From positions 7,036 through 71,035 of the forward strand of contig JBBPYN010000076.1 in the NCBI GenBank assembly GCA_038199875.1: 64,000 nucleotides of DNA. Reading direction: 5' to 3'. Within the stretch, counting starts at the first letter, position 1. Each line of letters begins with the position of its first letter. The stretch is from Rubrobacterales bacterium. GTDB taxonomy: Bacteria; Actinomycetota; Rubrobacteria; Rubrobacterales; Rubrobacteraceae. The notes beneath the pieces were generated by a model, which saw only the letters and a list, made by a program, of their open reading frames with translations, searched no databases and was not told the origin of the DNA. The translations under genes were made by a program, and so were the position numbers. This document shows, piece by piece, positions 1 through 64,000 of the stretch.

Positions 1-752
1 GCGGCGAACTCTTCCGGGTCGGCGCTGCACACGAAGGTGGCAGCGCCCTCGTCATCGACGTGCCGAGGGCGGCGAAGGCGATCCCGCCTGGACAGGACGC
101 GGCCCACTTCGAGGGCGGTCTGGCCTGCTGAGGAGATCAGGCGCACCTCCGGACCGAGGATACGGTTGATGGGTGCCGAGATGAGCGGGTAGTGGGTACA
201 CCCGAGCACGACTGCGTCGACCATGCGCTCCATGAGCGGCTCAAGGTAGCCCCGCGCGACCGTTTCCAGCTCGGGCCCGTCCACCATGCCGCGTTCGATC
301 ATCGGCACGAACTCGGGGCATGCCTGCTCGTGGACCTCGATCCCCGCATCCAGAGAGTGAACGGCCCGCCTGTAGGCACCACTGGATGCGGTCAGCGGCG
401 TCGCCAGCACGCCGACGCGCCTGTTGCGCGTCTCCTCCACCGCGGCCCGCGCACCAGGCTCTATGACACCGATGATCGGGACCTCGAAAGAACGCTGGGT
501 CGCTCTGAGGGCGGCCGCCGTCGCCGTGTTGCACGCGATCACGACCAGCTTCACGTCCATCCCGATGAGGTAGTTGATGATCTCGAAGGTAAACCACCGC
601 ACCTCGGCGAGGTCCCTGACCCCGTAAGGCACCCTGGCAGTGTCCCCGAAATATACGGTGTGCTCGTAGGGCAGACGGTCCCTGATCTCCGCCAGCACCG
701 TCAGCCCGCCGACACCAGAATCGAAAACCCCAATTGGCCGCGGATCACTCAC
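1..752 (-). CDS. murI: Glutamate racemase (3' part runs off the window)
   Basis: Manual translation from GTG at 752 gives MSDPRPIGVFDSGVGGLTV...YFGDTARVPYG...LVVIACNTATAA, the typical MurI motifs. TATAAT lies 8 nt upstream. Confidence 0.93.
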   Translation of the reverse strand, partial: MSDPRPIGVFDSGVGGLTVLAEIRDRLPYEHTVYFGDTARVPYGVRDLAEVRWFTFEIINYLIGMDVKLVVIACNTATAAALRATQRSFEVPIIGVIEPGARAAVEETRNRRVGVLATPLTASSGAYRRAVHSLDAGIEVHEQACPEFVPMIERGMVDGPELETVARGYLEPLMERMVDAVVLGCTHYPLISAPINRILGPEVRLISSAGQTALEVGRVLSRRDRLRRPRHVDDEGAATFVCSADPEEFA

Positions 753-771
753 GGAACCGGATTATATCCTT

Positions 772-1015
772 TCAGCACGCTCCCTACGGTCGCTTGTCAG
801 CACGCTGCGCCCTTCGGGCTCCGCTCGTCCGCACGCTACGGGCCTTCGACCCTCACTCGTCAGCACGCTCAGGCTTTAAGCCTTCGCTTGTCAGCAAGTG
901 CGATCGTGTAGTGACCGCCGTTCGCAAGCAAAAGCTCACAGGCATGGCTTCGCTTTGCGAGCCTGGGAGACGCCATTCGAGATAAAGCTGAAAGCGACCG
1001 TAGGGAGCGTGCTGA
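772..1015. repeat. Composite REP-like element: 24-bp inverted repeats enclosing tandem ~31-bp hairpin units
   Basis: TCAGCACGCTCCCTACGGTCGCTT (772-795) is the exact reverse complement of 992-1015. TCAGCACGCT-like units start at 772, 797, 828, 860 and 891. Confidence 0.75.
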
Positions 1016-1043
1016 CAAGTGAAAGCCGAAGGCTGGAACGTGC

Positions 1044-1063
1044 GGGCCGGGGAACCCCGGCCC
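1044..1063. terminator. GC hairpin just downstream of ssrA
   Basis: GGGCCGGGG-AA-CCCCGGCCC is a perfect inverted repeat. There is no U-tract on the ssrA strand. Confidence 0.55.
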
Positions 1064-1070
1064 ATTTCAG

Positions 1071-1421
1071 TGGAGGCGGCGGGAATCGAACCCGCGTCCG
1101 CGAGCGCGCCGTCCGTGAGATTCTACGAGCATAGCTCCCGGTTTAGCTTCGCCTTCCGCAACGGACCGGGGCGCCGCCGCGAGGCTAGCCCGTTGAGTGT
1201 CCCCCCCGTGCACCGGGCCAGAACCCGGAGGGTGAGCCCACTAAATGACACCGGGAACCGGGCCGTGGGCCGCCCGGACCGATGGACTACTTGTTAATCA
1301 AGCAGCCAGAGCCATATCGTTATCGGCGTGTATCTTGTGTTGCCGGCGTTTTACGAGTCTCCAGCAAACTCGGCTCGTCTCACAGGACGCTGACCACTCC
1401 CGTCGAAGCCTATGCGCCCCC
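1071..1421 (-). ncRNA. ssrA: tmRNA
   Basis: 5' GGGGGCGCAUAGGCUUCGACGG and 3' GGUUCGAUUCCCGCCGCCUCCA form the tRNA-like domain. Tag ORF (A)ADNDMALAA* at 1327-1298. Directly downstream of smpB. Confidence 0.96.
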
Positions 1422-1472
1422 TTGTAAGACAAATATTCTACCATTTTGGAGGGATTCTGCAAACAAAACACG

Positions 1473-1925
1473 CTAGCGTCTCAGGCGTTCTTTCATGGCA
1501 CGTTCGATCTCGCGGTTCGCCGTCTTCTTGGCTATCTCGCGTCGTTTGTCGTACTGCTTCTTGCGGCCGGCCACGGCGATCTGCAGTTTGACGATGCCGT
1601 TTTTCGAGTAGAGCTTGAGGGGGATCAGGGTCTTACCGTCTTCCTGGCTCTTGCCTATGAGGCGGTCGATCTCTTTTCTGTGCAGGAGCAGCTTGCGGTC
1701 TCGGGTGGGGAGTTGCCTTTCCTGCCTGGCGTTCGCGTATGGCGAGATGTGCGCCCCGATCAGGAACACTTCCCCGTCCCTTACCCGCGCGTAGCTCTCC
1801 TTGAGGTTCGCCCTGCCTTCCCTGACGGACTTTACCTCGGGGCCCGTTAATTGTATGCCGGCTTCGTACGACTCTTCGATGTCGAAGTCGTGCAACGCCT
1901 TCTTGTTGCGCGCGAAGTCTGTCAT
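1473..1925 (-). CDS. smpB: SsrA-binding protein
   Basis: MTDFARNKKALHDFDIEESYEAGIQLTGPEVKSVRE...RKLLLHRKEI. ATG at 1925 overlaps the rnr stop (ATGA). Confidence 0.97.
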   Translation of the reverse strand: MTDFARNKKALHDFDIEESYEAGIQLTGPEVKSVREGRANLKESYARVRDGEVFLIGAHISPYANARQERQLPTRDRKLLLHRKEIDRLIGKSQEDGKTLIPLKLYSKNGIVKLQIAVAGRKKQYDKRREIAKKTANREIERAMKERLRR

Positions 1926-3535
1926 AAGTGTTTCACCACCCTCAGCTCGGCCCGCTGCATCAGCGGGAGAACATCGAGCAATTCTACCAGTACCCTGTCC
2001 CCCACCCTGTAGGAAGCCCCTATTGCGTCGTTGGAGAGGACGACGCCGTTCGCCTCCAGCTCCCACCAACCGGGGAGCTTGCTCACGTGGACGAGGCCAG
2101 TCGCGCCCGTCTCGAGCTCCACGAAGAGCCCGAAGGAGGCCGTGCTCACAACAGTTCCTTCTAGCACATCCCCCACCCTGTCACGCATCAGCCACATCAG
2201 CGTGTACTCATCCGAGGTACGCTCGCAGATCATGGACCGGTACTCCCTCTCGGAGATGGATTCCGCGACCGCAGGGAGGTCCTCGGGCGGGTCTTCGTCG
2301 AGCAGGGCGCGGTGGACGAGGACGTCAGCGTAGCGACGGATCGGGGAGGTGAAGTGGGTGTAGTGCTCGAGGGCAAGGCCGTAGTGGCCCAGGTCATCGG
2401 GCGAGTAGAGGGCGCGCGGGATGGAACGTAGGATCAGGTAGTTCACCGCGTCGGACTTGGCCATCTGGGAGATGGTCCCCAGGTTCTCGGGCGTTGGCTC
2501 CGCCTGCATCCCGACGGCGGCGAGCCGCTCGGCCAGTGTCTCCAGCGACTCAGCATCCGGCCTCTCGTGTACCCTGAAGACGCCGCTCTTCTTGTGCTGC
2601 AGCATCTTCGCGACCGATTCGTTGGCGAGGACCATGAGCTCTTCGATCAACTCCCTCGCCGGCGTCGAACGGCGGACTCCGGCGCCAAAGGGAACCCCAT
2701 CTTCATCGATCTCGTATTCGGGCTCGCGCCCGCCGAGCTCCAACTTGCCCCGTCTCGCAGCCCGCATCTTGAGCTTGCGCGAGAGCTCGTAAGCGGTCCT
2801 GATCAGCTCCGACCTCTCCACCTCTCCCTCACCGAGCAAGAACGCGTCGACGGCCTCGTAGGTCAGCCTGGCATCGCTGACGATCACGCTCCGGTAAGCC
2901 CTGAAGCCCCTGGCTACGCCTTCTGCGTCGACCTCCATCTCGACCGAAACGGCTGCCCGATCAGCGTGCGGCCTCAAGGAGCAGACGTCGTCCGAGAGAC
3001 GCCGGGGGAGCATCGGTGCAACCGTCCCTGGAAGATAGACCGAGTTGGCCCTGTAGGCCGCCTGCTTGTCTAGCGCGGAGCCGGGATCTACGTATTGCGT
3101 CACGTCGGCTATATGGACCCAGACCCTGTACCCACCGTCGGCGCGCTCGACCGAGATCGCATCGTCGAAGTCTTTGGCGTCAGCGCCGTCGATGGTGACG
3201 GTAGGCAGGTGACGCAGGTCCTGGCGCTCACCTTTCTCTCTGTGTGCAACAGCTTCGGCCTCCTCCTCGACCTTCCGCGGAAACCCTCGGGAGGTCCCGA
3301 TGGAGGCGAAGAGGGCCTCGTAGACGTTTCGCGGGTCCTCGGAGGTCCCGATCACACGCGTCACCTCGCCCCGCAGCGAGCGGTTCTTCTCGCGGGCGTT
3401 CACGAGGACGATATCTCCAGCTTCGGCACCCCTGCGAAGCTTGCGTGCGACCAGCACGGGACGCCGCTCCTCGACGAAGAGCGGGTCTGCTACCGAGTAC
3501 TTCCCCCGACGGACCAGCATGGCCGGAAGTATCAA
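1922..3535 (-). CDS. rnr: Ribonuclease R (RNB + S1), short form; start uncertain (3520/3535/3583)
   Basis: Catalytic TIDGADAKDFDDAIS and HFTSPIRRYAD motifs, C-terminal S1 domain, coupled to smpB. Confidence 0.88.
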   Translation of the reverse strand: MILPAMLVRRGKYSVADPLFVEERRPVLVARKLRRGAEAGDIVLVNAREKNRSLRGEVTRVIGTSEDPRNVYEALFASIGTSRGFPRKVEEEAEAVAHREKGERQDLRHLPTVTIDGADAKDFDDAISVERADGGYRVWVHIADVTQYVDPGSALDKQAAYRANSVYLPGTVAPMLPRRLSDDVCSLRPHADRAAVSVEMEVDAEGVARGFRAYRSVIVSDARLTYEAVDAFLLGEGEVERSELIRTAYELSRKLKMRAARRGKLELGGREPEYEIDEDGVPFGAGVRRSTPARELIEELMVLANESVAKMLQHKKSGVFRVHERPDAESLETLAERLAAVGMQAEPTPENLGTISQMAKSDAVNYLILRSIPRALYSPDDLGHYGLALEHYTHFTSPIRRYADVLVHRALLDEDPPEDLPAVAESISEREYRSMICERTSDEYTLMWLMRDRVGDVLEGTVVSTASFGLFVELETGATGLVHVSKLPGWWELEANGVVLSNDAIGASYRVGDRVLVELLDVLPLMQRAELRVVKHL

Positions 3536-3654
3536 GAGAGCGCTCCCAAAAGTATCTCGTAGGGCACGCTCAGAGTCTACCACGCAGCAGGTTTTCTTTA
3601 GTCTTTGGGCATCAGGCCAAAGGCTTCAGGTTCTGTAACCTGAGGCCTGAAACG

Positions 3655-4539
3655 CTATATCTTCCTGAGGAACCTCGTTACGGAGAGGAAGCTACCGATT
3701 ACGCCTATGCCCACCCCTGCGACTACCAGCGTCAGGAGCATGAGGGGGGCGTTTACGGCGGCGTCCGAGACCGGGACGAAGGGAAGGGCGTCGTGCGCCC
3801 AGTCGATGAAGAGGTAGTTGATCCAGATGACGGCGAGCGCGGCGAGTAGTGAGCCGACGAGGCCCTGGAGGAGGCCTTCGAAGACGAAGGGGGTACGCAC
3901 GAAGCCGTCTGAGGCGCCGACCAGCTTCATCACTTCGATCTCCTGGCGTCTGGCGAAGATGGAGAGCCTTATGGCGTTGGAGATAAGGAGCACGCTCGCG
4001 ATCAGGAACAACAGCGTGGCCCCGTAGAGGCCCCAGATCACGACCGAGGTCACCGAGTTGAGGCGGTCGATGGTCTGCTGCGGATAGCTGAGGTCGTCTT
4101 CGGTGAACCCCTCTTGCTTCAGTTTTTCAGCCACCTGGTTGGCGGTGCCAGGGTCTTCGAGTTGGATCTGGACCGACGCCGGTAGGACGCCCTGGTCGAG
4201 GTCCTTGTACAAATCCGGCTGGTCTTTGAACTGATCTTTGAACTCGGCGAAGGCCTCCCCTTCTGAGACCTCGGTTACCCTGGAGACCTCGGGCCAGCCT
4301 TCAACCTTGTTCGCGAGGGCGTCTAGCTCCTGGCTGGTGGCGTCGGGCGGGAACACCTCGACGCTCACGTCTTCGCGCACCGAGCCTATTATCCCCTGGA
4401 TATGGTCGCTGACGAGAAGACCAAGCCCGAGGACCAGGATACAGATGAACGTGGTCGTGACGGCGGTGAGGCTCATGAGCAGGTTGAGCCTGATGTTCTT
4501 GAACGCCTCGGTCAGGAAGAAACCCAGGTTAAACCTCAT
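3655..4539 (-). CDS. ftsX: Cell division permease FtsX
   Basis: TM topology and AIRLSIFARRQEIEVMKLVGASDGFVRTPF motif; follows ftsE. Confidence 0.95.
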   Translation of the reverse strand: MRFNLGFFLTEAFKNIRLNLLMSLTAVTTTFICILVLGLGLLVSDHIQGIIGSVREDVSVEVFPPDATSQELDALANKVEGWPEVSRVTEVSEGEAFAEFKDQFKDQPDLYKDLDQGVLPASVQIQLEDPGTANQVAEKLKQEGFTEDDLSYPQQTIDRLNSVTSVVIWGLYGATLLFLIASVLLISNAIRLSIFARRQEIEVMKLVGASDGFVRTPFVFEGLLQGLVGSLLAALAVIWINYLFIDWAHDALPFVPVSDAAVNAPLMLLTLVVAGVGIGVIGSFLSVTRFLRKI

Positions 4540-5215
4540 CTGCGTAAGCCCCCTTCACCTTATCGCGTACGATACGCCCCTCATCGAGGGCGACCACCCG
4601 CTTGCGCATCACATCGACCATCTCCCTGTCGTGGGTCGCGACCACGACGGTTGTGCCTATGCGGTTGATCCTGTGCAGAAGCTGCATGATGCCGACGCTG
4701 GTGTTCGGGTCGAGGTTGCCCGTTGGCTCGTCGGCGACGAGTATGGGCGGCTGCGAGACGAAGGCCCTTGCTATGGAGACGCGCTGCTGCTCGCCGCCGG
4801 AGAGCTGGCCCGGGTACTTGTCCATCTTCACCGAGAGGCCGACGAGGTCGAGTATCTGGGGTACCTTCGTGCGGATAGTACGCCGCTTCTGGCCCGTGAC
4901 CTCCATCGCGTAGGCTACGTTCTCTGATGCCGTCTTGTTGGGTAGAAGCTTGAAGTCCTGGAAGACGCACCCGATCTCGCGCCGAAGCCGCGGAACCCTG
5001 CGCCGCGGCACGGAGGAGAGCCTGGAATCGTTGACGAAGATGGACCCGGCGGAGGGCTCCATCTCCTTCAAGATGAGGCGCACTATCGTGGACTTACCCG
5101 AGCCGCTGGCCCCAACCAGGAACACGAACTCACCCGGGTCTATCTCGAGGTTTATCCGCTCGAGGGCGACCGTGTCGTTACCGTAAACCTTGGTTACGTT
5201 GTTGAATCGGATCAT
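4529..5215 (-). CDS. ftsE: Cell division ATP-binding protein FtsE
   Basis: GASGSGKS Walker [23 protein letters not shown]. Confidence 0.95.
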
Positions 5216-5328
5216 GATCTCTCCAAGTGTGTTTTGCCGGCCGTCACTAATCCCGATGCTTTATTCGAGATCCCCCCTCCAGGGACCCGGCCGGCCATCG
5301 GGGACGATAGCAACAACCGCGGGCTTTA

Positions 5329-6051
5329 TCAACCGCCGGGGTAGGCCCCGAGCAGTATGCTTGGCACCCTCCCGTTTAGCACTAGCCGTCCCTCCCCGGT
5401 CTCGACCCCGGTGATCCTGGTCTGGTATGGCAGACGGTCGAGGGGGTACTCGAACTCAGCCCCTGCGAGCAACTCGTCGGCGAGCTCCTCAGGCACGGGT
5501 ACACCTGCGGCCTCGAGGCCCTGCGGCTCGAAGACGAGGTCGCCGTCGCGCACGCTCAGGTCCCCTTCCACATCGACGGGGAGCTGCGTGCCAAGCGCCG
5601 AGGCCTCAGACCCGATGACCACCCCGCCATCCTTCAAGTCGACGCCGGTAACGGGCATCTCGGATCTCGCCTCGGCCAGGCGTAAGATCTCGTCTTCGGA
5701 GACCTCGACCCGCAGGTCTCCCGAGAGTGGCTCCCTGTCGACCACGCGACCGTTCTTCATGGTGGCCCACACGTTGATATCGAAGGGGTCCAACTCGATA
5801 CTCGCCCTCTCCGCCCGCACGCCGCCAAGATCGGCGTTCCTCATGACGACACGGCCACCCGCGAACTCTCCCCGCAGCATCGACAGTGGGGGGTCGCTCC
5901 TCAGCTTTACCTCAGGCTGCTTTTCGACCCCGAGGCGGGTCTTAACGTCGCGCGCGACCCCGTACTCGAGCAACGACGGCAAGAAAGTGTATGGCCCGAT
6001 CAGGAATACGACGACCACGGGCACGAGTACGGCGGCGAAGACGCTCCGCAC
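5329..6051 (-). CDS. DUF2993 / LmeA-like phospholipid-binding protein
   Basis: N-terminal TM anchor followed by beta-rich domain (P.L.MLRGEF.GG.V); family recognised by eye. Confidence 0.65.
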   Translation of the reverse strand: MRSVFAAVLVPVVVVFLIGPYTFLPSLLEYGVARDVKTRLGVEKQPEVKLRSDPPLSMLRGEFAGGRVVMRNADLGGVRAERASIELDPFDINVWATMKNGRVVDREPLSGDLRVEVSEDEILRLAEARSEMPVTGVDLKDGGVVIGSEASALGTQLPVDVEGDLSVRDGDLVFEPQGLEAAGVPVPEELADELLAGAEFEYPLDRLPYQTRITGVETGEGRLVLNGRVPSILLGAYPGG

Positions 6052-6055
6052 GGCG

Positions 6056-7147
6056 CTAGGCTGCGGTCCGGTTTTTCAGATAAGCGTAGATAAACGCATC
6101 GAGGTCGCCGTCCAGCACCCTATCGACGTTCGCCGTCTCCTCGGCGGTACGGTGGTCCTTGACGAGCTTGTAAGGGTGGAGCACGTAGGACCGGATCTGG
6201 GACCCCCATTCGATCTCGGCCTTCTCCCCGCTCTGGGCGGCGATCTCCTGCTCACGTTTCTCACGCTCGAGCTCGAAGAGGCGCGCCCTGAGGACCCGCA
6301 TCGCCACCTCGCGGTTCTGGTGTTGGCTCCGCTCGTTCTGGCACTGCGCCACTATGCCCGTGGGGAGATGTGTGATTCTGACCGCGGAGTCGGTCTTGTT
6401 GACGTGTTGGCCGCCAGCCCCCGAAGCCCTGTAGGTGTCCACCTTGAGGTCTTTCTCATCTATCTCTACCTCGACGGCCTCGCCCACCACGGGAGCGACG
6501 GCGACGGAGGCGAAGCTCGTGTGCCTCCTCGCGCCGGCGTCGAAGGGGCTGATCCTGACGAGGCGATGCACCCCGCGCTCGGCAGACAACAGCCCGAAGG
6601 CGTACTCCCCAGAGACGGTGAAGGTGGCGCTCTTTATGCCAGCCTCCTCACCCTCGGTGTACTCAATGACCTCGAGCCCGAAACCACGCCGCTCGGCCCA
6701 GCGCCTGTACATCCTGGCCAGCATCTCGGCCCAGTCCTGCGAGTCGACCCCGCCCGCGCCTGAGTTGATGGTCAATATGGCGTCGCCGTCGTCGTACTCG
6801 CCGGAGAAGAGCCTTGCCACCTCCTGCTCCTCGAGTACCCGCTCGACCCGCCGCAACTCCTCCTGGACTTCGGAGAGTAGTTTCCTGTCCTCCTCGGCCA
6901 GCTCTAGTAGCTCCTCGGAATCCGTGAGGCTTCCCCTTAGCCCGGCGAGGAGTTCGATCCTACCCTGCACGCGCGAGAAGCGGGCGGATACAGCCTTGGC
7001 CTCCTCGGGGTCGTCCCAGAAACCGGGCCGACTCATCTCGTCGCCCAGCTCCCCCGCCTCGCCCCGCAGCCCCTCCACGTCGAAGAACGCCTCGAGCTCG
7101 GCGAGGCGTTCTTCCAACTTGGAGGTCTTGTCATTTGACTCTGTCAC
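6056..7147 (-). CDS. prfB: Peptide chain release factor 2 (no programmed frameshift)
   Basis: SPF tripeptide (RISPFD) and GGQ motif. GTG at 7147 overlaps the secA TAG (TAGTG). Confidence 0.96.
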   Translation of the reverse strand: MTESNDKTSKLEERLAELEAFFDVEGLRGEAGELGDEMSRPGFWDDPEEAKAVSARFSRVQGRIELLAGLRGSLTDSEELLELAEEDRKLLSEVQEELRRVERVLEEQEVARLFSGEYDDGDAILTINSGAGGVDSQDWAEMLARMYRRWAERRGFGLEVIEYTEGEEAGIKSATFTVSGEYAFGLLSAERGVHRLVRISPFDAGARRHTSFASVAVAPVVGEAVEVEIDEKDLKVDTYRASGAGGQHVNKTDSAVRITHLPTGIVAQCQNERSQHQNREVAMRVLRARLFELEREKREQEIAAQSGEKAEIEWGSQIRSYVLHPYKLVKDHRTAEETANVDRVLDGDLDAFIYAYLKNRTAA

Positions 7148-9735
7148 TAGGCACCCTTGGCCTCGGACCCGAGCGGCGTCGCGCCTGGCATCCCGTGGCA
7201 CTTCTTGTATTTCTTGCCGCTCCCGCACGGGCAGGGGTCGTTGCGGCCGATCTTACCCTCTGTCCTGCGCGGGCTCGTCGGACGCTGGTTCGGCTCCTCG
7301 CTGCCGCCGCTGTAGGAGAGCTGCTGCATCTCCTCCTCGCGCAGCTTGATGTTCTCGACGCGGTAGATGTAGGTGACGTAGTCTTCCTTGAGGCCCTGCT
7401 CCATCTCCTGGAAGATGTCGTAGCCTTCGCGCTTGTACTCGACCAGCGGGTCGCGCTGGGAGAGACCGCGCCAGCCGATCCCTTCGCGCAGGTAGTCCAT
7501 CTCGTAGAGATGCTCCCGCCAGCGGGAGTCGACCACCGAAAGCAGCGTCCGGCGCTCGGCCTCCTCGAAAGTACCAACCCCGTCGCCGCGCGCGAGCCCG
7601 ATGCTCTCGAGCTCGACGGTCCGCTCGTCCCATTCGGCCTTTCGCTCCTCCAGACGCTCGCGGGCATCTTCGAGGACCATCGCCAGGACCTCCGCGGCCG
7701 TCAGCGTCTCCACGTCGATGGCCTTGAAATCTACCCTGCTCGGGTAGAAGCGGTTTACCTCGGTAGTGAGGGCGCTCAGGTCCCAGTCTTCCGGGTAGAC
7801 GTCCTCCGAGACGTACTCGGAGACGACACCTGTGAGAACGTCATCCACGTAAGACGCTGTGTCTACGTCCTCGCCCATCAGGATGTCGCGTCTTATCGTG
7901 TAGATCACCTCTCGCTGCTTGTTGAGCACGTCATCGTACTCCAGGATGCGTTTCCTGATCTGGAAGTTGCGGCTCTCGACCTGCTCCTGGGCGCGCCTGA
8001 CGGAGTTGGAGATCATACCCGCTTCGATCGGCACGTCCTCCTCGAGCCCTATGCGCTCGATGACGCCCTGCATCCTCTGGCCACCGAAGAGCCTCAAGAG
8101 CTCGTCCTCGAATGAGAGGTAGAACCTCGACTCGCCGTGGTCTCCCTGCCTCCCCGACCGGCCCCTGAGCTGGTTGTCTATGCGGCGCGCCTCGTGACGC
8201 TCGGTGCCGAGGACGTAGAGCCCCCCGACATCGGGGACGCCCTCGCCGAGCTTGATGTCTGTCCCACGGCCTGCCATGTTGGTCGCGATGGTCACCGCGC
8301 CCCTCTCGCCGGCCTCGGCGATGATCTCCGCCTCCCGCTCGTGCTGCTTGGCGTTGAGGATATTGTGCGCTATCCCCCGCCGCTTGAGAAGCTCCGAGAG
8401 CCGCTCCGAGACGTCGACAGAGACAGTACCGACCAGGATGGGTTGGCCCAGCTTGTTCCGCTCGGCAATGTCATCGACGACGGCCCTGTGCTTGGCCTTC
8501 TCGGTCTTGTAGACGAGGTCGTCTTTGTCGTCTCGGATCATCTCCTTGTGCGTGGGGATGGAGACGACCTCCATCTTGTACGTGTGCATGAACTCGTCGG
8601 CCTCGGTCGCCGCTGTGCCCGTCATGCCTGAGAGCTTGTCGTACATCCTGAAGAAGTTCTGGATGGTGATGGTGGCTACGGTCTGGTTCTCCTCCCGGAT
8701 CTCGACGCCCTCTTTGGCCTCTATGGCCTGATGGAGCCCCTCTGAATAGCGCCTGCCCTCGAGCACACGCCCCGTGAACTCGTCCACGATGTAGACCTGC
8801 CCGTCGGTGACGATGTACTCGTCGTCCTTGTGGAAAAGCGTCTGGGCTCTTAAAGCCTGGTTGAGGTGGTTGACGAGGTTGGTGTTGACGTCGTCGTAGA
8901 GGTTCTCTATGCCAAGCGCGTTCTCGACCTTCTCAACGCCGCCCTCGGTCGGGGCCACCTGCTGCTTTTTCTCGTCGACTTCGTAGTCCTCGCCATCCTT
9001 CAGGCGCGGGATTATGGCTGCGAAACGGTAGTAGACGTCGGCTGCGCTCTCGGGCATACCTGAGATAATGAGCGGGGTGCGGGCCTCGTCGACCAGGATC
9101 GAGTCGACCTCGTCCACTATTGCGAAGTTGAGGTCGCGCTGCACGAGCTGCTCGGTCGAGGTCGCTATGTTGTCGCGGAGGTAGTCGAAGCCGAACTGGG
9201 CGTTGGTGCCGTAGGTGATATCCGAGTGGTAGGCGACCTTGCGCTCATCGAAGTCCATGCTCTCCTGGACAAGCCCGACCTCGAGCCCGAGGAAGGTGTA
9301 GATCTCACCCATCCAACCGGCGTCGCGCCTCGCCAGGTAATCGTTGACGGTTACGACGTGTACACCCTTGCCTTCGAGGGCATTGAGATAAACAGGCATT
9401 GTGGCGGCGAGCGTCTTGCCCTCACCTGTCTTCATCTCCGCGATCTTACCCTCATGCAAGACTATGCCGCCCATGATCTGGACGTCGAAGGGACGCATCC
9501 CGAGCGTACGCCTGGAGACCTCCCGCACGACGGCGAAAGCCTCGGGCAGCAGCCCGTCGACGGTCTCCCCACCCTCGAGCCTCTCCCTGAACTCGTCGGT
9601 CTTGGCCCGCAGCTCCGAGTCGCTAAGCTTCTCCATCTCGGGCTCGAGCGCCGAGACCGCCTCCACGCGCTGCTGCAGGACCTTGACCTTGCGGCCCTCG
9701 CCCAACCTCAATATCTTCGTCAACAAGTTCGCCAA
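7147..9735 (-). CDS. secA: Preprotein translocase ATPase SecA
   Basis: [39 protein letters not shown]-terminal [17 protein letters not shown]. Confidence 0.98.
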
Positions 9736-9768
9736 AACAAGCTACCTCATATTAGTGGTCGCACCGGA

Positions 9769-10320
9769 CTACCGGGCAGGCTCTATGAGCCCGTAGTTTC
9801 CGTCACGACGCCGGTATACCACATTTATGTCGCCGGTATCGGCGCTGGTGAACACGTAGAAGTCGTGGCCGAGGAGCTCGAGCTGGAGTACCGCCTCCTC
9901 CTCGCTCATCGGCTTCATCTGGAACTGCTTGGTCCTCACGATGCGGGCCCCGAACTCCTCCTCATCCTCGACGACGAAGGGTTGCGCCGTGTTCTTCAGC
10001 TGGCCCTGCCAGCGGTCGATCTGACGCCCCCTCAAACGCTTGACCTGCCGCTCCAACTTGTCCGCCATTTTGTCGATGGAGGCGTACATGTCCTCGGAGG
10101 CGTCGCTTGCCTTGAGCACCGACCCGTTGATGAACAACGTGGCCTCGGCCACCTCAGGCTCGGAGACGGCGCGGTTGCGCTCGTGCATGAGCTCGACCTC
10201 GGCCCGCGAGACGCTCCGCTCCTCGTCAAAGAACCGGGCGACACGCTCCACCTTCTCCCTCGCGTACCGCTCCAGCGCCTCCGTCACAGGGATGTTGCGC
10301 CCTTTGACCAGTATGTTCAT
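9769..10320 (-). CDS. hpf: Ribosome hibernation promoting factor (long HPF)
   Basis: DMYASIDKMADKLERQVKR plus C-terminal KPMSEEEAVLQLELLGHDFYVF domain. Confidence 0.93.
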   Translation of the reverse strand: MNILVKGRNIPVTEALERYAREKVERVARFFDEERSVSRAEVELMHERNRAVSEPEVAEATLFINGSVLKASDASEDMYASIDKMADKLERQVKRLRGRQIDRWQGQLKNTAQPFVVEDEEEFGARIVRTKQFQMKPMSEEEAVLQLELLGHDFYVFTSADTGDINVVYRRRDGNYGLIEPAR

Positions 10321-10372
10321 TTGCCTCCCTTCGGTCGGCTTTGGCTTCTAGCCCTTGGCTTCTAACTAACAG

Positions 10373-11065
10373 CTAACATGTCCTACACAGGCTCAGGGCG
10401 TGGACTTCTTTCGCGCCGGCGCTTACGAGGGTTAGTGCGCATGCGTTCATGGTCGCGCCTGTGGTGAAGACGTCGTCGACGAGCAGGAGCCTGCCATGGA
10501 GAGAGTTCTTGGCCTTGTAGGCGCCCGCGACGTTGGCCCGCCTCTGGGCCGCCGAGAGCTCGACCTGATCCCTTGTGCCGCGCACGACTTCCAGTGTATC
10601 CGATACGCTTGCGTTTAGCTTCTGCGCGACGCCCCTTGCCAGGAGCTCGGCCTGGTTGAAGCCCCGCTTTCTGCGGCGCGCGCGGTGCAGGGGTACGGGA
10701 ACGACGGCGTCGAAGCGGCCGTCGCCGAGGGCCTGGAGCATGAGTGGCGTTGCCAGCCTGTCGACTACCTGTTTGTAGCCGCGGTACTTGAGGGCGTGAA
10801 CGATCTTCTTCCCCACGCCTTCGTATTTCAGGGCAGCTTTCGCGCTCTCGAAACCGAAGTCTACACTCTTGCATTCTTCGCACACGAAGGTCGCGAAGGC
10901 GGTGGGCAGCCCGCACCGCCCACAGACGGGGTGGCCCACCCGGGGCAGGGCTTCGAAGCAGGCGCGGCAGAGCACGTCGCTGGAGCGCCGCTCGCAGCCG
11001 ACGCAGCGCTGGGGGTAGAACATGTCGGCGAGCGCGGCGAGGTAGGGTTGTAAGGCATCAGGCAT
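10373..11065 (-). CDS. comF: ComF family protein (double zinc ribbon + PRTase)
   Basis: CxxC...CxxC...CxxC...CxxC, RGFNQAELLA, LLLVDDVFTTGAT. Confidence 0.9.
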   Translation of the reverse strand: MPDALQPYLAALADMFYPQRCVGCERRSSDVLCRACFEALPRVGHPVCGRCGLPTAFATFVCEECKSVDFGFESAKAALKYEGVGKKIVHALKYRGYKQVVDRLATPLMLQALGDGRFDAVVPVPLHRARRRKRGFNQAELLARGVAQKLNASVSDTLEVVRGTRDQVELSAAQRRANVAGAYKAKNSLHGRLLLVDDVFTTGATMNACALTLVSAGAKEVHALSLCRTC

Positions 11066-11204
11066 CAGCAGTGGCACCAGGGTTCGCAACCGACGCAGCG
11101 AGTTCGAAACCCTGGGCCGGTCGCGCCGAACGCTTTCTACTAAGAGTCGGACGGATCGGGCGTCAGCTTTAATCTGAACCTGATGCCTGCGGAGCGAAGC
11201 GAAG

Positions 11205-12308
11205 CTAGAAGTTCAAGCTACGGGGCGAGACGACGACCCCTGGGTTCACGCGGATGCCCTGATCCAGGACGTTCCCCTCGCCGACCACGCAGCGGGCGCC
11301 CAGCACCGAGAGGCCACGTAAGATGGAGTTGGTGCCGACCCTGGCGTACGGCCCGACGATCGAACCCCTTACCACGGCGCCAGCCTCCACCTCGGCGCCT
11401 TCGAGGAGGATGCTCCCCTCGACCACGGCCCCCTCCCCCACGATGCAGCCCTTCCCGAGCGAGGAGCGCCCGCCGATCGTGGCGAGGTGTGAGATCCTGC
11501 AGCCCTCGTCGATCGAGACAGGTGGCAGGAGCCTGACGTTCTTTCCACGTTCGACCGAGGGGTGTACGTCCATGTACTCGAAGGCCTCGTGGGACCCGAC
11601 GGCACCTGAGAGTACGTCGTGGGACGCGGCCAGGTAGCTGCGCGGCGTCCCTATGTCGCGCCAGTAAGAGCTGGAGATGTGGGCCCTTAGCCTGCCGCTA
11701 TCCTGGAGCTCGGGGAAGATCTCGCGCTCGATAGAGACCTCGCGGCCGGCCGGGATCATCTCCAGAACTTCAGGCTCCAACACGTAGACGCCGGCGTTGA
11801 CCAGGTTGGTCGTCACCTCGTCAGCGGCCGGCTTCTCGATGAAGCGGTGGACTAGCATCTCGTGGTCGACCTCGACGAGGCCGTAGGCTGTCGGGTCCTC
11901 CACGCTCGTCAGGGTGATGGTGGCAAGGGCGTCGGATGCCTTGTGCACCAGTATCGCCATGGCGAGGTCCATCCCCGATAGCACGTCGCCGTTGACCACG
12001 ACCAGTGTCTCGCCGTCGAGGTATTCCTCGGCGTTCTTGATGCCGCCCGCGGTCCCAAGGGCGTGGTCCTCGACCGCGTAGTCCACGGTGAAGTCTGCGA
12101 AGTCCTGCTTGCCGCAGAGGTAGGCCTGTATCGGATCTGGCAGGTACCCAAGTGAGAGGACCGCGCCAGAGAGCCCGCCGCGGCGCAGGAAGTCGAGCAT
12201 GTATCCCATAAAGGGACGGTTGCGGAGCGGTACCAGTGCCTTTGGTATGTCGTAGGTGACGGGCCGCAGCCTGCTGCCCTGTCCACCGACCAGTACGACT
12301 GCCTTCAT
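11205..12308 (-). CDS. NDP-sugar pyrophosphorylase (mannose-1-phosphate guanylyltransferase-like) with left-handed beta-helix C-terminus
   Basis: LVGGQGSRLRP...PKAL, FIEKP, YWRDIGTP, hexapeptide repeats. Confidence 0.88.
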   Translation of the reverse strand: MKAVVLVGGQGSRLRPVTYDIPKALVPLRNRPFMGYMLDFLRRGGLSGAVLSLGYLPDPIQAYLCGKQDFADFTVDYAVEDHALGTAGGIKNAEEYLDGETLVVVNGDVLSGMDLAMAILVHKASDALATITLTSVEDPTAYGLVEVDHEMLVHRFIEKPAADEVTTNLVNAGVYVLEPEVLEMIPAGREVSIEREIFPELQDSGRLRAHISSSYWRDIGTPRSYLAASHDVLSGAVGSHEAFEYMDVHPSVERGKNVRLLPPVSIDEGCRISHLATIGGRSSLGKGCIVGEGAVVEGSILLEGAEVEAGAVVRGSIVGPYARVGTNSILRGLSVLGARCVVGEGNVLDQGIRVNPGVVVSPRSLNF

Positions 12309-12386
12309 GGGCCTAGCTTACACCAGGCATGCATCGCGAACCAATACGAAGCGGGCGATCTTTGATTCCCTGCGGCCGGAGGGCCC

Positions 12387-13820
12387 TCACGCCAGCCCTG
12401 ACGCACCGACCAGCGCGGAGAGGGGGATGATGAGCAGGCCGAACAGCGTGGCGAGAACGGCCAGGATGTAGACGGAGAACCTGACGGCGCCACTCCCTTT
12501 CGACCTCACCGTCTCGGTCGTCGGCTCCTCGAGGACCATGTTGCGGATGATGCCGAAGTAGTAGGGGACGGAGAGGACCGTGTTGACGACGAGCGCCCCG
12601 ACGACGACGTAGACCAGGACAGAACCCGACTGGGCGCCCGCGATGATGATCCAGAGCTTCCCGAAGAACCCAGAGAGCGGGGGTATGCCGACTAGCGCGG
12701 CCATGAACAGGGCCATGCTAGCCGCCACGCCCGGGTTGGTCCTGACGAGCCCGTTATAGTTCTTGGCGTCCTCGCCGACGAGGTCTATGACGAGGAAGGC
12801 GCCCATGTTCATAACGGCGTAGGCCGCTGTGTAGATCAGGACCGCCTGCACGGCGAAAGCGACCCCTGCCCCCTGGAGCGCGGCGAATGCGGCCAGTATG
12901 TATCCCGAGTGGGCCACGGAGCTGTAGGCGAGCATCCGCCTGACGTTGCGCTGCCTGAGGGCGAAGAGGTTACCGACGAACATCGTGAGGATCGCGAGGA
13001 AGGCCATCACGGCGGTCCAGGTCGACGCCGCCTCAGGCATGCCTTCGAGGAGTATCCGAAGGAGTACCGCGAAGGTCGCGGCCTTCGGGCCGACCGACAG
13101 GAAGGCAGCCGCGCTCGTCGGGGCGCCCTGGTAGGCGTCGGGGGTCCAGAAGTGGAAGGGCGCGGCAGAGAGCTTGAAGGCGAAACCCGAGATCATCAAC
13201 ACGAGCCCGAGGACGGCGACCGGGGTGAGGTTGCCCGTGAACGTCTCGGCCACGTCAGAGAGCATCGCCGAGCCGGAGACGCCGTAGATCAGGACAAGCC
13301 CGTACAGGAGCACGGAGGAGGCGATGACGCCCGTGATCAGGTACTTCATCCCGCCCTCGGCGCTCTCGCGGCGGCTCCTGTCGAAGGCGACCATAGCGTA
13401 TGAAGGTATGGTCGCGAGCTCGATGGAGAGGAAGATGCCGAAGAGGTCACGCATGGAGACGAGCAGCGTCGCACCGAGCACGACGGAGAGGATGAGCGTC
13501 AGGTACTCAGGGCCGTCGCCAGTCTCGCCCGACCAGCGGGCAGCAGCCAGCACGGCGAAGAAGGCCGAGCCTGCGACTATCAGCTTGAAGTAAAGCGCGA
13601 AGCCGTCGACCACATAACCGCCGCCGAAGAAGCTGCCTGAGAAGCCCGTCGCGAGCAGGACGGCCGCGCTGGAGAAAACAGCCAGCGTCCCGAGGGCGGC
13701 AAGGCCTGCCGAGATACCGACGTTGCTCTCGCTAAAGGCTCCGACCATGAGGACCAGGATCACGAACCCCGTCGAGATCAGCTCGGGGAGAAGCGCGACG
13801 ATCGTTTGTCCCGTGACCAC
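12387..13820 (-). CDS. nuoN: Complex I subunit N
   Basis: SIELATIPSY, EGGMKYL, FKLSAAPFHFWTPDAYQGAPT, RMLAYSSVAHSGY. Confidence 0.95.
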   Translation of the reverse strand: MVTGQTIVALLPELISTGFVILVLMVGAFSESNVGISAGLAALGTLAVFSSAAVLLATGFSGSFFGGGYVVDGFALYFKLIVAGSAFFAVLAAARWSGETGDGPEYLTLILSVVLGATLLVSMRDLFGIFLSIELATIPSYAMVAFDRSRRESAEGGMKYLITGVIASSVLLYGLVLIYGVSGSAMLSDVAETFTGNLTPVAVLGLVLMISGFAFKLSAAPFHFWTPDAYQGAPTSAAAFLSVGPKAATFAVLLRILLEGMPEAASTWTAVMAFLAILTMFVGNLFALRQRNVRRMLAYSSVAHSGYILAAFAALQGAGVAFAVQAVLIYTAAYAVMNMGAFLVIDLVGEDAKNYNGLVRTNPGVAASMALFMAALVGIPPLSGFFGKLWIIIAGAQSGSVLVYVVVGALVVNTVLSVPYYFGIIRNMVLEEPTTETVRSKGSGAVRFSVYILAVLATLFGLLIIPLSALVGASGLA

Positions 13821-15274
13821 TAGCTACCCCCTATCACGGCCAGGATGGCGTCGACGGCCGGGCGTTGGATGCTTATGAGCAAGGCTGGGAAGACGCCGAG
13901 CACGACGAGCAGCAAGGCGAGCGGCACCAGGGAGGCCATCTCGGCCGGCCCCGCGTCGTCTATCTGCTCGTAGGCAGGGCTTTCGATGGGACCGAAGATC
14001 ACACGCGCCAGCATGTAAAGCAGGTACATGGCTGAGAGTATGATCCCGAACGACGCGAGCACCCCTTGAACCGGGAAAGTCGCGTACCCGCCCATGATGC
14101 TCATGAATTCGGAGACGAAGACGGCGAGCCCCGGAAGCCCCATCGCGGCGAGCGCGCCGAGGGCGAGGAGCCCACCGGCCCACGGCATCCTGGCAGCGAG
14201 CCCCCCGAGCTCGCTGATGCGGCGCGTCCCAGTCCTTGCCGCTATCACGCCGACAAGGATAAAGAGCAGCGCAGAGTAGAGACCGTGCGAGACCTGCTGG
14301 AAGACAGCACCGTTCAGGCCAACGGCGTTACTCGAGGCGGCCCCGAGCAGGATGAAGCCAAGGGTTCCAATTGATGAGTAGGCGACGAGCGCCTTCAGGT
14401 CTGGTTGAAGGAACGCGACGAACGACCCGTAGATAATGTTGATAACCCCGAAAGCGGCGAGGTAAGGGAGAAAAGGCTCGACGCCCTGCGGCAGAAGCGG
14501 GATCGCCACCTTGATAAGGCCGTACGTACCCAGCTTCGGCAGGACCCCCGAGAGAAGCACGTTGGTCGAGGTCGGGCTCGAGACGTACACGTCCAGAAGC
14601 CAACTGTGCAGCGGCACCGCGGGAACCTTGATCAGCAGCCCGAACAGTATCGGGGCCGCAACCGCGACCTGCGCCGCCCGAGAGAGGCCGCCCCCGCCCC
14701 CGAGTGAACTTATGGAGTAGGTGTCGGCGAGGATGCCGAAGGCAAGGAAGCCTGCCAGCATCACCGTCGAGCCGAGGAACGTGTAGATGAAGAACTTGAT
14801 CGCGGCAGGACGACGGTTCTCATCGCCCCAGACGCCGACGAGCAGATACATCGGGATCAGCGTGATCTCGAAGAACACGTAGAACAGGATCAGGTCCTGC
14901 GCAGCGAAGACGCCGAGCATCCCAACCTCGGCGACGAAGAGCGCGGCGAAGTACTGCCTGAGGTTACGGTTCACGTCCCCCGAAGCCACGATCGCTATGA
15001 CGGTGAGGAAGGTGGAGAGGAAGAACATCCCGAACCCGAGCCCGTCGAGCCCGACCCTGTAGCCTATGTTGAGCGACCGTATCCAGGTCAGGTCCTGAGT
15101 GAGGGCCGCGACGCCCAGATCATCGCCGAAGGCGAAGTAGATGTAGATCGCGAGGATCAGGGGCACGGCAGCCACCCCGAGGGCGGCGTAGCGCACGAGG
15201 CGCTCATCGTCGGGCAGGAGAAGCATGAGTACAGCGCCGAGAAGCGGGATCAGGATGGTCACCGTCGTTATCAC
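13820..15274 (-). CDS. nuoM: Complex I subunit M
   Basis: LFYVFFEITLIPMY, IKVPAVPLHSWL, KLGTYG, LPGLAVFVSEF. GTG at 15274 overlaps the nuoL TGA. Confidence 0.95.
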   Translation of the reverse strand: MITTVTILIPLLGAVLMLLLPDDERLVRYAALGVAAVPLILAIYIYFAFGDDLGVAALTQDLTWIRSLNIGYRVGLDGLGFGMFFLSTFLTVIAIVASGDVNRNLRQYFAALFVAEVGMLGVFAAQDLILFYVFFEITLIPMYLLVGVWGDENRRPAAIKFFIYTFLGSTVMLAGFLAFGILADTYSISSLGGGGGLSRAAQVAVAAPILFGLLIKVPAVPLHSWLLDVYVSSPTSTNVLLSGVLPKLGTYGLIKVAIPLLPQGVEPFLPYLAAFGVINIIYGSFVAFLQPDLKALVAYSSIGTLGFILLGAASSNAVGLNGAVFQQVSHGLYSALLFILVGVIAARTGTRRISELGGLAARMPWAGGLLALGALAAMGLPGLAVFVSEFMSIMGGYATFPVQGVLASFGIILSAMYLLYMLARVIFGPIESPAYEQIDDAGPAEMASLVPLALLLVVLGVFPALLISIQRPAVDAILAVIGGS

Positions 15275-17253
15275 AGGCGGGCCCCCACGGCGAAGGCGGC
15301 GATGGTTATCAGGGCTATGAGCCCGACGACGATCACCGCGTACTGCGCCCCTACGATTACCGCGATGATCAAGACGCTCAGCAGGATGAACAGGGCGTAG
15401 TTCTGGACCCCGCCGCTCTGCAGCCGCTGAAGAAGTCCCCCCGTCCCGAGCGTCCCGCGTCCGACCTCGCCGACCAGACCGCCGATGACGTTCCGGTCGA
15501 AGCCACGGGTAGCTCGTCCGAGCCACATCGCGAACCGCACGAACGTCGCGCCGTAGAGATCGTCGAAGTACCAGCCCTTGTCCAGGAACTTGTGAAGCCA
15601 CGAGAACCGTCTGGCGAGCGCCCCTGCCTGCTCCGGCCTCGCGACGTAGAGCGCGTAGGCCAGGCCAATCCCAAGGACCGCGACGAGGACCGAGACCCCG
15701 CCTAGCGCGTAGCTAAAGCCGTGCTCTTCGACGTTGAGCGTCGAGACGGCGAACTCGCTGGGATGCACGAACTCGGCGAAGTAATCAGGGATCGGGAGCC
15801 CGAACCCCTCTGGTATGCCCACCCACCCGCTCACGATAGATAGGAAGGCAAGGAGCATCATCGGGCCCGTCATTATCCCTGGCGACTCCGCCGCCTCCCT
15901 CGCCCCATCGGTACGAGGTTCGCCGGTAAAGGCGAGGAAGATAGCGCGGAAGATGTAGAAAGCCGTGAGGAACACCGTCAAGAGCGCCATGCCGAACAAG
16001 ACGTAGTAGTGCTCCTCGTAGGCCGAGGCGACGATGGCGTCCTTGGACCAGAACCCGGAGAAGGGGATGATCCCGGAGAGCGAGAGTCCCGCTATGACCA
16101 CCGCCACGAAGGTAAGAGGCATCTTCCGCCTGAGCCCCCCCATCTCGAAGAGGTTGTAGGAGTCCATCGCGTAGATGATGCTGCCGGCGCACAGGAAGAG
16201 GAGCGCCTTGAAGAAGGCGTGGTTGTAGAGGTGGAAGATGCCTGCTGAGTAAGAACCGATCCCGAGGCCTAGCATCATGTACCCGAGCTGGGAGACGGTG
16301 GAGTAGGCGATCACACGTTTGATGTCCTTCTTGACCAGCGCCATGGTCGCCGCCATCAGCGCGGTAAAGCCGCCGATGTAGGCGACGACGAGCATGGCCG
16401 TTGGGCTCTGCACGAAGATGTCGTAAGTGCGAGCAACGAGGTAGACACCAGCTGCGACCATGGTCGCCGCGTGGATCAGGGCGCTAACCGGCGTCGGGCC
16501 CTCCATCGCGTCGGGGAGCCATACGTGCAAGGGGAACTGCGCGCTCTTGCCTACGGCGCCGATGAAGACGAGGATCACGGCCGCCGTGAACAGGGAGCCG
16601 CCGATAAACCCGGCCTGGGCCGCCTCAGAGATGTCCGAGAAGGCTGTCGAGCCCGTCGTCGCCCAGAAGATGATGATCCCGACGAACAGCGCGGCATCCC
16701 CGACCCTGGTAACAACAAAGGCCTTGAGCGCGGCGTCGCGGGCAGAGGGCTTCTCGAACCAGTGCCCGACAAGCAGGTACGAGCACAGGCCGACGAGCTC
16801 CCAGAAGATGTAGAGTTGGATGAAGTTCGGGGCAAGCACGAGCCCGAGCATCGAGGCCGTAAACAGGTTGAGCACCGCGTAGAACCAGGCGAAGCGTTTG
16901 TCGCCCTCCATGAAAGCCCCTGAGTAGAGCTGGATCATGAGGCTCACGAAGCTCACCACCACGAGCATCACCGCGGCGAGCCCGTCGATAAGAACGCCCA
17001 TCGAGAACGAACCGCCCGCGCCGAGGTCTATCCAGTTCACGGAGAACTCTATTGGCGCCCCGCCGCCTGGGACTATCCCGGCCACGAACAGAAGGGCGAA
17101 GACGGAGAAGACGAGGGAGATAGTTACCCCGAGGATGGCCACGTACTGGGCGTTCTCCTTCAGGAGGCGTCCGAAGAAGACCAGCACGAGGAATACCAGC
17201 GCGGGGAGCGCCGGAATCGCCGTTATGATCAGCTGTTGGCCTACTGTCTGCAC
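15271..17253 (-). CDS. nuoL: Complex I subunit L
   Basis: WELVGLCSYLLVGHW, GKSAQFPLHVWLPDAMEGPTPVSALIHAATMVAAG, HAFFKALLFL. Confidence 0.96.
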   Translation of the reverse strand: MQTVGQQLIITAIPALPALVFLVLVFFGRLLKENAQYVAILGVTISLVFSVFALLFVAGIVPGGGAPIEFSVNWIDLGAGGSFSMGVLIDGLAAVMLVVVSFVSLMIQLYSGAFMEGDKRFAWFYAVLNLFTASMLGLVLAPNFIQLYIFWELVGLCSYLLVGHWFEKPSARDAALKAFVVTRVGDAALFVGIIIFWATTGSTAFSDISEAAQAGFIGGSLFTAAVILVFIGAVGKSAQFPLHVWLPDAMEGPTPVSALIHAATMVAAGVYLVARTYDIFVQSPTAMLVVAYIGGFTALMAATMALVKKDIKRVIAYSTVSQLGYMMLGLGIGSYSAGIFHLYNHAFFKALLFLCAGSIIYAMDSYNLFEMGGLRRKMPLTFVAVVIAGLSLSGIIPFSGFWSKDAIVASAYEEHYYVLFGMALLTVFLTAFYIFRAIFLAFTGEPRTDGAREAAESPGIMTGPMMLLAFLSIVSGWVGIPEGFGLPIPDYFAEFVHPSEFAVSTLNVEEHGFSYALGGVSVLVAVLGIGLAYALYVARPEQAGALARRFSWLHKFLDKGWYFDDLYGATFVRFAMWLGRATRGFDRNVIGGLVGEVGRGTLGTGGLLQRLQSGGVQNYALFILLSVLIIAVIVGAQYAVIVVGLIALITIAAFAVGARL

Positions 17254-17263
17254 GGGTTCCCCT

Positions 17264-17623
17264 CTAGCCTCTCATCGAGGTTACTTCGTCGACGTTCACG
17301 GTGCGCCGCGAGCGGAACACGGCGAGCACTATAGCAAGTCCAACGGCGATCTCAGCCGCCGCTATGGCGATCACAAGCACCGCGTAGCTGACCCCGAGGC
17401 CACCGGCACCCGGAAGATAGTCGGCGAAGGCGACCAGCGTCAGGTTGACGCCGTTTATCATAAGCTCCACACACATGAAGATGACGACGGCGTTGCGCCG
17501 GATCAGAGCCCCCCACGCCCCGATGGCGAACAGGATCGCCCCGACGACGAGGTAACCCTCAAGCGGCGGCGCGGAGACGAGAGCGTCGAGAAACTGCTGC
17601 ACCTGGCTAGGCATCTGGGGCAT
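17264..17623 (-). CDS. nuoK: Complex I subunit K
   Basis: FMCVELMINGVNL, AAAEIAVGLAI. Confidence 0.94.
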   Translation of the reverse strand: MPQMPSQVQQFLDALVSAPPLEGYLVVGAILFAIGAWGALIRRNAVVIFMCVELMINGVNLTLVAFADYLPGAGGLGVSYAVLVIAIAAAEIAVGLAIVLAVFRSRRTVNVDEVTSMRG

Positions 17624-18159
17624 TACTCGCGCACCCCCCGGTCGACGCCCTCCCCCATCTTGCGGCGGCTCACGACGATCGCCGCGACGACGGCCACGAG
17701 GAGCAGCACCGAGGCGACCTCGAAGAGCAGGGTGAAGATCTCAGCCCCCTGGCTCACACCTAGCAGGTCCCGCCCGAAAGCTCCGACCTCGCGCGGCCCG
17801 TTCCCGGCCTTCACTCCAGCCCAGTCTTCGGCGGCGAGCACGTACGCGAGGAAGAGTCCGACGCCTATGGCCACGAGGAAGCCAGGCCAGAACTGGCGGT
17901 TAATGATCGTACGGTATCGCCTGACCTGCGGCTTCTGGGTGAACATGATGCCGAACAGGATCACCACCGTTACGGCGCCGACGTAGATGAGGACCTGGAA
18001 CGCGGCGAACGCAGGGGCGTTCAGCATCACGAAGTACCCGGAGATGCCGAGGAATGACCCTGACATAAACAGCGCCGAATGCACGACGCTGCGGCTCAAA
18101 ACCACCCCGAGCGCCGAGACGAGCGTCATCCCGGCCAGGAAAACGAACGCGGCCGTCAA
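17623..18159 (-). CDS. nuoJ: Complex I subunit J
   Basis: FQVLIYVGAVTVVILFGIM, FEVASVLLL. Confidence 0.93.
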   Translation of the reverse strand: MTAAFVFLAGMTLVSALGVVLSRSVVHSALFMSGSFLGISGYFVMLNAPAFAAFQVLIYVGAVTVVILFGIMFTQKPQVRRYRTIINRQFWPGFLVAIGVGLFLAYVLAAEDWAGVKAGNGPREVGAFGRDLLGVSQGAEIFTLLFEVASVLLLVAVVAAIVVSRRKMGEGVDRGVRE

Positions 18160-18665
18160 GCTGCTTCGTCCCCGGTTCTGGGTTGCTCCACGGTCTTGGG
18201 AGCCTTCTTGCCTGTTGGTTTTTTCTTCTTTTTCACGGTTGGCTTGGGGTCAACGGTCGGGTCGACTGGACGCTCGCCGAACTGCCTGGCCAGTTCAAGG
18301 CGGTTGTAGGCCTGCGCCTCGAACTCCTCGGTGTGGTAGATGCAGTTGACCGGGCAGACCTCGACGCAAAGCGAGCAGTACATGCAGCGCGAGTCGTCGA
18401 TCACGAACCCGATAGGATAAGGCTTCGGTTTGCCTGACCCGTCGGCGTCGCGCTTGGTCTGCTCGATCGAGATGCAGTGGTCCGGGCAGATCCTCATGCA
18501 CTGCAAACAAGCGATGCAGCGGTCCATGTCGACCGTAAGCATCCCGCGGCTCCGTTCTGGGAGGTCGCGTTTGTACTCGGGGTACTGGCGTGTGATCTTC
18601 TGCCCGAAGAGGTGCCTCAAGGTCACCCCCATCCCCTTCATAATGCCCTGTCCGACTTGTGGCAT
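18156..18665 (-). CDS. nuoI: Complex I subunit I (2x[4Fe-4S]) with Lys-rich C-terminal tail
   Basis: CIACLQCMRICP and CMYCSLCVEVCP; GGAGG RBS 5 nt before the ATG at 18665. Confidence 0.95.
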   Translation of the reverse strand: MPQVGQGIMKGMGVTLRHLFGQKITRQYPEYKRDLPERSRGMLTVDMDRCIACLQCMRICPDHCISIEQTKRDADGSGKPKPYPIGFVIDDSRCMYCSLCVEVCPVNCIYHTEEFEAQAYNRLELARQFGERPVDPTVDPKPTVKKKKKPTGKKAPKTVEQPRTGDEAA

Positions 18666-18674
18666 CAAAACCTC

Positions 18675-19676
18675 CTAGAAAATCAGTATCGCGCCGGCCG
18701 TGACGAACAGCCAGATCAGGGTTGCGGGGACGAGTATCTTCCAGCCGAGGTCCATGAGCTGGTCCATCCTGAGGCGGGGCACGCTCCACCTTATCCACTG
18801 GAAGGTGAACATGATCAGCGCCGTCTTGATCCCGAACCAGACCCAGTTGAAGTGCCCGAGGTCGAGGAAGGGAAGCGGCGGCTGCCAGCCGCCAATGAAG
18901 AGCGTGACGGTGATCGCCGACATGACGGCCATCGAGGCGAACTCGGCGGCCTGTATGAGGGCCCAGGTCATCCCCGAGTACTCGACCATGAAGCCGCCCA
19001 CGATCTCGCTCTCCCCTTCAGGCAGGTCGAAAGGAACCCGCTTTACCTCGGCGAGCCCCGAGATGTAGAAGGTTATGAACATCGGGAGCTGAGGCAGGAA
19101 GTACCAGGTCCAGATCGTATCCCCCTGCGCCTCGACCACGTCCGCGAGCGAGAGGCTTCCAGTAAGCATAACTACGCCGAGGAGGCTCAGGATCAGGGGC
19201 ACTTCATAAGAGATCATCTGCGCGGCCCCGCGCAGTGCGCCAAGCAGCGAGAACGCGGAGCGGCTCCCGTAGCCGGCCATAACGACGCCGAGAGCTCCTA
19301 TGGAGGTTATCGCGACGAAGAACAGTATCGCGACGTTGAGGTCGGCGACGACCGCGTCTGGGGCGAAAGGTACGACCAGCCACACGAGCGCGGCCGGTAT
19401 GAACATGGCTATCGGCGCCCCGAGGAAGACCCAGAAGTCCGACCTTCCGGGCGCGACGTTCTCTTTGGAGAACAGCTTGAAGACGTCGGCCGCCGGCTGC
19501 AGAAGACCGCGCGGCCCGACCCTGTTCGGGCCGAAGCGGAGGTGGATGTATCCAGAGACCTTCCTCTCGGCCATCGTCAGGACGGCGGCGAGGTTGAGCA
19601 CGAGGAAGAGGACAGCCCCGAAGGAGATGAGCAGCCGTATCGGCTCCATTTCCAGTAGGTTGAGGACAGTCTGCAT
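18675..19676 (-). CDS. nuoH: Complex I subunit H
   Basis: AERKVSG...RFGPNRVGP.GLLQP.AD..K, RGAAQMISYE, PFDLPEGESE, PRLRMDQLM. Confidence 0.96.
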   Translation of the reverse strand: MQTVLNLLEMEPIRLLISFGAVLFLVLNLAAVLTMAERKVSGYIHLRFGPNRVGPRGLLQPAADVFKLFSKENVAPGRSDFWVFLGAPIAMFIPAALVWLVVPFAPDAVVADLNVAILFFVAITSIGALGVVMAGYGSRSAFSLLGALRGAAQMISYEVPLILSLLGVVMLTGSLSLADVVEAQGDTIWTWYFLPQLPMFITFYISGLAEVKRVPFDLPEGESEIVGGFMVEYSGMTWALIQAAEFASMAVMSAITVTLFIGGWQPPLPFLDLGHFNWVWFGIKTALIMFTFQWIRWSVPRLRMDQLMDLGWKILVPATLIWLFVTAGAILIF

Positions 19677-20864
19677 CTACTTGTCCCACCCGCCGGAGAC
19701 GGGGTCCACGAGGCCCATGATCGGCATGATGTCAGGCAGGTAATGTCCAGGCACTATCTCCTGCAAGAGCTGCATGTTGCAGAAGCTCGGGTCGCGGTAA
19801 TGGACCCTGTAAGGGGTGTCCGAGCCGTCAGAGACGACGTGGACGGCGTACTCGCCGCGCGGGCTCTCCACCCTGCCGAAGCCCTCGCCCTCGGCTGGCC
19901 TTATGCGGCGGCCCGTGTCCCCCATGACCTCGCCCTCGGGCATCTGCTCGAGGCACTGTTTGATCAGGCGTATGCTCTGCAGACACTCCGCTATGCGCAC
20001 CCTGTAAGAAGCCTCGACGTCGCCAGCCGTGTCCGTGATGACCTCGAACTCCAGCTCGGGATACACGCTGTAGGGATAGTCGAGCCTGATGTCGAAGTCC
20101 ACGCCCGTGCAGCGCAGGGCTGGGCCGGTCACACCCATCTCGACGGCCTGCTCCTGGGTCATATTCCCAACGTTTCGGGTGCGTGAGATAAAGATCTCAT
20201 TCCCCGCAATAAGGTCAACGAAGTCCCTCTGGAAGTGGTCCTCGAGGCTCTCGATGTAGTCCCAGATCTTCTGGGGTATATCGGGCGGCAAATCGGCCTT
20301 GACGCCGCCTATCCTGATGTAGTGATACATCATCCGTGCGCCTGTTACGGCCTCGAAGATGGACTGTATGCGCTCCCTCTCGCGGAAGGCGTAGAGGATC
20401 GGGGTGAAGGCCCCGAGCTCGAGCATGAGGAAACCGATGGAGGGGATGTGGCTCGCGAGCCGCATGAGCTCGCACATGAGCACGCGGATGTACTCGGCCC
20501 TCGGTGGTATCTCGACGTCGAGTAAATCTTCGACCGCTAGCACGTAGCCGTGCTCGTTGTGCATGTTGGCGAAGTAGTCGAGCCTGTCCGTCAGCGGGAT
20601 GACCGCCGGATACATGCGGTTCTCGGCGATCTTCTCCTGACAGCGGTGCAGATATCCCATCACGGGGTCGCACCTCACGACGGTCTCGCCGTCGAGCTCC
20701 AGGATGAGCCTGAGAAGCCCGTGCATCGCGGGGTGCTGGGGCCCCATGTTCATGTCTATGGTCTCTAGCCCGAACTCGTCCCTGATGTCGGGGCTTACCA
20801 GGCGGCTGCTCGCGGGCTCGGTGAGCGCGCCCTCGTGGTGTGCGCGGCGTTCTTCGCTAAGCAT
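19677..20864 (-). CDS. nuoD: Complex I subunit D
   Basis: [31 protein letters not shown]. No NiFe-binding CxxC pairs. Confidence 0.95.
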
Positions 20865-20868
20865 AACC

Positions 20869-21360
20869 CTACCTCAGTCCCTCGAAGGTGCGCTTGGTGC
20901 TGATCTCGAAGCTCTTGAGCAGCGGGTGGTGGTCGAAGTGGTCCTGCCACATGTACGTCCTGCGCAGGTCGGGATGACCCGCGAAGGCCACACCGAACAT
21001 GTCGTAGGCCTCCCTCTCGTGCCAGTTCGCCGTGGGGTAACTCTTGGTTGCGGTCCCGATCACAGGCTCATCACCCTTGATGGTAGTCTTGACCCTGACG
21101 CTGGCTCCCCTGAAATCCATGAGCTCATAAGTCAGCTCGAAAGACCCCTGTCTGTCCACGACCGTGATAAACGAGAGGTGCGGGATGCCTAAAGCCTCGC
21201 GCGCGGTCGCGAGCACGGCAGGCACGTCGCCTGGAAGGGCGACGACCAGCACCACGTTATCCATGATCTCCGACTCTTCCAGGCCGTGCCTGTTGTTGAA
21301 GCCATCCAGGTAGCGTTGAAGCCGGGTCTGGAGATCCCCCTCCGGCAACGAGAGGGCCAC
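20869..21360 (-). CDS. nuoC: Complex I subunit C (short)
   Basis: [24 protein letters not shown]...HPLLK. Confidence 0.93.
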
Positions 21361-22134
21361 CTAGGCGTTCTCCTTGTTCTCTTTGCCGTTGGCCGAACCG
21401 TTCTCGGCGGCCTCGGCTTCAGCGGCCTTCTTCGCCCTCGCCTCTTCCTTGAGCCTCTTCTTCACTTCTGGCGGGACCCAGCCGACGTCGGTCTGGGAGG
21501 CCGGCGGCATGCCAGCGCGCTCGAAGACGTAGGTCCGCTTTAGCGGACGGATGCCTTCGAGCCTGGGGGCCTTGCCCTCGCTGATCTCGGTGTACTCCCG
21601 CTCGGGCAGGTACTCGTTGATGGTGCCGTCCTCGTCGACGAGCGCGGGACGCGGCCTCTCATAGCCGACCTGCTGGTCGCGTTCTATCTTCTTCTGGAGC
21701 GTCATGATCCCGAAGATGAGCGCCTCGGGACGCGGTGGGCATCCGGGCACGTACACGTCTACGGGTATAACCCTGTCGGCCCCCATAAGCACCGAGTACC
21801 CGTCAAGGAAGGGGCCGCCCGAGATCGCACACGCACCCATCGCTATGACCCATTTGGGCTCAGGCATCTGCTCGTAGAGGCGGGTCATCCGCTCTGCCAT
21901 CTTGGTAGAGACGGTGCCCGAGACGATCATGACATCAGCCTGCCTGGGCGAGGCCGCGAAGAAGCCGGCGCCGAAGCGGTCGAGGTCGTTGTGGGCCATG
22001 CCTGTGGACATCATCTCTATCGCGCAACAGGCAAGGCCGAACTGGAGCGGCCACAGCGAGTTCTTGCGGGCCCAGTTGAAGAGCTTGTCCGTGCTCGTTG
22101 TGATGATGTTAGGCTCGTTGAACTGCTGCATCAC
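21361..22134 (-). CDS. nuoB: Complex I subunit B with ~100-aa C-terminal extension
   Basis: [35 protein letters not shown]. Confidence 0.95.
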
Positions 22135-22481
22135 ACCCATTTAAGGGCCCCCTTCTTCCAGGCGTAGATCAAACCGACGGCCAGGATCGAGACGAAAATG
22201 ACCATCTCGACGAAACCGTAGACACCGAGGCTCTTGTAGATGACGGCCCAGGGATAGAGGAAGGCCGCCTCCACGTCGAAGACGAGGAAGAGCAGCGCGA
22301 AGACGTAATAGCGGACGGGGAAGGGACGCCAAGGGTCCGTGACCGTCATCTCGCCCGTCTCGTAGTTCTGCGCCTTGGTGCTCGACCTCCGACTGGGTGA
22401 GATAAGCCGCGCCAGAACCAGCGTGGTCGCCACGAAACCCGTGATCAGCAACATGAAGATCCCCACGTAGAGGTACACCAT
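22131..22481 (-). CDS. nuoA: Complex I subunit A
   Basis: [37 protein letters not shown]. Confidence 0.95.
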
Positions 22482-22717
22482 CCCGTAAGATGCTTCCTGT
22501 TGCAATAGACCTAGCGCCAAAACCAGCCTTTCTACCCAATAACCAACCGAAATATACCCTCGCAAGCAGCAACTTTCAAGAAGCTACTAGCAGTAGCAAG
22601 CTACTAACAACAGCACGCTCTGGCCTACGACGCCGTGCTGACAAGCCGTCCGCAGGGCGGTGTGCTTACATGTTAGACTGCTTTTCGGGTTCTACGGCAT
22701 TGACAAAGGGAGAGCGT

Positions 22718-22981
22718 GTGGCTTACGTGATAACGGAAGCTTGTATCGGGACGAAGAACACGGCCTGTGTCGGGGCCTGTCCTGTTGACTGCATCTACGA
22801 CGCCGGCGACCACTTCATAATCAACCCCGCGGAGTGCATCGACTGCTCCATGTGCATGCCGGAGTGTCCGGTTGAGGCCATCTACCCCGGTGACGAGGTC
22901 CCTGAGGACATGCAGTACTACGTGAGCCGGGCCGCCGAGTTCGACTACTCGAACACCGCGCCTGGCGTCGAAGTCAATTAG
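22718..22981 (+). CDS. 7Fe-type dicluster ferredoxin ([3Fe-4S]+[4Fe-4S], FdxA-like)
   Basis: C-x7-C-x3-CP (CIGTKNTACVGACP) and CIDCSMCMPECP; GGGAG RBS before the GTG at 22718. Confidence 0.9.
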   Translation: MAYVITEACIGTKNTACVGACPVDCIYDAGDHFIINPAECIDCSMCMPECPVEAIYPGDEVPEDMQYYVSRAAEFDYSNTAPGVEVN

Positions 22982-23008
22982 CCGGACGACTCTTTAGGGC
23001 GGGGGATC

Positions 23009-24169
23009 ATGGCCGATTTAAAGCAACGCAGCCTCGAAGAAGTCAAGGCCTTGAGCGTCGATGAGGCCGTGGAGATCATACGCCAGGCTGGTATCGTCGG
23101 CGCTGGGGGCGGTGGTTTCCCGACTTACTTCAAATACAAGTCCCCCCTGCCGCACCTGCTCGTGAACGCAACCGAAAGCGAACCAGGTTACTGGGGAGAC
23201 AAGCTCGTACACAAGGAGAACCTCGAGGAGTTCCTCCAGGTCTTCGATGCCCTGAAGGCGATCTTCGGCTTCGAGCAGATCTCCTTCTGCGTCCACGAGA
23301 AGGACAGGGAGTGGTTCGCCGGGTACGCCGAGCACTCGGGCGAGGGCGTCTTCGACGTTCGCTACGTGCCAAACACGTACGCCCTTGGCGAGGAGAAGAC
23401 CCTGGTCAAGCACGCGACCGAGACCAGGGTGCCCAGGTTCGTGGACAACCCGGACGGGAGTAGGCGCCCCGGGATGCCGCCTGACGTCGGCAAGGTCGTC
23501 AACAATACGGAGTCTCTGCTCAACGTCTACAACGCGCTCTTCCTCGGCAAGCCCCTCACCACCAAGTTCTTCACCGTGTACGGCGAGGAGGTTGACACGA
23601 AGGTCTTCGAAGTGCCGATCGGCGCCTCGGTGAGCGAGGTACTGGGGATCGCGGGCCTAAACGTGGAGAACTCAGGTCACCTCACGGTCCTTGACGGCGG
23701 GCCATACCTGCACGATGTGAGCATCGCGGAGCTTGGTACTGGAGACGCCTACGTGAGGCGGATGACCAACTCCTTGTTCGTGATCCCACATGGCAGGCAG
23801 GGTAAGGAGTACGCCGAGATCGAGACAGAGTGCCCGGAGGAAGGCATCGTCTCCCTGGTCGGCAAGATCTCGGGCGTAAATCTGCCCCTCGGCGGCGGTC
23901 TGCTGAAACCGGCCACGCCGCTCATCTCCGGGGGCGACGAGGTTGAGTACGAACAGAAGATAGGAGAGCCCGTCGACGATGGCTTCTCCGTCGGGGTCTG
24001 GGCGAGTATTGGGGGTGAGATCTCCTCCATGGAGAACGGCATCGTCGCCATCTCCGGTGGCGCGATAGCCAAGGAAGAGGCCGAGGCAGAAGCCGAGCCG
24101 TCCATGGCCGGCGGCTCGCAACCGCGGGGAGAGGCTGAGCCATTCAGCGAGGCCGGATCGAGTAAGTGA
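23009..24169 (+). CDS. RnfC/PduS/NuoF-like flavoprotein (FMN/NADH domain + SLBB + C-terminal barrel-sandwich) without Fe-S motif
   Basis: AGIVGAGGGGFPT, NATESEP, YALGEE, VNNTESL, VPIG (SLBB), GGP, C-terminal VGVWASIGGEI. Only two Cys. Confidence 0.75.
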   Translation: MADLKQRSLEEVKALSVDEAVEIIRQAGIVGAGGGGFPTYFKYKSPLPHLLVNATESEPGYWGDKLVHKENLEEFLQVFDALKAIFGFEQISFCVHEKDREWFAGYAEHSGEGVFDVRYVPNTYALGEEKTLVKHATETRVPRFVDNPDGSRRPGMPPDVGKVVNNTESLLNVYNALFLGKPLTTKFFTVYGEEVDTKVFEVPIGASVSEVLGIAGLNVENSGHLTVLDGGPYLHDVSIAELGTGDAYVRRMTNSLFVIPHGRQGKEYAEIETECPEEGIVSLVGKISGVNLPLGGGLLKPATPLISGGDEVEYEQKIGEPVDDGFSVGVWASIGGEISSMENGIVAISGGAIAKEEAEAEAEPSMAGGSQPRGEAEPFSEAGSSK

Positions 24170-24190
24170 GGCACTGAGGCCATCTTCTTC

Positions 24191-24216
24191 GTCATTCCCG
24201 CGAAAGCGGGAATCCA
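24191..24216. repeat. dRS3-like palindrome ATTCCC-N8-GGGAAT
   Basis: GTCATTCCCGCGAAAGCGGGAATCCA between convergent genes. Confidence 0.7.
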
Positions 24217-24268
24217 CGGGGAGGAGAAGGTGCATGGCAGGTAACGGGGTCCGTCTTGCTGCCAGCGT

Positions 24269-25114
24269 TTATCCCTGGCTGGTATCAGTACACTTGCTGA
24301 AGAACTCGAAGAGGATTCTGGCGACTTCGTTTGGGTTGTCTTCCATGGCGAAGTGGCCTGTCTCGGGGAGCAGGACGAGATCGGAGCCGGGGATGAGTTC
24401 GCGCAGGCGTTCGGCGATGGTTGGCGAGAGCCAGGCGTCTTGCTCGCCCCAGAGGATGCGTACGGGGATGGCGATCGAAGGTAGCAGGGGCTCGAGCTCG
24501 GCGGTGTCGCCTTCGTCGAGCTGGGCGTCTTTCTGGAGGTAGAGTCTCTGGCCGAGCTCCCCCTTCCACTGATCATGGTAGGCCGCGAATGTAGCGTCGT
24601 CGACTGGGTGGTACGTCGCCGTGCGCAGGTGCGCGGCTATGATGGCCTCGAAGATTTCGGTTGGCATGGTTTCGTAGGTATTGAGGTGCGCTTTGACGTG
24701 GTTGGTGGGGGGAGTAATCCAGGGCCGTAGGGTGACGCTGTCTATCAGGGCGATGCATCCGAAAGGGACGCCTTCGAGCAGGTGGGCGCGTAGCGTTATG
24801 GCGCCCCCGATATCGTGGCCGGCTACCGAGGGCGCTTCGAGACCGAGGGTCTCTACGAGTTCGGCTAGCAGTCGCGCCTGCGCCGGGATGGAGACGTCCT
24901 GGCCGTCCATCCGACTGGACTGGCCGAAGCCGAGCAGGTCGAAGGTGTAGACGCTGAACCTGTCGGCGAGTCGTATGGCGATGTTGCGCCAGAGGTACGA
25001 GCTGGTCGGGGTGCCGTGTACGAGGATCAGCGGTGGTCCGAAGCCGAGCACGTCATAGGCGACCTGGCCTGCCGAGAGGGTGACGCGCCTCCTCAGGTTC
25101 CATTCTTGCGACAT
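24269..25114 (-). CDS. Alpha/beta hydrolase, Asp-nucleophile (epoxide hydrolase/dehalogenase-like) type
   Basis: LVHGTPTSSYLW, FDLLGFGQS, AGHDIGG, WGEQDAWL, GHFAMED. Confidence 0.85.
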   Translation of the reverse strand: MSQEWNLRRRVTLSAGQVAYDVLGFGPPLILVHGTPTSSYLWRNIAIRLADRFSVYTFDLLGFGQSSRMDGQDVSIPAQARLLAELVETLGLEAPSVAGHDIGGAITLRAHLLEGVPFGCIALIDSVTLRPWITPPTNHVKAHLNTYETMPTEIFEAIIAAHLRTATYHPVDDATFAAYHDQWKGELGQRLYLQKDAQLDEGDTAELEPLLPSIAIPVRILWGEQDAWLSPTIAERLRELIPGSDLVLLPETGHFAMEDNPNEVARILFEFFSKCTDTSQG

Positions 25115-26229
25115 CAGAGTATCTTACCGTTACGGCCGACAATCTGGACGAACTGTACGATCATCTGCCTGTAGGTTTCGAGGGATGACGACACGAGGTA
25201 CTCGTTTGGTCCGTGATGTCCCCCGCCGACCGGACCGAACTCGACGCCTGGTACTCCCGCGCGCTGGAAGTAGACGACGTCGCTGGCGCCATGGCGGCCC
25301 ACGCCCACGGGGTTACCGCGGAAGTGGCGCGCCGAGACCTCGCGGAGGGCTTTCACGTAAGGGTTGCGTCGTGAGACGTAGGTCGGTTCGCGGTAGAAGA
25401 TGACATCGACGTCGGCCGGCAGGTCTACGGACCGGATCTGGCGTACGATCTCCTCGGGCTCCTGGTTCGGAAGGTAGCGGATGTCGAGGTCGTAGGTGCA
25501 GCGGTCGGGAACGCGGTTAAGGACGTCACCCCCGATGATGCGGGCGAGGTTGACGCTCGGGTAAGGGAACAGCTCGCTACGCTGTTTGGCGAAAGGCAGG
25601 TCGGCGACCCTACGGTAGTGCTCGTACGCCAGGAGCGCGGCGTTCTTGCCGAGCCAGGGCTGGGCGCCGTGGGCGCTCTTACCGTGCATCGTCACGCGGA
25701 CGTCGAGCACACCCTTAGCCTGCGTACCGATATGGAAGTCGGTCGGCTCGCCCGTGATCAAGAAGTCCCCCACGTGGCCGTTGCCGATCAAGACCTCGGC
25801 GCCCGTCTTTGCGCCGTGATCGCCTTCTTCGTCGGGGACGACGAGGAGCTCGACCGTGGCATCACACCCCATGTCCTGCAGGTCTTCGACGGCGTACATC
25901 ATCGCGGCGAGGGCGCCCTTCATGTCGTAGACGCCGCGGCCGTAGAGCTCCTCCTCCTCCTCACGCGGCTCGAACTGCGACTCCTCGCCTGGCACCACAT
26001 CGACGTGGCCGTGCAGGAGTATTCTAGGGTCACCCTCCCCCACCCGCACCACGAGCGAGATGAGGTCAGCGCGGGGTCCCGCGCCCGAATAGCGCGCCGT
26101 CTGGAGCCCGCGCGCCCCGAACCAGCCGTTGATAAAGTCGATCGCTGACTGGGCCGCGCCTGGCGTATAAGACCTGTAGCGCACGAGCTGCTGCGTGAGC
26201 GCGAAGACCTCGGTATTCTCAGCTATCAC
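25114..26229 (-). CDS. M20 family metallopeptidase (ArgE/DapE-like)
   Basis: LHGHVD, GRGVYDMKG, PDEE, TGEP, HGPNE. Confidence 0.88.
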   Translation of the reverse strand: MIAENTEVFALTQQLVRYRSYTPGAAQSAIDFINGWFGARGLQTARYSGAGPRADLISLVVRVGEGDPRILLHGHVDVVPGEESQFEPREEEEELYGRGVYDMKGALAAMMYAVEDLQDMGCDATVELLVVPDEEGDHGAKTGAEVLIGNGHVGDFLITGEPTDFHIGTQAKGVLDVRVTMHGKSAHGAQPWLGKNAALLAYEHYRRVADLPFAKQRSELFPYPSVNLARIIGGDVLNRVPDRCTYDLDIRYLPNQEPEEIVRQIRSVDLPADVDVIFYREPTYVSRRNPYVKALREVSARHFRGNPVGVGRHGASDVVYFQRAGVPGVEFGPVGGGHHGPNEYLVSSSLETYRQMIVQFVQIVGRNGKIL

Positions 26230-26333
26230 CGCCAGAAGATTCTCCGCTTGTCGGACGCCAACCAGGGCAGTCTATATTTCAGCGCGCCGCCCTGCAGGCG
26301 GTGTGCTAGAAAGCTGAGGCTGCAAGGCCGATT

Positions 26334-27623
26334 CTAGTGGCGAACCGGGGCCTCTGCTTCGAAGGCGACTGTCGCGCCGAGGGCGGTGAGCTTCTCCTCG
26401 AAGTCCTCGTAACCGCGCAGGATGTGCTGCGCGCCGTCCACAACGGTCGTGCCCTCGGAGACGAGGCCGGCCATGACGAGGGCTGCGCCCCCGCGAAGGT
26501 CGGGGGATTGGACGATGGAGCTGGAGAGGCGGCGCGGGCCGCGGACGAGCGCCCTGTGGCCGCCGAAGAGGTCTATTGCGGCATCGAGGCGGTTCAACTC
26601 CTCGGCTACCTGGAGCCTGTTCTCGTAGACGTTCTCCGTAATGATGCCTGCACCGGAGGCCTGGGTGAGCAAGACCATCATCTGGGCCTGCAGATCGGTC
26701 GCGAAGCCGGGGAAAGGCAGGGTCGCGACGTCTACCCCTGAGAGTGAGGCCGGGTCATCGACCCGTACCCTGATGCCAGGGGAGCCTGGGGCGACGCTCA
26801 CGTCCACACCCATCTCCCTTAGCTTGTCTAGCTCCATCTTCAGGTGCTCGGGGAGGGCGTTGGTGACCGTCACGTCCCCGCCGGCCGCCGCCGTTGCCAT
26901 CAGGAAGGTACCGGCTTCGATGCGGTCGGGCATCACCGTCCACTCCGTGGGGTGAAGTACCTTGACGCCTTCGATCACTATTCGGCCAGTGCCAGCTCCC
27001 ATGACCTGCGCGCCCATCGAATTCAGGAAGCCGGCGAGGGCGGAGATCTCCGGTTCGCGGGCGCCGTTCTCGATGATGGTGACCCCATCAGCGAGCACGG
27101 CCGCCATCATGACGTTCTCGGTCGCGCCGACGCTGGGATACTCGAAGTTGACCTCGGCGGAGCGCAACCCGCCTGGCGCGCTCGCCTTTATGAAGCCGTG
27201 GTCGAGCTCGACGTCGGCTCCCAGAGCCCGCAGGCCGTCGACGTGGAAGTTGAACTTCCTCAAGCCAAGGTTGCACCCGCCCGGCGCCGAGACCTCGGCC
27301 TCGCCGAAGCGCGCCACGAGCGGGCCGAGGACGACGAGGCTGGCCCGCATCTGGCGCACCAACTCGTAGGGGGCCGTGTAAGAGTCGACGGTGGAGGCAT
27401 CAATCTCGAGCGTGCTACCCGAGAAGCTCGTCCCGACCCCGAGCTCGTCGAGGAGGGCTAGCATCGTGTGGATGTCTTTGATGCGGGGGACGTGGTGGAG
27501 TACGGTCTTCCCGGGCGCGAGTAGCGCGGCTGCGACGAACTTCAGGGCGGCGTTCTTCGCCCCCGAGACCTCGACCTCACCTTGAAGACGTTTACCACCC
27601 TCGACGTAGAATCTCTCAGACAC
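26334..27623 (-). CDS. murA: UDP-N-acetylglucosamine 1-carboxyvinyltransferase
   Basis: GAKNAAL, MRAS...GP, PGGCNLG (catalytic Cys), PSVGATEN, DLRGGAALV. Confidence 0.96.
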   Translation of the reverse strand: MSERFYVEGGKRLQGEVEVSGAKNAALKFVAAALLAPGKTVLHHVPRIKDIHTMLALLDELGVGTSFSGSTLEIDASTVDSYTAPYELVRQMRASLVVLGPLVARFGEAEVSAPGGCNLGLRKFNFHVDGLRALGADVELDHGFIKASAPGGLRSAEVNFEYPSVGATENVMMAAVLADGVTIIENGAREPEISALAGFLNSMGAQVMGAGTGRIVIEGVKVLHPTEWTVMPDRIEAGTFLMATAAAGGDVTVTNALPEHLKMELDKLREMGVDVSVAPGSPGIRVRVDDPASLSGVDVATLPFPGFATDLQAQMMVLLTQASGAGIITENVYENRLQVAEELNRLDAAIDLFGGHRALVRGPRRLSSSIVQSPDLRGGAALVMAGLVSEGTTVVDGAQHILRGYEDFEEKLTALGATVAFEAEAPVRH

Positions 27624-27780
27624 GGATCCTCCCCGGCATGCCTTTGCTTCCCGGTCCGTTCGTTCGGACTCGTAATACTACTATGCCCACGAAAGGTTAC
27701 GCCACGGCAACAGCAGCATAACGTCTGCGTTACGACCTGCGGTACCGCTCCCCCTGAGTGGGTTGCAGAGCTCTTCGGTG

Positions 27781-28232
27781 CTAGCTCTCGCTGTACTTGC
27801 GCGCCGCACGCACCAGGTTCTCCCCCATACGCTGGCGGCGCTCTATCTCGGCGACCACTCTATCACGATCCTCGGCCTCTTCCGAGACCTCGGAAAGTTC
27901 CCGCTCCGCCTCTTCGACGCGGTTCTCGGCCGCGTCGACGTCGATGTCCTCGACGGAGACGGCCTCCTCCACGAGCACCTGCACCAGGTTCTCTGAGACC
28001 TTGAAGAAGCCGTCTGAGGTCGCGTAGACGAGCTGCTCGTCGCCCTCCCTGATGCGGACCTCCCCGACCTCGACCGTGGAGACCAGCGGAGAGTGGTCCA
28101 CGAGCACCCCGAGGTCCCCGTCAGCGATGCGTGCGACCACCAGGTCAGCCTCGCCGTCGTAGATGACCTCCTCGGGCGTTATGACCCGGCAGAATAGCTG
28201 CCGCCCTTCCCGCTGGTCACGCTCTTCAGCCA

Positions 28233-28233
<1 letters not shown>
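27781..28233 (-). CDS. atpC: ATP synthase epsilon subunit
   Basis: VITPE...GDLGVLVDHSPLVS...GFFKV; last gene of the atp operon. Confidence 0.92.
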
Positions 28234-29966
<1,733 letters not shown>

Positions 29967-30830
29967 CTAGCCTGCGGAGAGGGCCTCCGCGCCGCTGACG
30001 ATCTCGAGTATCTCCTGTGTGATCTGGGCCTGCCGCGCCTTGTTCATCTGCAGGGTAAGGTCGCTCACCAGATCGTTCGCGTTGTCCGTTGCGTTCTTCA
30101 TAGCCGTCATGCGGGCGCCGTGCTCGCCCGCAGCGCCTTCGAGAAGGGCCTGCCACACCATCGTCTCAACGTAGCGGGGTACCAGCCTCTTGAGTACCGT
30201 CTCGGCGTCGGGGACGTACTCCATGTACGAGGCGCCGCCGTCCTCGTCTTCCTCGTCCCCCTCCTCGGCCACGGGCAGGAGGCGCTTGACGACAGGCCTC
30301 TGGTTCAGGGCGCTCTCGAAGCGATTGTAGACCAGGTAGACCTCGTCGGCCTCCTCGTCCTCGAACAGATTGGTGAGGGTGCGTCCGATCTCGCGCGCCT
30401 TATCGTAGGTCGGGTTGTCCGTGAAACCCGTAAAGACCTCAGCGAGCTCCACCCGCCTGAACCGGAAGAAGGCGACGGCCTTGCGCCCGCTCGCGACCTG
30501 CAACGCGTCCTGGTCCTTCTCGTTCCTGAGACGGACGGTCCGCCGGAGCACCTGCGCGTTGAACCCGCCGGCGAGGCCGCGGTCCGCCGTAAGGGTGCAG
30601 ACCGCGACGCGCTGAACCTCGCGGCCGGTAAGAAGCGGAAGGTCCCCCCAGGCGCTTGCCGCCACGTCGCGCATCATCTGCTCGACGTTTTCGGCGTAGG
30701 GCCGCGCCTTTTTGACCCTGGCCTCCGCCTTGCGAAACTTCACCGAGGAGACCGTCTGCAGGGCCGAGAACACCCTTGCCTGGTTCTTTACGGTATTTAT
30801 TTGGCGCTGAAGGTCCCTGGCGGTGGCCAA
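29967..30830 (-). CDS. atpG: ATP synthase gamma subunit
   Basis: DRGLAGGFN, ARMTAMKNATDNA, NKARQAQITQEILEIVSGAEAL. Confidence 0.96.
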   Translation of the reverse strand: MATARDLQRQINTVKNQARVFSALQTVSSVKFRKAEARVKKARPYAENVEQMMRDVAASAWGDLPLLTGREVQRVAVCTLTADRGLAGGFNAQVLRRTVRLRNEKDQDALQVASGRKAVAFFRFRRVELAEVFTGFTDNPTYDKAREIGRTLTNLFEDEEADEVYLVYNRFESALNQRPVVKRLLPVAEEGDEEDEDGGASYMEYVPDAETVLKRLVPRYVETMVWQALLEGAAGEHGARMTAMKNATDNANDLVSDLTLQMNKARQAQITQEILEIVSGAEALSAG

Positions 30831-30833
30831 GCC

Positions 30834-32435
30834 CTAGCTCCCCTCTTCCTCGCCGTTTTCTTGCTCGGAGCCGTCCTCTTCCTCCGGGGATACGCCTGCG
30901 AGGCTCGTCTGCTCGGGCTCGAAGTTGGAGTTGAAGTTCTCCGCGGCCTCCTTGAGCTTCTCCTCGTTCTCGTCGGAGAGCTGCTGTTCGGAGCGGATCG
31001 TATCGAGCAGGTCGCCGTGGGTGTCGCGCATAAAGTCGCGGAACTGCCGCTCCCAGTCAGGGACGGCGCCGGTGTCTACGTCGTCCAGGTAGCCGTTAGA
31101 CGCGGCGTAGAGGACCACGACCTGCTCCTCGACCGGCATGGGGTCGCGCTCGTCCTGCTTCAGGATCGCCGTCAGGCGTTCGCCACGGTTCAGCGTCTGC
31201 TGCGTCGCCTTGTCCAGGTCGCTCCCGAACTGGGCGAAGCTCGCGAGCTCGCGGTACTGGTTCAGGTCCAGACGCAAGGTGCCTGCGACATCCTTCATGG
31301 CTTTGATCTGGGCCGAGGAGCCCACGCGGCTCACGGAGTTGCCCGTGTCGATGGCGGGGCGCTGGCCCGAGTTGAAGAGGTCGGAGTCAAGGAAGATCTG
31401 GCCGTCCGTGATGGAGATGACGTTGGTCGGGATGTAAGCCGAGATGTCGCCGGCCTTGGTCTCGATGACAGGCAACGCCGTGAGAGACCCGCCCCCTGCA
31501 TCTTCCGAGAGCTTGGCCGCACGCTCCAGAAGGCGGGAGTGCAAATAGAAGACGTCGCCAGGATACGCCTCGCGGCCCGGCGGGCGCCGGAGTAGAAGCA
31601 TCATCTGACGGTAGGCGACGGCGTGCTTGGAGAGGTCGTCGTAGATCAGGAGCGAGTCCTCGCCACGGTTCATGAAGAACTCGCCGATGGCGCAACCAGC
31701 GTAAGGAGCCAGGTACTGCAGCGTCGCTGACTGGGCCGCAGAGGCGTTCACGACGGTGGTGAACTCCAGGGCGCCGGTCTCCTCGAGGGCGGAGACGACG
31801 CCTGCTACCGTCGAGTCCTTCTGACCGATAGCGACGTAGACGCACTTCACGTCCTGGTCGGCCTGGTTGATGATGGTGTCGAGTAGGATCGAGGTCTTGC
31901 CCGTCTTCCTGTCTCCGATGACCAGTTCTCGCTGTCCGCGTCCGATCGGGATCATGGCGTCTATGGCCTTGATGCCGGTCTGGAGCGGCTGCTTGACCGG
32001 CTGGCGCCTGATGATGCCTGGCGCCACGATCTCTACGGGAAGCGTCTGCTCCGCCTCGATCTCACCCTTACCGTCGATCGGCCGCCCGAGGGCGTCGATG
32101 ACGCGGCCGAGCACCCCCTCGCCGACGGGAACGCTCGCGAGGCGTTCGGTGCGCGTTACCGTGTTTCCTTCCTGGATGTGGGTATCGTCGCCGGCGACGA
32201 TGACGCCGACGTTGTCCTCCTCCAGGTTCAGCGCGAGCCCCGTGATCTTCTCTCCCCTGGAGTCCTCGAACTCAAGCATCTCCTGGTACATCGCGTTGGT
32301 AAGGCCGTGGACGCGCGCGATGCCGTCCCCGACCTCGAGTACCTGCCCGACCTCCTCGGTCCTGACGCGGTTCTCGTAATCCGTAATAGCGCCTTTTAGA
32401 ATGGAGGAGATCTCCTCCGGCCTGAGCCTGCCCAC
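30834..32435 (-). CDS. atpA: ATP synthase alpha subunit
   Basis: [46 protein letters not shown]. Confidence 0.97.
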
Positions 32436-32974
32436 TAAACAACACTCCTCTCGAGCATTCCCTCCCGGAGGCTCTCGAGCCGCCCCCGGATACTGCCGTC
32501 CATCAACCGTCCTCCGAACCGGAAGACTGCGCCCCCGACGAGGTCAGGGGCCACGTTCGCCTCCAAAATAATCTCCCGGCCTTCGAGCACGCTTCCGAGC
32601 CGATCCTTGAGCCTGTCGAGTTGTTCGTCCGAAAGCTCGACGGCGGTCGTGACCTCGACCTCAATCCTGCCGAGATGCTCCTTGACGAGCTCCTCGTAGC
32701 GGGCGAGCACCTCTTCCAGGATCTCCTCGCGCCCGTTGTCCACGAGCACCTTGAGGAAGTTGGTCGTAGAGGTCTTCATGCCTTCCGTCAGGCCGTCCAG
32801 GGCCCTGCGCTTCTGGCGTTCGGGGACCTGGCCACCGTAGAAGAAGAGCCTCAGCTCCTCGCTCTCGTGCAGGGCAGAGGCGAACCCCCCGAGGTCGGAG
32901 AGGACCTCCTCGAGCTCGTCCCGCTCGCGGGCCGCCTCGAAGAGAGCTTCTGCGTACGTAGAGACCGCGCTCAA
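32435..32974 (-). CDS. atpH: ATP synthase delta subunit
   Basis: [22 protein letters not shown]...MDGS motifs; operon position. Confidence 0.93.
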
Positions 32975-33522
32975 GCGGTCCTGCTCCCTGCTACCTCGGC
33001 TTCGAGGTCGTCGAGGGCCTGGGAGATCAGACGCTCGTGCTCGTCGCGATCGATGGAGCGTCCGATGACCTGCTCCGAGGCCTGGACGACCATGTCAGCG
33101 ACCTCGCTCCTGACCTCGCGCACCGCCGACTCCCGCTCGCGGTCTATCTCCTCGCGGGCGCGTTGGATCATGCGGTCGCCCTCCTCGCGGGCCTCCTTCT
33201 TCGTACGTTCGCGCTGGGCTTCGGCCTGCCTGCGGGCTTCCTCGAGGATGCGGCGCCCTTCGCCGCGGGCCTCCTCGATCTGACGCCTGTACTCGGCCAG
33301 GAGCTCACGCGCTTCGGCCCGTGTTTTCTCAGCCTCGTCGATAGAGCGTTCGATCTGGGCCTGGCGGTCCTGGATCTGCTTGCGGATCGGCGGAAAGACG
33401 AACCACACGAGCAGGAACAGCAAGATGAAGAAGGTTATGACCTCCCAGAAGATCAGGCTGGTGTTGCCCAGGTCGAAGATGCCCGTCGGGTCTAATTGTG
33501 CCAAAATCACTGCTATAAGCAC
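32971..33522 (-). CDS. atpF: ATP synthase b subunit
   Basis: Single TM (WEVITFFILLFLLVWFVFPPI) followed by a long coiled coil. Confidence 0.93.
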   Translation of the reverse strand: MLIAVILAQLDPTGIFDLGNTSLIFWEVITFFILLFLLVWFVFPPIRKQIQDRQAQIERSIDEAEKTRAEARELLAEYRRQIEEARGEGRRILEEARRQAEAQRERTKKEAREEGDRMIQRAREEIDRERESAVREVRSEVADMVVQASEQVIGRSIDRDEHERLISQALDDLEAEVAGSRTA

Positions 33523-33543
33523 CTTTCCTGTCCCCCTAACTGC

Positions 33544-33816
33544 TTAGAGCACGAACGCTATAAGGAGGGCGAACACGATGCCGTAGAGGGCGAACGCCTC
33601 CACAAGCCCGATGCCGAGGAACATCAGGGTCCTGGTCTGGTCGAATGCCTCGGGCTGGCGGTGTATGGAAGCTATGGTCTGTCCTATGAGGTAACCCATC
33701 CCGGCTCCCGGTCCGATGACAGCCGTGCCAGCCGCGATGCCGACCCCGATCATGGATACGTCCCCTGTGGCCTGCAGCAACGCCAGCGCGGGCATTATCA
33801 GCGCCAATACGTCCAT
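33544..33816 (-). CDS. atpE: ATP synthase c subunit
   Basis: GxGxGxG helix, RQPE loop, conserved Glu in LVEAFALY. ATG at 33816 with GGAG RBS. Confidence 0.94.
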   Translation of the reverse strand: MDVLALIMPALALLQATGDVSMIGVGIAAGTAVIGPGAGMGYLIGQTIASIHRQPEAFDQTRTLMFLGIGLVEAFALYGIVFALLIAFVL

Positions 33817-33865
33817 TCTTACTCCTTTCGCCTCTCGGCTTGCTCTCTCGCCTTGCTTGTAACTC

Positions 33866-34648
33866 TTAGTGGTCGCGGAACATTGCCAACTCGATATAGA
33901 CCTGCGTGAGTATAGCGAATATATAAGCCTGCAATATGGCCACAAAGATCTCGAACCCGTAGAACACCACGGACAGTGGCACGGAGATTATCGCGACGAG
34001 CGTACCGAAGTAGAGGATCAGGCCGAGGAATACGTAGATGATCAGGTGCCCCGCCAGGATGTTGGCGTAGAGCCGCATCCCTAGCGTAAGCGGCTTGGTG
34101 AACTCGCCAAGCACCTCGATGCCCCACATAAAAGGGACCATCACTATCTTGAGCGGCAGTCCGGGTGGGGCGAAGCTCTTGAGATAACTCCCCGCGCCGT
34201 TGCGCCTGAAGCCTTCGTACTGGGTGAGGATGAACGTGAGCAGCGCCAGGACCAGCGTAAACGAGATGTTGGCGGTAACGGGGTAGGTGTTGGGTATCAG
34301 CCCGATCAGGTTCAGCGTAAGAATGAAGACGAAGAGGGAGAGCGTGTAAGGGAACCACTTCTTCCCATCCTCCCCGACCTGCCCGCCGAGGTTGCGCCCG
34401 AAACCGTAGACCTCCTCGACGATGACCTGGTAAGCGCCTGGCCTGTCCTTGAGCAGGCGGCTGCCGATGAACAGCGTCAAGAACGTCACGGCGGCCCCGA
34501 TCCACAAAAACCAGATGGTCTTGTTGATAGAGATGTCTACGGGCCCTATGTGCAGCGGTATGTGCCAGGCGTGCTGCGCGGCCTCGAAGGTGTGCAGGAT
34601 CTTCGTTCGTAGCGCCTCCTGGCTGATCTGAGCCAGAGTAACCGTCAA
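33866..34648 (-). CDS. atpB: ATP synthase a subunit
   Basis: NLIGLIP, KPLTLGMRLYANILAGH (essential Arg), EIFVAILQAYIF. Confidence 0.95.
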   Translation of the reverse strand: MTVTLAQISQEALRTKILHTFEAAQHAWHIPLHIGPVDISINKTIWFLWIGAAVTFLTLFIGSRLLKDRPGAYQVIVEEVYGFGRNLGGQVGEDGKKWFPYTLSLFVFILTLNLIGLIPNTYPVTANISFTLVLALLTFILTQYEGFRRNGAGSYLKSFAPPGLPLKIVMVPFMWGIEVLGEFTKPLTLGMRLYANILAGHLIIYVFLGLILYFGTLVAIISVPLSVVFYGFEIFVAILQAYIFAILTQVYIELAMFRDH

Positions 34649-35085
34649 ACTTCCGCCCTCCCATCTACTGTTGCCTCACGCCTCGCGCGTTCGGCCTCAC
34701 GCTTTATACTCGCGTGGCTGATCTCTATCGCCCCCGGCATAAGCACGATGTTCTCCGCCAGGTAGACCCCAGCGAATCCCCCAAGCATCGGCAGCACGGG
34801 CCATAGCCCGAGGTACGCTGGAACACCAAGCGCCCCCGCCGCGAGCCCGCACCGTGCCACGAACGAGAAGGCTCCTACCATCATACCAATGGTCATGCTC
34901 GGCCCCCAAAGCAGAGAGACCGTGAGCGCCGTCGAGAGCAGACTGATAAGTCCTATCCCGACCCCGTAAGCGAAAGCCTCAGCGTGCGCAAGATCGTACA
35001 GGAAAAGTAGCAATGCGGCGACTGGGGTCATCAAGGCGACGATCAAACCGGCGCACCGGAAAGCGAGACGCCAGTGGTCTCCCAT
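34645..35085 (-). CDS. atpI: ATP synthase protein I-like membrane protein
   Basis: Four hydrophobic segments, directly upstream of atpB; ATG overlaps the upstream TGA. Confidence 0.7.
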   Translation of the reverse strand: MGDHWRLAFRCAGLIVALMTPVAALLLFLYDLAHAEAFAYGVGIGLISLLSTALTVSLLWGPSMTIGMMVGAFSFVARCGLAAGALGVPAYLGLWPVLPMLGGFAGVYLAENIVLMPGAIEISHASIKREAERARREATVDGRAEV

Positions 35086-35309
35086 CAGCCACCCAGCTTC
35101 TGCAGCGCCCGGTACACGTAGTACATCCCCCCGACGAACCCCGCAGCCAACCCGACCAGAAGAAACAACGGAAGGGTCCCAACAAGCCTGTCCAGCACGA
35201 GACCTACCACCGTGGGGAGGCCGAAGATCAACATGAGGGTGATTCCAAGACCTACGAAACGCGCATAGTTGCCGCTCGTGTCGTTCCGTTGAGATCTGGT
35301 GTCGGGCAT
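35085..35309 (-). CDS. AtpZ/AtpI family small membrane protein
   Basis: GLVLDRLVGTLPLFLLVGLAAGFVGG motif; first gene of the atp operon. Confidence 0.8.
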   Translation of the reverse strand: MPDTRSQRNDTSGNYARFVGLGITLMLIFGLPTVVGLVLDRLVGTLPLFLLVGLAAGFVGGMYYVYRALQKLGG

Positions 35310-35316
35310 CACACGC

Positions 35317-35345
35317 ATCATACCCTACGGGCCAATTTGTTGCAA
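35317..35345 (-). promoter_or_regulatory. Sigma-A-type promoter of the atp operon
   Basis: TTGCAA-N17-TATGAT, with the ATG 7 nt downstream (probably leaderless). Confidence 0.65.
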
Positions 35346-35351
35346 TCAGTG

Positions 35352-35549
35352 TCAATCTCCGGAAAACCGCCCCTCCCGATGGCCGCTGTGGCCCCACGGA
35401 CGCGCCGGCACGTCCCGCCAGAGGGTGCCGTTAACCAGGATACCGTGCACGAAGAAGAGCACGGGTCCCGTCCCGACGTCGCGGTAGCGGATCACACCCC
35501 CACCTGCCCGTGCCTCCCGTACTTCTCGCTCTACGCTACTGCCTTCCAC
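35352..35549 (-). pseudogene. Truncated alpha/beta hydrolase (N-terminal 65 aa only)
   Basis: IRYRDVGTGPVLFFVHGILVNGTLWRDV is a hydrolase N-terminus, but the ORF ends before the nucleophile elbow; divergent from a TetR gene. Confidence 0.7.
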
Positions 35550-35590
35550 GAGTCTCTCCTCTCATGGCCCGTAGTCCGATGATATCTTGT

Positions 35591-35624
35591 TATTGACACT
35601 GCGTCAATAGACACGGTGTCAATA
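35591..35624. promoter_or_regulatory. Tandem palindromic operator, probably for the adjacent TetR
   Basis: TATTGACACTGCGTCAATA followed by (AA)TAGACACGGTGTCAATA: two imperfect TGACAC-N-GTGTCA palindromes in the divergent intergenic region. Confidence 0.65.
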
Positions 35625-35661
35625 ACGCGGTACATTGTCTGTCATCTTAGGAGAGAGTCGG

Positions 35662-36321
35662 GTGAAAGATGGCGACGAGTTGAGCGAGGATCGGGGGCCG
35701 CGCAGGCGGCGCAGGCCGGAGGAGGCGGAGCGGACGATACTGGCTGCGGGGCGTGCGTTTTTGGAGGAGCATCCGTTCAGGGAGATGACCGTGGAGGGAG
35801 TTATGGTGCGCACCGGGTTATCGCGGCCTGCCTTCTACGCGTACTTCAAGGACCGATACGACCTGGTTACGCGTTTGATCGAGGGCGTCGGCGGCCTGCT
35901 CTTCGCGCTGGACTGGCGTTGGTTATCCGGTACGGCTGAAGGTGACGGGGACCGGGCCAGGACCGTTCTCGTCGAGGCGTTGCGCGCGGGTTCTCAGACC
36001 TTTGTCGAGTACGGGCCCGTGTTGCGCGCGATCTCCGACGCTGCCGGTTACGACGCCAGGGTCGAAGAGGTCTACAGGGGCGGCCTGATCGAACGCCTTA
36101 TCGCGGCGGTGGCGGAGCGTATCGCACGTGACGTAGATGCCGGCGTCACGCCAGGCGACACTGACCCAGGACAGACGGCGCGGGCGTTGGTGCTGATGAC
36201 GGAGCGGTACCTGCTAGACGCCTTCGGGCGCACCGGGAGCCATCCATCGCGCGCGGAGCAGGCGGCGATTTTCGACACGCTGGAGGGGATCTGGGTCAGA
36301 ACGTTGTACGGTCCAGAGTAA
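35662..36321 (+). CDS. TetR/AcrR family transcriptional regulator
   Basis: HTH MTVEGVMVRTGLSRPAFYAYFKDRYDL; AGGAG RBS before the GTG at 35662. Confidence 0.92.
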   Translation: MKDGDELSEDRGPRRRRRPEEAERTILAAGRAFLEEHPFREMTVEGVMVRTGLSRPAFYAYFKDRYDLVTRLIEGVGGLLFALDWRWLSGTAEGDGDRARTVLVEALRAGSQTFVEYGPVLRAISDAAGYDARVEEVYRGGLIERLIAAVAERIARDVDAGVTPGDTDPGQTARALVLMTERYLLDAFGRTGSHPSRAEQAAIFDTLEGIWVRTLYGPE

Positions 36322-36337
36322 AGGCGATACGTGGTTT

Positions 36338-36360
36338 GGGCGGTTCGCGAACCACCCTTA
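36338..36360. repeat. REP-like palindrome (GGCGGTTCGCGAACC family)
   Basis: GGGCGGTTCGCGAACCACCC; similar copies at 54162, 55815, 60228 and 63685. Confidence 0.65.
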
Positions 36361-36855
36361 TGGGTCGGGGGTGAACCGGACCATCGCGAGGCCGCCTTCG
36401 GTGGCGAGTTCCATCGCGAGGGGGTCTGGGTATCCGCCCGAGTAGTGGACCTCTTCGATGCCTGAGTTCATGATCATCTTCACGCACATCAGGCACGGCT
36501 GGTGTGTGCAGTAGATGGATGCGCCCGTAATTGGAACGCCGTGGTAGGCGGCCTGGATGATCGCGTTCTGTTCCGCGTGCAGCGTGCGTTGGCAGCTCTC
36601 GCGGCCGTCCACTATCCGGATCAGACACCCCACCTCGTCGCAATGGGGCATCCCCGACGGGCTACCGTTGTAGCCTGTAGTCAGTATGCGTTTGTCGCGT
36701 ACGATCACGGCTCCGACGGCGAGCCGCGGGCAGGTCGAGCGCGTCGCGACCTCGTGCGATATGCGCATGAAGTACTCGTCCCACGAAGGACGGATTCTCT
36801 TCAGGGTCTCGTGCGAGTTCGAGGTATCTACAGCGGGGTCCTCAAAGGGTTCCAT
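36358..36855 (-). CDS. dCMP deaminase / ComEB family cytidine deaminase
   Basis: RSTCPRLAVGAVIV, TGYNG, HAEQNA, PCLMC. Confidence 0.9.
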   Translation of the reverse strand: MEPFEDPAVDTSNSHETLKRIRPSWDEYFMRISHEVATRSTCPRLAVGAVIVRDKRILTTGYNGSPSGMPHCDEVGCLIRIVDGRESCQRTLHAEQNAIIQAAYHGVPITGASIYCTHQPCLMCVKMIMNSGIEEVHYSGGYPDPLAMELATEGGLAMVRFTPDP

Positions 36856-37489
36856 AGAGCCTGTCTCCCGCGTCGCCGAGGCCGGGGACGATAAAGGCGC
36901 GGTCGTCCAGTTCGGGGTCGACGGCTGCGGCGTAGAACGTCACGTCGGGGTGCTCTGTGGTGAGGCGTTCCACGCCTGGCACGGCGGCGACGGCGTGGAG
37001 GCAGGAGATCCAGGTCGCGCCCTCCTCCTTGAGCTTGTCTATGGTGGCGGAGAGGCTCCCCCCCGTCGCGAGCATCGGGTCGAGGACGAGGACGAGGTAC
37101 TCGTCGAGGTTACGCGGGAGGTTGACGTAATACTCGACCGGTTGGGCCGTCTCCTCATCGCGCTGCAGGCCCATAAAGCCCACCGTCGCCGTCGGCAGCA
37201 GGGCGAGCGCCCCGTCGAGCATCCCCAGTCCGGCGCGCAGCACGGGGACCAGGCAGACGGGATAGGAGATCTCCTCCACCTCAGTCTCGGTAAGGGGGGT
37301 CCTGATGCGGGCCTGGCTCGTCGGCATGTTCCTCGTGGCTTCGGCGACCATGATCAGGGCGAGTTCCTTCATGGCCTGCCTGAAATCTGCGGTTCTGGTG
37401 CGCTCGTCGCGCAAGACGGCGAGCTTGTGGCGGCTCAGGGGCCCGTCTACGACGTGAAGGTTATTCACGTCGGGGATGGTCTCACTCAT
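36842..37489 (-). CDS. upp: Uracil phosphoribosyltransferase
   Basis: [36 protein letters not shown]. Confidence 0.96.
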
Positions 37490-38705
37490 AGAGCGGGTAT
37501 GCTTCCGTCAGGGCGGCGACCCTGTCCTGCAGGCCGTCCGTCTCGCCACGCGTGGTCGCGACGATGATGTCGGAGATCTCACGCATCTCGTCCTCGCCCA
37601 TGCCGCGGGTCGTCATAGCGGCGGTGCCGAGCCTGACGCCGCTCGTCACCGTCGGCGGCTCGGGGTCGTTCGGAACCATGTTCTTGTTGCAGGTGACGCC
37701 TACGGCCTCGAGGGAATCTTCCAGCTGCTTGCCCGTGACATCAGAACCTTTCAGGTCGACCAGGATCAGGTGGTTGTCCGTCCCGCCTGAGACGAGCTCG
37801 AGGCCCCCTTCCAAGAGTCCTTCGGCCAGTGCTCTGCAGTTCTCGACGATCTTGCGGGCGTAGTCCTTGAACTCGGGCTGCAGCGCCTCGCCGAAGGCGA
37901 CGGCCTTGCCTGCTATGGCGTGCATCAGCGGGCCGCCCTGCATACCAGGGAAGACGCGGCTGTTGACCTTCTTGGCGAACTCGTCGCGGCAGAGGATCAT
38001 ACCTCCACGGGCGCCGCGCAGCGTCTTGTGGGTCGTCGTGGTAACGATCTCACAGTAAGGGATCGGCGAGGGGTGGACGTCTGCGGCGACGAGGCCGGCG
38101 ATGTGGGCCATGTCCGTCAGGAAGAACGCCCCGACCTCGTCGGAGATCTCACGGAACCTCTCGAAGTCGATGATGCGCGGGTAGGCGCTCGCACCGGCCA
38201 GGATCATACGCGGCCTCTCGCGTAGCGCGGTGTCGCGGACCTCATCGTAGTCGATGTAGCCGTCCCCGCCGACGCCGTAGTGGACGAAGTCATAGGTACG
38301 GCCCGAGAAGTTGAGCTTCATCCCGTGCGTGAGGTGGCCACCGTGGGCGAGGTCCATGGAAAGGACCTTCTCGCCCGGGTCGATGAGCGCCGCGTAGGCA
38401 GCCTCATTAGCCTGGCTCCCCGAGTGGGGCTGCACGTTCACGTGCTCGGCCCCGAAGAGTTGTTTCGCCCGGTCGATGGCGATGTTCTCGGCCTTGTCTA
38501 CCTGCTCGCACCCGCCATAGTAGCGCTTGCCGGGATAGCCCTCCGCGTACTTGTTGGTGAGGACCGATCCCTGCGCGGCGAGCACCGCAGGCGAAGTGAA
38601 GTTCTCGCTCGCGATGAGTTCTATGGTCGCGCGCTGACGTTCCAGTTCGCCGTCGAGCGCATCCTGGACCTCGGCATCCACGACCTCGGTGTACGGTCCG
38701 ATCAC
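37482..38705 (-). CDS. glyA: Serine hydroxymethyltransferase
   Basis: [32 protein letters not shown] (PLP Lys), GGTDNHL. Confidence 0.97.
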
Positions 38706-38826
38706 GTTCTACCTCCGCTCCGGGTTAGAGAAGTGTCCGGCGTCGCGCCGGGAAATGTGGTGGTTGAGCGATCCTGTGGGGCTTCGATCTCCCCGCGTCC
38801 TCCCTACCAGCCTTGCAACTGCACGG

Positions 38827-38855
38827 AGTATAGACCTTCTGTCTGAAGCCCTCAA
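38827..38855 (-). promoter_or_regulatory. Sigma-A-type promoter upstream of glyA
   Basis: TTGAGG-N17-TATACT, about 115 nt before the glyA start. Confidence 0.55.
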
Positions 38856-38968
38856 ATTTACGTGACGGGTTTCGGGTGATCGGCGAGGGCGTGCAATTGA
38901 AGTGTTGGGAGAGTTTGCCTGGTGGTAAGGTCCCGCATCGCGTTTCCACGGAGGCTGGGCTGCCAACC

Positions 38969-39535
38969 TCATCCGGGGGTGAGATTCGCCAGCTTCTGTG
39001 TGGATAGTTCACCATCGGCGCGCAAGAGCCGCACGTTGCCCTTCGAAAGATCGACCACCGCAGAGGCTTCGCCGCTACCTGGCTCTCCTTCGACGACGAG
39101 GTCTACGGCTTCGAGCACCCGTGGGTCCACATCGTCGGGCGCAGCTCTAGCGGGCTCTCCGGAGAGGTTCGCGCTCGTGGCGTAGAGTGGACCACCGTAC
39201 GCCGCGAGCAACTCCCGCACAGCGTTGCCTGCCGGCACCCTCACCCCAATCGTTTCCCCGTCTGGGAGATCCAGGACCAGCGTGAGCGGTCCTGGCCAGT
39301 AAAGATCGGCGAGTTTCATTGCCAGAGGGGGAACGTTCTCCGTCAATCCGAAGGCCTCTTCCGCCGAGCTACAGAGCAGAGCTATGGGTTTATCCCCGTC
39401 CCTGTCCTTGATCTCACGTATCCGAGCCAGGCCGGACTCCGCGGCGACAAGCCCGACGACGGTCTCTGTGGGAACTATGGCGACCTCGCCGGCTCTGAGA
39501 GACGAGGCGGCTTCGTGGGCAGAGACGGTCCTCAT
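38969..39535 (-). CDS. tsaC: L-threonylcarbamoyladenylate synthase (YrdC/TsaC single-domain)
   Basis: PTETVVGL, K-x-R, YWPGPLTLVL, GVRVP, ATSANLSG. Confidence 0.88.
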   Translation of the reverse strand: MRTVSAHEAASSLRAGEVAIVPTETVVGLVAAESGLARIREIKDRDGDKPIALLCSSAEEAFGLTENVPPLAMKLADLYWPGPLTLVLDLPDGETIGVRVPAGNAVRELLAAYGGPLYATSANLSGEPARAAPDDVDPRVLEAVDLVVEGEPGSGEASAVVDLSKGNVRLLRADGELSTQKLANLTPG

Positions 39536-40401
39536 CCCCACCTCAACAGGACGGCCCGTGTCGTTCGAGCCAGGTCGTCGCGCACTCCGAGCGGTAAGAA
39601 GCCAGATCTCTCGCCGAGGCTCAGCACCTTCTCGGCCTGGCCGTCGCCGATCTCGAGTACGACGTCGGCGCCGTCCTTTAGCAGTGGCGGCGTCTCAGCG
39701 AAGAGGCGTTTGAAGAACCCTAGCTCGTCCGAACCGCTGTAGAGGGCGACCGGCGGGTCCCAGGCCCTCACCTCGGGAGCGAGCCTGCTGGCAGCGCTGA
39801 TCTCATCCACATAAGGCGGGTTCGAGACGAGTAGGTCGACCTTCTTCTCCAGAAAATCCAGACCCGAGGCCACGTCAGCGACATGGAAGTCCACGTTAGT
39901 CTTGTTACGACCGGCGTTGCTCCTTGCCGCTTCGATAGCGGTCTCCGAGACGTCAGTAGCGTGGACCTCGCAGCGCGGGCGTTCCTGGGCTACGGAGACC
40001 GCGATGGCCCCCGAGCCCGTTCCGACGTCGAGCACCACGCAAGGGTAGCCACGTAGATCTATTTGCTCAAGTGCCAGATCCACGACGCTCTCGGTGTCGG
40101 GGCGCGGGATGAGGGTGTCTTCGTTGAGGTCGAGGACGAGGTTCCTGAAGTACGCGTAGCCGAGGATGCGCTGCACGGGCTCGCGTTTTGTGCGGCGGGA
40201 GATCCAGGCCTCGAATAGCTCCGCCTGCTCGTCCGTCAGGGGCTTGTCGTAAATTGCGAGCTCGGCACGTCCTATGCCGAGTAGCTCTGAGAGAAGGGTC
40301 TCGGCGGAGGCGGCGGACTCGGGGACGCCTGCGCTCTCCAGTTTCGCGGCGGCGTGACGCGCAGCTTCTCGGGCGCTGGCTTCGCCTGCGCCTGAGGCCA
40401 C
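39532..40401 (-). CDS. prmC: Release factor glutamine methyltransferase
   Basis: REPVQRILG, LIPRPDTE, DVGTGSGAIA, SNPPY. Confidence 0.94.
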   Translation of the reverse strand: MASGAGEASAREAARHAAAKLESAGVPESAASAETLLSELLGIGRAELAIYDKPLTDEQAELFEAWISRRTKREPVQRILGYAYFRNLVLDLNEDTLIPRPDTESVVDLALEQIDLRGYPCVVLDVGTGSGAIAVSVAQERPRCEVHATDVSETAIEAARSNAGRNKTNVDFHVADVASGLDFLEKKVDLLVSNPPYVDEISAASRLAPEVRAWDPPVALYSGSDELGFFKRLFAETPPLLKDGADVVLEIGDGQAEKVLSLGERSGFLPLGVRDDLARTTRAVLLRWG

Positions 40402-40405
40402 CGTT

Positions 40406-41500
40406 CTAGCCCTGGGTTCCTGCCGCTTCGGCGGCGAGCTTGTCCGCCCTCTCCTTGGCGGCGAGTGCCTGCGTGAACTCCTCCAGGTCGCCTCCGAGGG
40501 TGGCCTCCAGGTTGTGGGAGGTGACGCCGACGCGGTGGTCGGTAATGCGGCCTTGCGGGAAGTTGTAGGTACGGACCTTCGCGGAGCGGTCGCCCGTGCC
40601 GACCTGGGCCTGACGGAGGGCACCCTCTTGCTCGGCCCGCTCGCGCATCTCGCGTTCGAGGAGCCTTGACTTCAGGATCCTCATGGCCTGCTCTTTGTTC
40701 TGGAGCTGGCTCTTCTCGTTCTGGCAGGTCACGACGAGGCCGGTCGGCTTGTGCGTGATCCTGACCGCTGAGTCCGTGGTGTTCACGCTCTGTCCACCGG
40801 GACCGCTGGAACGGTACACGTCGACCTCGAGGTCTCCGGTGTTGATCTGGACCTCAACGTCCTCGGCCTCGGGAAGGACGGCCACCGTCGCAGTCGACGT
40901 GTGTATGCGGCCCTGGCTCTCTGTCTTCGGCACCCGCTGGACTCTATGCGTCCCGCCCTCGTGCTTGAAGACCGAGTAGGCCCTATCGCCGCTGATCTCT
41001 ACCGCGACCTCCTTGTACCCGCCGACCTCGGCCGGGCTCGACGAGAGGGTGCGGTGCTTGAAGCCGAGGCGGTCCGCGTAGCGCGTGTACATGTCGTGCA
41101 ACTCGCCGGCGAAGAGCGCCGCCTCGTCGCCGCCTGCGCCGCCACGGATCTCGATTATGACGTCCTTATCGTCGTTCGGGTCACGGTCGATGAGCTCGGT
41201 CCTTATGGTCTCCGATAGCTCTTCGATCCGCTCTTCCGCTTCCCTCGCCTCCGCCTGGAAGAACTCGCGCTCCTCGGCGTTCTCGGCCTGGGGGATGAGC
41301 TCCCGCGCGTCCCGCTCTGCCCCGACCACATCGAGCAGCTCACGGGACATCTCGGCCCCGCGCCGCATGCGTGCGTGCTCCCTGGCGACCTCGGCATAGT
41401 GCCGCTGGTCGCTGTAGATGTTGGGGTCCGAGAGTACTTTTGTCAACGTGTCGTAGCGGCCGAGCGTCTCCTCGGCCAGCTTCACTACCTGACTATCCAA
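40406..41500 (-). CDS. prfA: Peptide chain release factor 1
   Basis: HRVQRVPKTESQGRIHTS (PxT), GPGGQSVN. Confidence 0.97.
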   Translation of the reverse strand: MDSQVVKLAEETLGRYDTLTKVLSDPNIYSDQRHYAEVAREHARMRRGAEMSRELLDVVGAERDARELIPQAENAEEREFFQAEAREAEERIEELSETIRTELIDRDPNDDKDVIIEIRGGAGGDEAALFAGELHDMYTRYADRLGFKHRTLSSSPAEVGGYKEVAVEISGDRAYSVFKHEGGTHRVQRVPKTESQGRIHTSTATVAVLPEAEDVEVQINTGDLEVDVYRSSGPGGQSVNTTDSAVRITHKPTGLVVTCQNEKSQLQNKEQAMRILKSRLLEREMRERAEQEGALRQAQVGTGDRSAKVRTYNFPQGRITDHRVGVTSHNLEATLGGDLEEFTQALAAKERADKLAAEAAGTQG

Positions 41501-41501
41501 T

Positions 41502-42416
41502 TCAAATCACCAGTTTGTTCGTAGCCTCGTTCGGCTCGATCTCCGATTCCTTCTCCATAGAGAGGACCTTCTTCAGGGAGGCCATCGCGACCTCGACCAT
41601 GTCGTCGGAGGGCTCGCGCGTGGTCAACTTCTGCATCTGCAGTCCTGGCCACACGAGCGCCCGCACCAGCGCGCTGTCCTGGTGCCGCGCGCTCCACATG
41701 ATGAACTCGAACGCGAGACCTGCCACGACGGGGATGACGATCACCCGGCTTGCCAGCATGTAGAGCCACCCCTGGACCCCAAGCAGCGAGAACACCAGGA
41801 TAGAGAGGACGAGCACGTAAAGTACGAAGCTCGTCCCGCAGCGGACGTGGCTCGTGTCAAGCTTGCGCGCGTTCTCGGGAACCAACTCCTCGCCCCGCTC
41901 GTAGACCTTTATCGCCTTGTGTTCGGCGCCGTGGTAGCCGAAGAAGCGTTTGATGTCCTTGCTGAGGAGGGTGATGCCGACCAGGTAGGCAACGAAGATC
42001 GCGATCCTTATCACACCCTCGACGAGGTTGAAGAGAACAGGGTTCTCGATGCTGCCGCCGATCAGAGACCCGAGCCCCTTGGTCCCTAGGACGGGAGCGA
42101 CGAGGAAGAGCCCGAAACCGAGCACCAGCGCGAAGACGAGGGTGCCCGCGATCTCCTTCTTGGAAAGCTCCTGCTCCTCGCCGAGCGCAATGTTCGTCGA
42201 GAGCGTCAGCGCCTTCATGCCGAGCCACAGCGTCTCTCCCAGAGAAAGGGCGCCACGGATAATGGGTAGGCGGAACAGCTTGCTGCGGCGGGTGACCGAA
42301 CGGAACCGCTCAGCCCGCAAATCCATGTCTCCTGAGGGCGTGCGGACGGCCATCCCCCAGAAGTTGGGGGAGCGCATCAAGACGCCCTCCATTATGGCCT
42401 GTCCGCCGACCCTCAT
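41502..42416 (-). CDS. DUF1385 family membrane protein
   Basis: VGGQAIMEGV, YHGAEHKAI, RCGTSF, LTTREP. Confidence 0.9.
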   Translation of the reverse strand: MRVGGQAIMEGVLMRSPNFWGMAVRTPSGDMDLRAERFRSVTRRSKLFRLPIIRGALSLGETLWLGMKALTLSTNIALGEEQELSKKEIAGTLVFALVLGFGLFLVAPVLGTKGLGSLIGGSIENPVLFNLVEGVIRIAIFVAYLVGITLLSKDIKRFFGYHGAEHKAIKVYERGEELVPENARKLDTSHVRCGTSFVLYVLVLSILVFSLLGVQGWLYMLASRVIVIPVVAGLAFEFIMWSARHQDSALVRALVWPGLQMQKLTTREPSDDMVEVAMASLKKVLSMEKESEIEPNEATNKLVI

Positions 42417-42429
42417 AGTTTTTTAGGCC

Positions 42430-42648
42430 TTACTGCCTGTTCTCGCGGGCCTGCTGGCGGCGGTTCTGGAACCGCTGTACCCTGCCGCCGGTGTCGACTA
42501 TGCGTTGCTTGCCCGTGTAGAACGGGTGGCACTCGGAGCAGAGGTCGACCGTGATAGTGTCCCCCGCAGTAGAGCGCGTCTCGAACTCATTGCCGCACAT
42601 GCAGCGCACCAGCGTCGTCGTGTACTCTGGATGTATACCAGTCTTCAT
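42430..42648 (-). CDS. rpmE: 50S ribosomal protein L31 (Zn-binding type)
   Basis: [12 protein letters not shown]...[17 protein letters not shown]. Confidence 0.96.
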
Positions 42649-42722
42649 TCTTTACCTCCGTCTGCTTTCTGTCTGCTATTTACGATACTCCATTATTGTA
42701 TCGCAGCTACCCCAGAGAACGG

Positions 42723-42752
42723 GGGAGTAGGGTTTACTTTCTACCTACTCCC
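42723..42752. terminator. Hairpin between rho and rpmE
   Basis: GGGAGTAGG ... CCTACTCCC 9-bp perfect stem just after the rho stop. Confidence 0.4.
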
Positions 42753-42769
42753 TGGGCCGCGAAGCGGCC

Positions 42770-44281
42770 TTAGCCGCGGACGCGCTGGAGCTCGCGCAGG
42801 AACTCGGGGTTCGTGCGGGTCTCCTTGAGCTTCTGGATCAGGAGCTCTATCTTCTGCGCGCTGTCAAGGGCGTTGAGGATGCTGCGGACCTGCCAGACCC
42901 GCTGGGCCTCGGAAGGCTCCATGAGCAGCTCCTCCTTGCGTGTGGAGGAGTCCTCGATGTTGATGGCCGGGTAGATCCTGCGGTTCGCCAGCTTCCGGTC
43001 GAGCCTGAGCTCCATGTTGCCCGTGCCCTTGAACTCCTCGAAGATGACCTCGTCCATCCTGCTACCGGTCTCGACGAGCGCGGTCGCGAGTATGGTCAGG
43101 GACCCACCGTTCTCGATATTGCGCGCGGCCCCGAAGAACTTCTTCGGCGGGTAGAGCGCCGCCGAATCGACGCCACCGGAGAGGATCCTTCCTGAGGCCG
43201 GGGCTGCGAGGTTGTACGCCCGCGAGAGCCTGGTTATACCGTCGAGCAGCACGACCACGTCCTCGCCTTCCTCGACCAGGCGCTTGACGCGCTCCAGGAC
43301 GAGCTCGGCTACGGCGATGTGGTTGTCCGCGGGCTGGTCGAAGGTCGAGGCGACTACCTCGGCCTCCTCCACGCTGCGCTCCCAGTCCGTGACCTCCTCA
43401 GGGCGCTCGTCTGCGAGCACCACGAACAGCTTGGTCTCCGGATAGTTGGCCGCGATGGACTGGGCTATTTGCTTGAGAATCGTCGTCTTACCGGCCTTGG
43501 GAGGCGAGACGACCATCCCGCGCTGGCCCTTGCCTATCGGGGCGACGAGGTCGATGACGCGAGGGGCGATATCGTTCGGCTTCCACTCCAGGCGCAGCCG
43601 CTCCATCGGGTAAAGCGGCGTCAGGTCATCGAAGTTCGGGCGCCAGCGGCCCTTCTGGGGCTCCTGGCCGTTCACCGTCTCGATGCGGACCATCGCCGGA
43701 TACTTCTCACCCTCGCGGGCTGGGCGGATCTGGCCCGTGATCTCATCTCCCCTGCGCAGGTTGAAGCGCTTGATCTGGCTGGTCGAGACGTAGACGTCGC
43801 CCTTGCTCTGGCTGTAGCCTCCGGTCCTGAGGAACCCGAAACCGTCGGGCAACACGTCGAGGATGCCGGTCTGCACCTGCTCGTCGCCGCCGCGATTCCC
43901 GCGGTCCTGCCTGCGGTCCGGGCGCCTGCGCTCATCCTGTCTCTGCTGCTGCCTGCGGTGCTCGGGGGCTGGCGCCTCTGGCGGCGCCTCGACCGCGCCA
44001 TCCGCCGTGGCTGTCGTTTCGTTCGTCTCGGGCGCCGCAGCTGCGGAGGCCGCACCGTTAGCCGGTTGCGCTTCGGCCGTCGCCGCGCCGTTGGCTCCGC
44101 CGTCGGCCTCGCCGTTCGTCGTGTTCTCCTGCTGGGTCGCTGCCTGCTCGGTGGCGACCTTGTAGATCATCTCAGCGAGCTCGGGCTTGCGGTACTTGCG
44201 GTACTGCTTTATTCCTAGCTGCGAGGCGATCTGGTGCAGGTCGCTGAGCCGCTTGCGCTCCAGGGTCGAGAGTTCGGTCAT
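42770..44281 (-). CDS. rho: Transcription termination factor Rho with low-complexity N-terminal insertion
   Basis: [40 protein letters not shown]. Confidence 0.97.
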
Positions 44282-44499
44282 GTTTGTACTCCACCTTTCC
44301 CGTTTACGATGCGTAAAACGTCTTTCATCTGATTTCCTTGCAGGTCTGTCAAAGCTGGAAACCCCGCCGCCCGGCTTCGGGCTCTAGGGCGTGGATGGTG
44401 TCCACGAATCTTACCACACGGGGCTCGGTCGACATAACGACGGTGTGCGTCCGCGCGCCGCCCCCGGAGTACTTCACCCCTTCGAGGTGCGCAACCTTT

Positions 44500-44688
44500 G
44501 GCGCGACGCGCTCGGTCACAGCGGCGGCCGAGGCTATGGACCCCAAGCGGGAATCGGTAGCGTTAATGGGTTCTCACCGAACCTCCATACCCACCAAGAT
44601 GGACCGCATGCCACGGAACGCTCTCGTGGCCGGGTCTGTGTCGAATCGGTGCGGAATGGTCTCCTGGTTGAGACCAGCGTATCTTGCC
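44500..44688 (-). ncRNA. Candidate ~190-nt structured RNA (6S-like or long rho leader)
   Basis: TATACT at 44699-44694; predicted 5' end pairs with the segment ending at 44500; a second extended -10 (TGgTAAGAT, 44408-44416) lies closer to rho. Manual folding only. Confidence 0.35.
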
Positions 44689-44727
44689 CGCTAAGTATAC
44701 ACTAGCTACGGGGCGCCGACCACCGGC

Positions 44728-46044
44728 TCACGGCCCTTTCTGCGCCACCGCCTCCCGCGCGAGACCCAGAAGCTCCGTGTCGAGGCCATCTCCAACGGGG
44801 TCGTTGTCACAGTACAGTACGGGCTTCCCTTCCTCTGAGCCCCGGCGCGTAACGACGTCAACCGCGGCGGCTTTTATCTCCGTGAGGTAGGCCTCGACCC
44901 CTGACATCGCGTCGAGGTCATCGGCCAGGCGCCGCCTGTCGGACAGGTTCCCAGAGGAGGCGACTACCTCGCAGCCGTACTGCTCCTCCAGATGCCTGGC
45001 GAGCGTGTCTAGAACGGCTGGCGGCGCGGTCGAGACGTATCCGACCCGCATCCCCTCGATGTTTCCGACCGGCCGCGGCCTGAAGACCGTTGGGATCACG
45101 GTCAGGTCAGGCCGTACGTGGCCGATAGCCTTCACGAGGCCATCTACCTTCTCGGGTGCTGCCATGGGCTCCTCGCTCATGGTGAGGAGGACGAGGTCCG
45201 AGAGGAGCAGCCGGTAGGTACCGAGGAAACCAACGATGTACTCGGGGTCCTGATGGGCGCCCGCGACGAGCACCCGCCCCTCGACGCGGACGGGAGGCAT
45301 CGCCGCTCCGGACCCGTCGAAGACCGTGACCAGCGTGTCGAGGCGGTTGGCGATCTCCGCTCCCTCCACCACGTTGGAGACGAAGGGCTGCCCGGCGAGG
45401 CCGCCGCCGCACCTGCGGCATCCGACGGTGGTGACCCTGCTCAGGGCCGCCGTCTCATAGTAGTCGCTCGCCGCATGCGCCCCGCGGCCGAGGGCCTCGA
45501 GAAGGTACTCGCTCCCGACCTCCAGTTTGTGGCCCTCGATGATCTCGGGGTGGGGTGGCCCACCGCGGCCCATCGAGACCACGCCCGGATCGAAGCCCTC
45601 GCTGGCGAGAAGGCGCGCCAGGTAGCCAGAGACAGCCGTCTTTCCTACCCGCTTGCCGGTCCCGATCACGGCCAGGGATGGCTTGGTCGAGGCAGGCCGA
45701 AGGTCAGGGGGCTTGAGCTCGAAGTCGCTGCCGAGGTAGCGCGCCCCGGCGTAAAGGGCGAGCGAAGCGATCCTCATCCGCTCCCTGTAGCCGACCACGG
45801 GCTCATCGGAGAGGTCGACGACGACGTCCACCTCGTACTGGGATAACGCCCGCTCTACCGCGGAGACGGGGTCAGAGCCTTTGACCAGCGGAACGCCGTA
45901 ATCCGTGCCCGCCTTGAGCTTCTCGGTCCCCCCGAGGAAGGCCGCGGCCACCGCATTGGCCCCTAGCGACTTTTGCACGCTTTGCATGGCATCGAGGACG
46001 ACCGGAGGGTAGTGCTCGCCGTCGATCAGGAACAGGGCCAGCAC
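44728..46044 (-). CDS. cpgS: Cyclic 2,3-diphosphoglycerate synthetase-like protein
   Basis: N-terminal LIDGEHYPPVV, GTGKRVGKT P-loop, RRCGGGLAG, TEIKAAAVDVV, motifs I recognise from archaeal cDPGS. Confidence 0.85.
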   Translation of the reverse strand: MLALFLIDGEHYPPVVLDAMQSVQKSLGANAVAAAFLGGTEKLKAGTDYGVPLVKGSDPVSAVERALSQYEVDVVVDLSDEPVVGYRERMRIASLALYAGARYLGSDFELKPPDLRPASTKPSLAVIGTGKRVGKTAVSGYLARLLASEGFDPGVVSMGRGGPPHPEIIEGHKLEVGSEYLLEALGRGAHAASDYYETAALSRVTTVGCRRCGGGLAGQPFVSNVVEGAEIANRLDTLVTVFDGSGAAMPPVRVEGRVLVAGAHQDPEYIVGFLGTYRLLLSDLVLLTMSEEPMAAPEKVDGLVKAIGHVRPDLTVIPTVFRPRPVGNIEGMRVGYVSTAPPAVLDTLARHLEEQYGCEVVASSGNLSDRRRLADDLDAMSGVEAYLTEIKAAAVDVVTRRGSEEGKPVLYCDNDPVGDGLDTELLGLAREAVAQKGP

Positions 46045-46049
46045 CTGTG

Positions 46050-46868
46050 CTAGCTCATCGTCGAATGCTCGCTGCTGTCCCCCGGTCGCCCGTCGCCCTC
46101 CTCATAGTGCTTGTACCGGTGGGTCGCCGCGTCGAAGTCCACGATCAACTCCCTGTCCTTGAACGGGTACTTGCGGAAGACCATCACCCTGCCGTCTTCG
46201 ATCTCTATGATGTTGTAGCAAGGGCGCGTGTTTCCCCTGAGGCGCGTGGTCGAGGCGGTCCCTGCGTTGACGATGAACATGTCTTCGAGCCTCCACGAGT
46301 AAGGCACGTGCTTGTGGCCGGAGAGGACCAGGTCGACCTCTGTGTCGGCGAGCAGTTCCAGCACATCCCCGGCATCGTAGATGATGTTCCGCTCACGCCC
46401 CGTGCCTGGAATGGGGATCAGGTGGTGGTGGATAACGAAGATCTTGAGCCTGTCTCCGGCGCCTGCGAAGGTCTCGTGGATGAACTCGTAATGCTCGCGC
46501 CCCACCCGCCCGTCGTCGAGGTCTGGCTCCGAGGAGTCGACGGCGACCATGACGGCGTCTTCGAAGTCGAGGGTCGAGTACCGTTCACCGAAGAGCCGCT
46601 CGAAGTGGATGTAACCGACGTTGCGCGAATCGTGGTTGCCCGGGATCACCACGATGCGCTCGCACCTTATGCGGCGGATATACTCGGCCGCCATCTCGAA
46701 CTCCTGGCGGTAACCGGCATCCGTCAGGTCGCCAGAGACCACGACGGCGTTGGGATCCAGTTCGTTTATCTCGAGGATCGAACGCTCCAGCAGGTCCGGG
46801 ATGAAGTAAGGACTGCCGCAGTGGATATCGCTGATCTGACAAATAACCATCTGGCCCCGCGCGCTCAT
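46050..46868 (-). CDS. Calcineurin-like metallophosphoesterase
   Basis: SDIH, GDLTD, GNHD, HHH, GHKH complete metal-binding set; 5 nt from the cpgS start; extended -10 TGtTATACT upstream. Confidence 0.92.
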   Translation of the reverse strand: MSARGQMVICQISDIHCGSPYFIPDLLERSILEINELDPNAVVVSGDLTDAGYRQEFEMAAEYIRRIRCERIVVIPGNHDSRNVGYIHFERLFGERYSTLDFEDAVMVAVDSSEPDLDDGRVGREHYEFIHETFAGAGDRLKIFVIHHHLIPIPGTGRERNIIYDAGDVLELLADTEVDLVLSGHKHVPYSWRLEDMFIVNAGTASTTRLRGNTRPCYNIIEIEDGRVMVFRKYPFKDRELIVDFDAATHRYKHYEEGDGRPGDSSEHSTMS

Positions 46869-46998
46869 TCGCTCCCCGATTCCATGGACTGGAAATGCCC
46901 GCAAAAGTATAACAGAGCGCCCTTCCGGGGCTTCAGGTTACAGGATTGTCCTGGGGACGGTACCTGGGGTAACTAGCGGTACCGAGCAATTCGGGGGC

Positions 46999-48636
46999 TT
47001 ACATCTTCTCTGGCGCGTTCACCCCGAGAAGGGCGAGGCCATTGCGCAGCACGGTCTTCGTGGCGGCGCACAGGGCGAGACGGCGTTGCCTCGTCTCCTC
47101 GTCGTCAACGAGCACACGGTGCAACGTGTAGAACTGGTGGAAGCGGGTGGCTAGGGTTTCGAGGTACGTTGGCAGGGGATGTACCTCGCGCCTGGAGGCG
47201 GAGTTTTCGATTACGCGGGGGAAATCCAGTAGCTCGAGCACGAGCAGACGCTCTTCTGGCGCGAGATCCCCGGCAGGAATCTCGCCCAGGTTCTCTGGGC
47301 TAGTTTCGGCCCGCTCGAAGATGCTCGATATGCGGGCGTGGGCGTACTGGACGTAGAAGACGGGGTTCTCTTCGGACTGGCTGATCGCGAGGTCAAGGTC
47401 GAAGTTCATCTCGGTGTTGTGGGAGGAGCGCACGTAGAAGTAACGGGCTACGTCCTCCCCCACCTCATCGAGCAACTCGTCGAGATCCACGCTATTGCCT
47501 GCCCGCTTGCTGAACTTGACCCGTTCGCCCTCACGCACGAGCTTCACGAGCCTGACCAGTTCGACGTCGAGGAACTCGCGGGGCAACCCGAGCGCGACGA
47601 GGCCTGCCCTTATGCGGGGCGGGTAGCCGGCGTGATCCGCGCCGAGCACGTCGACGGCAGTCCGGAAACCGCGCTCCCACTTGCCGCGGTGGTAGGCGAG
47701 GTCGGGGGCCATGTACGTAAACGACTCGTCGCTCTTGACAAGTACCCTGTCCTTGTCGTCCCCGAACTTCGAGGTCGCGAGCCACATGGCGCCCTCGCCC
47801 TCGTACACGTTGTCGCCCTCCGCGAGCTCCTGGACGATCTCCTTTACCGCGCCAGACTCGTAGAGGTCCTTCTCGTTGAAGAAGGTGTCGAAGCGGACCC
47901 GTACACGGGCCAGGGTGCGCTTGATCTCGTCCATACACCAGCGGGTCGCGAAGGCGGTTATCTCGCGCAGAGCCTTTTCACGGTCCATCTCCAGAAGGTC
48001 GCGGCCGTGCTCTCTTACGACATCCTCCGCTATCTCCTTTGTGTAATCTCCCTGGTATGCCGGTTCCGAGTTGGAGAGGGGCCACGTCTCCCCGTAGAGT
48101 ACGGCGTATCGGGCGGCGACCGACTCGCCGAAGAGGCGGATCTGGTTCCCCCCGTCGTTGAAGTAGTACTCGCGTGAGACGTTCCTGCCCGCGGTCTCCA
48201 TGATCCTGGCCAGCGAGTCCCCGTAGGCAGCCTGGCGCCCATGCCCGACATGCATGGGGCCCGTCGGGTTGACGCTGACGAACTCGAGCAGGACAGGATC
48301 CCCAGAAGGCTCCCGCCAACCGTAGAGATCACCCTGTTCCAGCAGAGAATTGACCTCATCCCACAACGCTTGCGTGGAGAGCCTGAAGTTGACGAACCCA
48401 GGTCCAGCAACCCCAGCCTCACACACGTAAGGCGCGTCGAGCGCCCCGACGAGGTTCTCGGCGACCTCCCTTGGGTTCCTCCGCAGCACCCTGGCATTGG
48501 CGAGGGCGACGTTCGTGGCAAAATCTCCGTGGCTCGGGTCGTTCGGCCGCTCGACGTGGATACCGTCGAGCTCGACCCCATAGGTCCTCTCTACAGCCTC
48601 CCGCACGGCGTCAGCCAGACGCTCCTCGAAGCTCAT
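46999..48636 (-). CDS. argS: Arginine--tRNA ligase
   Basis: GDFATN, GPGFVNF, SVNPTGPMHVGHGR, FSKRAG, YVQYAHARI. Confidence 0.96.
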   Translation of the reverse strand: MSFEERLADAVREAVERTYGVELDGIHVERPNDPSHGDFATNVALANARVLRRNPREVAENLVGALDAPYVCEAGVAGPGFVNFRLSTQALWDEVNSLLEQGDLYGWREPSGDPVLLEFVSVNPTGPMHVGHGRQAAYGDSLARIMETAGRNVSREYYFNDGGNQIRLFGESVAARYAVLYGETWPLSNSEPAYQGDYTKEIAEDVVREHGRDLLEMDREKALREITAFATRWCMDEIKRTLARVRVRFDTFFNEKDLYESGAVKEIVQELAEGDNVYEGEGAMWLATSKFGDDKDRVLVKSDESFTYMAPDLAYHRGKWERGFRTAVDVLGADHAGYPPRIRAGLVALGLPREFLDVELVRLVKLVREGERVKFSKRAGNSVDLDELLDEVGEDVARYFYVRSSHNTEMNFDLDLAISQSEENPVFYVQYAHARISSIFERAETSPENLGEIPAGDLAPEERLLVLELLDFPRVIENSASRREVHPLPTYLETLATRFHQFYTLHRVLVDDEETRQRRLALCAATKTVLRNGLALLGVNAPEKM

Positions 48637-48854
48637 CCCTCACCCCCGAGAAGATCGTCCAAAAGCCGCTTGTTCTCCTCGGCTACGCGCAGGGTCTCAT
48701 CCCTGTCGTACTCGAAGCGAACCTCGAAGACGTCCCCCGCCGAGACCTCCTCTGGCAACAACTCACGCGGCACGTCGAAGCCGCGGCGCCCGTCAGGGTA
48801 GGGCAAGAGTACGGCCCAACCGTTGTCCTCAAACCTGTCTATCTGCAGACGCAT
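48633..48854 (-). CDS. DUF3006 family protein
   Basis: IDRFEDNGWAVL...PRELLPEEVSAGDVF; ATGA-coupled to argS. Confidence 0.8.
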   Translation of the reverse strand: MRLQIDRFEDNGWAVLLPYPDGRRGFDVPRELLPEEVSAGDVFEVRFEYDRDETLRVAEENKRLLDDLLGGEG

Positions 48855-48867
48855 ATATGTGTATGGT

Positions 48868-48920
48868 AGCACGCTCCCTTTGGTCGCTTGGCCGAAGCGT
48901 GCAGCGGAGCGAAGCGGAGC
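48868..48920. repeat. Copy of the CAGCACGCTCC..GTCGCTT repeat family plus GCGGAGCGAAGC motif
   Basis: AGCACGCTCCCTTTGGTCGCTTG differs from 774-796 by only 2 nt. Confidence 0.65.
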
Positions 48921-49393
48921 TACCAGTGGTATTTCTCGTTGCGGTGTATTTTTGCTGCGCGGTAGAGTTGTTCGAGGAGGACAACCCTGGCGAGGGCGTG
49001 TGGGAGGGTGATCTCCCCGAGGGACCAGAGTTCCTGGGATCTTTGCAATACGTCGGGGGAGAGGCCAAGGGGGCCACCGATTATGAAGGCCACGTGGCTG
49101 CGGCCAGAGACGCCCAGGTCTTCGAGCTTGCGGGCGATTCTTTCTGATGGGTATTGCTTGCCTCGCTCCCTTTCCAGGGAGACGACGTACGCTTGTGTGG
49201 GGAGGCACTTCAGGATGCGTTTGCCTTCCTTGGAGAGCACTTCCTGGCGGGGGCGGCAGTTTATGTCTTCTTCGGGGACTTCGATCACGTCGATGTGGAA
49301 ATAGCGGCGAAGTCGGTTTGTGTAGTCTTCGGAGCCCTTGGCGGTCCAACCCTTCGGCTTTCCGACGCAGACCAGGGTGCAGCGGCTTATCAC
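48920..49393 (-). CDS. rlmH: 23S rRNA pseudouridine-1915 N3-methyltransferase
   Basis: VCVGKPK, FIIGGPLGL, SLGEITLPHALARVVLLEQLYRA...YHW; GTGA overlap with the upstream gene. Confidence 0.92.
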   Translation of the reverse strand: MISRCTLVCVGKPKGWTAKGSEDYTNRLRRYFHIDVIEVPEEDINCRPRQEVLSKEGKRILKCLPTQAYVVSLERERGKQYPSERIARKLEDLGVSGRSHVAFIIGGPLGLSPDVLQRSQELWSLGEITLPHALARVVLLEQLYRAAKIHRNEKYHW

Positions 49394-50214
49394 TCGATGC
49401 CGAAGAGTTGTCCTGCGGGGTCCTTCTCGTCGTAGTGGTAGACGTGTTCGGTGGCTTGAAGCGGAGATCCTACTTCGATCCAGGGCGTGGGATGGCCGGC
49501 GATCGCAGCCCTTACCCTGACGCCGCCGTGACCGGCCTCCCTGAGCGCCCCGTGAACGGTTCCGCAGGCGCGGGTCGGGGAGTTGTTGGTCTTCGAAAGA
49601 TGGGCGAGGACGAGGTCTTTGAGCCCATGAGGGGCGAGCGCGACGGCCGCATCGGCCGCCTGCCGGTTGGAGAGGTGGCCGTACCGGGAGGAGATCCGAC
49701 GTTTCAAGTTCGCCGAGTAAGGGCCCCGCCTCAGCCAGTCCCCTTCGTGGTTCGCTTCGAGGACCACCGCCTCGGCCCCGCGCATGCACCTCAGAACCTC
49801 GATACCGGCCTCACCCAGGTCCGTCGCCATCGCCACCGCGTTCTCCGCGTCGGCGACACGTACGCCGTAGGTCGAGGAGTCGTGCGGGACCTCGAAGAAG
49901 GTCGCCGTAAGGCCGCCGACCGTGCACACCTCTTCAGTGGCCACCGTGTTCGCGCCGAGGGACTCACCGACGCCTGGCGCGGCGTAGACGGCTATGCCGT
50001 GGTCGCGGACCAGGGAGCGTACGCCGCACGTGTGGTCGGCGTGTCCGTGGGTCAGGATGATGGCTCCCACATCGTCGATGTCTCTGCCGATACGGTCGAG
50101 GAGTACCTCTATGCGCCGTCGCGAGAGGCCGGCGTCGACCAGAAGGCCGCCCGAGCCCGACTCCATGTAGGTCGCATTGCCCGAGCTTCCGCTCGAGAGA
50201 ACACTCAGCCGCAA
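49390..50214 (-). CDS. MBL-fold metallohydrolase (YycJ/WalJ-like)
   Basis: SGSSGNATY, LVDAG, THGHADH, EANHE, AHLSKTNN. Confidence 0.88.
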   Translation of the reverse strand: MRLSVLSSGSSGNATYMESGSGGLLVDAGLSRRRIEVLLDRIGRDIDDVGAIILTHGHADHTCGVRSLVRDHGIAVYAAPGVGESLGANTVATEEVCTVGGLTATFFEVPHDSSTYGVRVADAENAVAMATDLGEAGIEVLRCMRGAEAVVLEANHEGDWLRRGPYSANLKRRISSRYGHLSNRQAADAAVALAPHGLKDLVLAHLSKTNNSPTRACGTVHGALREAGHGGVRVRAAIAGHPTPWIEVGSPLQATEHVYHYDEKDPAGQLFGIE

Positions 50215-50289
50215 ATCCGTCCTCTATTGGGTCGAACGGTTGATCACCGGGTACACAATTCGTCCCGGGGAGATCTTAGCACGGTGGGG

Positions 50290-51111
50290 TCATGATCTCG
50301 TTCCGACCAGCTCTCCCTGGACTATGATGCGTTGCTTGTAGTCGGGCAGGGTGCAGGTCTGCAGCGAGACGAGCGATTTGCCTTCTGTAGGTTCCATAAC
50401 CCCGACGTTGTCCGGGTCGACGAGCATCTGGTCGGTCACCCGGTACTCGTACTTCGTCCCCTCCGTGTCCTCCAGCAGGATCTCATCGCCCTCGCCCAAC
50501 TGGTCCAGATAGTAGAAAACGAGGTAAGAGTTCGTTCCTTCGTACCCCAGTCGATGACCGGCGATGTAGGTGTTCGCGCCCTTCTGCCAGGGGAAGCCCG
50601 TGGCCGGGATGTGGACGGTGGATTTCTTGAGCTTCTCGTCCTTGACCGAGTTGTAGACGGCCACGTCAGCGAGGCCCAGGTTCGGGACGGTCAGGTAGAG
50701 GGTCTTGTCGTCAGGTCCCCCAGGGTCCCTTCCGAAGTTGAAGGGCCTGACGGCCGGTATCGCTCCCGCCGAAGACCCTGAGGCCTCGGACCCATAATCG
50801 TCCGAACCCTCCTTGTGCCAGTCCTCGTACTTCGGTGGATCCTTCTTGAGGTCTTTCTTCGAGAGGATGTCTTTGGGGAGAACGGCATCTACGGTCTTCC
50901 CCTGGTCGGCCTTCTCCCTGGCCGCCTGGTTCTCTTTATGAACCATGTCTTCACGCACGGTCGATGCCCCGCCGCCGTCATCCGGCCCTTTGCCATTCGC
51001 TCCGGCGGACTGTGGCTGGCCTGCGCAGGCCGTCAGCAGGACAAACAAGAGCGGGGCGAGTACCGCCCCGCTCAACGAGAAGAGACGCAGGTTCAAGCCT
51101 TGTCTCTCCAT
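50290..51111 (-). CDS. Sortase (class D/E-like) with lipoprotein signal
   Basis: Lipobox LLTAC; catalytic triad IAGHR, LQTCT, QRIIV. Confidence 0.85.
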   Translation of the reverse strand: MERQGLNLRLFSLSGAVLAPLLFVLLTACAGQPQSAGANGKGPDDGGGASTVREDMVHKENQAAREKADQGKTVDAVLPKDILSKKDLKKDPPKYEDWHKEGSDDYGSEASGSSAGAIPAVRPFNFGRDPGGPDDKTLYLTVPNLGLADVAVYNSVKDEKLKKSTVHIPATGFPWQKGANTYIAGHRLGYEGTNSYLVFYYLDQLGEGDEILLEDTEGTKYEYRVTDQMLVDPDNVGVMEPTEGKSLVSLQTCTLPDYKQRIIVQGELVGTRS

Positions 51112-51125
51112 GCCTCGCTCAAGCT

Positions 51126-51815
51126 CTAGACGTGTCCCAGACGGTACATTTCCGCCGGGGAGAGTTTCGGGCCACCGGTGCTCAGCATCTCTCCGCCCAG
51201 GAACGGTGCGACCGCCGCCGAGACCTCGTCCAGGGTCAGAGCCTCGGGGAAGGCCTCGTTGGCGTAAGGAACGACGCCGAGCAACATGTTGATCGCCACC
51301 ACGTGCTCGCCCTCGACGCCCTCGATGCTCCCAGCCGCCGCCAGGATGTCGGGGCTTGAGATCAGGGGCGCGGCGCCAAGGTAGGCGCCCACGCCGACGG
51401 GCTCGAAGGTGGCTGCCAGGTCCAGTACGGAGGCCTGGCTCGAGAACGCGTCTGCAGGGAAGGTCAAGGTCGGTTTCGACACCGGGGTCGCGCCCACGCT
51501 CTCAATCAAGCCTACGAGGGCGTCAACGTGCTGCGACTCGTGGCTCGCGAGGTTCTCGACGACGCCGAGGGCGTCGCCGGAGAGAACGCCGGCGTCAAGC
51601 GCCCTGGCGTAGAAGTCTGCCTCCAGATACTCCAGCGAGAGGGCGAAGTTCGCGATGTCCACGTCGTCGGTCTTCGCCGATGCCTTGCCCGCGACGAGCA
51701 TCGAGGCCGCGGTCGCGCCTGCGCCCGCTACAGCGAGAGACTTGAAGAAGTCCCTCCTGGTCCTTGGCCGGGCGAACTCGTGCGCGCCGGGAACGTTGAT
51801 CGTGTGCTTCTCCAT
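51126..51815 (-). CDS. Tat-exported ferritin-like domain protein (Ferritin_2 / PCC13-62-like) #2
   Basis: TRRDFFK signal; DIANFALSLEYLEADFY, HESQH, FEPVGVGAY, EGEH. Confidence 0.85.
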   Translation of the reverse strand: MEKHTINVPGAHEFARPRTRRDFFKSLAVAGAGATAASMLVAGKASAKTDDVDIANFALSLEYLEADFYARALDAGVLSGDALGVVENLASHESQHVDALVGLIESVGATPVSKPTLTFPADAFSSQASVLDLAATFEPVGVGAYLGAAPLISSPDILAAAGSIEGVEGEHVVAINMLLGVVPYANEAFPEALTLDEVSAAVAPFLGGEMLSTGGPKLSPAEMYRLGHV

Positions 51816-51830
51816 GTTTTTGTCTCCTCC

Positions 51831-52490
51831 CTAACCGGTGATGCCGAACGGTTTCACGGCCGCCTGCACCTTCGGCAGCGGCAGGGCTACCTCGAAGGCG
51901 AGGTCGTTCGGCGGGTTGATGAGGTTGAGTATGTTGATCGCGCAGCGGTGCTGGCACTCGGCGTTGTGGATCGAAATAGCCGCCGCAAGTATGTCCTTGC
52001 TCTCGAGCGCCGGTGCCGCGCCCTGATACGCGCCGATACCGACGGGCTCGAAAGTGGCCGCCAGCTCGAGGAAGGTCTTCGCATCCCCGAAAGTACCGCT
52101 GGGGAAGGTGAACTCAGGCGTCGCAGGCACCTCGGCCCCTAGCTCGCCAAGGGTCGACGCGATGGCATCAGCATGTGCCATCTCGTGGTCGCGAATAGCC
52201 ACTATCTGCTCGAGGAACGCGTCTGCGAAGAGGCCGGCGTTGACGCCCTCCGCGTAGAACGTGCCTTCCAACAGTTCGAGCTGGTACGCGAACTGTAGTA
52301 TCGCCGCGTCACCCAGCCCCTCGTAGGTCTTGTACTCTCCCTCCGCCTCGGCGCGGCGGACGGCTACGCCGAAGCCACCGATACCCATCGCGGAGAGCGC
52401 GGCACCTGTCCACGCTGCCGTCTTCAGGAAGTTTCGCCGCGAGGTCTCCCGATCCAGACCGATCAGGACGCGGCTCTCTACTCCACTCAT
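51831..52490 (-). CDS. Tat-exported ferritin-like domain protein (Ferritin_2 / PCC13-62-like) #1
   Basis: SRRNFLK signal ending AEA; LELLEGTFY, HEMAH, FEPVGIGAY, ECQH. Confidence 0.85.
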   Translation of the reverse strand: MSGVESRVLIGLDRETSRRNFLKTAAWTGAALSAMGIGGFGVAVRRAEAEGEYKTYEGLGDAAILQFAYQLELLEGTFYAEGVNAGLFADAFLEQIVAIRDHEMAHADAIASTLGELGAEVPATPEFTFPSGTFGDAKTFLELAATFEPVGIGAYQGAAPALESKDILAAAISIHNAECQHRCAINILNLINPPNDLAFEVALPLPKVQAAVKPFGITG

Positions 52491-52555
52491 CTACACTTGC
52501 CTCCCTTGTTCTCAGCCTGAACTCAGGCCGTTTGCCGGTACCTTCTCTCCAGCAT

Positions 52556-52581
52556 TACGGACATCGGTGGACCCTGGATCA
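52556..52581 (-). promoter_or_regulatory. Putative ECF promoter for the ferritin-ferritin-sortase operon
   Basis: Minus strand reads TGATCC-N16-CGTA, the same as the motif upstream of the sigma gene. Confidence 0.7.
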
Positions 52582-52761
52582 CCCCCATTGCCGCATGTCT
52601 CGACCTCGAACACGCATGTTTCATTCCAACGACCGAGCGTTTCTCCCGGAAACATGACGCAATCAACATTAACAGTCTTAAGCAAAACTCGCAACATGTG
52701 TGTTAGATCTTACACTGCCGCCTACTTCTTTCGACCCTTCTGCTCGGTAGCTCCGCGGAGG

Positions 52762-52787
52762 TGATCCGTCTGGGCAACATTACCGTA
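52762..52787 (+). promoter_or_regulatory. Putative autoregulatory ECF promoter of the sigma gene
   Basis: TGATCC-gtctgggcaacattac-CGTA; an overlapping TAGAAT (52786-91) sits 6 nt before the ATG. Confidence 0.7.
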
Positions 52788-52797
52788 GAATGAGGGT

Positions 52798-53385
52798 ATG
52801 GCGGATCGGGGACGACAGTATCTTATTCTTGCGGACGAGGATTTAATCTCCCTCGTGGAGACTGGCGACGCCGACGCGTTCGCGACACTCTACGACCGTC
52901 ACAGTCGTGCGGCCTTCTCTCTGGCTTACAGAATGATGGGGGAGCGCCAGGCGTCCGAAGACCTGGCCCAGGACGCGTTTCTGAAGGTCTGGCGGGGCGC
53001 GGGTAGCTATCGCGCTGAGCGTGGCAGCGTACGGCCCTGGATCCTCTCTATCGTCCACAACCGCGGCATAGATCAGCTCCGCTCCCACGCGAGCCGGCGC
53101 AGGACGCAGGATAAGATCGAGGCAACAGCCCCGCGCTCCCAACCGAGCGAAGCCTTCGCGGAGACCTGGCGCAACTCGCAGCGCGACCAGGTCAGGGAGG
53201 CGATGGGCACCCTCCCGTCCGAGCAGCTTAAGATACTGGAGCTTGCGTACTTCTCGGGGTATACACACGTCGAGATATCCGAGCTACTAAGCCTGCCCCT
53301 CGGGACGGTAAAGGGCCGGATGCGATTGGGGTTGAAGAAGATCAGGGACTACTTCGAATCGAGAGGCGCGGCGGTGCCGAGATGA
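52798..53385 (+). CDS. ECF RNA polymerase sigma factor (SigK-like)
   Basis: DAFATLYDRH, AEDLAQD-like region 2, WILSIVHNRGID, LPLGTVKGRMRLGL. Confidence 0.92.
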   Translation: MADRGRQYLILADEDLISLVETGDADAFATLYDRHSRAAFSLAYRMMGERQASEDLAQDAFLKVWRGAGSYRAERGSVRPWILSIVHNRGIDQLRSHASRRRTQDKIEATAPRSQPSEAFAETWRNSQRDQVREAMGTLPSEQLKILELAYFSGYTHVEISELLSLPLGTVKGRMRLGLKKIRDYFESRGAAVPR

Positions 53386-54164
53386 GCGAGATGAACAACG
53401 AGATCTTCGAAGACCTCAAAGACGCCTACGTCCTCGACGCCCTGCCAGAGGAGGAGAGGCGCACCTTCGAGGATTATCTCGCGGCCCACCCGGAGCGTCA
53501 GGCCGAGGTAGACGAGTTCGGCGCGGTCGCCGGCCTGCTCGCCTTCGCCCCGCACGAACAGGAACCTTCGCCGCAGCTCCGCAGCAGGGTCATGGAGATC
53601 GTGGAGTCCGAGGCGACGCCGAGGCGCGCCGGGCGAGAGTCCGTGTTCGCGAGGTTCTGGGAGAATCTCGGCGCAAGAGGTCTCGCCCTCGGTGCGGCGG
53701 CCCTGCTCGTGGTCGGCCTGCTTTCGTGGAACTTGCTGTTGCAGGACCAGGTAGGCGAACTGCAAGGCGAGGTTCAGAACGCCCAGGGCCAGGTGGATGA
53801 CCTGCAGGGCCAGGTTCAGGATGCGCAGGCCCAACGCCAGGTCAAGCAAAGCCCGACGATCGAACTCGAAGGGGCGTGGGCTGACCAGGGCGCAGACGCC
53901 GAAGTAGCCTCCATAAACGAGGACAGGACCATCCTGGTGGCCGACGACCTGCCTTCGGTGCCAGACGACCGGACATGCCAGATCTGGGTCATAAGGGGCG
54001 ACTCGCCGCCCTCCCCCAGCGGCCTCTTCCAACCCAACGGGAACATGACGGCGACACCCATTACGAACCCCATAAAGAAGGCCGACACCATAGCGGTGAC
54101 CGTCGAGCCGGCAGGAGGTTCTGACCAGCCGACGACCGAACCCGTGCTCCAGGCCAAACTATAG
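53382..54164 (+). CDS. Anti-sigma factor, RskA-like (ASD + TM + coiled coil + RskA C-terminal domain)
   Basis: AYVLDAL..EE..FE, TM segment, CQIW.I, IAVTVEPAGGSDQPT; ATGA-coupled to the sigma gene. Confidence 0.88.
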   Translation: MSEMNNEIFEDLKDAYVLDALPEEERRTFEDYLAAHPERQAEVDEFGAVAGLLAFAPHEQEPSPQLRSRVMEIVESEATPRRAGRESVFARFWENLGARGLALGAAALLVVGLLSWNLLLQDQVGELQGEVQNAQGQVDDLQGQVQDAQAQRQVKQSPTIELEGAWADQGADAEVASINEDRTILVADDLPSVPDDRTCQIWVIRGDSPPSPSGLFQPNGNMTATPITNPIKKADTIAVTVEPAGGSDQPTTEPVLQAKL

Positions 54165-54188
54165 GACGGGTTTGAAACCCGCCCCTAC
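54162..54188. repeat. GTAG-type REP palindrome
   Basis: TAGGACGGGTTTGAAACCCGCCCCTAC. Confidence 0.7.
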
Positions 54189-54400
54189 GCGGTAAACGGC
54201 GGTTCCGGGCATTGATTTTCAGGCTACGGGATCAGGACGTGCGGGTGCAGTCCCGCCTCGATGGTGCGTAGGTCCTCAAAGACTCTAGACGAACCTTCGA
54301 ACGGCCCTGACCTTCGTACTTGCGAGGCGTTTATTTTCCGCGGGCGCGGGTAGTAGTAATTCAAAGGTAAGTGCGAAAGGGCAAAGATAAAGGAGGGTAT

Positions 54401-54610
54401 ATGTCTGTAGCACGGATAACCGAACTGAGCGCGACCTCGGATACTAGCTTCGAGGACGCCATCCAGCAGGCCGTAACCCGTGCCACGTCGACGTTGCGCG
54501 GCGTCGAAGGGGCCTGGATCAAGGACCAGAACGTGCTGATCGAGAACGGTAGCATCACAGGCTATAAGGTGAACGTAGAGGTCACCTTCGTTCTGGAAAA
54601 AGGCCAGTAG
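54401..54610 (+). CDS. Dodecin (flavin-binding)
   Basis: SFEDAIQQAVTRATSTLRGVEGAWIKDQ...YKVNVEVTFVL; AGGAGG RBS. Confidence 0.92.
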   Translation: MSVARITELSATSDTSFEDAIQQAVTRATSTLRGVEGAWIKDQNVLIENGSITGYKVNVEVTFVLEKGQ

Positions 54611-54632
54611 CCCAACTCACGCGCAGAGTGTT

Positions 54633-54666
54633 GCCCCGGCCTTCGGGCCGGGGCTTCGTTCGTTTT
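54633..54666 (+). terminator. Rho-independent terminator after dodecin
   Basis: GCCCCGGCC-TTCG-GGCCGGGGC followed by TTCGTTCGTTTT. Confidence 0.8.
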
Positions 54667-54811
54667 AGAGCAATTTGCTCCGCAGACCGTGGTCTCAGGA
54701 TTTCTCTGGGCCAGGCGTTGATCGAAGCCAAGGGCAAAGAGTACGCACTCGCGCCGCTGGGCGTGGAGATCGGGTAACATCACGGCCCGACGTCTGCGAG
54801 GAAAGGGCGGA

Positions 54812-55234
54812 ATGCACGCAAACCCCGACACGCGAGAGATACAGGACCTTCTGCGTCGCGCGCAAACCGTGGCCGTCGTTGGGATGTCCGACAGGCCGTA
54901 CCGCACGAGCCACGCGATCGCGGGCGCGTTGCAGGGCTTCGGCTATAGGATTTTTCCCGTCAACCCCAACCTGGGGGGTCAGGTCCTCGGCGAAGAGCCT
55001 TACGCGTCTGTGGAAGACGTCCCCGAGCAGGTGGACATAGTGGACGTTTTCAGGCGCAGCGAGAAGCTCATGCCCGTGGCAGAGGACGCCGTCGCCTCCG
55101 GCGCGAAGGTGCTGTGGATGCAGTCCGGTGTCGTCAACGAAAAGGCGGCGGACTACGCCAGAGAGCACGGCCTTACCGTCGTCATGGACCGTTGCATCAA
55201 AGTCGATTACGCGAGCCTGGTTGGTTTCCGTTGA
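54812..55234 (+). CDS. CoA-binding protein (YccU-like)
   Basis: VAVVGMSDRPYRTS, FPVNP, VDIVDVFRR, LWMQSGV, MDRCIKV. Confidence 0.92.
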   Translation: MHANPDTREIQDLLRRAQTVAVVGMSDRPYRTSHAIAGALQGFGYRIFPVNPNLGGQVLGEEPYASVEDVPEQVDIVDVFRRSEKLMPVAEDAVASGAKVLWMQSGVVNEKAADYAREHGLTVVMDRCIKVDYASLVGFR

Positions 55235-55280
55235 TCCGCACGTCGCGTAAGAGCCTCGGCTGACAAGCGAAGGCTGTAGC

Positions 55281-55769
55281 GTGCTTGATCCAGGTGATGT
55301 CGCGCCGCTACTCATGTTCTTCTACGGTACGCTCAAGCGTGGCGAGCGCAACCACGAGCGTTTTTGCGATGGCACGCTACGTGTCGAAGGAGCGTCGGTG
55401 CGTGGTGATCTGTACGACCTTCCTTTTTTCGGATATCCCGCGCTGGTCGTACCGGAGGAATCCATCTATGCGTTCGGGACCGTTGGTTATGCCAGGGACG
55501 TAGAGGAGCAGCGGCGGCTTGGCCGTGAGCCTGTACAGCCGCCGGAGGGTGCTCGGGCCTTCGGAGAGGTCTTCGCTTTCGACGACCCTGCATCGCGCCT
55601 GCCGGCCATCGACCGCCTGGAAGGCTTTGATCCCGCCGACACCTCGAGCCACTACAGGCGCGCGCTGCTCCCGGTAGAGACGAGCGAGGGTTTTGTAACC
55701 CTGGCGTGGGCCTACGTGGTCAAGGAATCCTCAGGCGTCTACGTGCCTGAAGGCATCTGGCCACCCTAG
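55281..55769 (+). CDS. Gamma-glutamylcyclotransferase family protein
   Basis: FFYGTLKRGERNH, GDLY...GYPAL, GEV, IDRLEG. Confidence 0.85.
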   Translation: MLDPGDVAPLLMFFYGTLKRGERNHERFCDGTLRVEGASVRGDLYDLPFFGYPALVVPEESIYAFGTVGYARDVEEQRRLGREPVQPPEGARAFGEVFAFDDPASRLPAIDRLEGFDPADTSSHYRRALLPVETSEGFVTLAWAYVVKESSGVYVPEGIWPP

Positions 55770-55814
55770 ATGATGCCTGTTGCCCTACGTCGCGGTTCGC
55801 TCGATGGACGCAGC

Positions 55815-55838
55815 GAGGGCGGTTCGCGAACCGCTCTA
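55815..55838. repeat. REP-like palindrome between convergent genes
   Basis: GAGGGCGGTTCGCGAACCGCTCTA. Confidence 0.65.
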
Positions 55839-56585
55839 GTTGCTGACGTTCGGATCGTCTTCTTCGTAGATTTCCTCGCGTATCACGCGGCGACGGATCT
55901 TGGTGCGCCCGCCCTCCTGGAAGGTTTCGGTCTCCTCGGTATGGCGCGTAGTCGGCGCCTCACCAGCTGCCTCTTCAGCGGGGGAGCCGGTGCCTGCGAT
56001 GGAAGATTCGCGTTCGGAAGACTCCCCGGTATCCATGCGATCATCTCTGCCCGTGGGCTCACCCGAGCCCCCGTACTCGGGTACGTTCCAGGAGGGCTCG
56101 CCTTCGGTAGCCGACTCCCCGCGTTCCCTGGAATCCACAGTGGAACGATCCTCGTACTCCTTCGTGTCATCCCCGTCATCGTAGTCGAGCGACTCCTGGT
56201 CTACGTCGCTGGATCTCGTCTCTGAGTACGCGCCGTAGCCGGCCCCTGAGGCATCGAGTGATTCGAGGCCGAAGTAGCTGCGGATGCGGTCCTCGTAGTC
56301 GCGGGTGATGTCTTCGTCGTCGTCGAAGCTCGGCGCACTCTTCACACGATCTTTGGACTCGGAGACCTCTATGCTCCTTTCGCCCCCGTTCACGCGTACT
56401 ATGTCCATGGGGATCAGGGTTGACTTCATGCCCAAAAACCCCATCTTGACGCCGATGTATTCTTCCCTGTCCGTCTCGTCGACGAAGAGGTCGTCGACCT
56501 TCCCGATCTTCTCACCCTGGTTGTCGTAGACCTTGTAGTCCTCGTACTTCTCTTCTAGCTCTCTCAGCCTATCTTCGCTCGCCAC
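55836..56585 (-). CDS. PRC-barrel domain protein with acidic low-complexity C-terminus
   Basis: YKVYDNQGEKIGKVDDLFVDE...YIGVKMGFLG...IPMD...KDRVKSAP. Confidence 0.85.
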   Translation of the reverse strand: MASEDRLRELEEKYEDYKVYDNQGEKIGKVDDLFVDETDREEYIGVKMGFLGMKSTLIPMDIVRVNGGERSIEVSESKDRVKSAPSFDDDEDITRDYEDRIRSYFGLESLDASGAGYGAYSETRSSDVDQESLDYDDGDDTKEYEDRSTVDSRERGESATEGEPSWNVPEYGGSGEPTGRDDRMDTGESSERESSIAGTGSPAEEAAGEAPTTRHTEETETFQEGGRTKIRRRVIREEIYEEDDPNVSN

Positions 56586-56728
56586 GTTCTCCTCCTCGGT
56601 AAGACTGCGGCCCTTAAGTCCTCGGTACCCTCGCCGGTGCCGCCGGTAAACATGGGACGCCCACGAACGGGCAGGGAATGCGGCTTGCTAAACTACCAGG
56701 AAGGCTGACTCATTGGGAAGGTGGGAGC

Positions 56729-58207
56729 ATGGCATCAGGGGGATCACAAGACGCGAGGGTTCTCTCTGTAGACGTGGGCTCCTCATCGGTGAGGGCCGGG
56801 CTGTACGATAGGTCGGGCGACGACATAGAGGGCACCGGGGTCAAGCTCGACTACGAATTCGACTACACCCCCGACGGCGGCGCGTCCAGGGACGCCGACG
56901 AGCTTCTCGACCTCGTCGCCAGCGCGGTTGACGGCGCTCTCTCCAAGACCGGAGACGCTGCCATCTCCGGCGTCGCCATGAGCACCTTCTGGCACTCTGT
57001 CCTCGGCGTGGACCGTGACGGCCGTCCGACGACCCCCATTCTGACCTGGGCAGACCGCCGCGCGGCCGCCGTCGCCCCAGACCTGCGCGAACGCATGGAC
57101 GAGGACGCCGTACACCGCCGCACGGGCTGCGTGCTCCACTCCAGCTACTGGCCGGCCAAACTCCTGTGGTTGAGCCGGACGATGCCAGACGCTTTCGAGA
57201 AGGCCGAGCGCTTCGTCTCCCCGGCCGACTACTTCTACGCCCGCTTCTTCGGGGAACCCTACCAGGTGGGTACGTCCATGGCCTCTGCCACCGGCCTCTT
57301 CGACCAGAACGGGCTGCGCTGGGACCGCCAGACCATGGACGCTCTGCCCGTAGAAGAGGCACAGCTCTCCTCCATTTCGGATGAGCCGCGGAGGGGTCTG
57401 GCTGGCGAGTGGGCAGAGCGGTGGCCGATCTTGCGTGACGTACCCTGGTTTCCCGCGGTTGGCGACGGCGCCTGCTCCAACGTCGGGAGCGGATGCACGG
57501 GGAGTGACCGGCTGGCGCTCATGGTCGGGACGAGCGGCGCGATGCGGGTGCTTTGGAAGGCCGAGTCGGTCGAGATACCGGGCGGACCATGGTGCTACAG
57601 GGCAGACGCCGAACGCTACGTCATGGGCGGCGCGCTCTCCGACGGTGGGAACCTGATCGAATGGCTGCGCAACACCCTGCGCCTCCCCAACCCCGAAGAG
57701 ACGGAGATACTCCTATCCAGCATTGAGCCGGACTCGCACGGTCTTACGTTCCTGCCGCTGTTTGCCGGGGAGCGGGGACCCGGATGGGCCGACCTGGCCA
57801 ACGGGACCATCGCCGGGCTCTCGATGAGCAGCAAGCCCATCGAGATCCTGCGCGCAGCGATGGAGGCCGTGGCCTTCAGGTTCGCAATGATCGCGGAGAT
57901 GCTCGAGACCGCCTCACCCGGCGAAAAGGAGGTCATCGCCAGCGGCGGCGGCCTCCTCCACTCGCCGACGTGGACCAGAATAATGGCCGACACGTTAGGC
58001 AAACCCGTCACGGTCTCGGGCGTCAATGAAGCTTCAAGTCGAGGCGCGGCCTTGATCTCACTCGAAGCGCTGGGAGGACCGGAGATTGAAGCCGCGGAAG
58101 TGCCGCTCGGCGAGACCTACGAGCCCGACCCAGACAGCCATGAGCTCTACCGCAAAGCCCTGGAACGCCAACGCCGACTATACGAAGCCGTGCTCGGCGG
58201 CCCGTAG
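56729..58207 (+). CDS. gntK: Gluconokinase (FGGY family)
   Basis: DVGSSSVRA, STFWHS, TWADRR, GDGACSNVGSG, GTSGAMR, FAGERGPGW. Confidence 0.85.
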   Translation: MASGGSQDARVLSVDVGSSSVRAGLYDRSGDDIEGTGVKLDYEFDYTPDGGASRDADELLDLVASAVDGALSKTGDAAISGVAMSTFWHSVLGVDRDGRPTTPILTWADRRAAAVAPDLRERMDEDAVHRRTGCVLHSSYWPAKLLWLSRTMPDAFEKAERFVSPADYFYARFFGEPYQVGTSMASATGLFDQNGLRWDRQTMDALPVEEAQLSSISDEPRRGLAGEWAERWPILRDVPWFPAVGDGACSNVGSGCTGSDRLALMVGTSGAMRVLWKAESVEIPGGPWCYRADAERYVMGGALSDGGNLIEWLRNTLRLPNPEETEILLSSIEPDSHGLTFLPLFAGERGPGWADLANGTIAGLSMSSKPIEILRAAMEAVAFRFAMIAEMLETASPGEKEVIASGGGLLHSPTWTRIMADTLGKPVTVSGVNEASSRGAALISLEALGGPEIEAAEVPLGETYEPDPDSHELYRKALERQRRLYEAVLGGP

Positions 58208-58239
58208 GAGGCTCTACCGTCTCCGGCGGCAGTCAAACA

Positions 58240-59577
58240 CTAGCGCTGGTCCATGGGCACATAATCTACGTCGCGGGGACCTGTGTAGATCTGGCGCGGA
58301 CGGGCGATCTTGAGCTCGGGGTCGTCCATCATCTCCATCCACTGGGCCATCCAACCCGAGGTGCGGGGTATGGCGAACATGACGGTGAAGGCGTCGGTGG
58401 GAATACCTAAGGCTTCGTAGATGAGGCCTGAGTAGAAGTCGACGTTGGGATAGAGCTTGCGGCTGGTGAAGTAGTCGTCGTCGAGGGCCCTCTTCTCTAG
58501 CTCGATGGCAATGTCGAGCAACGGGCTCTCCTTGTTCGTAGCCTCGAGCACCTCGTCGACGTGGCCGCGGATGATCCTGGCTCGCGGATCGTAGTTCTTG
58601 TAGACCCTGTGGCCGAAGCCCATCAGACGCTCATCACCCTCCTTGACTTCCTGCAAGAAGTCGAGGATGTTGTCGGTGCTCCCTATCCGCTCTAACATCC
58701 TCAAAACGGCGACGTTGGCACCGCCGTGCAGGGGACCGTAGAGGCCTGCACAGCCGGCGGCTATGGCAGAGAACGGGTCGACCCTGGAAGACCCGACGAC
58801 CCTGACGGCCGCGGCTGAACAGTTCTGCTCGTGGTCGGCGTGCAGTATGAAGAGCACGTCGAGCGCCTTCTCCAGGCGCGGATCAGGCTCGTACTTGGGC
58901 TCGGCCATCTTGAAGAGCATGGACAGGAAGTTGCCTGCGTATGAGAGGTCGTTGTCCGGGTAGACGTAGGGCAACCCCAGGCTGTGGCGGTAGGAGAAGG
59001 CGGCGAGGGTGGGCATCTTGGCGATAAGGCGTACCGCAGCCACGTGGCGCTGGTACTCGTCGTCTATGTCCTGCGCCTCGGGGTAGAAGGTGGAGAGCGC
59101 GCCGACCGAGGCCTGAAGCATCCCCATGGGGTTCGCGTCGTGCCTGAAGCCGTTCATGAAGTTCTTGATGTTCTCGTGCACGTAGGTGTGATGGGTTATC
59201 TCGTAGGTCCAGCGGTTCAGCTCGTCTTCGGTGGGGAGCTTGCCGTAGTTCAGAAGGTAGGCTACCTCCAGGTAGGAGGATTGCTCGCACAGCTGCTCGA
59301 TGGGGATTCCCCTGTGCTCCAGGATGCCTTTCTCCCCGTCTATGTAGGTTATGGCGCTCCTGCAACTCGCCGTGTTGGAGTAACCGGGGTCGTAGGTCAT
59401 GAGGCCGAAGTCTTCTTCGTCTGTTTTGATCTGCCTGAAGTCCATCGCACGCACGGTGCCATCACTTATCTCGACTTCGTAGCTCTTGCCCGTCCGGTTG
59501 TCCTTGACCGATAGGCTCTCCGCCCCCGTGGCAGTCGTACCCTGGCCGTTGCCCGCGCTCTGCGACTCCTCAGTCAT
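58240..59577 (-). CDS. gltA: Citrate synthase (type II)
   Basis: YDPGYSNTASC, ILHADHEQNCS, GPLHGGAN, LMGFGHRVYKNYDPRA, YPNVDFYSG. Confidence 0.97.
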   Translation of the reverse strand: MTEESQSAGNGQGTTATGAESLSVKDNRTGKSYEVEISDGTVRAMDFRQIKTDEEDFGLMTYDPGYSNTASCRSAITYIDGEKGILEHRGIPIEQLCEQSSYLEVAYLLNYGKLPTEDELNRWTYEITHHTYVHENIKNFMNGFRHDANPMGMLQASVGALSTFYPEAQDIDDEYQRHVAAVRLIAKMPTLAAFSYRHSLGLPYVYPDNDLSYAGNFLSMLFKMAEPKYEPDPRLEKALDVLFILHADHEQNCSAAAVRVVGSSRVDPFSAIAAGCAGLYGPLHGGANVAVLRMLERIGSTDNILDFLQEVKEGDERLMGFGHRVYKNYDPRARIIRGHVDEVLEATNKESPLLDIAIELEKRALDDDYFTSRKLYPNVDFYSGLIYEALGIPTDAFTVMFAIPRTSGWMAQWMEMMDDPELKIARPRQIYTGPRDVDYVPMDQR

Positions 59578-59780
59578 CCTATGCCCCTTTCTATTGCACG
59601 TGTGCGGATTATATATGCTCGTGCCACATATGTGTCTGATCCAAGACACTCTGTGAGGTGCGAGCATTATCGCCCAACGGAGTGTAAACGGAAAGTAACG
59701 TGCCTGATGGTGCGCACTGGGGCTGAAACCTTCGTGCTGTGGCGGCGTATACGCGGTTAGCCACGAGAGGAGTAGTGTGT

Positions 59781-60197
59781 ATGAAGGTTGAGGCGACGAA
59801 CTACGGCATCCAACGCGAGTACGACCCGCGCATTGCGCCTCCGGCCCCTGGCGTGATGAGCGTCGAGGGTGAGCGTGTCTGGTCGGCGGTGGCCCACTTG
59901 AGCACCTTCTTGAACATCTTCACGGGATTTCTCGGGCCCGTGGCGGCGTTTGTGATCTGGCTGGTATACAGGAACGACTCGCCGACGGTGGCGGCCCACG
60001 CGATGAGGTCGGTCTTCTACCAGATAGTGTGGCTGAGCGCCATCTTTATCGGGTGGTCTATCACCTTCGCTCTCATGGCCGTCCTTGTCGGGTTCCTGCT
60101 CGTGCCCGTCATGGCCGTCGTGACGATCGGACCCTTCGTCCAGGCTTCCTACGAGGCGTACATGGCTTACAGGGGCGGCCGCCGTCGGTATTTGTAG
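59781..60197 (+). CDS. DUF4870 family membrane protein
   Basis: ERVWSAVAHLS...GPVAAFVIWLVYR..SP.V..HA motif. Confidence 0.82.
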   Translation: MKVEATNYGIQREYDPRIAPPAPGVMSVEGERVWSAVAHLSTFLNIFTGFLGPVAAFVIWLVYRNDSPTVAAHAMRSVFYQIVWLSAIFIGWSITFALMAVLVGFLLVPVMAVVTIGPFVQASYEAYMAYRGGRRRYL

Positions 60198-60210
60198 ACA
60201 TCCGGGTACG

Positions 60211-60253
60211 GTAGGGACCGTTCGCCCAGGGGCCGTTCGCGAACCGCCCCTAC
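60211..60253. repeat. GTAG-type REP doublet between convergent genes
   Basis: GTAGGGACCGTTCGCCC-AGGGGCCGTTCGCGAACCGCCCCTAC. Confidence 0.7.
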
Positions 60254-60263
60254 ATGGGTGGCT

Positions 60264-61538
60264 CTAGCGGAGCCTCTCTGCTAGCGTATCAAGGTCGAGG
60301 TCGTCGGGGTCAACGACAGGCGGCTCCGTGAGATCTCGTGGTGGCGGGTACTTCTGTCCTATGCCGCAATCGAAGACTACTACTTCTTCGTGGCGTTCGA
60401 CCTCTCCTCTCTCGCGCAGTACGGGGACGGCGGCGAGTGCCGCGGCGGACTCGGGGCTGACGTAGCCTGCTCCCAGGCGTCCTGCGAACGTCTGCATCTC
60501 CGAGATTGAGTCTTCGGATACCGCTACGGCGGTGCCTTTCGATTCTCTCAAGGAGTCCAGGATCAGGAAGTCTCCAACGGCGGAGGGGACCCTGATGCCT
60601 GAGGCTCGAGTGTCCGCATTTTGCCAGGGTTCGGCGAAACGGTCTCCCCTCTCGAATGCTCTTACGATCGGTGCGCAGCCTTCGGATTGCACGCTTACCA
60701 TGCGTGGCCTTTGGGGTCCGATCAAGCCTAGCGCTTCCAGTTCGTCGAAGGCTTTCCACATGCCTACGAGGCCTGTGCCCCCGCCGGTCGGGTAGACGAT
60801 AACGTCAGGGAGGCGCCAGCCGAGTTGTTCGGCGAGCTCGAAGCCCATCGTCTTCTTGCCTTCGACGCGGTAGGGCTCCTTGAGCGTGCTCACGTCGAAG
60901 GCGCCGATCCGATCTGCGAGGGCGGTCGAGATCTTGCCGCAGTCCGAGATCAAACCCCGCACCAGGATGAGACGCGCACCCATAGCGAGCACTTCCTGTC
61001 TGTTGACGGGCGTCGCGTCAACGGGCGTTAGCACCGTGACCCGTGCGCCGGCGGCCGCCCCGTAGGCCGCCAGGGCGCCGGCGGCGTTTCCGGCGGAAGG
61101 CGCTATAAACGAGGTGACGCCGAGCTCCGCAGCCCGCGAGACGGCGACGGCCATCCCCCGCGCCTTGAAAGAGCCCGTGGGGTTCAGGCCCTCCGCTTTG
61201 GTGACCAGCCGCGGGAGGCCGAGCGCCTCTCCGAGGCGGGGTTGCGCCAGGAGAGGCGTATCGCCCTCACCCAGGTAGACTACATGGTTAGGGTCCCTCA
61301 CCGGTAGCAGTTCCGCCCAGCGCCACAGGCCGCCGGTGCGACGCTCCGCCAGCGAAGAGGCTGTAAGCGTTCGGGCCGCCTTCTCGAGGTCGTAGCGGGC
61401 GAGCAGAGGACGATCGTCCGCAGGATCGAGCCCCATCAAGGCGTCCGCCTGGTACCTTTCCCCCGACAGTGCTCCCTCAAGATGTGTCAGGGTAGACTTC
61501 GCACCCTCGCCCGCCGTTGTCATCTCGCTTCTCTCCAT
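60264..61538 (-). CDS. Threonine synthase-like PLP enzyme
   Basis: YLGEGDTPL, KAEGLNPTGSFKARG, SAGNAAGALA, YRVEGKKTMG, PTGGGTG. Confidence 0.85.
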   Translation of the reverse strand: MERSEMTTAGEGAKSTLTHLEGALSGERYQADALMGLDPADDRPLLARYDLEKAARTLTASSLAERRTGGLWRWAELLPVRDPNHVVYLGEGDTPLLAQPRLGEALGLPRLVTKAEGLNPTGSFKARGMAVAVSRAAELGVTSFIAPSAGNAAGALAAYGAAAGARVTVLTPVDATPVNRQEVLAMGARLILVRGLISDCGKISTALADRIGAFDVSTLKEPYRVEGKKTMGFELAEQLGWRLPDVIVYPTGGGTGLVGMWKAFDELEALGLIGPQRPRMVSVQSEGCAPIVRAFERGDRFAEPWQNADTRASGIRVPSAVGDFLILDSLRESKGTAVAVSEDSISEMQTFAGRLGAGYVSPESAAALAAVPVLRERGEVERHEEVVVFDCGIGQKYPPPRDLTEPPVVDPDDLDLDTLAERLR

Positions 61539-61568
61539 GGTGCCGAAATCCGCTCTGCTGGGGCGATC

Positions 61569-62423
61569 CTAGGCCGATCCGGTGAGGGTCTTCGCGTGGT
61601 GCAGCACGTGATCCTCCATGAAGGTGGAGATGAAGTAGTAGCCGTGGTCGTAGCCCTCTTGCCACCGCAGGGTCAGCGGCTGTCCCGCCTCGCGGCACGC
61701 TTCCTCGAAGACCTCGGGGTAGAGTTGCTCTTCGAGGAACTCGTCCGCAGTCCCCTGGTCTACTAGTATGGTCCGCCCATCGGTGAAGGGTGACCGGCGC
61801 ACCAGCTCGCTCGCGTCATGCTCGCGCCACGTCCCTTCGTCTGGCCCGAGGTATCCCGAGAACGCCTTGTGGCCCCAGGGGGCGCGGGTCGGGGCTGCGG
61901 CCGGGGCGAAGGCCGATACCGAAGCGTAGAGGTCGGGGTTCTTGAGGGCCAGGGTAAGGGCCCCGTGCCCGCCCATGGAGTGTCCGAAGATGCCCCTGGC
62001 GCCGGAAGCTGGAAAATGCTCTGCCACGATCGCAGGCAACTCGCTGGTTACGTAGGTGCCCATGTTGTAGTGGCGCGAGAAGGGCTCGACCGTGGCGTCG
62101 AGGTAGAAGCTGGCGCCGGAGCCGAAGTCATAGTCATCGTCCTCGCCGGGCAACCCAAGGCCACGCGGGCTGGTGTCTGGAGCCACGAGCATCAGGCCAT
62201 GCTCTGAGGCGAGGCGCTGGGCGCCTCCCTTGGTCATAAACGTCTCCTCCGTCGAGGTGAGGCCAGCGAGGTAGTAGAGGACGGGGACCGGCTGCTCCGC
62301 GGCCTGCGGTGGGACGTAGGCGGCGAAGCGCATCTCCGTATCGCAGGCGGAGGAGTGGTGCTCGTGGAACGAGACCGTCCCACCGAAACAGGAGTGCTCG
62401 CCAAGGGTGTTCAAGTTAGTCAT
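61569..62423 (-). CDS. fghA: S-formylglutathione hydrolase
   Basis: GHSMGGHGAL, VSAFAP, DQGTADEFL, GYDHGYYFISTF. Confidence 0.93.
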   Translation of the reverse strand: MTNLNTLGEHSCFGGTVSFHEHHSSACDTEMRFAAYVPPQAAEQPVPVLYYLAGLTSTEETFMTKGGAQRLASEHGLMLVAPDTSPRGLGLPGEDDDYDFGSGASFYLDATVEPFSRHYNMGTYVTSELPAIVAEHFPASGARGIFGHSMGGHGALTLALKNPDLYASVSAFAPAAAPTRAPWGHKAFSGYLGPDEGTWREHDASELVRRSPFTDGRTILVDQGTADEFLEEQLYPEVFEEACREAGQPLTLRWQEGYDHGYYFISTFMEDHVLHHAKTLTGSA

Positions 62424-62472
62424 AGACCCTTTCTCAAACGTCTCGCGGCCAGACCCGATGCCTGAAACCGCT

Positions 62473-63582
<1,110 letters not shown>

Positions 63583-63723
63583 CCTACCGCCCACCCTTCT
63601 AGCTCGCCCGTCTCCGGGCTCGTATATTCGGGCCAAAGCCAACCAGCGTCAAGACGGAAGACGAGAGCCAGAATGGTTGGCGCCGCACGGTTCTCGAACC
63701 GCACCCCCGATAAAGAGACGGCT

Positions 63724-63798
63724 CTCAACCTTTCCCCGTGAGGCCTCCCTGATCCTCTCGGCCTGCCCATCGCCGTAGGTGACGGGGGTCACGCCGTG
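63724..63798 (-). pseudogene. Short remnant resembling an NADP-dependent (zinc-type) oxidoreductase
   Basis: HGVTPVTYGDGQAERIREASRGKVE resembles the G..PV.YGDG.A.RIR motif of actinobacterial quinone oxidoreductases; preceded by an in-frame stop. Confidence 0.4.
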
Positions 63799-63833
63799 CT
63801 AAGAACATCTCACGCGGCGACGCTGCCTGAAGC

Positions 63834-64000
63834 TCAGCGGGTGTTCGCCGCGCCGAGCTCCTCCAGGTGATCCAGCGCCTCGCGAACAGACACCACATCG
63901 CCATACTTGGCATCGACGTCGTAGAGGTTCGCCTCGTGGGCCTGTTCGTTGCGGTCGCCCACTGCCTCCCGGGGGATTACGGGCCGAAATCCATACTGCA
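63834..64000 (-). CDS. Isochorismatase-family hydrolase, C-terminal part (5' part outside the window)
   Basis: QYGFRPVIPREAVGDRNEQAHEANLYDVDAKYGDVVS matches N-carbamoylsarcosine/maleamate amidohydrolase-like proteins. Confidence 0.82.
   Translation of the reverse strand, partial: QYGFRPVIPREAVGDRNEQAHEANLYDVDAKYGDVVSVREALDHLEELGAANTR

Follow-up and report, generated by a model that had tools for sequence, protein, structure and literature searches.

A complete 11-gene complex I operon without nuoEFG in Rubrobacter, divergent from a ferredoxin-flavoprotein pair that is a candidate electron-input module

The window, a stretch of 64 kb (64,000 nucleotides) from a soil Rubrobacter (Rubrobacteraceae bacterium), harbors a tightly packed operon of eleven genes in the order nuoA-B-C-D-H-I-J-K-L-M-N (12387–22520, minus strand), as deduced from open reading frames, translations and Pfam/NCBIfam searches. 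A ferredoxin gene (fdx) and a flavoprotein gene lie divergently on the opposite strand (Table 1), a configuration termed arrangement A. Neighboring nuo genes overlap by 1–10 nt or are separated by at most 10 nt; nuoM, which starts with GTG, overlaps the stop codon of nuoL by 4 nt. The stop codon of nuoD abuts the nuoH start and therefore leaves no space for nuoEFG. Coordinates and profile matches thus bear out the gene order of the original prediction, which had been made from the sequence alone. When the 64 kb were scanned for motifs in all six frames, no NuoE-type or NuoG-type cluster motif appeared. The G.GG.GFP loop matched once, in the flavoprotein, and the three CxxCxxCxxxC motifs belonged to the ferredoxin (one) and NuoI (two). 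A search for nuoEFG outside the operon, proposed along with that prediction, revealed none in the 64 kb by motif scan, and the R. radiotolerans genome lacks nuoE, nuoF and nuoG according to a genome comparison (Albuquerque et al. 2019; PMC6741124). The cluster is a genuine 11-gene complex I without EFG in the operon or the window.

Table 1. Genes and promoter region of the nuo locus and the divergent fdx-flavoprotein unit.
Feature	Position	Strand	Length and supporting evidence
nuoN	12387-13820	-	477 aa; antiporter-like membrane subunit; TIGR01770 NDH_I_N, 353 bits, above cut-off
nuoM	13820-15274	-	484 aa; TIGR01972 NDH_I_M, 484 bits
nuoL	15271-17253	-	660 aa; NF005141 NuoL, 654 bits, above cut-off
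nuoK	17264-17623	-	119 aa; NF004320 NuoK, 101.6 bits, above cut-off
nuoJ	17623-18159	-	178 aa; top NCBIfam matches are NuoJ models
nuoI	18156-18668	-	170 aa; TIGR01971 NuoI, E = 4.9e-30
nuoH	18675-19676	-	333 aa; NuoH NCBIfam models, 338 bits
nuoD	19677-20864	-	395 aa; NF004739 NuoD, 439 bits, above cut-off
nuoC	20869-21360	-	163 aa; Pfam Complex1_30kDa, E = 6e-32
nuoB	21361-22140	-	259 aa; NF005012 / TIGR01957, above cut-off
nuoA	22131-22520 (TTG) or to 22481 (ATG)	-	129 aa (TTG) or 116 aa (ATG); Pfam Oxidored_q4, E = 6.5e-37; NCBIfam NuoA matches
Divergent promoter region	22521-22717	.	promoter scan and sequence
fdx	22718-22981	+	87 aa; predicted 7Fe-type ferredoxin; Cys pattern
Flavoprotein gene	23009-24169	+	386 aa; Pfam Complex1_51K, E = 2.4e-26

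NuoB has the ligands of cluster N2 (CC...C...CP) and is extended at the C-terminus by approx. 100 amino acids (nt 21364–21663). A motif scan of NuoI displayed two CxxCxxCxxxCP motifs, and its C-terminal tail (residues ~138–170, nt 18159–18257) is Lys-rich and kept across Rubrobacter NuoI proteins. The nuoD product is a quinone-module subunit. Its identity as a hydrogenase large subunit was ruled out by the lack of NiFe Cys motifs, the end ...DPVSGGWDK and a score above the NuoD model cut-off. The syntenic orthologues of nuoJ carry the Oxidored_q3 domain. Translation of nuoA from the TTG at 22520 gives a protein of the same length as NuoA in relatives. The predicted distance of 236 bp to fdx holds for the ATG start, but shortens to 197 bp with the TTG start.

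The cysteines of the ferredoxin are spaced C-x7-C-x3-CP ... C-x2-C-x2-C-x3-CP, which we take to be the [3Fe-4S][4Fe-4S] pattern of 7Fe ferredoxins, in agreement with the type originally proposed. Its top NCBIfam matches, FdxA_Actino and FdxA_Protbact, remained below their cut-offs. The protein is strongly acidic (15 D+E vs 2 K+R), and fdx is separated from the flavoprotein gene by 27 nt. Orthologues are 70–93% identical and always encoded immediately 5′ of the flavoprotein gene in both genomic arrangements described below. On the minus strand, the divergent spacer contains a promoter-like sequence for nuo composed of TTGAAA (22579–22574), a 17-nt spacer and TATATT (22556–22551). A palindrome, GCTAC-N5-GTAGC, is located at 22583–22597, and the fdx side exhibits a -10-like TAGACT (22674–22679) and the ribosome binding site AAGGGAGAG (22706). 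These elements are kept in the other loci of arrangement A, while the spacer center is not conserved. As each unit has promoter-like elements of its own and the center varies, the spacer gives no evidence of co-regulation of nuo and fdx. Contigs from metatranscriptome runs (soil, biocrust) extend over the nuo genes, fdx and the flavoprotein gene at ≥90% identity, which suggests that both units are transcribed, DNA carry-over being possible in such runs.

The flavoprotein displays the predicted NuoF/RnfC-type motif, GIVGAGGGGFPT, at residues 28–39. This belongs to a set of four motifs (GxGGxGFPT, N-x-x-E-S-E-P-G, Y-x-x-G-E-E and N-N-x-E) that are invariant or nearly so in the family down to 29% identity and align with the nucleotide-binding stretch of RnfC. 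Going by the Thermus Nqo1/NuoF structures, they presumably represent the FMN/NADH contacts, and the protein is predicted to bind FMN and NAD(P)H. A Complex1_51K FMN/NAD(P)H domain (24–174) is followed by an SLBB-like region, a barrel-sandwich hybrid domain (~291–346) and a disordered acidic tail, whose motif PRGEAEPFSEA (nt 24122–24154) is specific to arrangement A. A Pfam search of the translation revealed no Fer4 domain, and the protein contains two cysteines in total. Without an Fe-S domain, the putative FMN would therefore require an external acceptor. With the AF2 model (pLDDT 84.9), Foldseek ranked RnfC first (E = 6e-17) and HydB/NuoF next. RnfC is the closest solved relative, with its N-terminus matching the C-terminus of the flavoprotein. 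The resemblance implied by the earlier label 'RnfC/PduS-like' was thus retained, but the protein is not a true RnfC, PrdC or NuoF, as it falls below the cut-offs of these models, its domains are permuted and their Fe-S clusters are missing. We describe it as an RnfC-like protein with circularly permuted domains and without an Fe-S domain, belonging to a small family.

Comparison of related loci revealed two arrangements in which the pair is linked to nuo genes. Arrangement A was found in the window and in L001–L003, L084, L091 and L092, down to identities of 72% for the flavoprotein and 80% for NuoD; L004 and L005 contain the pair on sequences too short to reach the operon. In arrangement B, present in R. 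taiwanensis, R. xylanophilus DSM 9941, L006 and L085, nuoI2, fdx and the flavoprotein gene follow each other on one strand. A long, conserved, hairpin-bearing leader precedes nuoI2, and no terminator-like site separates nuoI2 from fdx. NuoI2 is a full-length NuoI paralogue with 72–86% identity to the operon-encoded NuoI, and its NuoI core is complete, N-terminal segment included. Since R. taiwanensis has a canonical 11-gene operon with its own nuoI on a different contig, the pair accompanies an extra copy of the expected electron-receiving subunit. The R. xylanophilus cluster is surrounded by genes for nitrate reductase (narGH), an MFS transporter, a Crp-type regulator, hemerythrin, ScdA, Fer2, an AhpC-like protein and Fe-S assembly, and NorB-like and Fer2 genes lie near that of L085. 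The neighbors of the window pair are nuo, atp and murA, not stress genes.

In a third Rubrobacteraceae clade (L007–L017) and in Bipolaricaulota, Thermoplasmatota, haloarchaeal and Myxococcales members, the flavoprotein gene is solitary, and neither a CxxCxxCxxxCP protein nor a nuo gene lies within approx. 10 kb of it. Moreover, the syntenic slot (M20 peptidase, then nuoA) lacks the pair in L081–83, L086, L087 and L090, so that shared ancestral gene order may account for part of the adjacency seen in the window clade. The neighborhood is therefore conserved in two arrangements, but not beyond part of the genus Rubrobacter. This is suggestive, though not conclusive, of a link to complex I that is real but lineage-restricted.

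These observations are compatible with the following route. The eleven nuo genes would encode a complete quinone-reducing, proton-pumping complex I without the N-module (NuoE, F, G), and the divergent two-gene operon would represent a 'split, permuted RnfC'. The soluble flavoprotein would bind FMN and oxidize NAD(P)H, and the separate 7Fe ferredoxin would provide the Fe-S clusters missing from it. Electrons would pass from FMN to the ferredoxin, probably to its higher-potential [3Fe-4S] cluster, and the ferredoxin as a one-electron shuttle would deliver them to the exposed 4Fe-4S clusters of NuoI, the entry point. From there they would reach N2 in NuoB and menaquinone, with NuoL/M/N pumping protons. 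The direction of flow, the ferredoxin as acceptor and NuoI as docking site are deduced, and the ferredoxin may be a free shuttle or part of a docked module. The complementary charges of the conserved Lys-rich NuoI tail and the acidic ferredoxin count for the route. The alternative input proposed originally thus gains from the EFG-less operon, the motifs, the fold and an Fe-S-free flavoprotein encoded beside fdx, and loses from the lineage-restricted linkage and the empty slots. We regard transfer from NAD(P)H via FMN and ferredoxin to NuoI as a plausible, partly supported candidate, with a likelihood a little short of even.

The empty slots and the usually solitary flavoprotein gene, with housekeeping neighbors in most lineages, would also be expected if the pair acted like FprA/FdxA or FNR/Fd, as a general NAD(P)H:ferredoxin oxidoreductase of Rubrobacter that supplies reduced ferredoxin for biosynthesis or repair (P450s, IspG/H, Fe-S repair) and does not feed complex I. 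Adjacency to nuo would then be a by-product of rearrangement, consistent with the separate promoters of the two units and with the Fe-S assembly, ScdA, hemerythrin and AhpC-like genes around the R. xylanophilus copy. We consider this unlikely but a serious contender, as it leaves unexplained the NuoI paralogue ahead of the pair and the two distinct complex-I-linked arrangements of a single-copy pair; to our knowledge, NuoI paralogues have no role outside complex I-type enzymes. The R. xylanophilus surroundings (nitrate reductase, Crp, hemerythrin, ScdA, Fe-S assembly) would also suit a function in stress or anaerobiosis that has nothing to do with routine oxidation of NADH. In one such reading, NuoI2, ferredoxin and flavoprotein would constitute a separate soluble three-protein oxidoreductase in thermophilic species, serving the nitrate, nitric-oxide and oxidative-stress neighbors, and the window pair would by extension be stress-related and not respiratory. 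The R. xylanophilus surroundings, narGH, MFS transporter, Fer2 and AhpC-like genes included, the NorB-like and Fer2 genes of L085 and the hairpin-bearing leader agree with this. However, the intact core and high identity of NuoI2 fit a subunit still assembling into complex I, and the window pair is flanked by nuo, atp and murA; this explanation is highly improbable.

Slightly less probable than a general oxidoreductase, but well above such a soluble enzyme, is a complex that acts as ferredoxin:menaquinone oxidoreductase, with NADH not its main donor. In that case 2-oxoacid:ferredoxin oxidoreductases would be the chief source of reduced ferredoxin, and the flavoprotein would do no more than even out the NAD(P)(H) and ferredoxin pools, possibly passing electrons from ferredoxin to NAD(P)+. 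The [4Fe-4S] clusters of 7Fe ferredoxins have potentials too low for reduction by NADH, and the position of fdx beside nuo, the basic NuoI tail and the acidic ferredoxin suit this explanation. Precedents are the ferredoxin-dependent cyanobacterial NDH-1 and the haloarchaeal Nuo complex, which was proposed to reoxidize ferredoxin (PMC8305020; PMC4453560). On the other side, no 2-oxoacid:ferredoxin oxidoreductase genes were found near the locus, and the fixed pairing suggests that the flavoprotein is the dedicated partner of the ferredoxin; sequence alone does not reveal which way the electrons run.

The candidate route from NAD(P)H via flavoprotein and ferredoxin to NuoI would fulfil the same task as the NuoE/F/G N-module of the 14-subunit complex I, in which NADH, FMN and an Fe-S chain lead to NuoI, and the 51K domain shares the four nucleotide-binding motifs with NuoF. 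In contrast to the N-module, the window system lacks the N3 cluster domain, NuoE and NuoG, the flavoprotein scores 28 bits against a NuoF cut-off of 559, and it is encoded outside the operon on the opposite strand. Cyanobacterial and chloroplast NDH-1, a photosynthetic complex I receiving electrons from ferredoxin, likewise consists of an 11-subunit core without NuoEFG; ferredoxin is the proposed direct donor to the NdhI/NuoI side, and both systems may plausibly capture an acidic ferredoxin by electrostatic attraction. The window locus differs in that no NdhS/V/O-type accessory genes were seen, the ferredoxin is of the 7Fe bacterial and not the plant-type 2Fe-2S kind, and a predicted dedicated NAD(P)H-oxidizing flavoprotein is encoded with it. 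Replacement of the N-module has precedents in Fpo with FpoF of Methanosarcina and in Campylobacter jejuni Nuo with Cj1574/Cj1575 and flavodoxin (PMC3144371, PMC4453560). FpoF, however, oxidizes F420H2 and is an Fe-S flavoprotein with no relationship to the 51K fold, and the C. jejuni replacements reside inside the operon at the nuoE/F position and use flavodoxin.

PrdC (proline reductase) and PduS (microcompartments) are RnfC-derived, stand-alone NADH-dependent donors to a partner enzyme, and PduS-type loci occur among the distant matches (L036, L043). Both keep the N-terminal barrel-sandwich order and have other genomic contexts, PduS keeps Fe-S clusters, and the flavoprotein reaches 99 bits against a PrdC cut-off of 490. 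The best match in both sequence and fold is RnfC of the Rnf ferredoxin:NAD+ oxidoreductase (PDB 7zc6_C, 9eri_C, 8ahx_C). In the flavoprotein, the barrel-sandwich domain lies at the C-terminus and not at the N-terminus, RnfC's C-terminal 2x[4Fe-4S] domain has no counterpart and the score is 119 bits against a cut-off of 246; instead of rnfABDEG, a separate 7Fe ferredoxin gene adjoins it. Common to both are the FMN/NADH-binding 51K domain, the SLBB region, the barrel-sandwich hybrid domain and, as proposed for the flavoprotein, the connection of NAD(H) to ferredoxin-type clusters.

Eleven ORFs on the minus strand, running from 22520/22481 down to 12387, were assigned by Pfam and NCBIfam to nuoA, B, C, D, H, I, J, K, L, M and N, all 11 core genes of complex I lying in a single cluster in canonical order. 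Neighboring ORFs overlap by 1-10 nt or leave gaps of at most 10 nt, and nuoM starts with a GTG overlapping the nuoL stop. Since the stop of nuoD (19677) abuts the start of nuoH (19676) with none of nuoE, nuoF and nuoG in between, these genes are missing from the operon. The original prediction of an 11-gene cluster with nuoD directly before nuoH and without nuoEFG was therefore accurate by ORFs and by Pfam/NCBIfam assignment. NuoD, L, M and N scored above the cut-offs of the NCBIfam complex I models and far below the hydrogenase models. The N2 cysteines in the NuoB translation, a NuoD without NiFe cysteines and three antiporter-like subunits identify the cluster as a bona fide complex I core of the quinone-module type and not as a membrane-bound hydrogenase. 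When all 64 kb were scanned for motifs in six frames, no NuoE- or NuoG-type motif emerged. The NuoF/RnfC-type loop occurred once, in the flavoprotein encoded downstream of fdx, and CxxCxxCxxxC motifs were restricted to the ferredoxin and NuoI. In the R. radiotolerans genome, no homologues of nuoE, nuoF and nuoG were identifiable (Albuquerque et al. 2019, PMC6741124), and Actinobacteria are among the 11-subunit complex I groups listed by Moparthi and Hägerhäll (2011). In contrast to their canonical counterparts, NuoI of the window ends in a Lys-rich tail and NuoB carries a charged, low-complexity C-terminal extension of about 100 residues; NuoB length varies between 242 and 339 aa among relatives.

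Positions of the complex I-related genes, of putative regulatory elements and of further features in the window and in numbered loci (L) from other genomes
Feature	Locus	Position	Strand	Description
tmRNA and adjoining ORF	window	1068-1421, 1473-2069	-	Rfam RF00023, 169 bits; ORF reads as smpB by eye
NuoI tail	window	18159-18257	-	Lys-rich, KKKKKPTGKKAPK...
NuoB extension	window	21364-21663	-	C-terminal
Palindrome	window	22583-22597		GCTACTAGCAGTAGC (GCTAC-N5-GTAGC)
fdx	window	22718-22981	+	87-aa ferredoxin; C-x7-C-x3-CP / C-x2-C-x2-C-x3-CP
Flavoprotein gene	window	23009-24169	+	386 aa; starts 27 nt 3' of fdx; GIVGAGGGGFPT at residues 28-39; Complex1_51K domain
Flavoprotein tail motif	window	24122-24154	+	(P/L)RGEAEPF(S/Q/K)EA
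ATP synthase beta and alpha tails	window	28233-28450, 30834-30930		Glu/Ser/Gly-rich
438-aa ORF	window	44728-46044	-	directly upstream of a metallophosphoesterase gene
nuoI2-fdx-flavoprotein	L018 (R. taiwanensis)	9035-11158
nuoI2 leader	L018 (R. taiwanensis)	8850-9035		contains TGATAGTCTAAT
nuoI2-fdx-flavoprotein	L088 (R. xylanophilus DSM 9941)	9065-11167
nuoA-N operon	L090	6178-16157
Solitary flavoprotein-family gene	L041	8385-9464		permuted, Fe-S-free
Solitary flavoprotein-family gene	L055	1783-3024		permuted, Fe-S-free
Solitary flavoprotein-family gene	L060	401-1438		permuted, Fe-S-free
Solitary flavoprotein-family genes	L022, L019-L021			permuted, Fe-S-free

The flavoprotein contains a Complex1_51K FMN/NADH domain (PF01512, E = 2.4e-26, over the cut-off), and the NuoF/RnfC FMN-NADH motif originally claimed for it was found within its first 40 residues. 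By sequence scores it falls outside RnfC, PrdC and NuoF: it reached 119 bits against a cut-off of 245.95 for RnfC (TIGR01945), 99 bits against 490 for PrdC (TIGR04481) and 28 bits against 558.65 for NuoF (TIGR01959), the last match being confined to residues 12-70. RnfC and NuoF draw electrons from FMN via Fe-S clusters of their own. The RnfC-type C-terminal domain with two [4Fe-4S] clusters is absent from the flavoprotein, which has two cysteines and no Fer4 Pfam match and thus cannot carry the clusters used by RnfC and NuoF. Likewise, Pfam and a structure-sequence alignment revealed no N3 [4Fe-4S] domain of NuoF at its C-terminus. Its closest solved relatives by sequence were RnfC chains (7zc6_C, E = 1e-23). 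Residues 13-234 align with RnfC 116-331, while residues 290-341 align with RnfC 33-83, the N-terminal barrel-sandwich domain. Consistently, the RnfC_N match (residues 291-346) lies C-terminal and not N-terminal of the 51K domain. The swapped order of the two blocks indicates a circular permutation relative to RnfC. An AlphaFold2 model calculated from 13 sequences was confident (mean pLDDT 84.9, pTM 0.85) with the final ~33 residues disordered, and Foldseek ranked RnfC first (E = 6e-17), followed by HydB and NuoF. None of rnfA, B, D, E and G was found in the window or in the syntenic loci. The description as RnfC-like thus applies to the nearest relative in sequence and fold, but not to the RnfC score, the Fe-S domain, the domain order or the rnf neighborhood. 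Four motifs, GxGGxGFPT, N-x-x-E-S-E-P-G-Y, Y-x-x-G-E-E and N-N-x-E, are invariant or nearly so in the family down to 29% identity. We take them to be the FMN- and NADH-contacting elements of Nqo1/NuoF structures, so that binding of FMN and NAD(P)H by the flavoprotein is predicted on good grounds.

The 7Fe-type ferredoxin expected beside the flavoprotein on the strand opposite nuo is present as judged by its Cys spacing, which is typical of 7Fe ferredoxins with one predicted [3Fe-4S] and one predicted [4Fe-4S] cluster. Its best NCBIfam matches were FdxA models, every one below the cut-off (FdxA_Actino 86 vs 125 bits; FdxA_Protbact 83.5 vs 135; FdxA_fam 58.8 vs 65). The protein is acidic, containing 15 acidic and 2 basic residues.

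Homologues with 85-99% identity were found in MAGs of soil Rubrobacter/Rubrobacteraceae. The operon is embedded in a conserved housekeeping block of secA, hpf, comF, manC, nuoN to nuoA, fdx, flavoprotein gene, alpha/beta hydrolase, M20 peptidase, murA and the atp operon. Both the beta and the alpha subunit of the ATP synthase encoded in the window end in long acidic low-complexity tails, which are unusual for F1 subunits. Scanning a genome collection with the family alignment, local tblastn with the window proteins and contig look-ups revealed four arrangements. In arrangement A, nuoA-N is divergent from fdx-flavoprotein; among the matches listed it occurs in the window and in L001-L003, L084, L091 (a 3.2-Mb contig) and L092, with identities down to 72% for the flavoprotein, 72% for the ferredoxin and 80% for NuoD. 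L004 and L005 contain the pair on loci too short to show the operon, and a further MAG contig has accessions spaced in a way that agrees with the gene order of arrangement A. In arrangement B, nuoI2, coding for an extra NuoI copy, precedes fdx and the flavoprotein gene on the same strand, among the matches listed in R. taiwanensis (L018), R. xylanophilus DSM 9941 (L088), L006 and L085; there, no other nuo gene lies within 10 kb. Arrangement C (L081-83, L086, L087 and L090) consists of the block atp, murA, M20, nuoA-N, manC, comF, hpf and secA without the pair. Arrangement D, seen among the matches listed in another Rubrobacteraceae clade (L007-L017), has the flavoprotein gene alone (58-62% identity) next to conserved polysaccharide synthesis, acyltransferase and lipid kinase genes, with ferredoxin-type and nuo genes absent from the surrounding ~10 kb.

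The family is small: below 1e-30, a library of 1.84 billion representatives yielded 37 clusters (50% identity) in all, many of them fragments. Public annotations call its members 'RnfC' or 'proton-conducting membrane transporter', no member of the sequence cluster bears the name R. radiotolerans, and literature searches found no description of the pair or the permuted family. Distant members among the matches listed derive from Bipolaricaulota, a 'Thermotogae' MAG, Thermoplasmatota, a Methanobacteriota MAG, Myxococcales and three haloarchaeal genera, where the flavoprotein gene stands alone amid housekeeping genes without conserved partners. In one haloarchaeal copy, the C-terminus bears a Cys4 tail resembling a zinc ribbon. 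Linkage of the pair to nuo in other genomes was thus borne out by arrangements A and B, but not by arrangements C and D and the distant lineages.

R. taiwanensis harbors both arrangement B (contig SKBU01000001) and arrangement C (SKBU01000008). Its nuoA-N operon is complete and retains a nuoI of its own, annotated with 148 aa; we therefore rejected NuoI2 as a relocated operon nuoI and regard it as a paralogue, i.e. a second copy. NuoI2 (183 aa) keeps the whole NuoI core with 72-86% identity to operon-encoded NuoI, and the NuoI2 proteins share a 13-residue insertion within the Lys-rich tail. A neighbor-joining tree of 139 columns was too poorly resolved to group or separate NuoI2 and arrangement-A NuoI relative to NuoI of operons without the pair. 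In this tree the R. taiwanensis NuoI2 grouped with the operon-encoded NuoI of the same organism (72% bootstrap), and only two tail-proximal columns separate NuoI2 and arrangement-A NuoI from NuoI of pair-less operons. The R. xylanophilus nuoI2 cluster is surrounded by narGH and genes for a Crp-type regulator, hemerythrin, ScdA, Fe-S assembly and an AhpC-like protein. Across the thermophiles, the nuoI2 surroundings comprise nitrate reductase, Crp-type regulator, hemerythrin, ScdA, Fe-S assembly, Fer2 and AhpC-like genes, with a NorB-like gene in L085. Such a neighborhood may hint at a function under anaerobic conditions or specific to stress.

A promoter-like element upstream of nuo (TTGAAA, 17 nt, TATATT) and a -10-like TAGACT 5' of fdx are conserved among the arrangement-A loci. 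The palindrome just upstream of the -35 of the nuo element looks like a transcription factor site. Comparison with five further arrangement-A loci showed its arms GCTAC and GTAGC to be kept, with a variable spacer, in four of them; in L003 one arm is off by one base, and the region is missing in L004. A shared nuoA-fdx operator found no support, as the spacer centre is not conserved and differs in length and sequence. The nuoI2 leader of ~170 nt (L018 and its equivalents in L088, L006 and L085) contains a TAGTCT-type element that is conserved; three of the four loci add a GC-rich hairpin with a T-run behind it. The leader could act as an attenuator or regulate in some other way. No terminator-like site was found between nuoI2 and fdx. 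Rfam returned no match in the nuoI2 leader or in the intergenic region of the window; its only match in the window was the tmRNA, which together with the putative smpB and the following RNase R and ftsEX genes forms an ordinary trans-translation neighborhood. The 438-aa ORF shows high third-position GC and has no Pfam/NCBIfam match at 1e-5. In four soil and biocrust metatranscriptome runs, contigs of at least 90% identity span nuo genes, fdx and the flavoprotein gene, as would be expected if both units were expressed. However, DNA carry-over is possible, contig depth is a poor gauge of expression, and such contigs reveal little on co-regulation.

The fdx-flavoprotein genes are a single-copy pair adjoining complex I genes in two different layouts. 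As one of these layouts bears an extra copy of the putative electron-entry subunit, the association exceeds chance adjacency, and the two-layout synteny provides the strongest new evidence of a functional link to complex I. We tentatively favor, at slightly below an even chance, a role of the pair as an NAD(P)H to FMN to ferredoxin to NuoI input route for the complex lacking NuoEFG. FMN on the flavoprotein would be reduced by NAD(P)H and would pass single electrons to the acidic 7Fe ferredoxin. The ferredoxin would deliver them to NuoI, whose Lys-rich tail could aid capture, and from there they would follow the normal path via N6a/N6b and N2 to menaquinone. Ferredoxin and flavoprotein together would redo the work of the single-polypeptide RnfC. 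Gene anatomy and motifs were read directly from the sequences; cofactor binding, partners, docking site and direction of flow are predictions. The flavoprotein may dock by means of the RGEAEPF-containing motif in its disordered C-terminal tail; the motif core (P/L)RGEAEPF occurs in all arrangement-A flavoproteins (to 72% identity) and is absent from those of arrangements B and D. This motif in type A and the NuoI2 tail insertion in type B are, speculatively, candidate tethers.

Against a functional link to complex I, the linkage is confined to part of one family, the nuo-adjacent position may have been inherited inside the conserved block, and the nuoI2 surroundings in the thermophiles may indicate an anaerobic or stress-related function. 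The first two points would suit a general NAD(P)H:ferredoxin reductase with no tie to complex I, a reading that leaves the nuoI2 copy of arrangement B to coincidence and that we consider unlikely. Rather unlikely, too, is a complex serving as ferredoxin:menaquinone oxidoreductase with ferredoxin reduced mainly by other enzymes and the flavoprotein merely balancing redox pools. The surroundings of arrangement B would agree with NuoI2, ferredoxin and flavoprotein forming a separate soluble oxidoreductase linked to stress or anaerobiosis, yet in the window the pair lies next to nuo, and we regard this explanation as highly improbable. A wider version of the favored input route would make the permuted RnfC-like family the NAD(P)H-oxidising input of complexes without NuoEFG in general, docking to NuoI directly or via ferredoxin, with the RGEAEPF motif (beside nuo) and the 13-residue insertion (beside nuoI2) as tethers. 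The family does reach Bipolaricaulota as well as haloarchaea and Thermoplasmatota, two lineages in which cultured orders are noted for 11-subunit complexes of unknown donor; Halobacteriales and Thermoplasmatales are listed in the literature among such groups. We find this extension improbable.

Complex I of 11 subunits without NuoEFG is widespread in bacteria and archaea, and for most the donor is unknown. According to the summary in PMC11238625, Moparthi and Hägerhäll (2011) looked for a donor protein common to these enzymes without success. The haloarchaeal case still figures among the open issues in PMC8305020. The locus described here points to a concrete two-protein donor candidate, and its genus includes thermophiles that are cultured and grow fast. 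In two of these, R. xylanophilus DSM 9941 and R. taiwanensis, the nuoI2-fdx-flavoprotein operon is compact and lends itself to expression, reconstitution and cryo-EM. The open donor question thereby becomes testable in cultured organisms, with the input route as the hypothesis. If confirmed, it would represent a fourth independent way to feed complex I, after NuoEFG, FpoF and ferredoxin/flavodoxin docking, and would show an RnfC-type NADH module split and permuted. If refuted, the family would remain an undescribed Fe-S-free RnfC derivative predicted to bind NAD(P)H. Among complexes without NuoEFG whose alternative input is known, NDH-1 is fed by ferredoxin, Fpo by FpoF and the Campylobacter enzyme by flavodoxin with Cj1574/75. 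In its proposed function the pair comes nearest to these systems, while the chemistry of the flavoprotein comes nearest to the NADH site of RnfC or NuoF.

Follow-up and report, generated by a model that had tools for sequence, protein, structure and literature searches.

Gene arrangement at the locus

The window, by which we mean the whole 64-kb stretch of DNA analyzed here, carries a ferredoxin gene and a flavoprotein gene in tandem, divergently oriented from a complex I operon.

12387 to 22482, minus strand: nuoABCDHIJKLMN operon, 11 genes, with no nuoE, nuoF, or nuoG (open reading frames; a Pfam match for every subunit; identical gene order in L123)
18156 to 18668, minus strand: nuoI, encoding the 2x[4Fe-4S] subunit, whose C-terminal tail is rich in Lys; proposed site of ferredoxin electron entry (Pfam Fer4; alignment with the relocated nuoI described below)
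22483 to 22717, no strand: divergent nuoA/ferredoxin intergenic region, 235 bp (sequence)
22579 to 22551, minus strand: sigma-70-like site for nuo, TTGAAA-17-TATATT (a single match, to the consensus only)
22718 to 22981, plus strand: gene for a 7Fe ferredoxin of the FdxA type, 87 aa, GTG start (Cys pattern; solved 7Fe relatives; FdxA models score best, below cut-off)
22982 to 23008, plus strand: spacer of 27 bp between the ferredoxin and flavoprotein genes (CCGGACGACTCTTTAGGGCGGGGGATC), with a G-rich ribosome-binding site (direct reading)
23009 to 24169, plus strand: gene for an rnfC/pduS-like flavoprotein of 386 aa that lacks an Fe-S domain (open reading frame; Pfam Complex1_51K and RnfC_N, no Fer4; RnfC and NuoF as top sequence and fold matches)

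The 11 complex I genes are contiguous and nuoEFG are absent from the operon, both here and in L123, a locus of a complete 3.2-Mb genome. A scan of about 40 open reading frames in the window returned nuo, atp, murA, secA, prfA/B, rho, argS, citrate synthase, and similar housekeeping genes. As a first-pass annotation of this DNA had stated, no pdu, eut, or other rnf genes were among them, and microcompartment genes were likewise not found. A tblastn search of the 64 kb found no second NuoF/RnfC-like gene. The ferredoxin most likely starts at the GTG at 22718, giving 87 aa, and not at 22490; its stop codon ends at 22981, at the distance from the flavoprotein gene originally noted.

Domain architecture of the flavoprotein

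We divided the 386-aa protein into the following parts.

23078 to 23530, plus strand: FMN/NADH-binding Rossmann-like domain, aa 24 to 174 (Pfam PF01512, 92.9 bits; motifs GAGGGGFP, NATESEPG, GEEK, and VNNTES)
23561 to 23728, plus strand: SLBB (beta-grasp) domain, about aa 185 to 240 (weak Pfam match; aligned to the RnfC SLBB region; AlphaFold2 elements)
23729 to 23845, plus strand: short linker, about aa 241 to 279, in place of the roughly 100-aa 2x[4Fe-4S] insert of PduS/RnfC (judged by length against PduS-type relatives)
23846 to 24058, plus strand: C-terminal barrel-sandwich hybrid domain, aa 280 to 350 (Pfam RnfC_N; match to RnfC residues 33 to 83; pLDDT 92 to 97)
24068 to 24166, plus strand: disordered acidic C-terminal tail, aa 354 to 386 (pLDDT below 50; kept among nuoA-linked orthologs)

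This order of FMN/NADH domain, SLBB domain, and C-terminal barrel is the one proposed in the first-pass annotation, and Pfam, alignments to RnfC, and an AlphaFold2 model agree on it. In Pfam, the Complex1_51K match is well above its cut-off of 31.2 bits (E 2.4e-26), the SLBB match is weak (aa 188 to 216, E 0.049), and the RnfC_N barrel-sandwich match (aa 291 to 346, 25.0 bits) falls just under a cut-off of 25.6 that homologs pass. Apart from its final 33 residues, the AlphaFold2 model, which drew on 32 relatives, is confident (pLDDT 85.9, pTM 0.86); the beta-grasp and barrel elements are of high confidence, and the beta-beta-alpha-beta-beta elements of the SLBB domain have a pLDDT above 90. 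Foldseek, a comparison that had been suggested for this protein, placed RnfC first (8rbq_C, E 1.8e-17) and NuoF next, and RnfC chains were also the best sequence matches among solved structures (7zc6_C, E 1e-23). Residues 13 to 234 match RnfC 116 to 331 and residues 290 to 341 match RnfC 33 to 83, and thus the barrel is C-terminal here and N-terminal in RnfC. Overall, there is very little doubt about the architecture and family assignment of the flavoprotein.

The iron-sulfur domain is missing, as first described: a Pfam scan of the protein gave zero Fer4-family matches, and the only two Cys residues, Cys94 and Cys275, are both variable in the family alignment. RnfC and a PduS-type relative (P0160) have ECEP where the flavoprotein, also as first read, has ESEP within NATESEPG; we take this to be the NuoF-like state of the motif and not a degeneration. 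Fourteen residues are invariant in 32 family members (G31, A32, G33, G34, G36, F37, P38, E56, E58, P59, G127, E129, N166, and E168), covering the flavin/nicotinamide motifs GAGG(A/G)GFP, ExEP, the G-E of the GEE motif, and the N-x-E of NNTE, and the FMN-domain motif residues align with those of RnfC. These motifs suggest that the protein binds flavin and functions as a soluble FMN-dependent NAD(P)H dehydrogenase.

The acidic tail (...EEAEAEAEP.MAGGSQPRGEAEPF.EAGSS) is kept in orthologs at 84 to 90% identity. We considered lipoyl or biotinyl modification of the barrel and rejected it on the ground that the hairpin Lys varies among family members.

Comparison with RnfC, PduS, NuoF, and PrdC

NCBIfam ranked the RnfC, PrdC, RsxC, and NuoF models first for the flavoprotein, all far under their cut-offs. 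The RnfC model TIGR01945 scored 119 bits against a cut-off of 245.95, the PrdC model TIGR04481 scored 99.1 against 490, and the NuoF model TIGR01959 scored 28.1 against 558.65, with aa 12 to 70 alone aligned. No rnfABDEG genes were found in the window or in related loci, and no prd genes, the context of proline reductase, were seen.

The flavoprotein and RnfC, which binds NADH within the Rnf ferredoxin:NAD+ oxidoreductase, have FMN/NADH motifs, an SLBB domain, and a barrel domain in common, and both would join NAD(H) to ferredoxin. However, RnfC begins with the barrel, followed by the FMN domain, the SLBB domain, and, at the C terminus, a 2x[4Fe-4S] domain, whereas the flavoprotein ends with the barrel and has no Fe-S domain. 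PduS serves as cobalamin reductase in the microcompartments for propanediol utilization. PduS-type proteins are the closest sequence relatives after the flavoprotein's own family, and the two share the order of NuoF-type FMN/NADH domain, SLBB domain, and barrel-sandwich domain. The C-terminal barrel of PduS given in the first-pass annotation is correct (PMC1796856) and is also seen in P0160. Unlike PduS, the flavoprotein lacks the insert of about 100 aa with two [4Fe-4S] clusters between SLBB and barrel and has a linker of about 40 aa with no CxxCxxCxxxC motif where PduS-type relatives have about 100 aa or more; it also reads ESEP in place of ECEP, falls in a separate clade, and has no microcompartment or cobalamin context.

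With NuoF/Nqo1, the 51-kDa subunit of the N module, the flavoprotein shares the FMN/NADH fold and motifs, including ExEPG, and a proposed role in which NADH oxidation would feed the cluster chain of complex I. In contrast to NuoF, it has no C-terminal four-helix N3 [4Fe-4S] domain, no cluster ligands, and no NuoE or NuoG partners, and it would require a diffusible or docked ferredoxin in place of the built-in wire. By these comparisons the protein falls outside RnfC, PduS, NuoF, and PrdC, and its sequence is best described as representing a distinct, uncharacterized sister family of PduS/RnfC that lacks the Fe-S domain (FeS-less).

Distribution of the FeS-less family

An exhaustive HMMER search recovered full-length relatives of 330 to 370 aa, at 35 to 42% identity, with matching architecture and no Fe-S domain. 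The same search recovered many PduS-type proteins of 430 to 450 aa with CxxCxxCxxxC motifs between SLBB and barrel. A profile of the distant FeS-less members matched over 2,000 proteins; they belong to Thermoplasmatota, Bipolaricaulia, and numerous Haloarchaea, the last including Haloterrigena turkmenica, Halogeometricum borinquense, a Haloferax mediterranei plasmid, and Natronomonas. Database names for these proteins include "NADH dehydrogenase subunit," "51 kDa subunit," "RnfC," and "proton-conducting membrane transporter," and our literature search found no description of the FeS-less flavoprotein family or of its link to nuo. In a scan of metagenomes with the family profile, most hits were PduS-type genes with Fe-S motifs, and about five loci were FeS-less.

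In a neighbor-joining tree of the FMN and SLBB core, constructed without bootstrap values, the FeS-less proteins of Rubrobacteraceae, Thermoplasmatota, Haloarchaea, and Bipolaricaulia group together in a single clade, and the PduS-type and RnfC-type proteins fall in clades of their own. Based on its wide spread, its single clade, and its invariant cofactor motifs, the family is old and conserved, looks catalytically intact, and is not a recent truncation.

Proteins nearly identical to the one in the window come from Rubrobacteraceae (Actinomycetota) of soil and desert metagenomes. The DNA sequencing runs that carry the locus are from soil, biocrust, and rock metagenomes only; among RNA runs, none carrying it were found. 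Separately, 11-subunit complex I is listed in actinobacteria, Halobacteriales, and Thermoplasmatales (PMC3144371), and these are lineages where the FeS-less family was found.

The co-encoded ferredoxin

The ferredoxin has Cys residues at positions 9, 17, 21, 25, 40, 43, 46, and 50. All but Cys25, which is additional, form the pattern C-x7-C-x3-CP ... C-x2-C-x2-C-x3-CP, as in ferredoxins with one [3Fe-4S] and one [4Fe-4S] cluster; for the assignment of individual ligands to clusters, we assume that the established Thermus and Azotobacter 7Fe structures apply. The protein can be aligned end to end with 7Fe ferredoxins of Thermus and Azotobacter, and the solved structures closest to it are those of Thermus thermophilus (1h98, E 1e-24), Azotobacter vinelandii (FdI), Bacillus schlegelii (1bc6), and Mycobacterium smegmatis (2v2k). 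The NCBIfam FdxA models were the top matches but stayed below their cut-offs: the Actino model scored 84.3 bits (cut-off 125) and the Proteobacteria model 81.8 (cut-off 135). The ferredoxin is shorter at its C terminus. With the cluster insert of PduS it has one CxxCxxCxxxCP motif of 12 residues in common and nothing more. Judged by sequence, the protein is an ordinary 7Fe ([3Fe-4S][4Fe-4S]) ferredoxin of the FdxA type and not a detached PduS cluster domain.

The gap between the ferredoxin and flavoprotein genes is 23 to 27 bp in the window and in L122, L123, L124, and L126, and the two genes are paired in every nuo-linked ortholog, including those in which the pair has moved to another site. 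A 474-aa open reading frame in L016 that looked like a fusion of the two proteins is a frame artifact, with the two genes in different frames. Most relatives from outside the Rubrobacteraceae lack a neighboring ferredoxin gene (Haloterrigena, the H. mediterranei plasmid, two Thermoplasmatota contigs, and others). One Bipolaricaulia relative adjoins a gene for a 2x[4Fe-4S] ferredoxin, with no nuo genes nearby. Two Thermoplasmatota relatives adjoin a gene for an Fe-type alcohol dehydrogenase, a position reminiscent of the pduQ-pduS arrangement. Within the Rubrobacteraceae, a second, more basal paralog clade at 59 to 66% identity stands alone, with neither ferredoxin nor nuo genes nearby.

The first-pass annotation had proposed a PduS/RnfC-type enzyme split in two, with the ferredoxin supplying the clusters in trans. 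The second part of this proposal holds up well: the tight gap, the pairing in every nuo-linked ortholog, and the survival of relocation make the ferredoxin a very plausible partner. It is probably the redox partner of the flavoprotein and would provide the Fe-S centers in trans. The split fails as an evolutionary history, because most relatives have no ferredoxin nearby and the ferredoxin is of an ordinary 7Fe type.

Linkage to complex I

All orthologs at 70 to 90% identity, including the one in L123, share the order nuo (minus strand), ferredoxin (plus strand), flavoprotein (plus strand), M20 peptidase, murA, and atp. In Rubrobacter xylanophilus DSM 9941, Rubrobacter taiwanensis, and four metagenome-assembled contigs, the ferredoxin-flavoprotein pair occupies another site, where it immediately follows a full-length nuoI on the same strand. 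The NuoI encoded there has 183 aa and is 80% identical to NuoI of the window; its N-terminal region is kept, and its tail carries a 13-aa insertion. The flanks of this three-gene block vary by genome (narGH/Crp/hemerythrin/ScdA; leu/ilv; G6PD/GH15). In a neighbor-joining tree of the Rubrobacteraceae proteins, the nuoI-linked clade nests within the nuoA-linked clade, indicating that the nuoI-linked proteins are the same orthologs after a relocation in which a nuo neighbor was kept.

Linkage to nuo is restricted to the Rubrobacteraceae, a single family. Nearly all distant members of the FeS-less family are away from nuo, and most are away from any ferredoxin gene. Part of the nuo adjacency may also be inherited, since murA and atp synteny is equally conserved in the Rubrobacteraceae. 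A published genome comparison found no nuoE, nuoF, or nuoG homologs in Rubrobacter radiotolerans (PMC6741124); the supplements of two complex I surveys had no Rubrobacter content.

Ferredoxin as an electron donor to an 11-subunit complex I has a precedent in cyanobacterial NDH-1 (PMC7021789). NDH-1 likewise has an 11-subunit core without NuoEFG and receives electrons from ferredoxin at the NdhI side (PMC7021789, PMC8433477). The two systems differ in their ferredoxins: that of NDH-1 is a plant-type 2Fe-2S protein, reduced by photosystem I and docked through NdhS/V/O, whereas the Rubrobacteraceae candidate is a 7Fe protein that would be reduced by an NAD(P)H flavoprotein.

Proposed electron transfer pathway

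Nothing about the locus is more informative than its link to an 11-subunit nuo operon that has no nuoEFG. We propose that NAD(P)H binds at the NuoF-type site and passes a hydride to FMN, as the invariant motifs suggest. FMN would then deliver single electrons to the [3Fe-4S] and [4Fe-4S] clusters of the co-encoded ferredoxin, a step suggested by gene pairing at operon distance that survives relocation. In the Rubrobacteraceae the two genes would be co-transcribed, with the ferredoxin as the one-electron partner. Electrons would next be exchanged between the ferredoxin and the chain of NuoI/NuoB clusters in the complex I without NuoEFG; here we infer the contact from the two independent nuo linkages, the reported absence of NuoEFG, and the cyanobacterial precedent. 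Electrons could run in either direction, from NADH through ferredoxin to quinone or from ferredoxin to NAD+, and the pair would serve as a detachable substitute for the N module or as a hub for NAD(H)/ferredoxin exchange at complex I.

Our confidence differs among the parts of this pathway. The full chain, an FMN-dependent NAD(P)H:ferredoxin oxidoreductase whose ferredoxin is linked to NuoI of the 11-subunit complex I, draws on sequence and gene order, and we consider the odds that it is correct to be about even. Electron delivery or coupling to Nuo, taken by itself, is a possibility that we place slightly below even. More tentative is the proposal that the pair is the missing NADH-oxidizing input module of the Rubrobacteraceae complex, a two-protein, detachable functional analogue of NuoEFG with NuoI as its docking site. 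Both proteins are acidic, with a predicted pI of 4.6 for the flavoprotein and 4.05 for the ferredoxin, which we count against a flavoprotein-ferredoxin-Nuo route. The [3Fe-4S] clusters of some 7Fe ferredoxins have potentials near -420 mV, and reduction by NADH would then be uphill.

Alternative explanations

The main alternative is an NAD(P)H:ferredoxin oxidoreductase that is free-standing, with no functional tie to complex I and with a position beside nuo that reflects inherited synteny. Such an enzyme would keep the 7Fe ferredoxin reduced (or oxidized) for other users, for example 2-oxoacid:ferredoxin oxidoreductases, P450s, or the repair and assembly of Fe-S clusters. It would account for the tight and conserved ferredoxin pairing, and it fits the murA/atp synteny, the Bipolaricaulia relative next to a 2x[4Fe-4S] ferredoxin gene, and the R. 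xylanophilus-type block, which lies near ScdA, FeS_assembly_P, further ferredoxins, hemerythrins, and narGH. However, the relocated pair sits beside a full-length nuoI in every genome of its clade despite differing flanks, which is hard to explain without a tie to NuoI. We regard this alternative as rather unlikely, and the remaining ones as less likely still.

If the flavoprotein were a general NADH diaphorase or oxidase, acting on quinone, oxygen, or another small acceptor, the ferredoxin gene next to it would be incidental. Most family members are indeed stand-alone genes, among them the haloarchaeal ones and the second Rubrobacteraceae paralog, but members of the window protein's clade invariably have the ferredoxin gene at operon distance, and on relocation the two genes travel together; we find a diaphorase improbable.

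Literal fission of a PduS/RnfC-type enzyme, with the ferredoxin as its detached 2x[4Fe-4S] domain and the products reassembling, would explain why the Fe-S domain is missing exactly at its PduS position and why a ferredoxin gene lies so close. Against it, the FeS-less proteins are an old group that is mostly without ferredoxin pairing, the ferredoxin is an FdxA homolog that shares a single short motif with the insert, and its gene lies upstream and not at the position of the missing insert. The evolutionary part of this idea is largely refuted, and fission as a whole is very improbable.

Least probable of all, and only barely credible, is a PduS-like corrinoid reductase that uses FMN alone to pass electrons from NADH to cob(III)alamin or cob(II)alamin: the protein has the PduS domain order, the SLBB domain of PduS is proposed to bind cobalamin (PMC1796856), and two relatives lie beside an Fe-type alcohol dehydrogenase gene, but no cobalamin, pdu, eut, or microcompartment genes turned up in the window or in any of the approximately 20 related loci inspected, and the family is separate from PduS-type proteins in the tree.

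Implications for complex I without an N module

The FeS-less family is large, uncharacterized, and mislabeled in databases, and it presents a NuoF-type flavin site without a built-in iron-sulfur exit wire. Its members in Haloarchaea and Thermoplasmatota, where complexes without an N module also occur, might have related roles. Such 11-subunit complexes are common in bacteria and archaea, and their electron donor outside the cyanobacteria is an open question: a dedicated search by Moparthi and Hagerhall found no designated donor partner (PMC3144371), and a 2024 paper restated the question as open (PMC11238625). Because the flavoprotein gene in this clade of the Rubrobacteraceae is always accompanied by the ferredoxin gene, and the two stay tied to nuo genes of a complex I lacking NuoEFG, the pair is a testable candidate for the input device missing from that complex. 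Rubrobacter is a cultivable aerobic lineage, and a gene pair that has remained tied to nuo through rearrangement would make the donor question accessible to direct experiment.

Annotation and genomic context of flavoprotein relatives

NCBI annotates soluble relatives of the PduS/RnfC-like flavoprotein as "proton-conducting membrane transporter", and other sources call them "RnfC" (proteins P0037, P0040, P0059, P0137, and P0392). Given the architecture of the flavoprotein, both names are misleading for the family.

Within the Rubrobacteraceae, the clade in which the ferredoxin-flavoprotein gene pair is relocated behind nuoI has a conserved gene order, AhpC/TSA-like (-), nuoI-like (+), ferredoxin (+), and flavoprotein (+). 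R. xylanophilus, R. taiwanensis, and related MAGs share this order at the following loci:

L122, 9065-11167
L124, 9035-11158
L126, 2578-5043
L127, 5785-8250
L016, 8955-11161
L019, 2294-4759

In R. xylanophilus, the nuoI-ferredoxin-flavoprotein block adjoins narGH, narK, and genes for a Crp-family regulator, hemerythrins, ScdA, and an FeS-assembly protein. A second paralog clade (59-66% identity) is encoded by stand-alone genes surrounded by polysaccharide and lipid genes, with no adjacent ferredoxin gene. Some MAGs carry both flavoprotein copies (L014 with L025; L010 with L021). Loci of this second clade are as follows:

L017, 10001-11104
L027, 10001-11119
also L020 and L022-L025

Among the distant archaeal relatives, an iron-type alcohol dehydrogenase gene adjoins the flavoprotein gene in two Thermoplasmatota-type contigs (L034, 8001-10201; L040, 5628-8014), overlapping in an operon in one and divergent in the other. 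This pairing recalls the pduQ-pduS neighborhood. In several haloarchaeal relatives (P0343, P0344, P0357, and P0365), the C terminus is extended by a segment with the pattern CxxC...CxxC, such as YWTWCEECGEYI...YVCEDCA; this segment could be a zinc ribbon or rubredoxin-like metal site.

The nuo-murA-atp neighborhood and charged protein tails

The nuo operon, which encodes an 11-subunit complex I, lies near murA and the atp operon (window 12387-32435). An 11-subunit nuo operon has been described in the same murA/atp neighborhood in Bacillus cereus-group genomes (PMC3144371), and this shared proximity suggests that the nuo-murA-atp synteny is very old.

Long charged tails, unusual in length, recur among the proteins of this region. 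In the ATP synthase alpha/beta region (ORFs at window 28233-29951 and 30834-32435), the beta ORF has an extended N terminus and a long acidic repeat tail, and an acidic tail is also present at the end of the alpha subunit.

Tails were likewise found on two complex I subunits and the flavoprotein:

21361-22140, minus strand, nuoB (product of 259 aa; Pfam domain ends at aa 147)
18156-18668, minus strand, nuoI (product with a Lys-rich C-terminal tail)
24068-24166, plus strand, disordered acidic tail at the flavoprotein C-terminal end, EEAEAEAEPSMAGGSQPRGEAEPFSEAGSSK

NuoB extends about 110 aa past its Pfam domain and ends in a Lys/Glu/Ala-rich tail, while the NuoI tail, KKKKKPTGKKAPK, is kept across Rubrobacteraceae. 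The acidic flavoprotein tail is kept in orthologs whose ferredoxin-flavoprotein pair is divergent from nuoA, whereas the stand-alone paralogs and members of the nuoI-linked clade have a shorter tail or one that differs. Speculatively, the acidic ferredoxin, or else the flavoprotein tail, could dock at the basic tails of NuoB and NuoI.

Follow-up and report, generated by a model that had tools for sequence, protein, structure and literature searches.

A metallophosphoesterase gene paired with cpgS in Actinomycetota, a candidate for the degradation of cyclic 2,3-diphosphoglycerate

The window, which is the whole stretch of 64,000 nucleotides that was analysed, contains a gene for a metallophosphoesterase (MPP) that is followed on the same strand by a homologue of cpgS, the gene for cyclic 2,3-diphosphoglycerate (cDPG) synthetase. 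The coordinates of these genes and of the signals around them are given in Table 1. An earlier note, made from the sequence alone, had placed this pair between argS and rho, had the MPP gene end 5 nt before cpgS and had given it an extended -10 element of its own. All three observations were recovered, and both flanking genes were confirmed by Pfam. In the mechanical list of open reading frames the MPP frame reaches further upstream, to a TTG at 46904.

Table 1. Features of the MPP-cpgS locus, in positions of the window.
Feature	Positions	Strand	Remarks
argS, upstream flank	46999-48636	minus	Pfam-confirmed
Extended -10 of the MPP-cpgS operon, TGTTATACT (TGnTATACT)	46914-46906	minus	read from sequence
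Shine-Dalgarno GGGGAG	46872-46877	minus	3 nt upstream of the MPP ATG; GGG core conserved
MPP gene	46050-46868	minus	ATG start, 272 aa
MPP stop TAG	46052-46050	minus	
Spacer, MPP stop to cpgS start	46045-46049	minus	5 nt
cpgS, cyclic 2,3-diphosphoglycerate synthetase homologue	44728-46044	minus	GTG start at 46044, 438 aa
Conserved -10-like element GTGTATACT, start of the glpX leader	44694-44702	minus	
In-frame, internally deleted glpX (class II FBPase) remnant	44349-44531	minus	
rho, downstream flank	42770-44281	minus	Pfam-confirmed

The promoter is located in the 130 nt between argS and the MPP gene. In 17 of 19 Rubrobacteraceae loci the element CTnTGnTATACT was kept ∼35-45 nt 5' of the MPP ATG, and the neighbouring intergenic DNA was unconserved. 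As far as sequence can tell, this conservation is stronger evidence for a promoter than the match to a consensus. A generic two-hexamer promoter scan did not call the MPP promoter, because it has no -35. A generic terminator scan found none 3' of cpgS, and the Rfam scan of the region from 40 to 52 kb returned two sub-threshold chance matches, none of them in the operon or in the cpgS-rho gap. The region was present in sequencing runs from soil metagenomes or of unknown kind and the coverage was flat, so contigs across the MPP-cpgS junction are uninformative on co-transcription. We regard MPP and cpgS, from their arrangement, as a real two-gene operon that is transcribed from a conserved extended -10 promoter of its own; the two genes are probably translationally coupled.

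Between cpgS and rho lie 446 nt that contain, unnoticed in the earlier note, an internally deleted remnant of glpX together with its conserved leader. Compared with the gene at locus L025, ∼790 bp are absent from the remnant, and the junction lies at a repeated CTCGAAGGG (LEG). The gene is intact in Rubrobacter xylanophilus DSM 9941, and the deleted form recurs in other soil metagenome contigs. Downstream, the MPP-cpgS unit is delimited by the element GTGTATACT.

Judged by its sequence, the partner of the MPP is a genuine orthologue of cDPG synthetase, the enzyme that converts 2,3-DPG and ATP to cDPG, ADP and Pi, as the earlier note had named it. The protein is ∼50% identical over its full length to the crystallised cDPG synthetase of Methanothermus fervidus, and phmmer matched it to the structures of that enzyme (PDB 8ORU/8ORK) with an E-value of 3.9e-126 over residues 4-417 of 438 and to 9SXB with 1e-107. 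The key residues of cDPG synthetase are K145, R146, K149 and T150 of the Walker A motif GxxGxGK[T/S], D208, and E404/K406, while E45/K46 (GGTEK) are contributed by the partner subunit (PMC10690619). The motifs GTGKRVGKT (P-loop), GGTEK (E45/K46), AASD (equivalent of the Mg ligand D208) and TEIKAAAVD (E404/K406) were all present in the window protein and invariant in alignment A1. The Pfam/NCBIfam profile search of the window's cpgS gave no match of its own; for the identical protein P0001, the Pfam family CpgS_N (PF27272) is precomputed. A stand-alone cpgS-like gene was observed in S. rimosus.

The window MPP matched Pfam Metallophos (PF00149) with an E-value of 1.5e-18 and carries all five MPP motifs, namely D14-x-H16, G46-D47, G77-N-H-D80, H147-H-H149 and G184-H-K-H187, which are invariant in the subfamily (alignments A3 and A4). 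The description of the protein as a calcineurin-like phosphoesterase with a complete metal-binding set was therefore correct. The cpgS-linked MPP subfamily was defined in the present analysis by its signature (DxH, GD, GNHDxRNVG, PD..G, HHH, PxPGTGRER (PxPxTGRER), DAGD and GHKH) and by adjacency to cpgS or to the gene for 2-phosphoglycerate kinase (2PGK), the enzyme that supplies 2,3-DPG. The window protein shows both the signature and the adjacency to cpgS. Members ranging from Rubrobacter to Thermococcus and Methanobrevibacter share residues R82, N83, G85, D116, G120, P154, G157, R158, E159, R160, G167 and D168. At E<=1e-30 the family comprised 225 of 1.84 billion representative clusters.

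The AF2 model of the MPP (pTM 0.81, pLDDT 75) has the MPP beta-sandwich fold, and its top Foldseek matches were GpdQ, Rv0805 and purple acid phosphatases, with a probability of 1.00. Of the solved folds, those of the diesterases GpdQ and Rv0805 come nearest, with 19% identity or less. When the MPP sequences were inspected by eye, neither a signal peptide nor a long hydrophobic stretch was seen; the proteins look soluble, and they may associate peripherally with the membrane. The source annotations read 'Icc protein/CpdA' and, at JGI, class-III cyclic-nucleotide phosphodiesterase. Two identities were ruled out by NCBIfam scores: CpdA/Icc (equivalog NF008359; score 33.8 bits, cut-off 225 bits) and the anti-phage phosphoesterase DS9_1, the top NCBIfam match (score 71 bits, cut-off 420).

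The cpgS-anchored survey covered the best 80 genome loci, and loci of Actinomycetota were counted only where there was room upstream of cpgS. The MPP gene was found directly upstream of cpgS and on the same strand in 49/49 informative Actinomycetota loci. These span Rubrobacteraceae, Aquicultor, Thermoleophilia, Coriobacteriia-labelled lineages and others, down to ∼50% identity for cpgS and ∼52% for the MPP. When the survey was anchored on the MPP, cpgS lay immediately downstream in 46 of the 53 informative single-domain loci. The co-occurrence and adjacency of the two families, which the earlier note had proposed to check, are clearly borne out in Actinomycetota. Over 94 loci the spacing between the two genes had a median of 6 nt (31 overlapping, 79 at 30 nt or less), and the overlap or near-overlap of MPP stop and cpgS start persisted over cpgS divergence to ∼45-50% identity.

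Throughout Actinomycetota the cluster adjoins rho. In 20 loci outside Rubrobacter the order was cpgS, 2PGK, fsa or glpX, and rho, and in more distant Actinomycetota the cluster lies between hom-thrC-thrB and rho, consistent with the remark in the earlier note that many Actinobacteria carry lysA/thr genes at this position. The MPP of R. xylanophilus DSM 9941 (P0134, CP000386) also adjoins cpgS. With two actinobacterial 2PGKs as tblastn queries, 2PGK was absent from the 64-kb window (best E 0.7) and was not found in the flanks of 29 Rubrobacteraceae loci.

The association recurs independently in Thermococcales and related archaea, with another gene order and domain architecture. Thermococcus barophilus MP has a cpgS-2PGK-CBS-MPP cluster in which the MPP is a tandem-domain protein, and the same gene set was found in two metagenome loci (L095, L098). 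Other loci (L089/L090, L097) have 2PGK-CBS-MPP with no cpgS within 8-10 kb; the order recurs at L101, on a short contig truncated upstream, and Heimdallarchaeota have a 2PGK homologue 9 kb away from CBS-MPP. In Methanobacteria, which carry both cpgS and a full-motif member of the MPP subfamily, the 10-kb surroundings of cpgS contained no MPP. The two loci inspected for the Methanobrevibacter-type homologue (L108; L173 of M. arboriphilus) both had unrelated genes on either side of it. Clustering of the open reading frames within 6 kb on either side of cpgS in 30 non-actinobacterial loci (24 Methanobacteria, Methanopyri, Altiarchaeota and 4 Bacillota) returned no recurrent MPP or other obvious hydrolase, and around cpgS in Methanobrevibacter it showed lineage-specific synteny only. 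Family members with neither cpgS nor 2PGK nearby were found in WOR-3 (L084/85) and at L142, L150/L172, L152, L157 and L094; the L150/L172 protein is 72% identical to the window protein. At L118 the MPP is embedded in a pst operon. PYCH_14380 of P. yayanosii is a candidate MPP only and was kept as a lead; its protein level was reported to fall 5-7-fold while 2PGK and cpgS rise 3-14-fold (PMC4890121, Table S3).

By sequence and gene order, the MPP subfamily is small, sharply defined and new in functional terms, and it is linked to cpgS/2PGK in Actinomycetota and in several archaeal lineages. A functional tie of the MPP to cpgS/2PGK, and hence to cDPG/2,3-DPG metabolism, is strongly supported. 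Our preferred explanation is an operon in which the MPP acts as the degradative arm of a cDPG cycle, with a probability of roughly 0.45. We infer on which substrate the MPP acts and in which direction: that the substrate is either cDPG or 2,3-DPG is slightly favoured, and the specific conversion of cDPG to 2,3-DPG is a tentative assignment. The first reading of the locus as a synthase/hydrolase pair is consistent with the adjacency to cpgS/2PGK; it fits less well with the Methanobacteria, in which the MPP lies away from cpgS, with the members that have neither gene nearby or, at L118, are part of a pst operon, with the 2PGK-CBS-MPP clusters that have no cpgS close by, with the lack of 2PGK in the surveyed surroundings of the Rubrobacteraceae loci, and with the stand-alone cpgS-like gene of S. 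rimosus.

In the proposed mechanism the binuclear metal centre of the MPP would activate water and open the cyclic pyrophosphate of cDPG to yield 2,3-DPG. From its chemistry, each phosphorus of cDPG would be a mono-anionic, doubly substituted, diester-like centre. The cDPG pool would be drawn down and its carbon and phosphate would go back to lower glycolysis/gluconeogenesis, a return that fits the glpX or fsa/transaldolase gene located 3' of the cluster. Expression of synthase and hydrolase from one promoter would lead to futile cycling, unless post-translational control acts on the hydrolase. In the archaeal version, the CBS partner and a degenerate second MPP domain could supply the regulation against such cycling.

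An unlikely alternative is that the MPP is a 2,3-bisphosphoglycerate phosphatase, which removes the 2- or 3-phosphate as the exit step of the pool. Here cDPG would be converted back to 2,3-DPG by reversal of cpgS with a gain of ATP, followed by release of 3PG or 2PG and Pi, or the MPP would form an ATP-driven 2PG to 3PG bypass together with 2PGK. The reaction of M. fervidus cpgS was reported as reversible (PMC1224877). Tight 2PGK-CBS-MPP operons without cpgS nearby point at 2,3-DPG rather than cDPG, and the similar L101, the 2PGK homologue in Heimdallarchaeota, the linkage of the clusters with gluconeogenic glpX or fsa and the presence of purple acid phosphatases, which are monoesterases, among the nearest folds also speak for this route. 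However, the genomes with 2PGK-CBS-MPP may carry cpgS elsewhere, and an operon of just 2PGK and a 2,3-DPG phosphatase would be a pure futile cycle. In Rubrobacteraceae the partner of the MPP is cpgS and not 2PGK, and the nearest relatives in sequence and fold are diesterases.

It is also improbable that the MPP is a general phosphate or nucleotide hydrolase, such as a pyro/polyphosphatase or a class-III cyclic-nucleotide phosphodiesterase, which stands next to cpgS through inherited thr-rho synteny. The source annotations and the weak similarity to Rv0805 and CpdA are in line with such an activity, as are the members without cDPG genes nearby, one of them in a pst operon, and part of the conservation in Actinomycetota could reflect vertical inheritance since the block is always beside rho. 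Synteny by descent, however, does not explain the archaeal association with its different order, strand arrangement and domain architecture, and the close spacing of MPP and cpgS is kept even where cpgS has diverged to ∼45-50% identity. The protein also scores far under the CpdA equivalog cut-off, and it has very few close relatives in the 1.84 billion clusters, unlike a housekeeping phosphodiesterase. The L118 pst operon, the 2PGK-CBS-MPP loci and the members without either gene fit a role on 2,3-DPG, or a broader phosphate-mobilising role, as well as one on cDPG. A non-degradative role, as a protein phosphatase that regulates cpgS/2PGK or in the repair of a side product of these enzymes, would have its sole support in the tight operon linkage and the archaeal pairing with a ligand-sensing CBS-domain protein, and is very improbable given that the MPP showed no resemblance to PPP-type protein phosphatases, that its nearest relatives act on small molecules and that no candidate side product is known.

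Under the preferred reading, with the MPP as the degradative arm, the subfamily could be the missing cDPG hydrolase in a regulated cDPG/2,3-DPG buffer of phosphate, carbon and energy that extends beyond hyperthermophilic methanogens; as a whole this wider proposal is rather doubtful. If true, such a buffer would be widespread in mesophilic soil Actinomycetota, Thermococcales and other archaea. PMC10690619 describes cDPG as confined to hyperthermophilic methanogens. In soil Actinomycetota cpgS is a common gene and is usually accompanied by 2PGK, which contradicts this textbook exclusivity and suggests that cDPG serves as a phosphate/energy reserve in desiccation-tolerant bacteria such as Rubrobacter. 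To our knowledge, cDPG was not among the solutes reported from NMR surveys of R. xylanophilus. cDPG is an extremolyte of commercial interest. The genes for its synthesis (2PGK and cpgS) are known and their products have been crystallised, and biochemical work demonstrated its degradation in 1992. The MPP family now provides a concrete and directly testable candidate for the hydrolase. If the assignment is true, the enzyme would matter for cDPG production strains, either to be avoided or to be used for control. In agreement with the earlier note, we found no gene assigned to cDPG hydrolase in the searchable literature, and no paper that links an MPP with cDPG genes.

Among solved structures, GpdQ of Enterobacter aerogenes (2ZO9, 3D03, 2DXL) was the top match of the window MPP in both sequence (E 5e-7) and fold (Foldseek E 6e-11, TM ∼0.6). 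The two proteins have the binuclear MPP core in common and are similar in size, but they are just 17-18% identical and differ in gene context, and the alignment to GpdQ, limited to residues 38-188, does not recover the subfamily motifs GNHDxRNVG and PxPGTGRER. CpdA/Icc and Rv0805 have the MPP fold and the five motifs in common with the window protein, the latter at an E-value of 2e-4 and 18-19% identity. The MPP-family pyrophosphatases LpxH/LpxG and ADPRibase-Mn provide a precedent for P-O-P cleavage by an MPP binuclear centre, even within a ring, although their substrates are unrelated to cDPG and LpxG is remote from the window MPP (19 bits against a cut-off of 350). ADPRibase-Mn, an ADP-ribose/CDP-alcohol pyrophosphatase, also opens the phosphoanhydride of cyclic ADP-ribose, and cleavage of P-O-P within a ring is the chemistry needed for cDPG.

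Compared with the M. fervidus cDPG synthetase (8ORK/8ORU), the window cpgS keeps all reported contact motifs for ATP, Mg and 2,3-DPG; its host, however, is a soil bacterium, and in Rubrobacteraceae 2PGK is not adjacent. A cDPG hydrolase activity was described in Methanobacterium (Methanothermobacter) thermoautotrophicum (Sastry 1992, Biochemistry 31:2926, as cited in PMC10690619). PMC1224877 describes it as bound to the membrane, with inhibition by K+ and Pi. The MPPs of the present subfamily look soluble in contrast to this enzyme, and in the Methanobacteria, the only group in which the hydrolase was measured, in one member, the MPP homologue lies away from cpgS. The reaction of the M. thermoautotrophicum hydrolase, from cDPG to 2,3-DPG and thus opposite to that of cpgS, is the activity proposed here for the MPP.

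The window (~63% GC) is a segment of a Rubrobacteraceae chromosome; its closest proteins carry Rubrobacter or Rubrobacteraceae names, and its DNA is present in soil and biocrust metagenomes. Gene assignments placed the metallophosphoesterase gene (MPP, 272 aa) and the cyclic 2,3-diphosphoglycerate (cDPG) synthetase gene cpgS between argS and rho, as the earlier note had proposed. The MPP start is the ATG at 46868, 3 bases past GGGGAG (46877-46872), and alignments with its homologues begin at residue 1. The MPP stop codon (46052-46050) and the cpgS GTG at 46044 confirmed the close spacing claimed previously. An extended -10 element, TGTTATACT, was located upstream of the MPP at 46914-46906 and was not reported by a two-hexamer promoter scan. 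The sole conserved block of the argS-MPP intergenic region was CTnTGnTATACT, found in 17/19 Rubrobacteraceae loci; it was therefore accepted as the operon promoter, and the earlier assignment of an own extended -10 to the MPP stands.

Features of the MPP-cpgS locus in the window
Feature	Position	Length	Strand	Remark
argS	46999-48636		minus	upstream flank
argS-MPP intergenic region		130 nt	minus	
MPP	46050-46868		minus	
MPP-cpgS spacer		5 nt	minus	
cpgS	44728-46044		minus	
cpgS-rho gap	44282-44727	446 nt	minus	
glpX leader with -10-like element	44515-44702		minus	conserved; also L025:11343-11551, L004:11337-11535 and others
glpX (class II fructose-1,6-bisphosphatase) in-frame remnant	44349-44531		minus	in cpgS-rho gap
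rho	42770-44281		minus	
rpmE	42430-42648		minus	
DUF1385 gene	41502-42416		minus	
prfA	40406-41500		minus	

The cpgS product matched the M. fervidus enzyme at E 3.9e-126. It retains GGTEK, GTGKRxGKT, AASD and TEhKAAAVD, the ATP, Mg2+ and 2,3-diphosphoglycerate (2,3-DPG) binding residues of an enzyme that spends ATP to convert 2,3-DPG into a seven-membered cyclic pyrophosphate (PMC10690619). Within Rubrobacteraceae cpgS is well conserved (74-90% identity) with intact catalytic residues and is, therefore, presumably active on some substrate. The Rubrobacteraceae order is MPP-cpgS-glpX-rho, and no 2-phosphoglycerate kinase (2PGK) gene was found in the window or in the flanks of any Rubrobacteraceae cpgS locus examined. 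cDPG is reportedly absent from the solutes listed for R. xylanophilus by Empadinhas in 2007.

Scanning one genome per species with cpgS as seed produced at least 558 matches, of which the best 80 were kept. Among these, the MPP was immediately upstream of cpgS on the same strand in 49/49 Actinomycetota loci with room upstream; one further Actinomycetota locus was too near the contig end to judge. The remaining 30 (24 Methanobacteria, 1 Methanopyri, 1 Altiarchaeota and 4 Bacillota) had no MPP within 10 kb of cpgS. In 20 non-Rubrobacter Actinomycetota loci cpgS was followed by 2PGK (ATP-cone and P-loop kinase), then fsa/transaldolase or glpX, then rho, with hom-thrC-thrB preceding the cluster. 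An MPP-seeded metagenome scan with the motif GNHD[AVS][RK][NS][VG]G resulted in 67 single-domain loci: cpgS was directly downstream in 46, mostly followed by 2PGK, and absent from 7 informative loci, while 13 stopped at a contig edge and were uninformative. The MPP-cpgS spacing across 94 loci had a median of 6 nt, with overlap in 31 and at most 30 nt in 79. The adjacency that the earlier note had named as a check was, in sum, present in Actinomycetota and some archaea.

A neighbour-joining tree grouped the cpgS-linked MPPs into a single large clade. Basal to it were four unlinked proteins, L084 (WOR-3), L108 (Methanobrevibacter type), L118 and L142; L152 and the pair L150/L172 were nested exceptions. 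The L150/L172 proteins (L150:2831-3673 and L172:2009-2815, soil-metagenome contigs) are 70-72% identical to the window protein and sister to the Rubrobacteraceae clade. Their gene contexts are unrelated, cpgS being absent from the 2.5 kb to each side, and they represent either a paralogue or a lineage in which MPP and cpgS separated. In the region L118:317-3914, one neighbour of the single-domain member (54% identity to the window protein) is a PstS-like phosphate-binding protein that has a PGF-CTERM anchor; the other, by eye, resembles a pst permease gene. This is a hint that some subfamily members act in phosphate starvation. An actinobacterial exception to the pairing is L174 (Streptomyces rimosus pSRIMHP, NZ_CP100398.1 458089-459381). 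This cpgS-like gene (44% identity; its annotation is hypothetical protein) stands alone, with neither MPP nor 2PGK within 8 kb. The cpgS homologues of four Bacillota MAGs (L042, L043, L049 and L062; 47-50% identity) are part of another operon type, with a GntR/UTRA regulator, cpgS, a solute-binding protein, a permease, an ABC ATPase and an iPGM-like metalloenzyme. Such a neighbourhood resembles one for uptake or catabolism, in which cpgS perhaps runs the reverse, ATP-yielding reaction.

In archaea, T. barophilus MP has a tightly spaced cpgS-2PGK-CBS-tandem MPP cluster, and the same four genes were present in metagenome loci L095 (convergent) and L098 (collinear). L089/L090 ('Methanomicrobia archaeon'), L097 and L101 showed 2PGK-CBS-MPP, with cpgS not in the available flanks. 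On a Heimdallarchaeota contig CBS was paired with MPP, and a 2PGK homologue lay 9 kb off; other members had the CBS partner alone, or nothing, nearby. A small protein with two CBS domains almost always accompanies the tandem gene. In the tandem proteins (L081:8001-9524, L093-L095) the C-terminal domain has SESN for DxH, GHND for GNHD and GHGG for GHxH; with several metal ligands lost, it is probably a non-catalytic pseudo-enzyme or regulatory domain. PYCH_14380 of Pyrococcus yayanosii CH1 (PYCH_14380-14400 region; 474 aa, 'hypothetical') overlaps the 2PGK gene end by 19 nt, and under pressure stress its protein fell to 0.15-0.2 while 2PGK rose 9-14-fold and cpgS 3-4-fold (PMC4890121, Table S3). 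It occupies the position of the convergent tandem-MPP gene in L093/L095 and is a candidate tandem MPP only. The L108-type single-domain protein, found in Methanobacteriaceae and Methanobrevibacter, keeps the whole subfamily signature at ~40% identity to the window protein; in M. arboriphilus its gene is flanked by NAC and RNase genes. In these lineages MPP and cpgS therefore co-occur at genome level without synteny.

The window MPP carries all five MPP motifs, in agreement with the complete metal-binding set described before. It is not CpdA, as its score was far under the CpdA equivalog cut-off, and it was under every other NCBIfam equivalog cut-off too. The best solved relatives by sequence were GpdQ (E 5e-7) and Rv0805 (E 2e-4), at ≤19% identity; both, with purple acid phosphatases, matched the AF2 model (pLDDT 75, pTM 0.81) at TM ~0.6. 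Where the model has low-confidence loops, the sequence shows stretches conserved specifically in the subfamily (PDLDDG, PIPGTGRER, VPYSW and RLRG), and these Arg-rich loops would suit a polyanionic small substrate. The family, including tandem-domain proteins of ~500 aa, is small, with 225 of 1.84 billion representative clusters at E≤1e-30 in an exhaustive HMMER search.

The strongest argument for a functional link is that MPP with cpgS and 2PGK recurs in two domains of life, in differing orders, strands and architectures. Of the synthase/hydrolase pair suggested previously, the link is strongly supported and the exact substrate stays a proposal. The best-supported reading of these sequences is that the MPP would hydrolyse cDPG, opposing cpgS. 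The main rival, a 2,3-DPG phosphatase, is favored by the 2PGK-MPP clusters without cpgS. The pst-embedded L118 and unlinked family members point to a further possibility, a general phosphate-mobilising hydrolase. As a cDPG hydrolase, the MPP would set the cDPG pool size together with cpgS, and the reopened 2,3-DPG would pass via 3PG or 2PG into gluconeogenesis, a return of carbon that the glpX or fsa genes following the cluster fit. CBS domains commonly sense adenine nucleotides, and in archaea the CBS partner would be well placed to exert the control that keeps synthesis and hydrolysis from cycling futilely. cDPG has been proposed as a carbon and phosphate store, and the published hydrolase is inhibited by K+ and Pi (Roberts' review, PMC1224877).

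The glpX remnant in the window consists of ~19 N-terminal codons and the final 45, joined at a repeated CTCGAAGGG (LEG), and is short by ~790 bp relative to L025. Comparably short cpgS-rho gaps in other Rubrobacteraceae loci (L001, L014, L017, L018 and L029) and soil-metagenome contigs that run across the deleted form rule out an assembly artefact. A conserved ~170-nt leader upstream of glpX comes after a likewise conserved -10-like GTGTATA(A/C)T. The leader contains an invariant GGAGG as well as a mini-ORF of 4 codons (GTG AGA ACC CAT TAA in the window) and is kept even where glpX is deleted. The leader had no Rfam match, and structural support from RNAalifold was weak (9/36 pairs covary, with an unfavourable covariation term); it may regulate FBPase II, as a leader-peptide or RNA element.

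The searchable literature contained no paper pairing 'metallophosphoesterase' with either '2-phosphoglycerate kinase' or cyclic diphosphoglycerate. cDPG is still called exclusive to hyperthermophilic methanogens (PMC10690619), and in Thermococcales it was never detected (PMC7511516). The MPP fold itself is a known one, and what is new is the subfamily with its pathway context and proposed substrate. In the type strain R. xylanophilus DSM 9941 the genes are ordered as in the window, but the glpX in the cpgS-rho gap is intact.

Follow-up and report, generated by a model that had tools for sequence, protein, structure and literature searches.

We place a probability of roughly 0.78 on the reading that this stretch of a soil Rubrobacter genome carries a two-promoter ECF sigma factor module, in which the sigma factor drives its own operon and the operon fer1-fer2-srt, and the encoded sortase (srt) acts on fer2. 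All positions refer to the 64 kb of the genome visible to us (the window). Judging from sequence comparisons, the sigma factor very probably switches on both itself and the neighboring fer operon, and the sortase likely pins fer2 to the cell wall. The putative ECF-type promoter P_sig (TGATCCGTCTGGGCAACATTACCGTA; 52762 to 52787, plus strand) consists of the -35 box TGATCC (52762 to 52767), a 16-nt spacer, and the -10 box CGTA (52784 to 52787). Its counterpart before fer1-fer2-srt, P_fer (TGATCCAGGGTCCACCGATGTCCGTA; 52581 to 52556, minus strand), has TGATCC at 52581 to 52576 and CGTA at 52559 to 52556. Exact matching confirmed the first-pass annotation in that both are complete, identically spaced copies of TGATCC-N16-CGTA; they are divergent, with the -35 hexamers 180 bp apart. 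Because 10 nt separate the end of CGTA in P_sig from the sigma ATG, we infer that the sigma mRNA is leaderless or nearly so. The fer1 ATG lies 66 nt downstream of P_fer.

Three exact matches to the motif occur in the window, where 100 dinucleotide shuffles predict 0.13; none of the shuffles (0/100) gave three. The third copy (16577 to 16552, minus strand), overlooked when the motif was first said to have no other complete occurrence, lies within a 660-aa NuoL-like ORF (Proton_antipo_M), where it encodes VILVFIGAVGKS. Scored with a weight matrix trained solely on fer promoters from other genomes, P_fer came out on top (26.4 bits), followed by P_sig (19.4 bits). The copy in the nuoL-like ORF scored 12.1 bits, inside the range of the shuffled-window maxima (7 to 19), and was therefore treated as chance. 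The motif specifies just 10 bases, and with an evidently fortuitous copy in nuoL, one could suppose that the other two matches also arose by chance in a GC-rich intergenic region. The shuffled expectation speaks against this, and comparative data, in which the motif occupies the same place at over 100 independent loci, as it does in a second phylum, already refute it, leaving chance a virtually negligible explanation.

The genes first called as sigma, anti-sigma, two PF13668 proteins, and a sortase all hold. The sigma factor (52798 to 53385, plus strand; 195 aa) comprises sigma2 and sigma4 only (Pfam Sigma70_r2, r4_2, and ECF matches), and its best PDB match is Mycobacterium tuberculosis SigK (4NQW; E value of 1.6e-24). 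It shares 30 to 36% identity with ECF19, ECF34, and ECF18 references (30% with the ECF18 reference). Its stop codon shares a 4-nt ATGA overlap with the start of the anti-sigma gene (53382 to 54164, plus strand; 260 aa), whose product exceeds the cut-offs for RskA_C (77.5 versus 29.4 bits) and NCBIfam NF052375 (137.9 versus 100) and falls under that for Pfam RskA_N (19.6 bits). This protein has a cytoplasmic N-terminal anti-sigma domain and a single hydrophobic span (residues ~99 to 118), followed by a Q/G/V-rich repeat and the extracytoplasmic RskA_C domain. The sequences thus support a cotranslated pair of an ECF sigma factor and an RskA-type anti-sigma factor. That much of the original "SigK/RskA-like" label stands; membership in SigK is not supported, given 31% identity to M. 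tuberculosis SigK, a best NCBIfam match (SigK PRK09646) of 147 bits under a cut-off of 226, the lack of any cysteine, and the lack of an mpt83-type neighbor.

Next, we turn to 121 related Rubrobacteraceae loci (709 kb), which held 122 regex matches against ~1.6 expected by arithmetic from base frequencies. All but 11 of these lay directly upstream of fer1 or sigma. The motif preceded 52 of 56 fer1 genes, at 45 to 201 nt (mode, 63 to 73), and 56 of 66 sigma genes, with a modal distance of 10 nt from CGTA to the start codon. The four fer1 genes lacking it were three decayed copies (frameshifted in L003 and L056, reduced to a single fer gene in L009) and, in L106, the second of two tandemly duplicated copies, while cassettes located away from sigma had kept it (L120, L055, L059, L050, and L051). 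Information content was limited to the two boxes; the spacer and flanks drift. The conservation of matching promoters, across these loci and across phyla, supports a shared motif that behaves like a sigma-specific promoter of both transcription units. The idea of a self-contained regulon did not survive: the motif also stands upstream of tatA (L055, L059, L021, and, with a 17-nt spacer, L022) and of a paralogous Ferritin_2 gene in L022. The cassette is missing at many related sigma loci and is found at other loci too; the sigma factor must therefore have other roles or targets where it has been lost.

The motif might instead be the operator of an unlinked DNA-binding regulator, or the genes might use promoters of the housekeeping sigma factor, with TAGAAT as the -10 element of a leaderless sigma gene and some other cause for the conservation of TGATCC. 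The sigma -10 region (CGTAGAAT) does contain a TANNNT hexamer 6 nt before the start codon (TAGAAT-N6-ATG), and TANNNT just before ATG is the classic actinobacterial leaderless arrangement of the housekeeping sigma factor. One RNA contig also covers the sigma -35 box, which counts for these alternatives. This contig starts ~7 nt upstream of that box, so some transcript or contaminating DNA covers P_sig; the coverage could come, for instance, from a basal promoter farther upstream. Several observations oppose both alternatives. The fer promoters, though sharing TGATCC-N16-CGTA, show no consistent TANNNT downstream of it, the 19-nt spacer between TTGATC and TAGAAT exceeds what a housekeeping promoter allows, and a sigma-70 consensus scan of the intergenic region gave no match. 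The motif is asymmetric, always faces a gene, and keeps a fixed 16-nt spacer of unconserved content; -35 and -10 boxes therefore fit, whereas a dyad operator does not. Finally, in each of two phyla it accompanies an ECF/RskA pair, and it has the geometry of a tested ECF18 promoter. We regard these alternatives as highly improbable and retain the sigma-specific promoter.

The second phylum is represented by Deinococcus and Meiothermus loci (L123, L124, L127, and L128), in which sigma, RskA_C, TatA, and Ferritin_2 genes occur together. Their 75.5 kb contain seven exact TGATCC-N16-C[GA]TA sites against 0.13 expected, all seven upstream of sigma-RskA, tatA, or Ferritin_2 operons. Gene set and promoter type before each operon are as in Rubrobacter, but the Deinococcus -10 box is CATA, tatA forms part of the sigma operon with tatC-lgt next door, and a single Ferritin_2 gene (~300 to 320 aa) encodes a predicted lipoprotein (Tat signal plus lipobox) with no sortase. 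The sigma factors are 30 to 35% identical to that of Rubrobacter (30 to 36% when the ECF18, ECF19, and ECF34 references are included), and sequence therefore fails to show orthology across the phyla. Taken together, the comparison supports a Rubrobacter version of a module common to Deinococcota, and the recurrence of switch, promoter, and cargo extends its taxonomic reach beyond Rubrobacter. In Deinococcota, the same promoter type would drive tatA-sigma-rskA, tatA-tatC, and a DRB0118-type Ferritin_2 protein, with Tat-lipoprotein anchoring in place of the sortase. The DRB0118 gene itself is flanked by IS elements, and neither sigma nor motif was found in its neighborhood.

The cargo genes encode two PF13668 (Ferritin_2) proteins that are 40% identical. 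Fer1 (51831 to 52490, minus strand; 219 aa; 120.9 bits) has the twin-arginine motif SRRNFLK (52422 to 52442, minus strand), a Tat signal above the TIGR01409 cut-off, metal-ligand columns that are invariant in the alignment, and the C-terminal end ...APFGITG. Fer2 (51126 to 51815, minus strand; 229 aa; 137.5 bits) has the twin-arginine motif TRRDFFK (51741 to 51761, minus strand) and is 30% identical to Deinococcus radiodurans DRB0118; the best PDB match of its AF2 model is RvFeMP-1 (8WAI/8KCE; E value of 8e-6). These signals support export of both proteins via Tat and, with the signal peptide of the sortase, agree with the earlier prediction that all three products leave the cytoplasm. The "ferritin/di-iron" description needs replacing: the sole characterized PF13668 members, tardigrade RvFeMP-1 and Deinococcus DRB0118, are desiccation-linked dinuclear-metal phosphatases that act on metabolites with Zn, Mg, Ni, or Co, not iron-storage or di-iron proteins (PMC11616004), and RvFeMP-1 is also the nearest structure. 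A role in desiccation is plausible by homology to DRB0118.

The sortase (50290 to 51111, minus strand; 273 aa; Pfam Sortase, 98.8 bits) has a signal peptide with the lipobox LTAC (51025 to 51036, minus strand), a disordered linker of ~100 aa, and a catalytic domain (residues 140 to 269) with TLQTC. No NCBIfam sortase class model scored above its cut-off (class C, 60.8; class E, 52.7; versus 160), and the best PDB match is a class C sortase (8T28). By eye, most orthologues retain a cysteine in a lipobox setting where the signal peptide ends; a strict lipobox regex matched only 16 of 58. We predict that the sortase is a lipoprotein, which is new here, as is the proposal that fer2 is its likely target. 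Fer2 carries M-L-S-T-G-G (residues 210 to 215; 51171 to 51188, minus strand), and M-[LMP]-x-[TS]-G-G recurs in nearly all of ~95 orthologues (54 to 93% identity), with T213 and G214 invariant in alignment A2. Alternatively, the promoter assignment may be right but the sortase may anchor proteins encoded elsewhere; the fer2 M-x-x-T-G-G would then have a different function, for instance as a propeptide, as a Tat quality-control tag, or in partner binding. In favor of this alternative, the 14-aa tail beyond the motif is hydrophilic, with neither a hydrophobic anchor nor a typical charged stop-transfer segment, NCBIfam LPXTG-anchor models do not match fer2, and the sortase fits no defined class. 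Against it, the motif resembles LPXTG (MPATGG, LPKSGG, MLSTGG), and the motif is kept while the length and sequence of the tail vary freely. The sortase gene adjoins fer2 at 14 nt in almost every locus, and the sole orthologue without the motif (L014) also lacks the sortase gene. Moreover, the homologous cargo of Deinococcota is surface-anchored by a lipobox, which argues that cell-surface retention is the selected property. A sortase with targets elsewhere is thus the less probable reading, though the most serious of the competitors, and we favor fer2 as its substrate.

Two RNA structures flank the fer genes. The fer1 5' leader (~60 nt by our estimate; 52491 to 52549, minus strand) contains a small GC-rich hairpin (GGCCTGA/TCAGGCC) and the Shine-Dalgarno sequence GGGAGG 9 nt before ATG; many loci have a hairpin of different sequence at the same place. 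A pattern scan found a terminator-like stem-loop with a U-rich tract (51039 to 51073, minus strand; 10 bp, -23 kcal/mol) in the sortase signal-peptide codons. It is present in 58 of 78 loci versus 31 of 400 random windows, and in the 10-bp stem given by RNAalifold, four pairs show compensatory changes (for example, AU in 12 sequences and GC in 8). We propose that this newly recognized conserved hairpin is a partial terminator keeping srt mRNA below fer mRNA. In five biocrust metatranscriptomes, contigs of relatives had high depth at fer1 and fer2, moderate depth at sigma, and low depth at srt, falling from fer2 to srt, although these are assembled, unstranded contigs from relatives 85 to 95% alike, for which depth is a poor proxy of expression. 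Positions 52513 to 52759 had zero contig coverage in the five data sets, which divergence alone could explain.

We envisage the following sequence of events. An outside signal, presumably one tied to drying, rewetting, or damage to the envelope, would be sensed by RskA_C and release the sigma factor, probably via proteolysis, as for M. tuberculosis RskA. Sigma-RNAP at P_sig would make a leaderless sigma-rskA mRNA, which would therefore amount to positive feedback with a built-in brake, and at P_fer it would make fer1-fer2-srt mRNA. The paralogous dinuclear-metal proteins would be exported folded via Tat, and the lipoprotein sortase would read M-[LMP]-x-T-G-G and attach fer2 to the wall or a partner. 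The hairpin and U tract with which srt begins may lower sortase mRNA relative to its substrates.

Among the nearest known systems is SigK-RskA of M. tuberculosis (ECF19), likewise an ECF sigma factor followed by a single-pass anti-sigma factor of the RskA_C type. In mpt83-sigK-rskA, as in the module proposed here, sigma controls its own expression and that of a neighboring gene whose product is exported or on the surface, and conservation of the binding sites extends across genera (PMC7509140). The systems differ in that SigK has the Cys133/Cys183 pair, shared by 94% of ECF18 and 56% of ECF19 (PMC7509140), whereas the Rubrobacter sigma factor has no cysteines and its gene is apparently leaderless. 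SigK targets are the fasciclin-type MPT70/83, and those here are PF13668 proteins and a sortase, with Tat genes in relatives. The tested ECF18 (RpoT-like) promoter Pecf18_up1700 (supplement of PMC3817407, Rhodius et al. 2013) bears out the noted likeness to ECF18-type promoters: TGCATCC-N15-CGGTAAT, or CATCC-N17-GTAA, compares with GATCC-N17-GTA(G/A) here, the differences being GATCC rather than CATCC at -35 and CGTA at -10. It is also activated by an ECF34 sigma factor, and the recognition type is therefore common to the ECF18/19/34 clade. DRB0118, RvFeMP-1 (8KCE), and plant PCC13-62 share with the fer proteins the PF13668 family, whose "desiccation-related" members are linked to desiccation tolerance (PMC11616004), N-terminal export signals, and conserved E/ExxH metal ligands. 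Fer1 and fer2 differ from them as two short paralogues with no C-terminal extension or IgG-like domain, and fer2 in carrying a sortase-type signal. Class C/E/F sortase-substrate systems also combine a Pfam sortase domain and a TLxTC catalytic cysteine with an adjoining gene for a protein bearing an xPxTG-like motif near its C terminus. Unlike LPXTG sorting signals, the fer2 M-[LMP]-x-T-G-G precedes a tail that is short, hydrophilic, and free of transmembrane segments, and unlike in the class C/E/F systems, the substrate would be a folded Tat cargo and the sortase is predicted to be lipid anchored.

The unit lies in a 63% G+C window whose closest relatives are Rubrobacteraceae MAGs from soil, rock, and biocrust. 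The gene for an ECF sigma factor of 195 amino acids (aa) (52798-53385, + strand; Sigma70_r2, r4_2, and ECF matches) is followed by that of an RskA-type anti-sigma factor (rskA; 53382-54164, +; RskA_C and NF052375), whose start codon overlaps the sigma stop codon as ATGA. On the opposite strand lie two genes with the PF13668 (Ferritin_2) domain, fer1 (51831-52490, -) and fer2 (51126-51815, -), and a gene with a Pfam sortase domain, srt (50290-51111, -). These three genes, here called the cassette, are spaced 14 to 15 nucleotides (nt) apart. The flanking genes for an MBL-fold hydrolase (49390-50214) and, downstream of rskA, a dodecin (54371-54610, +) were placed outside the unit because both are kept in relatives with or without the cassette and because the RNA depth of dodecin is unrelated to that of sigma.

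The first-pass annotation had described the motif TGATCC-N16-CGTA, read as the -35 and -10 elements of an ECF promoter, before sigma (P_sig; 52762-52787, +) and before fer1 (P_fer; 52581-52556, -), and both copies are exact. It had seen no other complete copy; the window in fact contains three (0.13 expected), the third at 16577-16552 (-). We rejected this copy as a regulon member: it falls in the middle of a NuoL-like ORF (15271-17253) and encodes VILVFIGAVGKS there. With a weight matrix trained on the fer promoters of other genomes only, the two intergenic sites ranked first and second over the 64-kb window (26.4 and 19.4 bits), and the NuoL copy was judged to be a chance match because its score of 12.1 falls inside the range of shuffled maxima. 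Exact copies inside the PRC-barrel gene of five relatives (L005, L006, L010, L012, and L053) were likewise discarded as a by-product of coding ...TLIPMDIVRVNE...; they read CTGATCCC..ATGGA.ATCGTC.GCGTA within the coding sequence, and the copy in the window's own PRC-barrel gene (55836-56585, -) ends in CGTG. Within the 64-kb window, P_fer and P_sig were the only sites accepted, and no tatA gene was found.

We then compared related Rubrobacteraceae loci (L001 to L121), 41 of them gathered from species-representative genomes by way of the sigma protein and a further 80 from metagenomes by way of fer2, the second sample being picked without regard to sigma. The relaxed expression TGATC[CT]-N16-CGTA had 122 matches over 709 kb, against about 1.6 expected by our own arithmetic from base frequencies. 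The motif was found upstream of 52 of the 56 fer1 genes having enough upstream sequence (45 to 201 nt before the start codon, with a mode of 63 to 73) and of 56 of 66 sigma genes, in the great majority of which CGTA ends 10 nt before the start codon. It always pointed toward the gene. The four fer1 genes without a motif are those of L003 and L056 (both frameshifted), L009 (a single fer gene left), and the second tandem copy in L106, and the sigma genes without one are mostly a diverged paralog located elsewhere (L015, L017, L022, L027, L031, and L033). Only (G)TGATCC(R)(G) and (Y)(C)CGTA(G/A) carry information content; the 16-nt spacer and both flanks are unconserved. Judged by sequence conservation, this is the pattern predicted for a sigma-specific -35/-10 pair and not for a dyad operator, and a scan of the intergenic region with the sigma-70 consensus found no housekeeping promoter. 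The footprint across the 121 loci thus lends comparative support to the earlier proposal that the adjacent ECF sigma factor recognizes two promoters here, and we put the probability that P_sig and P_fer are such promoters at about 0.8.

The -10 region of the sigma promoters extends to CGTAGAAT, that is, TAGAAT with the ATG 6 nt farther on. However the -10 element is counted, transcription from P_sig would start on the AUG or no more than about 2 nt from it, and the sigma-rskA mRNA would be leaderless or nearly so; GAGGG directly before the sigma ATG is too close to act as a ribosome-binding site. The TAGAAT-N6-ATG arrangement would also fit a housekeeping leaderless promoter. We keep this explanation at a low probability, since P_sig has its ECF boxes in common with the fer promoters, which do not have TANNNT, and we favor recognition of P_sig by the ECF sigma factor. 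At P_fer, the predicted leader is about 60 nt long, with GGGAGG 9 nt before the fer1 ATG. In this leader (52491-52549, -) and in the orthologous leaders of many loci, a small GC-rich hairpin stands 8 to 15 nt upstream of the Shine-Dalgarno sequence, with differing stems (GGCCTGA/TCAGGCC, GGGGT/ACCCC, and GGGTC/GACCC). It may be an mRNA stability or regulatory element.

The regulon had been called self-contained, a description that fails in relatives, where the cassette is absent from many sigma loci and found elsewhere and where the motif also precedes tatA and a Ferritin_2 paralog. Between the MBL gene and sigma (L001 to L041), the cassette is polymorphic: it is intact in many loci, cut down to sortase fragments in L007, L008, L010, and L023, and absent in L002, L005, L006, L011 to L013, L016, and L019. 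It is pseudogenized by frameshift in L003 (L056 is frameshifted too), has one fer gene in L009, lacks the sortase in L014, and is tandemly duplicated in L106. Sigma, rskA, and P_sig are intact in L003 and in all the loci with an absent or fragmentary cassette, despite this loss and decay. In L010, a relic P_fer lies beside the sortase fragment. Elsewhere, the cassette occurs away from sigma with P_fer kept, behind an isochorismatase-like gene (L120) or behind a tatA-family gene pair (L055, L059, L050, and L051); in L055 and L059, the order is tatA-tatA2 and then fer1-fer2-srt. The motif precedes tatA genes in L055 and L059 (16-nt spacer), in L022 (17-nt spacer), and at an independent locus, L021. 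In L022, it also precedes a 34%-identical Ferritin_2 paralog adjoining a second pair, sigma'/rskA'. Together with the cassettes away from sigma, these sites extend the regulon beyond the cassette, and its predicted family-wide content includes, as a minimum, sigma-rskA, Tat components, and one or more Ferritin_2 operons, distributed over one or two loci. The second pair (L022 and L015) is 77 to 82% identical to the window's sigma and has a degenerate -35 element of its own; at least in L022, it is flanked by the Ferritin_2 paralog and followed by tatA-tatA2. Some genomes have both sigma loci, as L008 and L022 come from one MAG. Our literature search found no description of this regulon, and the ECF Hub group pages may already list the neighborhood.

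Drying induces members of the PF13668 family in resurrection plants, tardigrades, and Deinococcus. The products of fer1 and fer2 are 40% identical and score 120.9 and 137.5 bits, respectively, with PF13668 (cutoff, 24.7). Both have twin-arginine motifs that are conserved in orthologs (SRRNFLK in fer1 and TRRDFFK in fer2), and fer1 scores 20.2 with the Tat signal profile TIGR01409 (cutoff, 16.7). The earlier suggestion that both proteins are exported therefore stands as a prediction, with S/T-R-R-x-F-L-K signal peptides marking both as Tat substrates. The labels "ferritin" and "di-iron" do not: neither protein matches the Pfam Ferritin family, and the closest fold is a different one. An AlphaFold model of fer2 (built on alignment A2; core pLDDT, 80 to 97) had as its best Foldseek match the tardigrade protein RvY_06210, which is RvFeMP-1 (8WAI/8KCE; E = 8e-6; TM, 0.60); bacterioferritin, Dps, and ferritin chains matched only at E values of at least 5e-3, about 1,000-fold weaker. 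RvY_06210 was also the sole solved relative in a PDB sequence search, besides a Dps-like chain at an E value of 0.53, and fer2 is 30% identical to DRB0118 of D. radiodurans. The invariant ligand columns (E, ExxH, E, and ExxH) comprise E62, E65, E93, H96, E138, E168, and H171. The Pfam scores, a four-helix bundle closest to RvFeMP-1, and the conserved E and ExxH ligands place the proteins among the FeMP-type dinuclear-metal members of PF13668. By sequence family and closest-fold match, they fall outside the true ferritins, bacterioferritins, and Dps proteins, and "di-iron" is unsupported because the nearest relatives of fer2 are of the RvFeMP-1/DRB0118 type, of which RvFeMP-1 has Zn/Mg as its bound metals and shows its highest activity with Ni or Co (Kato et al. 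2024, PMC11616004). Both RvFeMP-1 and DRB0118 remove phosphate from sugar phosphates and nucleotides, damaged ones among them; inactivation of DRB0118 lowers desiccation survival, and the plant desiccation protein PCC13-62 belongs to PF13668 (PMC11616004). Metabolite phosphatase activity and metal identity are known only for RvFeMP-1, RvFeMP-2, and DRB0118 (PMC11616004).

The sortase scores 98.8 bits with PF04203 (cutoff, 26.6) and has the catalytic motif TLQTC (SLQTCT is conserved in orthologs). It reaches the cutoff of no defined class (A to F), with scores of 60.8 for class C, 52.7 for class E, and 43.9 for class D against cutoffs of 160 to 165. Its N terminus is a signal peptide ending in the lipobox LTAC; by eye, most orthologs keep a cysteine in a lipobox context, and a strict lipobox expression matched 16 of 58. 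We predict that the enzyme is lipid anchored and that its tether is disordered and some 100 residues long. Nearly all fer2 orthologs (about 95, with 54 to 93% identity) end in APF-x(3-5)-M-[LMP]-x-[TS]-G-G, with variants such as MLSTGG, MMETGG, MPATGG, and LPKSGG. The tail after this motif is 3 to 25 aa, free in length and sequence, hydrophilic, and never a hydrophobic stretch. A canonical cell wall sorting signal, in which a hydrophobic segment and a positively charged tail come after an LPXTG-type pentapeptide, is thus missing from fer2, which has M-[LMP]-x-T-G-G without a membrane-spanning segment, and an NCBIfam profile search of fer2 returned no match whatever. The sole fer2 ortholog without the motif, in L014, also has no sortase gene in the 4.3 kb downstream, and the distant L022 paralog has neither motif nor sortase. 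Taken with the adjacency of the two genes and the predicted anchoring of Deinococcota homologs as lipoproteins (see below), this covariation makes fer2 the probable substrate of the sortase, with surface retention as the probable purpose. The acceptor could be a wall bridge or a fer1 lysine. The locus offers a candidate noncanonical sortase signal.

Codons 13 to 24 of the sortase signal peptide contain a GC-rich hairpin with a perfect 10-bp stem (-23 kcal/mol) and, directly after it, UUGUUUGU (51073-51039, -), a structured RNA element sitting within signal peptide codons. A hairpin with a T-rich tail was present at the same position in 58 of 78 loci, compared with 31 of 400 random windows. In a gapless RNAalifold alignment of 20 diverse sequences, 4 of the 10 consensus-stem pairs had compensatory changes, a count that is indicative only, as the aligned sequences were preselected as hairpins. 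One pair is G-C in 8 sequences and A-U in 12, changing the peptide from Gly to Arg and from Pro to Leu. Counting pairs among hairpin-selected sequences was circular, and the background rate and RNAalifold were used instead. An Rfam search yielded no family; the sole match, ncS16 (E = 0.15), fell on this terminator-like hairpin. The element has the GC-rich hairpin and U tract of an intrinsic terminator, and we read it as a putative leaky terminator or stabilizer of the 3' end, which would give a high ratio of substrate to enzyme mRNA.

For RNA, we used five biocrust metatranscriptomes consisting of unstranded contigs assembled from relatives 85 to 95% similar, in which depth is a poor proxy for expression. 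Contig depth was typically 100 to 2,500 for fer1 and fer2 (lower in some bins), tens to hundreds for sigma, about 1 to 90 for the conserved sortase domain, 0 to 20 for the MBL gene, and zero across 52513-52759. These depths are weakly compatible with P_fer, P_sig, and an internal terminator, and the drop from fer2 to srt is only suggestive of termination at the hairpin. No 5' ends could be called in these unstranded contigs. The start of one 325-nt contig with a depth of 61 lies some 7 nt upstream of the sigma -35 element (window ~52755), so that in a relative P_sig is covered by RNA or by contaminating DNA; a basal promoter farther upstream may be the source. The dodecin gene is syntenic downstream of rskA in most related loci reaching that far. 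Dodecin contigs of relatives had depths of about 12,800 and 3,700 in metatranscriptomes X28 and X29, respectively, far above sigma or rskA, and dodecin thus appears to be transcribed separately and to be very abundant in both.

The sigma factor belongs to the ECF group (group 4), with only the sigma2 and sigma4 domains. Its scores with Sigma70_r2 (68.9 bits), r4_2 (45.7), and Sigma70_ECF (34) are all above the cutoffs, and it scores 97.7 with TIGR02937 (cutoff, 42.9). The first-pass term "SigK/RskA-like" is acceptable only in the sense of an ECF18/19/34-clade-like sigma factor with an RskA partner; three of the five SigK-defining features tested are lacking. The best NCBIfam match, PRK09646, is at 147 bits under a cutoff of 226, outside the SigK subfamily. 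The protein has no cysteines and so no SigK redox pair; this pair, C133/C183 in Mycobacterium tuberculosis (Mtb) SigK, is present in 94% of ECF18 and 56% of ECF19 (PMC7509140). No mpt83/mpt70-type (fasciclin) gene lies beside sigma, its neighbors being Ferritin_2, sortase, MBL-fold, and dodecin genes. The sigma factor shares 31% identity with Mtb SigK, 34% with ECF19 of S. coelicolor, 36% with ECF34, and 30% with ECF18, and its placement is plausible at the level of the ECF18/19/34/214 clade. The anti-sigma factor matches RskA_C (77.5 bits; cutoff, 29.4) and NF052375 (137.9; cutoff, 100) and, weakly, RskA_N (19.6, under the cutoff of 27). Its hydrophobic span, read from the sequence, is ARGLALGAAALLVVGLLSWNLLL, and with this one membrane span and a C-terminal RskA_C domain it belongs to the RskA anti-sigma factors. 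Just outside this span, residues ~120 to 152 (53730-53850, +) form a coiled-coil-looking repeat rich in Q, G, V, and D (QDQVGELQGEVQNAQGQVDDLQGQVQDAQAQ), which has a weak Csm1_N match and differs in length among orthologs.

Starting from D. radiodurans DRB0118, we found seven Deinococcota contexts (75.5 kb). In D. deserti-like L124 and in D. metalli (L128), lgt-tatC-tatA is divergent from tatA-sigma-RskA_C-Ferritin_2; in D. multiflagellatus (L127), RskA-sigma-tatA is divergent from Ferritin_2; and Meiothermus (L123) has Ferritin_2-sigma-RskA_C. Calidithermus (L126) has Ferritin_2-tatA-tatC and no sigma within 5 kb, and Ferritin_2 stands alone in D. maricopensis (L125) and in D. radiodurans R1 (L122), where DRB0118 lies amid IS elements. 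TGATCC-N16-C[GA]TA occurs seven times in the 75.5 kb, with 0.13 expected, and all seven copies are upstream of Ferritin_2, tatA-sigma-rskA, or tatA-tatC; two of the remaining promoter slots have one-mismatch copies. Conservation of the neighborhood, raised in the first-pass annotation, is therefore seen for the motif, sigma-RskA, and Ferritin_2 in Rubrobacter and Deinococcus/Meiothermus and is not seen in the three Deinococcota loci without sigma (L122, L125, and L126), none of which has the motif. On its megaplasmid, DRB0118 is surrounded by several transposase genes and, unlike its orthologs in other Deinococcus species, has no sigma/RskA pair and no motif. A literature search for a link between DRB0118 and a sigma factor found none, and the ECF sigma factor Dgeo_0606/0607 of D. 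geothermalis is described in the literature as uncharacterized.

In the Deinococcota Ferritin_2 proteins, a lipobox (...LSGC... or ...ISGC...) comes after the Tat signal, and lgt, encoding prolipoprotein diacylglyceryl transferase, lies beside tatC-tatA in L124 and L128. We therefore predict that they are surface-retained Tat lipoproteins. Tentatively, and with slightly less than even confidence, we propose an ancient module of Rubrobacteria and Deinococcota in which PF13668 proteins would be placed under an ECF sigma/RskA switch with its own Tat components and displayed at the surface, as lipoproteins in Deinococcota and in Rubrobacter by a lipoprotein sortase acting on a TM-less M-x-x-T-G-G, an undescribed kind of signal. 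The Deinococcota sigma factors are only 30 to 35% identical to that of Rubrobacter, so orthology of sigma across the phyla cannot be claimed from sequence. Even so, it is difficult to account in any other way for the anti-sigma type, promoter, spacing, and targets that the two have in common.

The locus provides a concrete, testable circuit with a named sigma/anti-sigma pair for PF13668 proteins and a promoter signature of 10 bases with which regulons could be predicted genome-wide in two phyla that tolerate radiation and desiccation. It also suggests that PF13668 cargo works outside the cytoplasm, held at the cell surface, and such a site of action does not fit easily with a "nucleotide house-cleaning" role confined to the cytosol. 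For ECF biology, the locus is an ordinary example of autoregulation plus an adjacent target; what goes beyond the routine is the cross-phylum sigma-Tat-Ferritin_2 module, the anchor-less sortase signal, and the structured element in signal peptide codons.

Among known systems, the tested ECF18 promoter Pecf18_up1700 (Rhodius et al.) reads TGCATCC-N15-CGGTAAT, i.e., CATCC-N17-GTAA, and is switched on by an ECF34 sigma factor too (PMC3817407 supplement). The arrangement in the window, GATCC-N17-GTA(G/A), has the same geometry; the ECF19 example Pecf19_up1315 has no obvious TGATCC...CGTA. As with SigK/ECF19, an RskA-type anti-sigma gene lies immediately downstream of sigma. Compared with RvFeMP-1 and DRB0118, fer1 and fer2 are short forms. 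Finally, the Deinococcota module would anchor Ferritin_2 proteins as Tat lipoproteins, whereas Rubrobacter would do so via a lipoprotein sortase.
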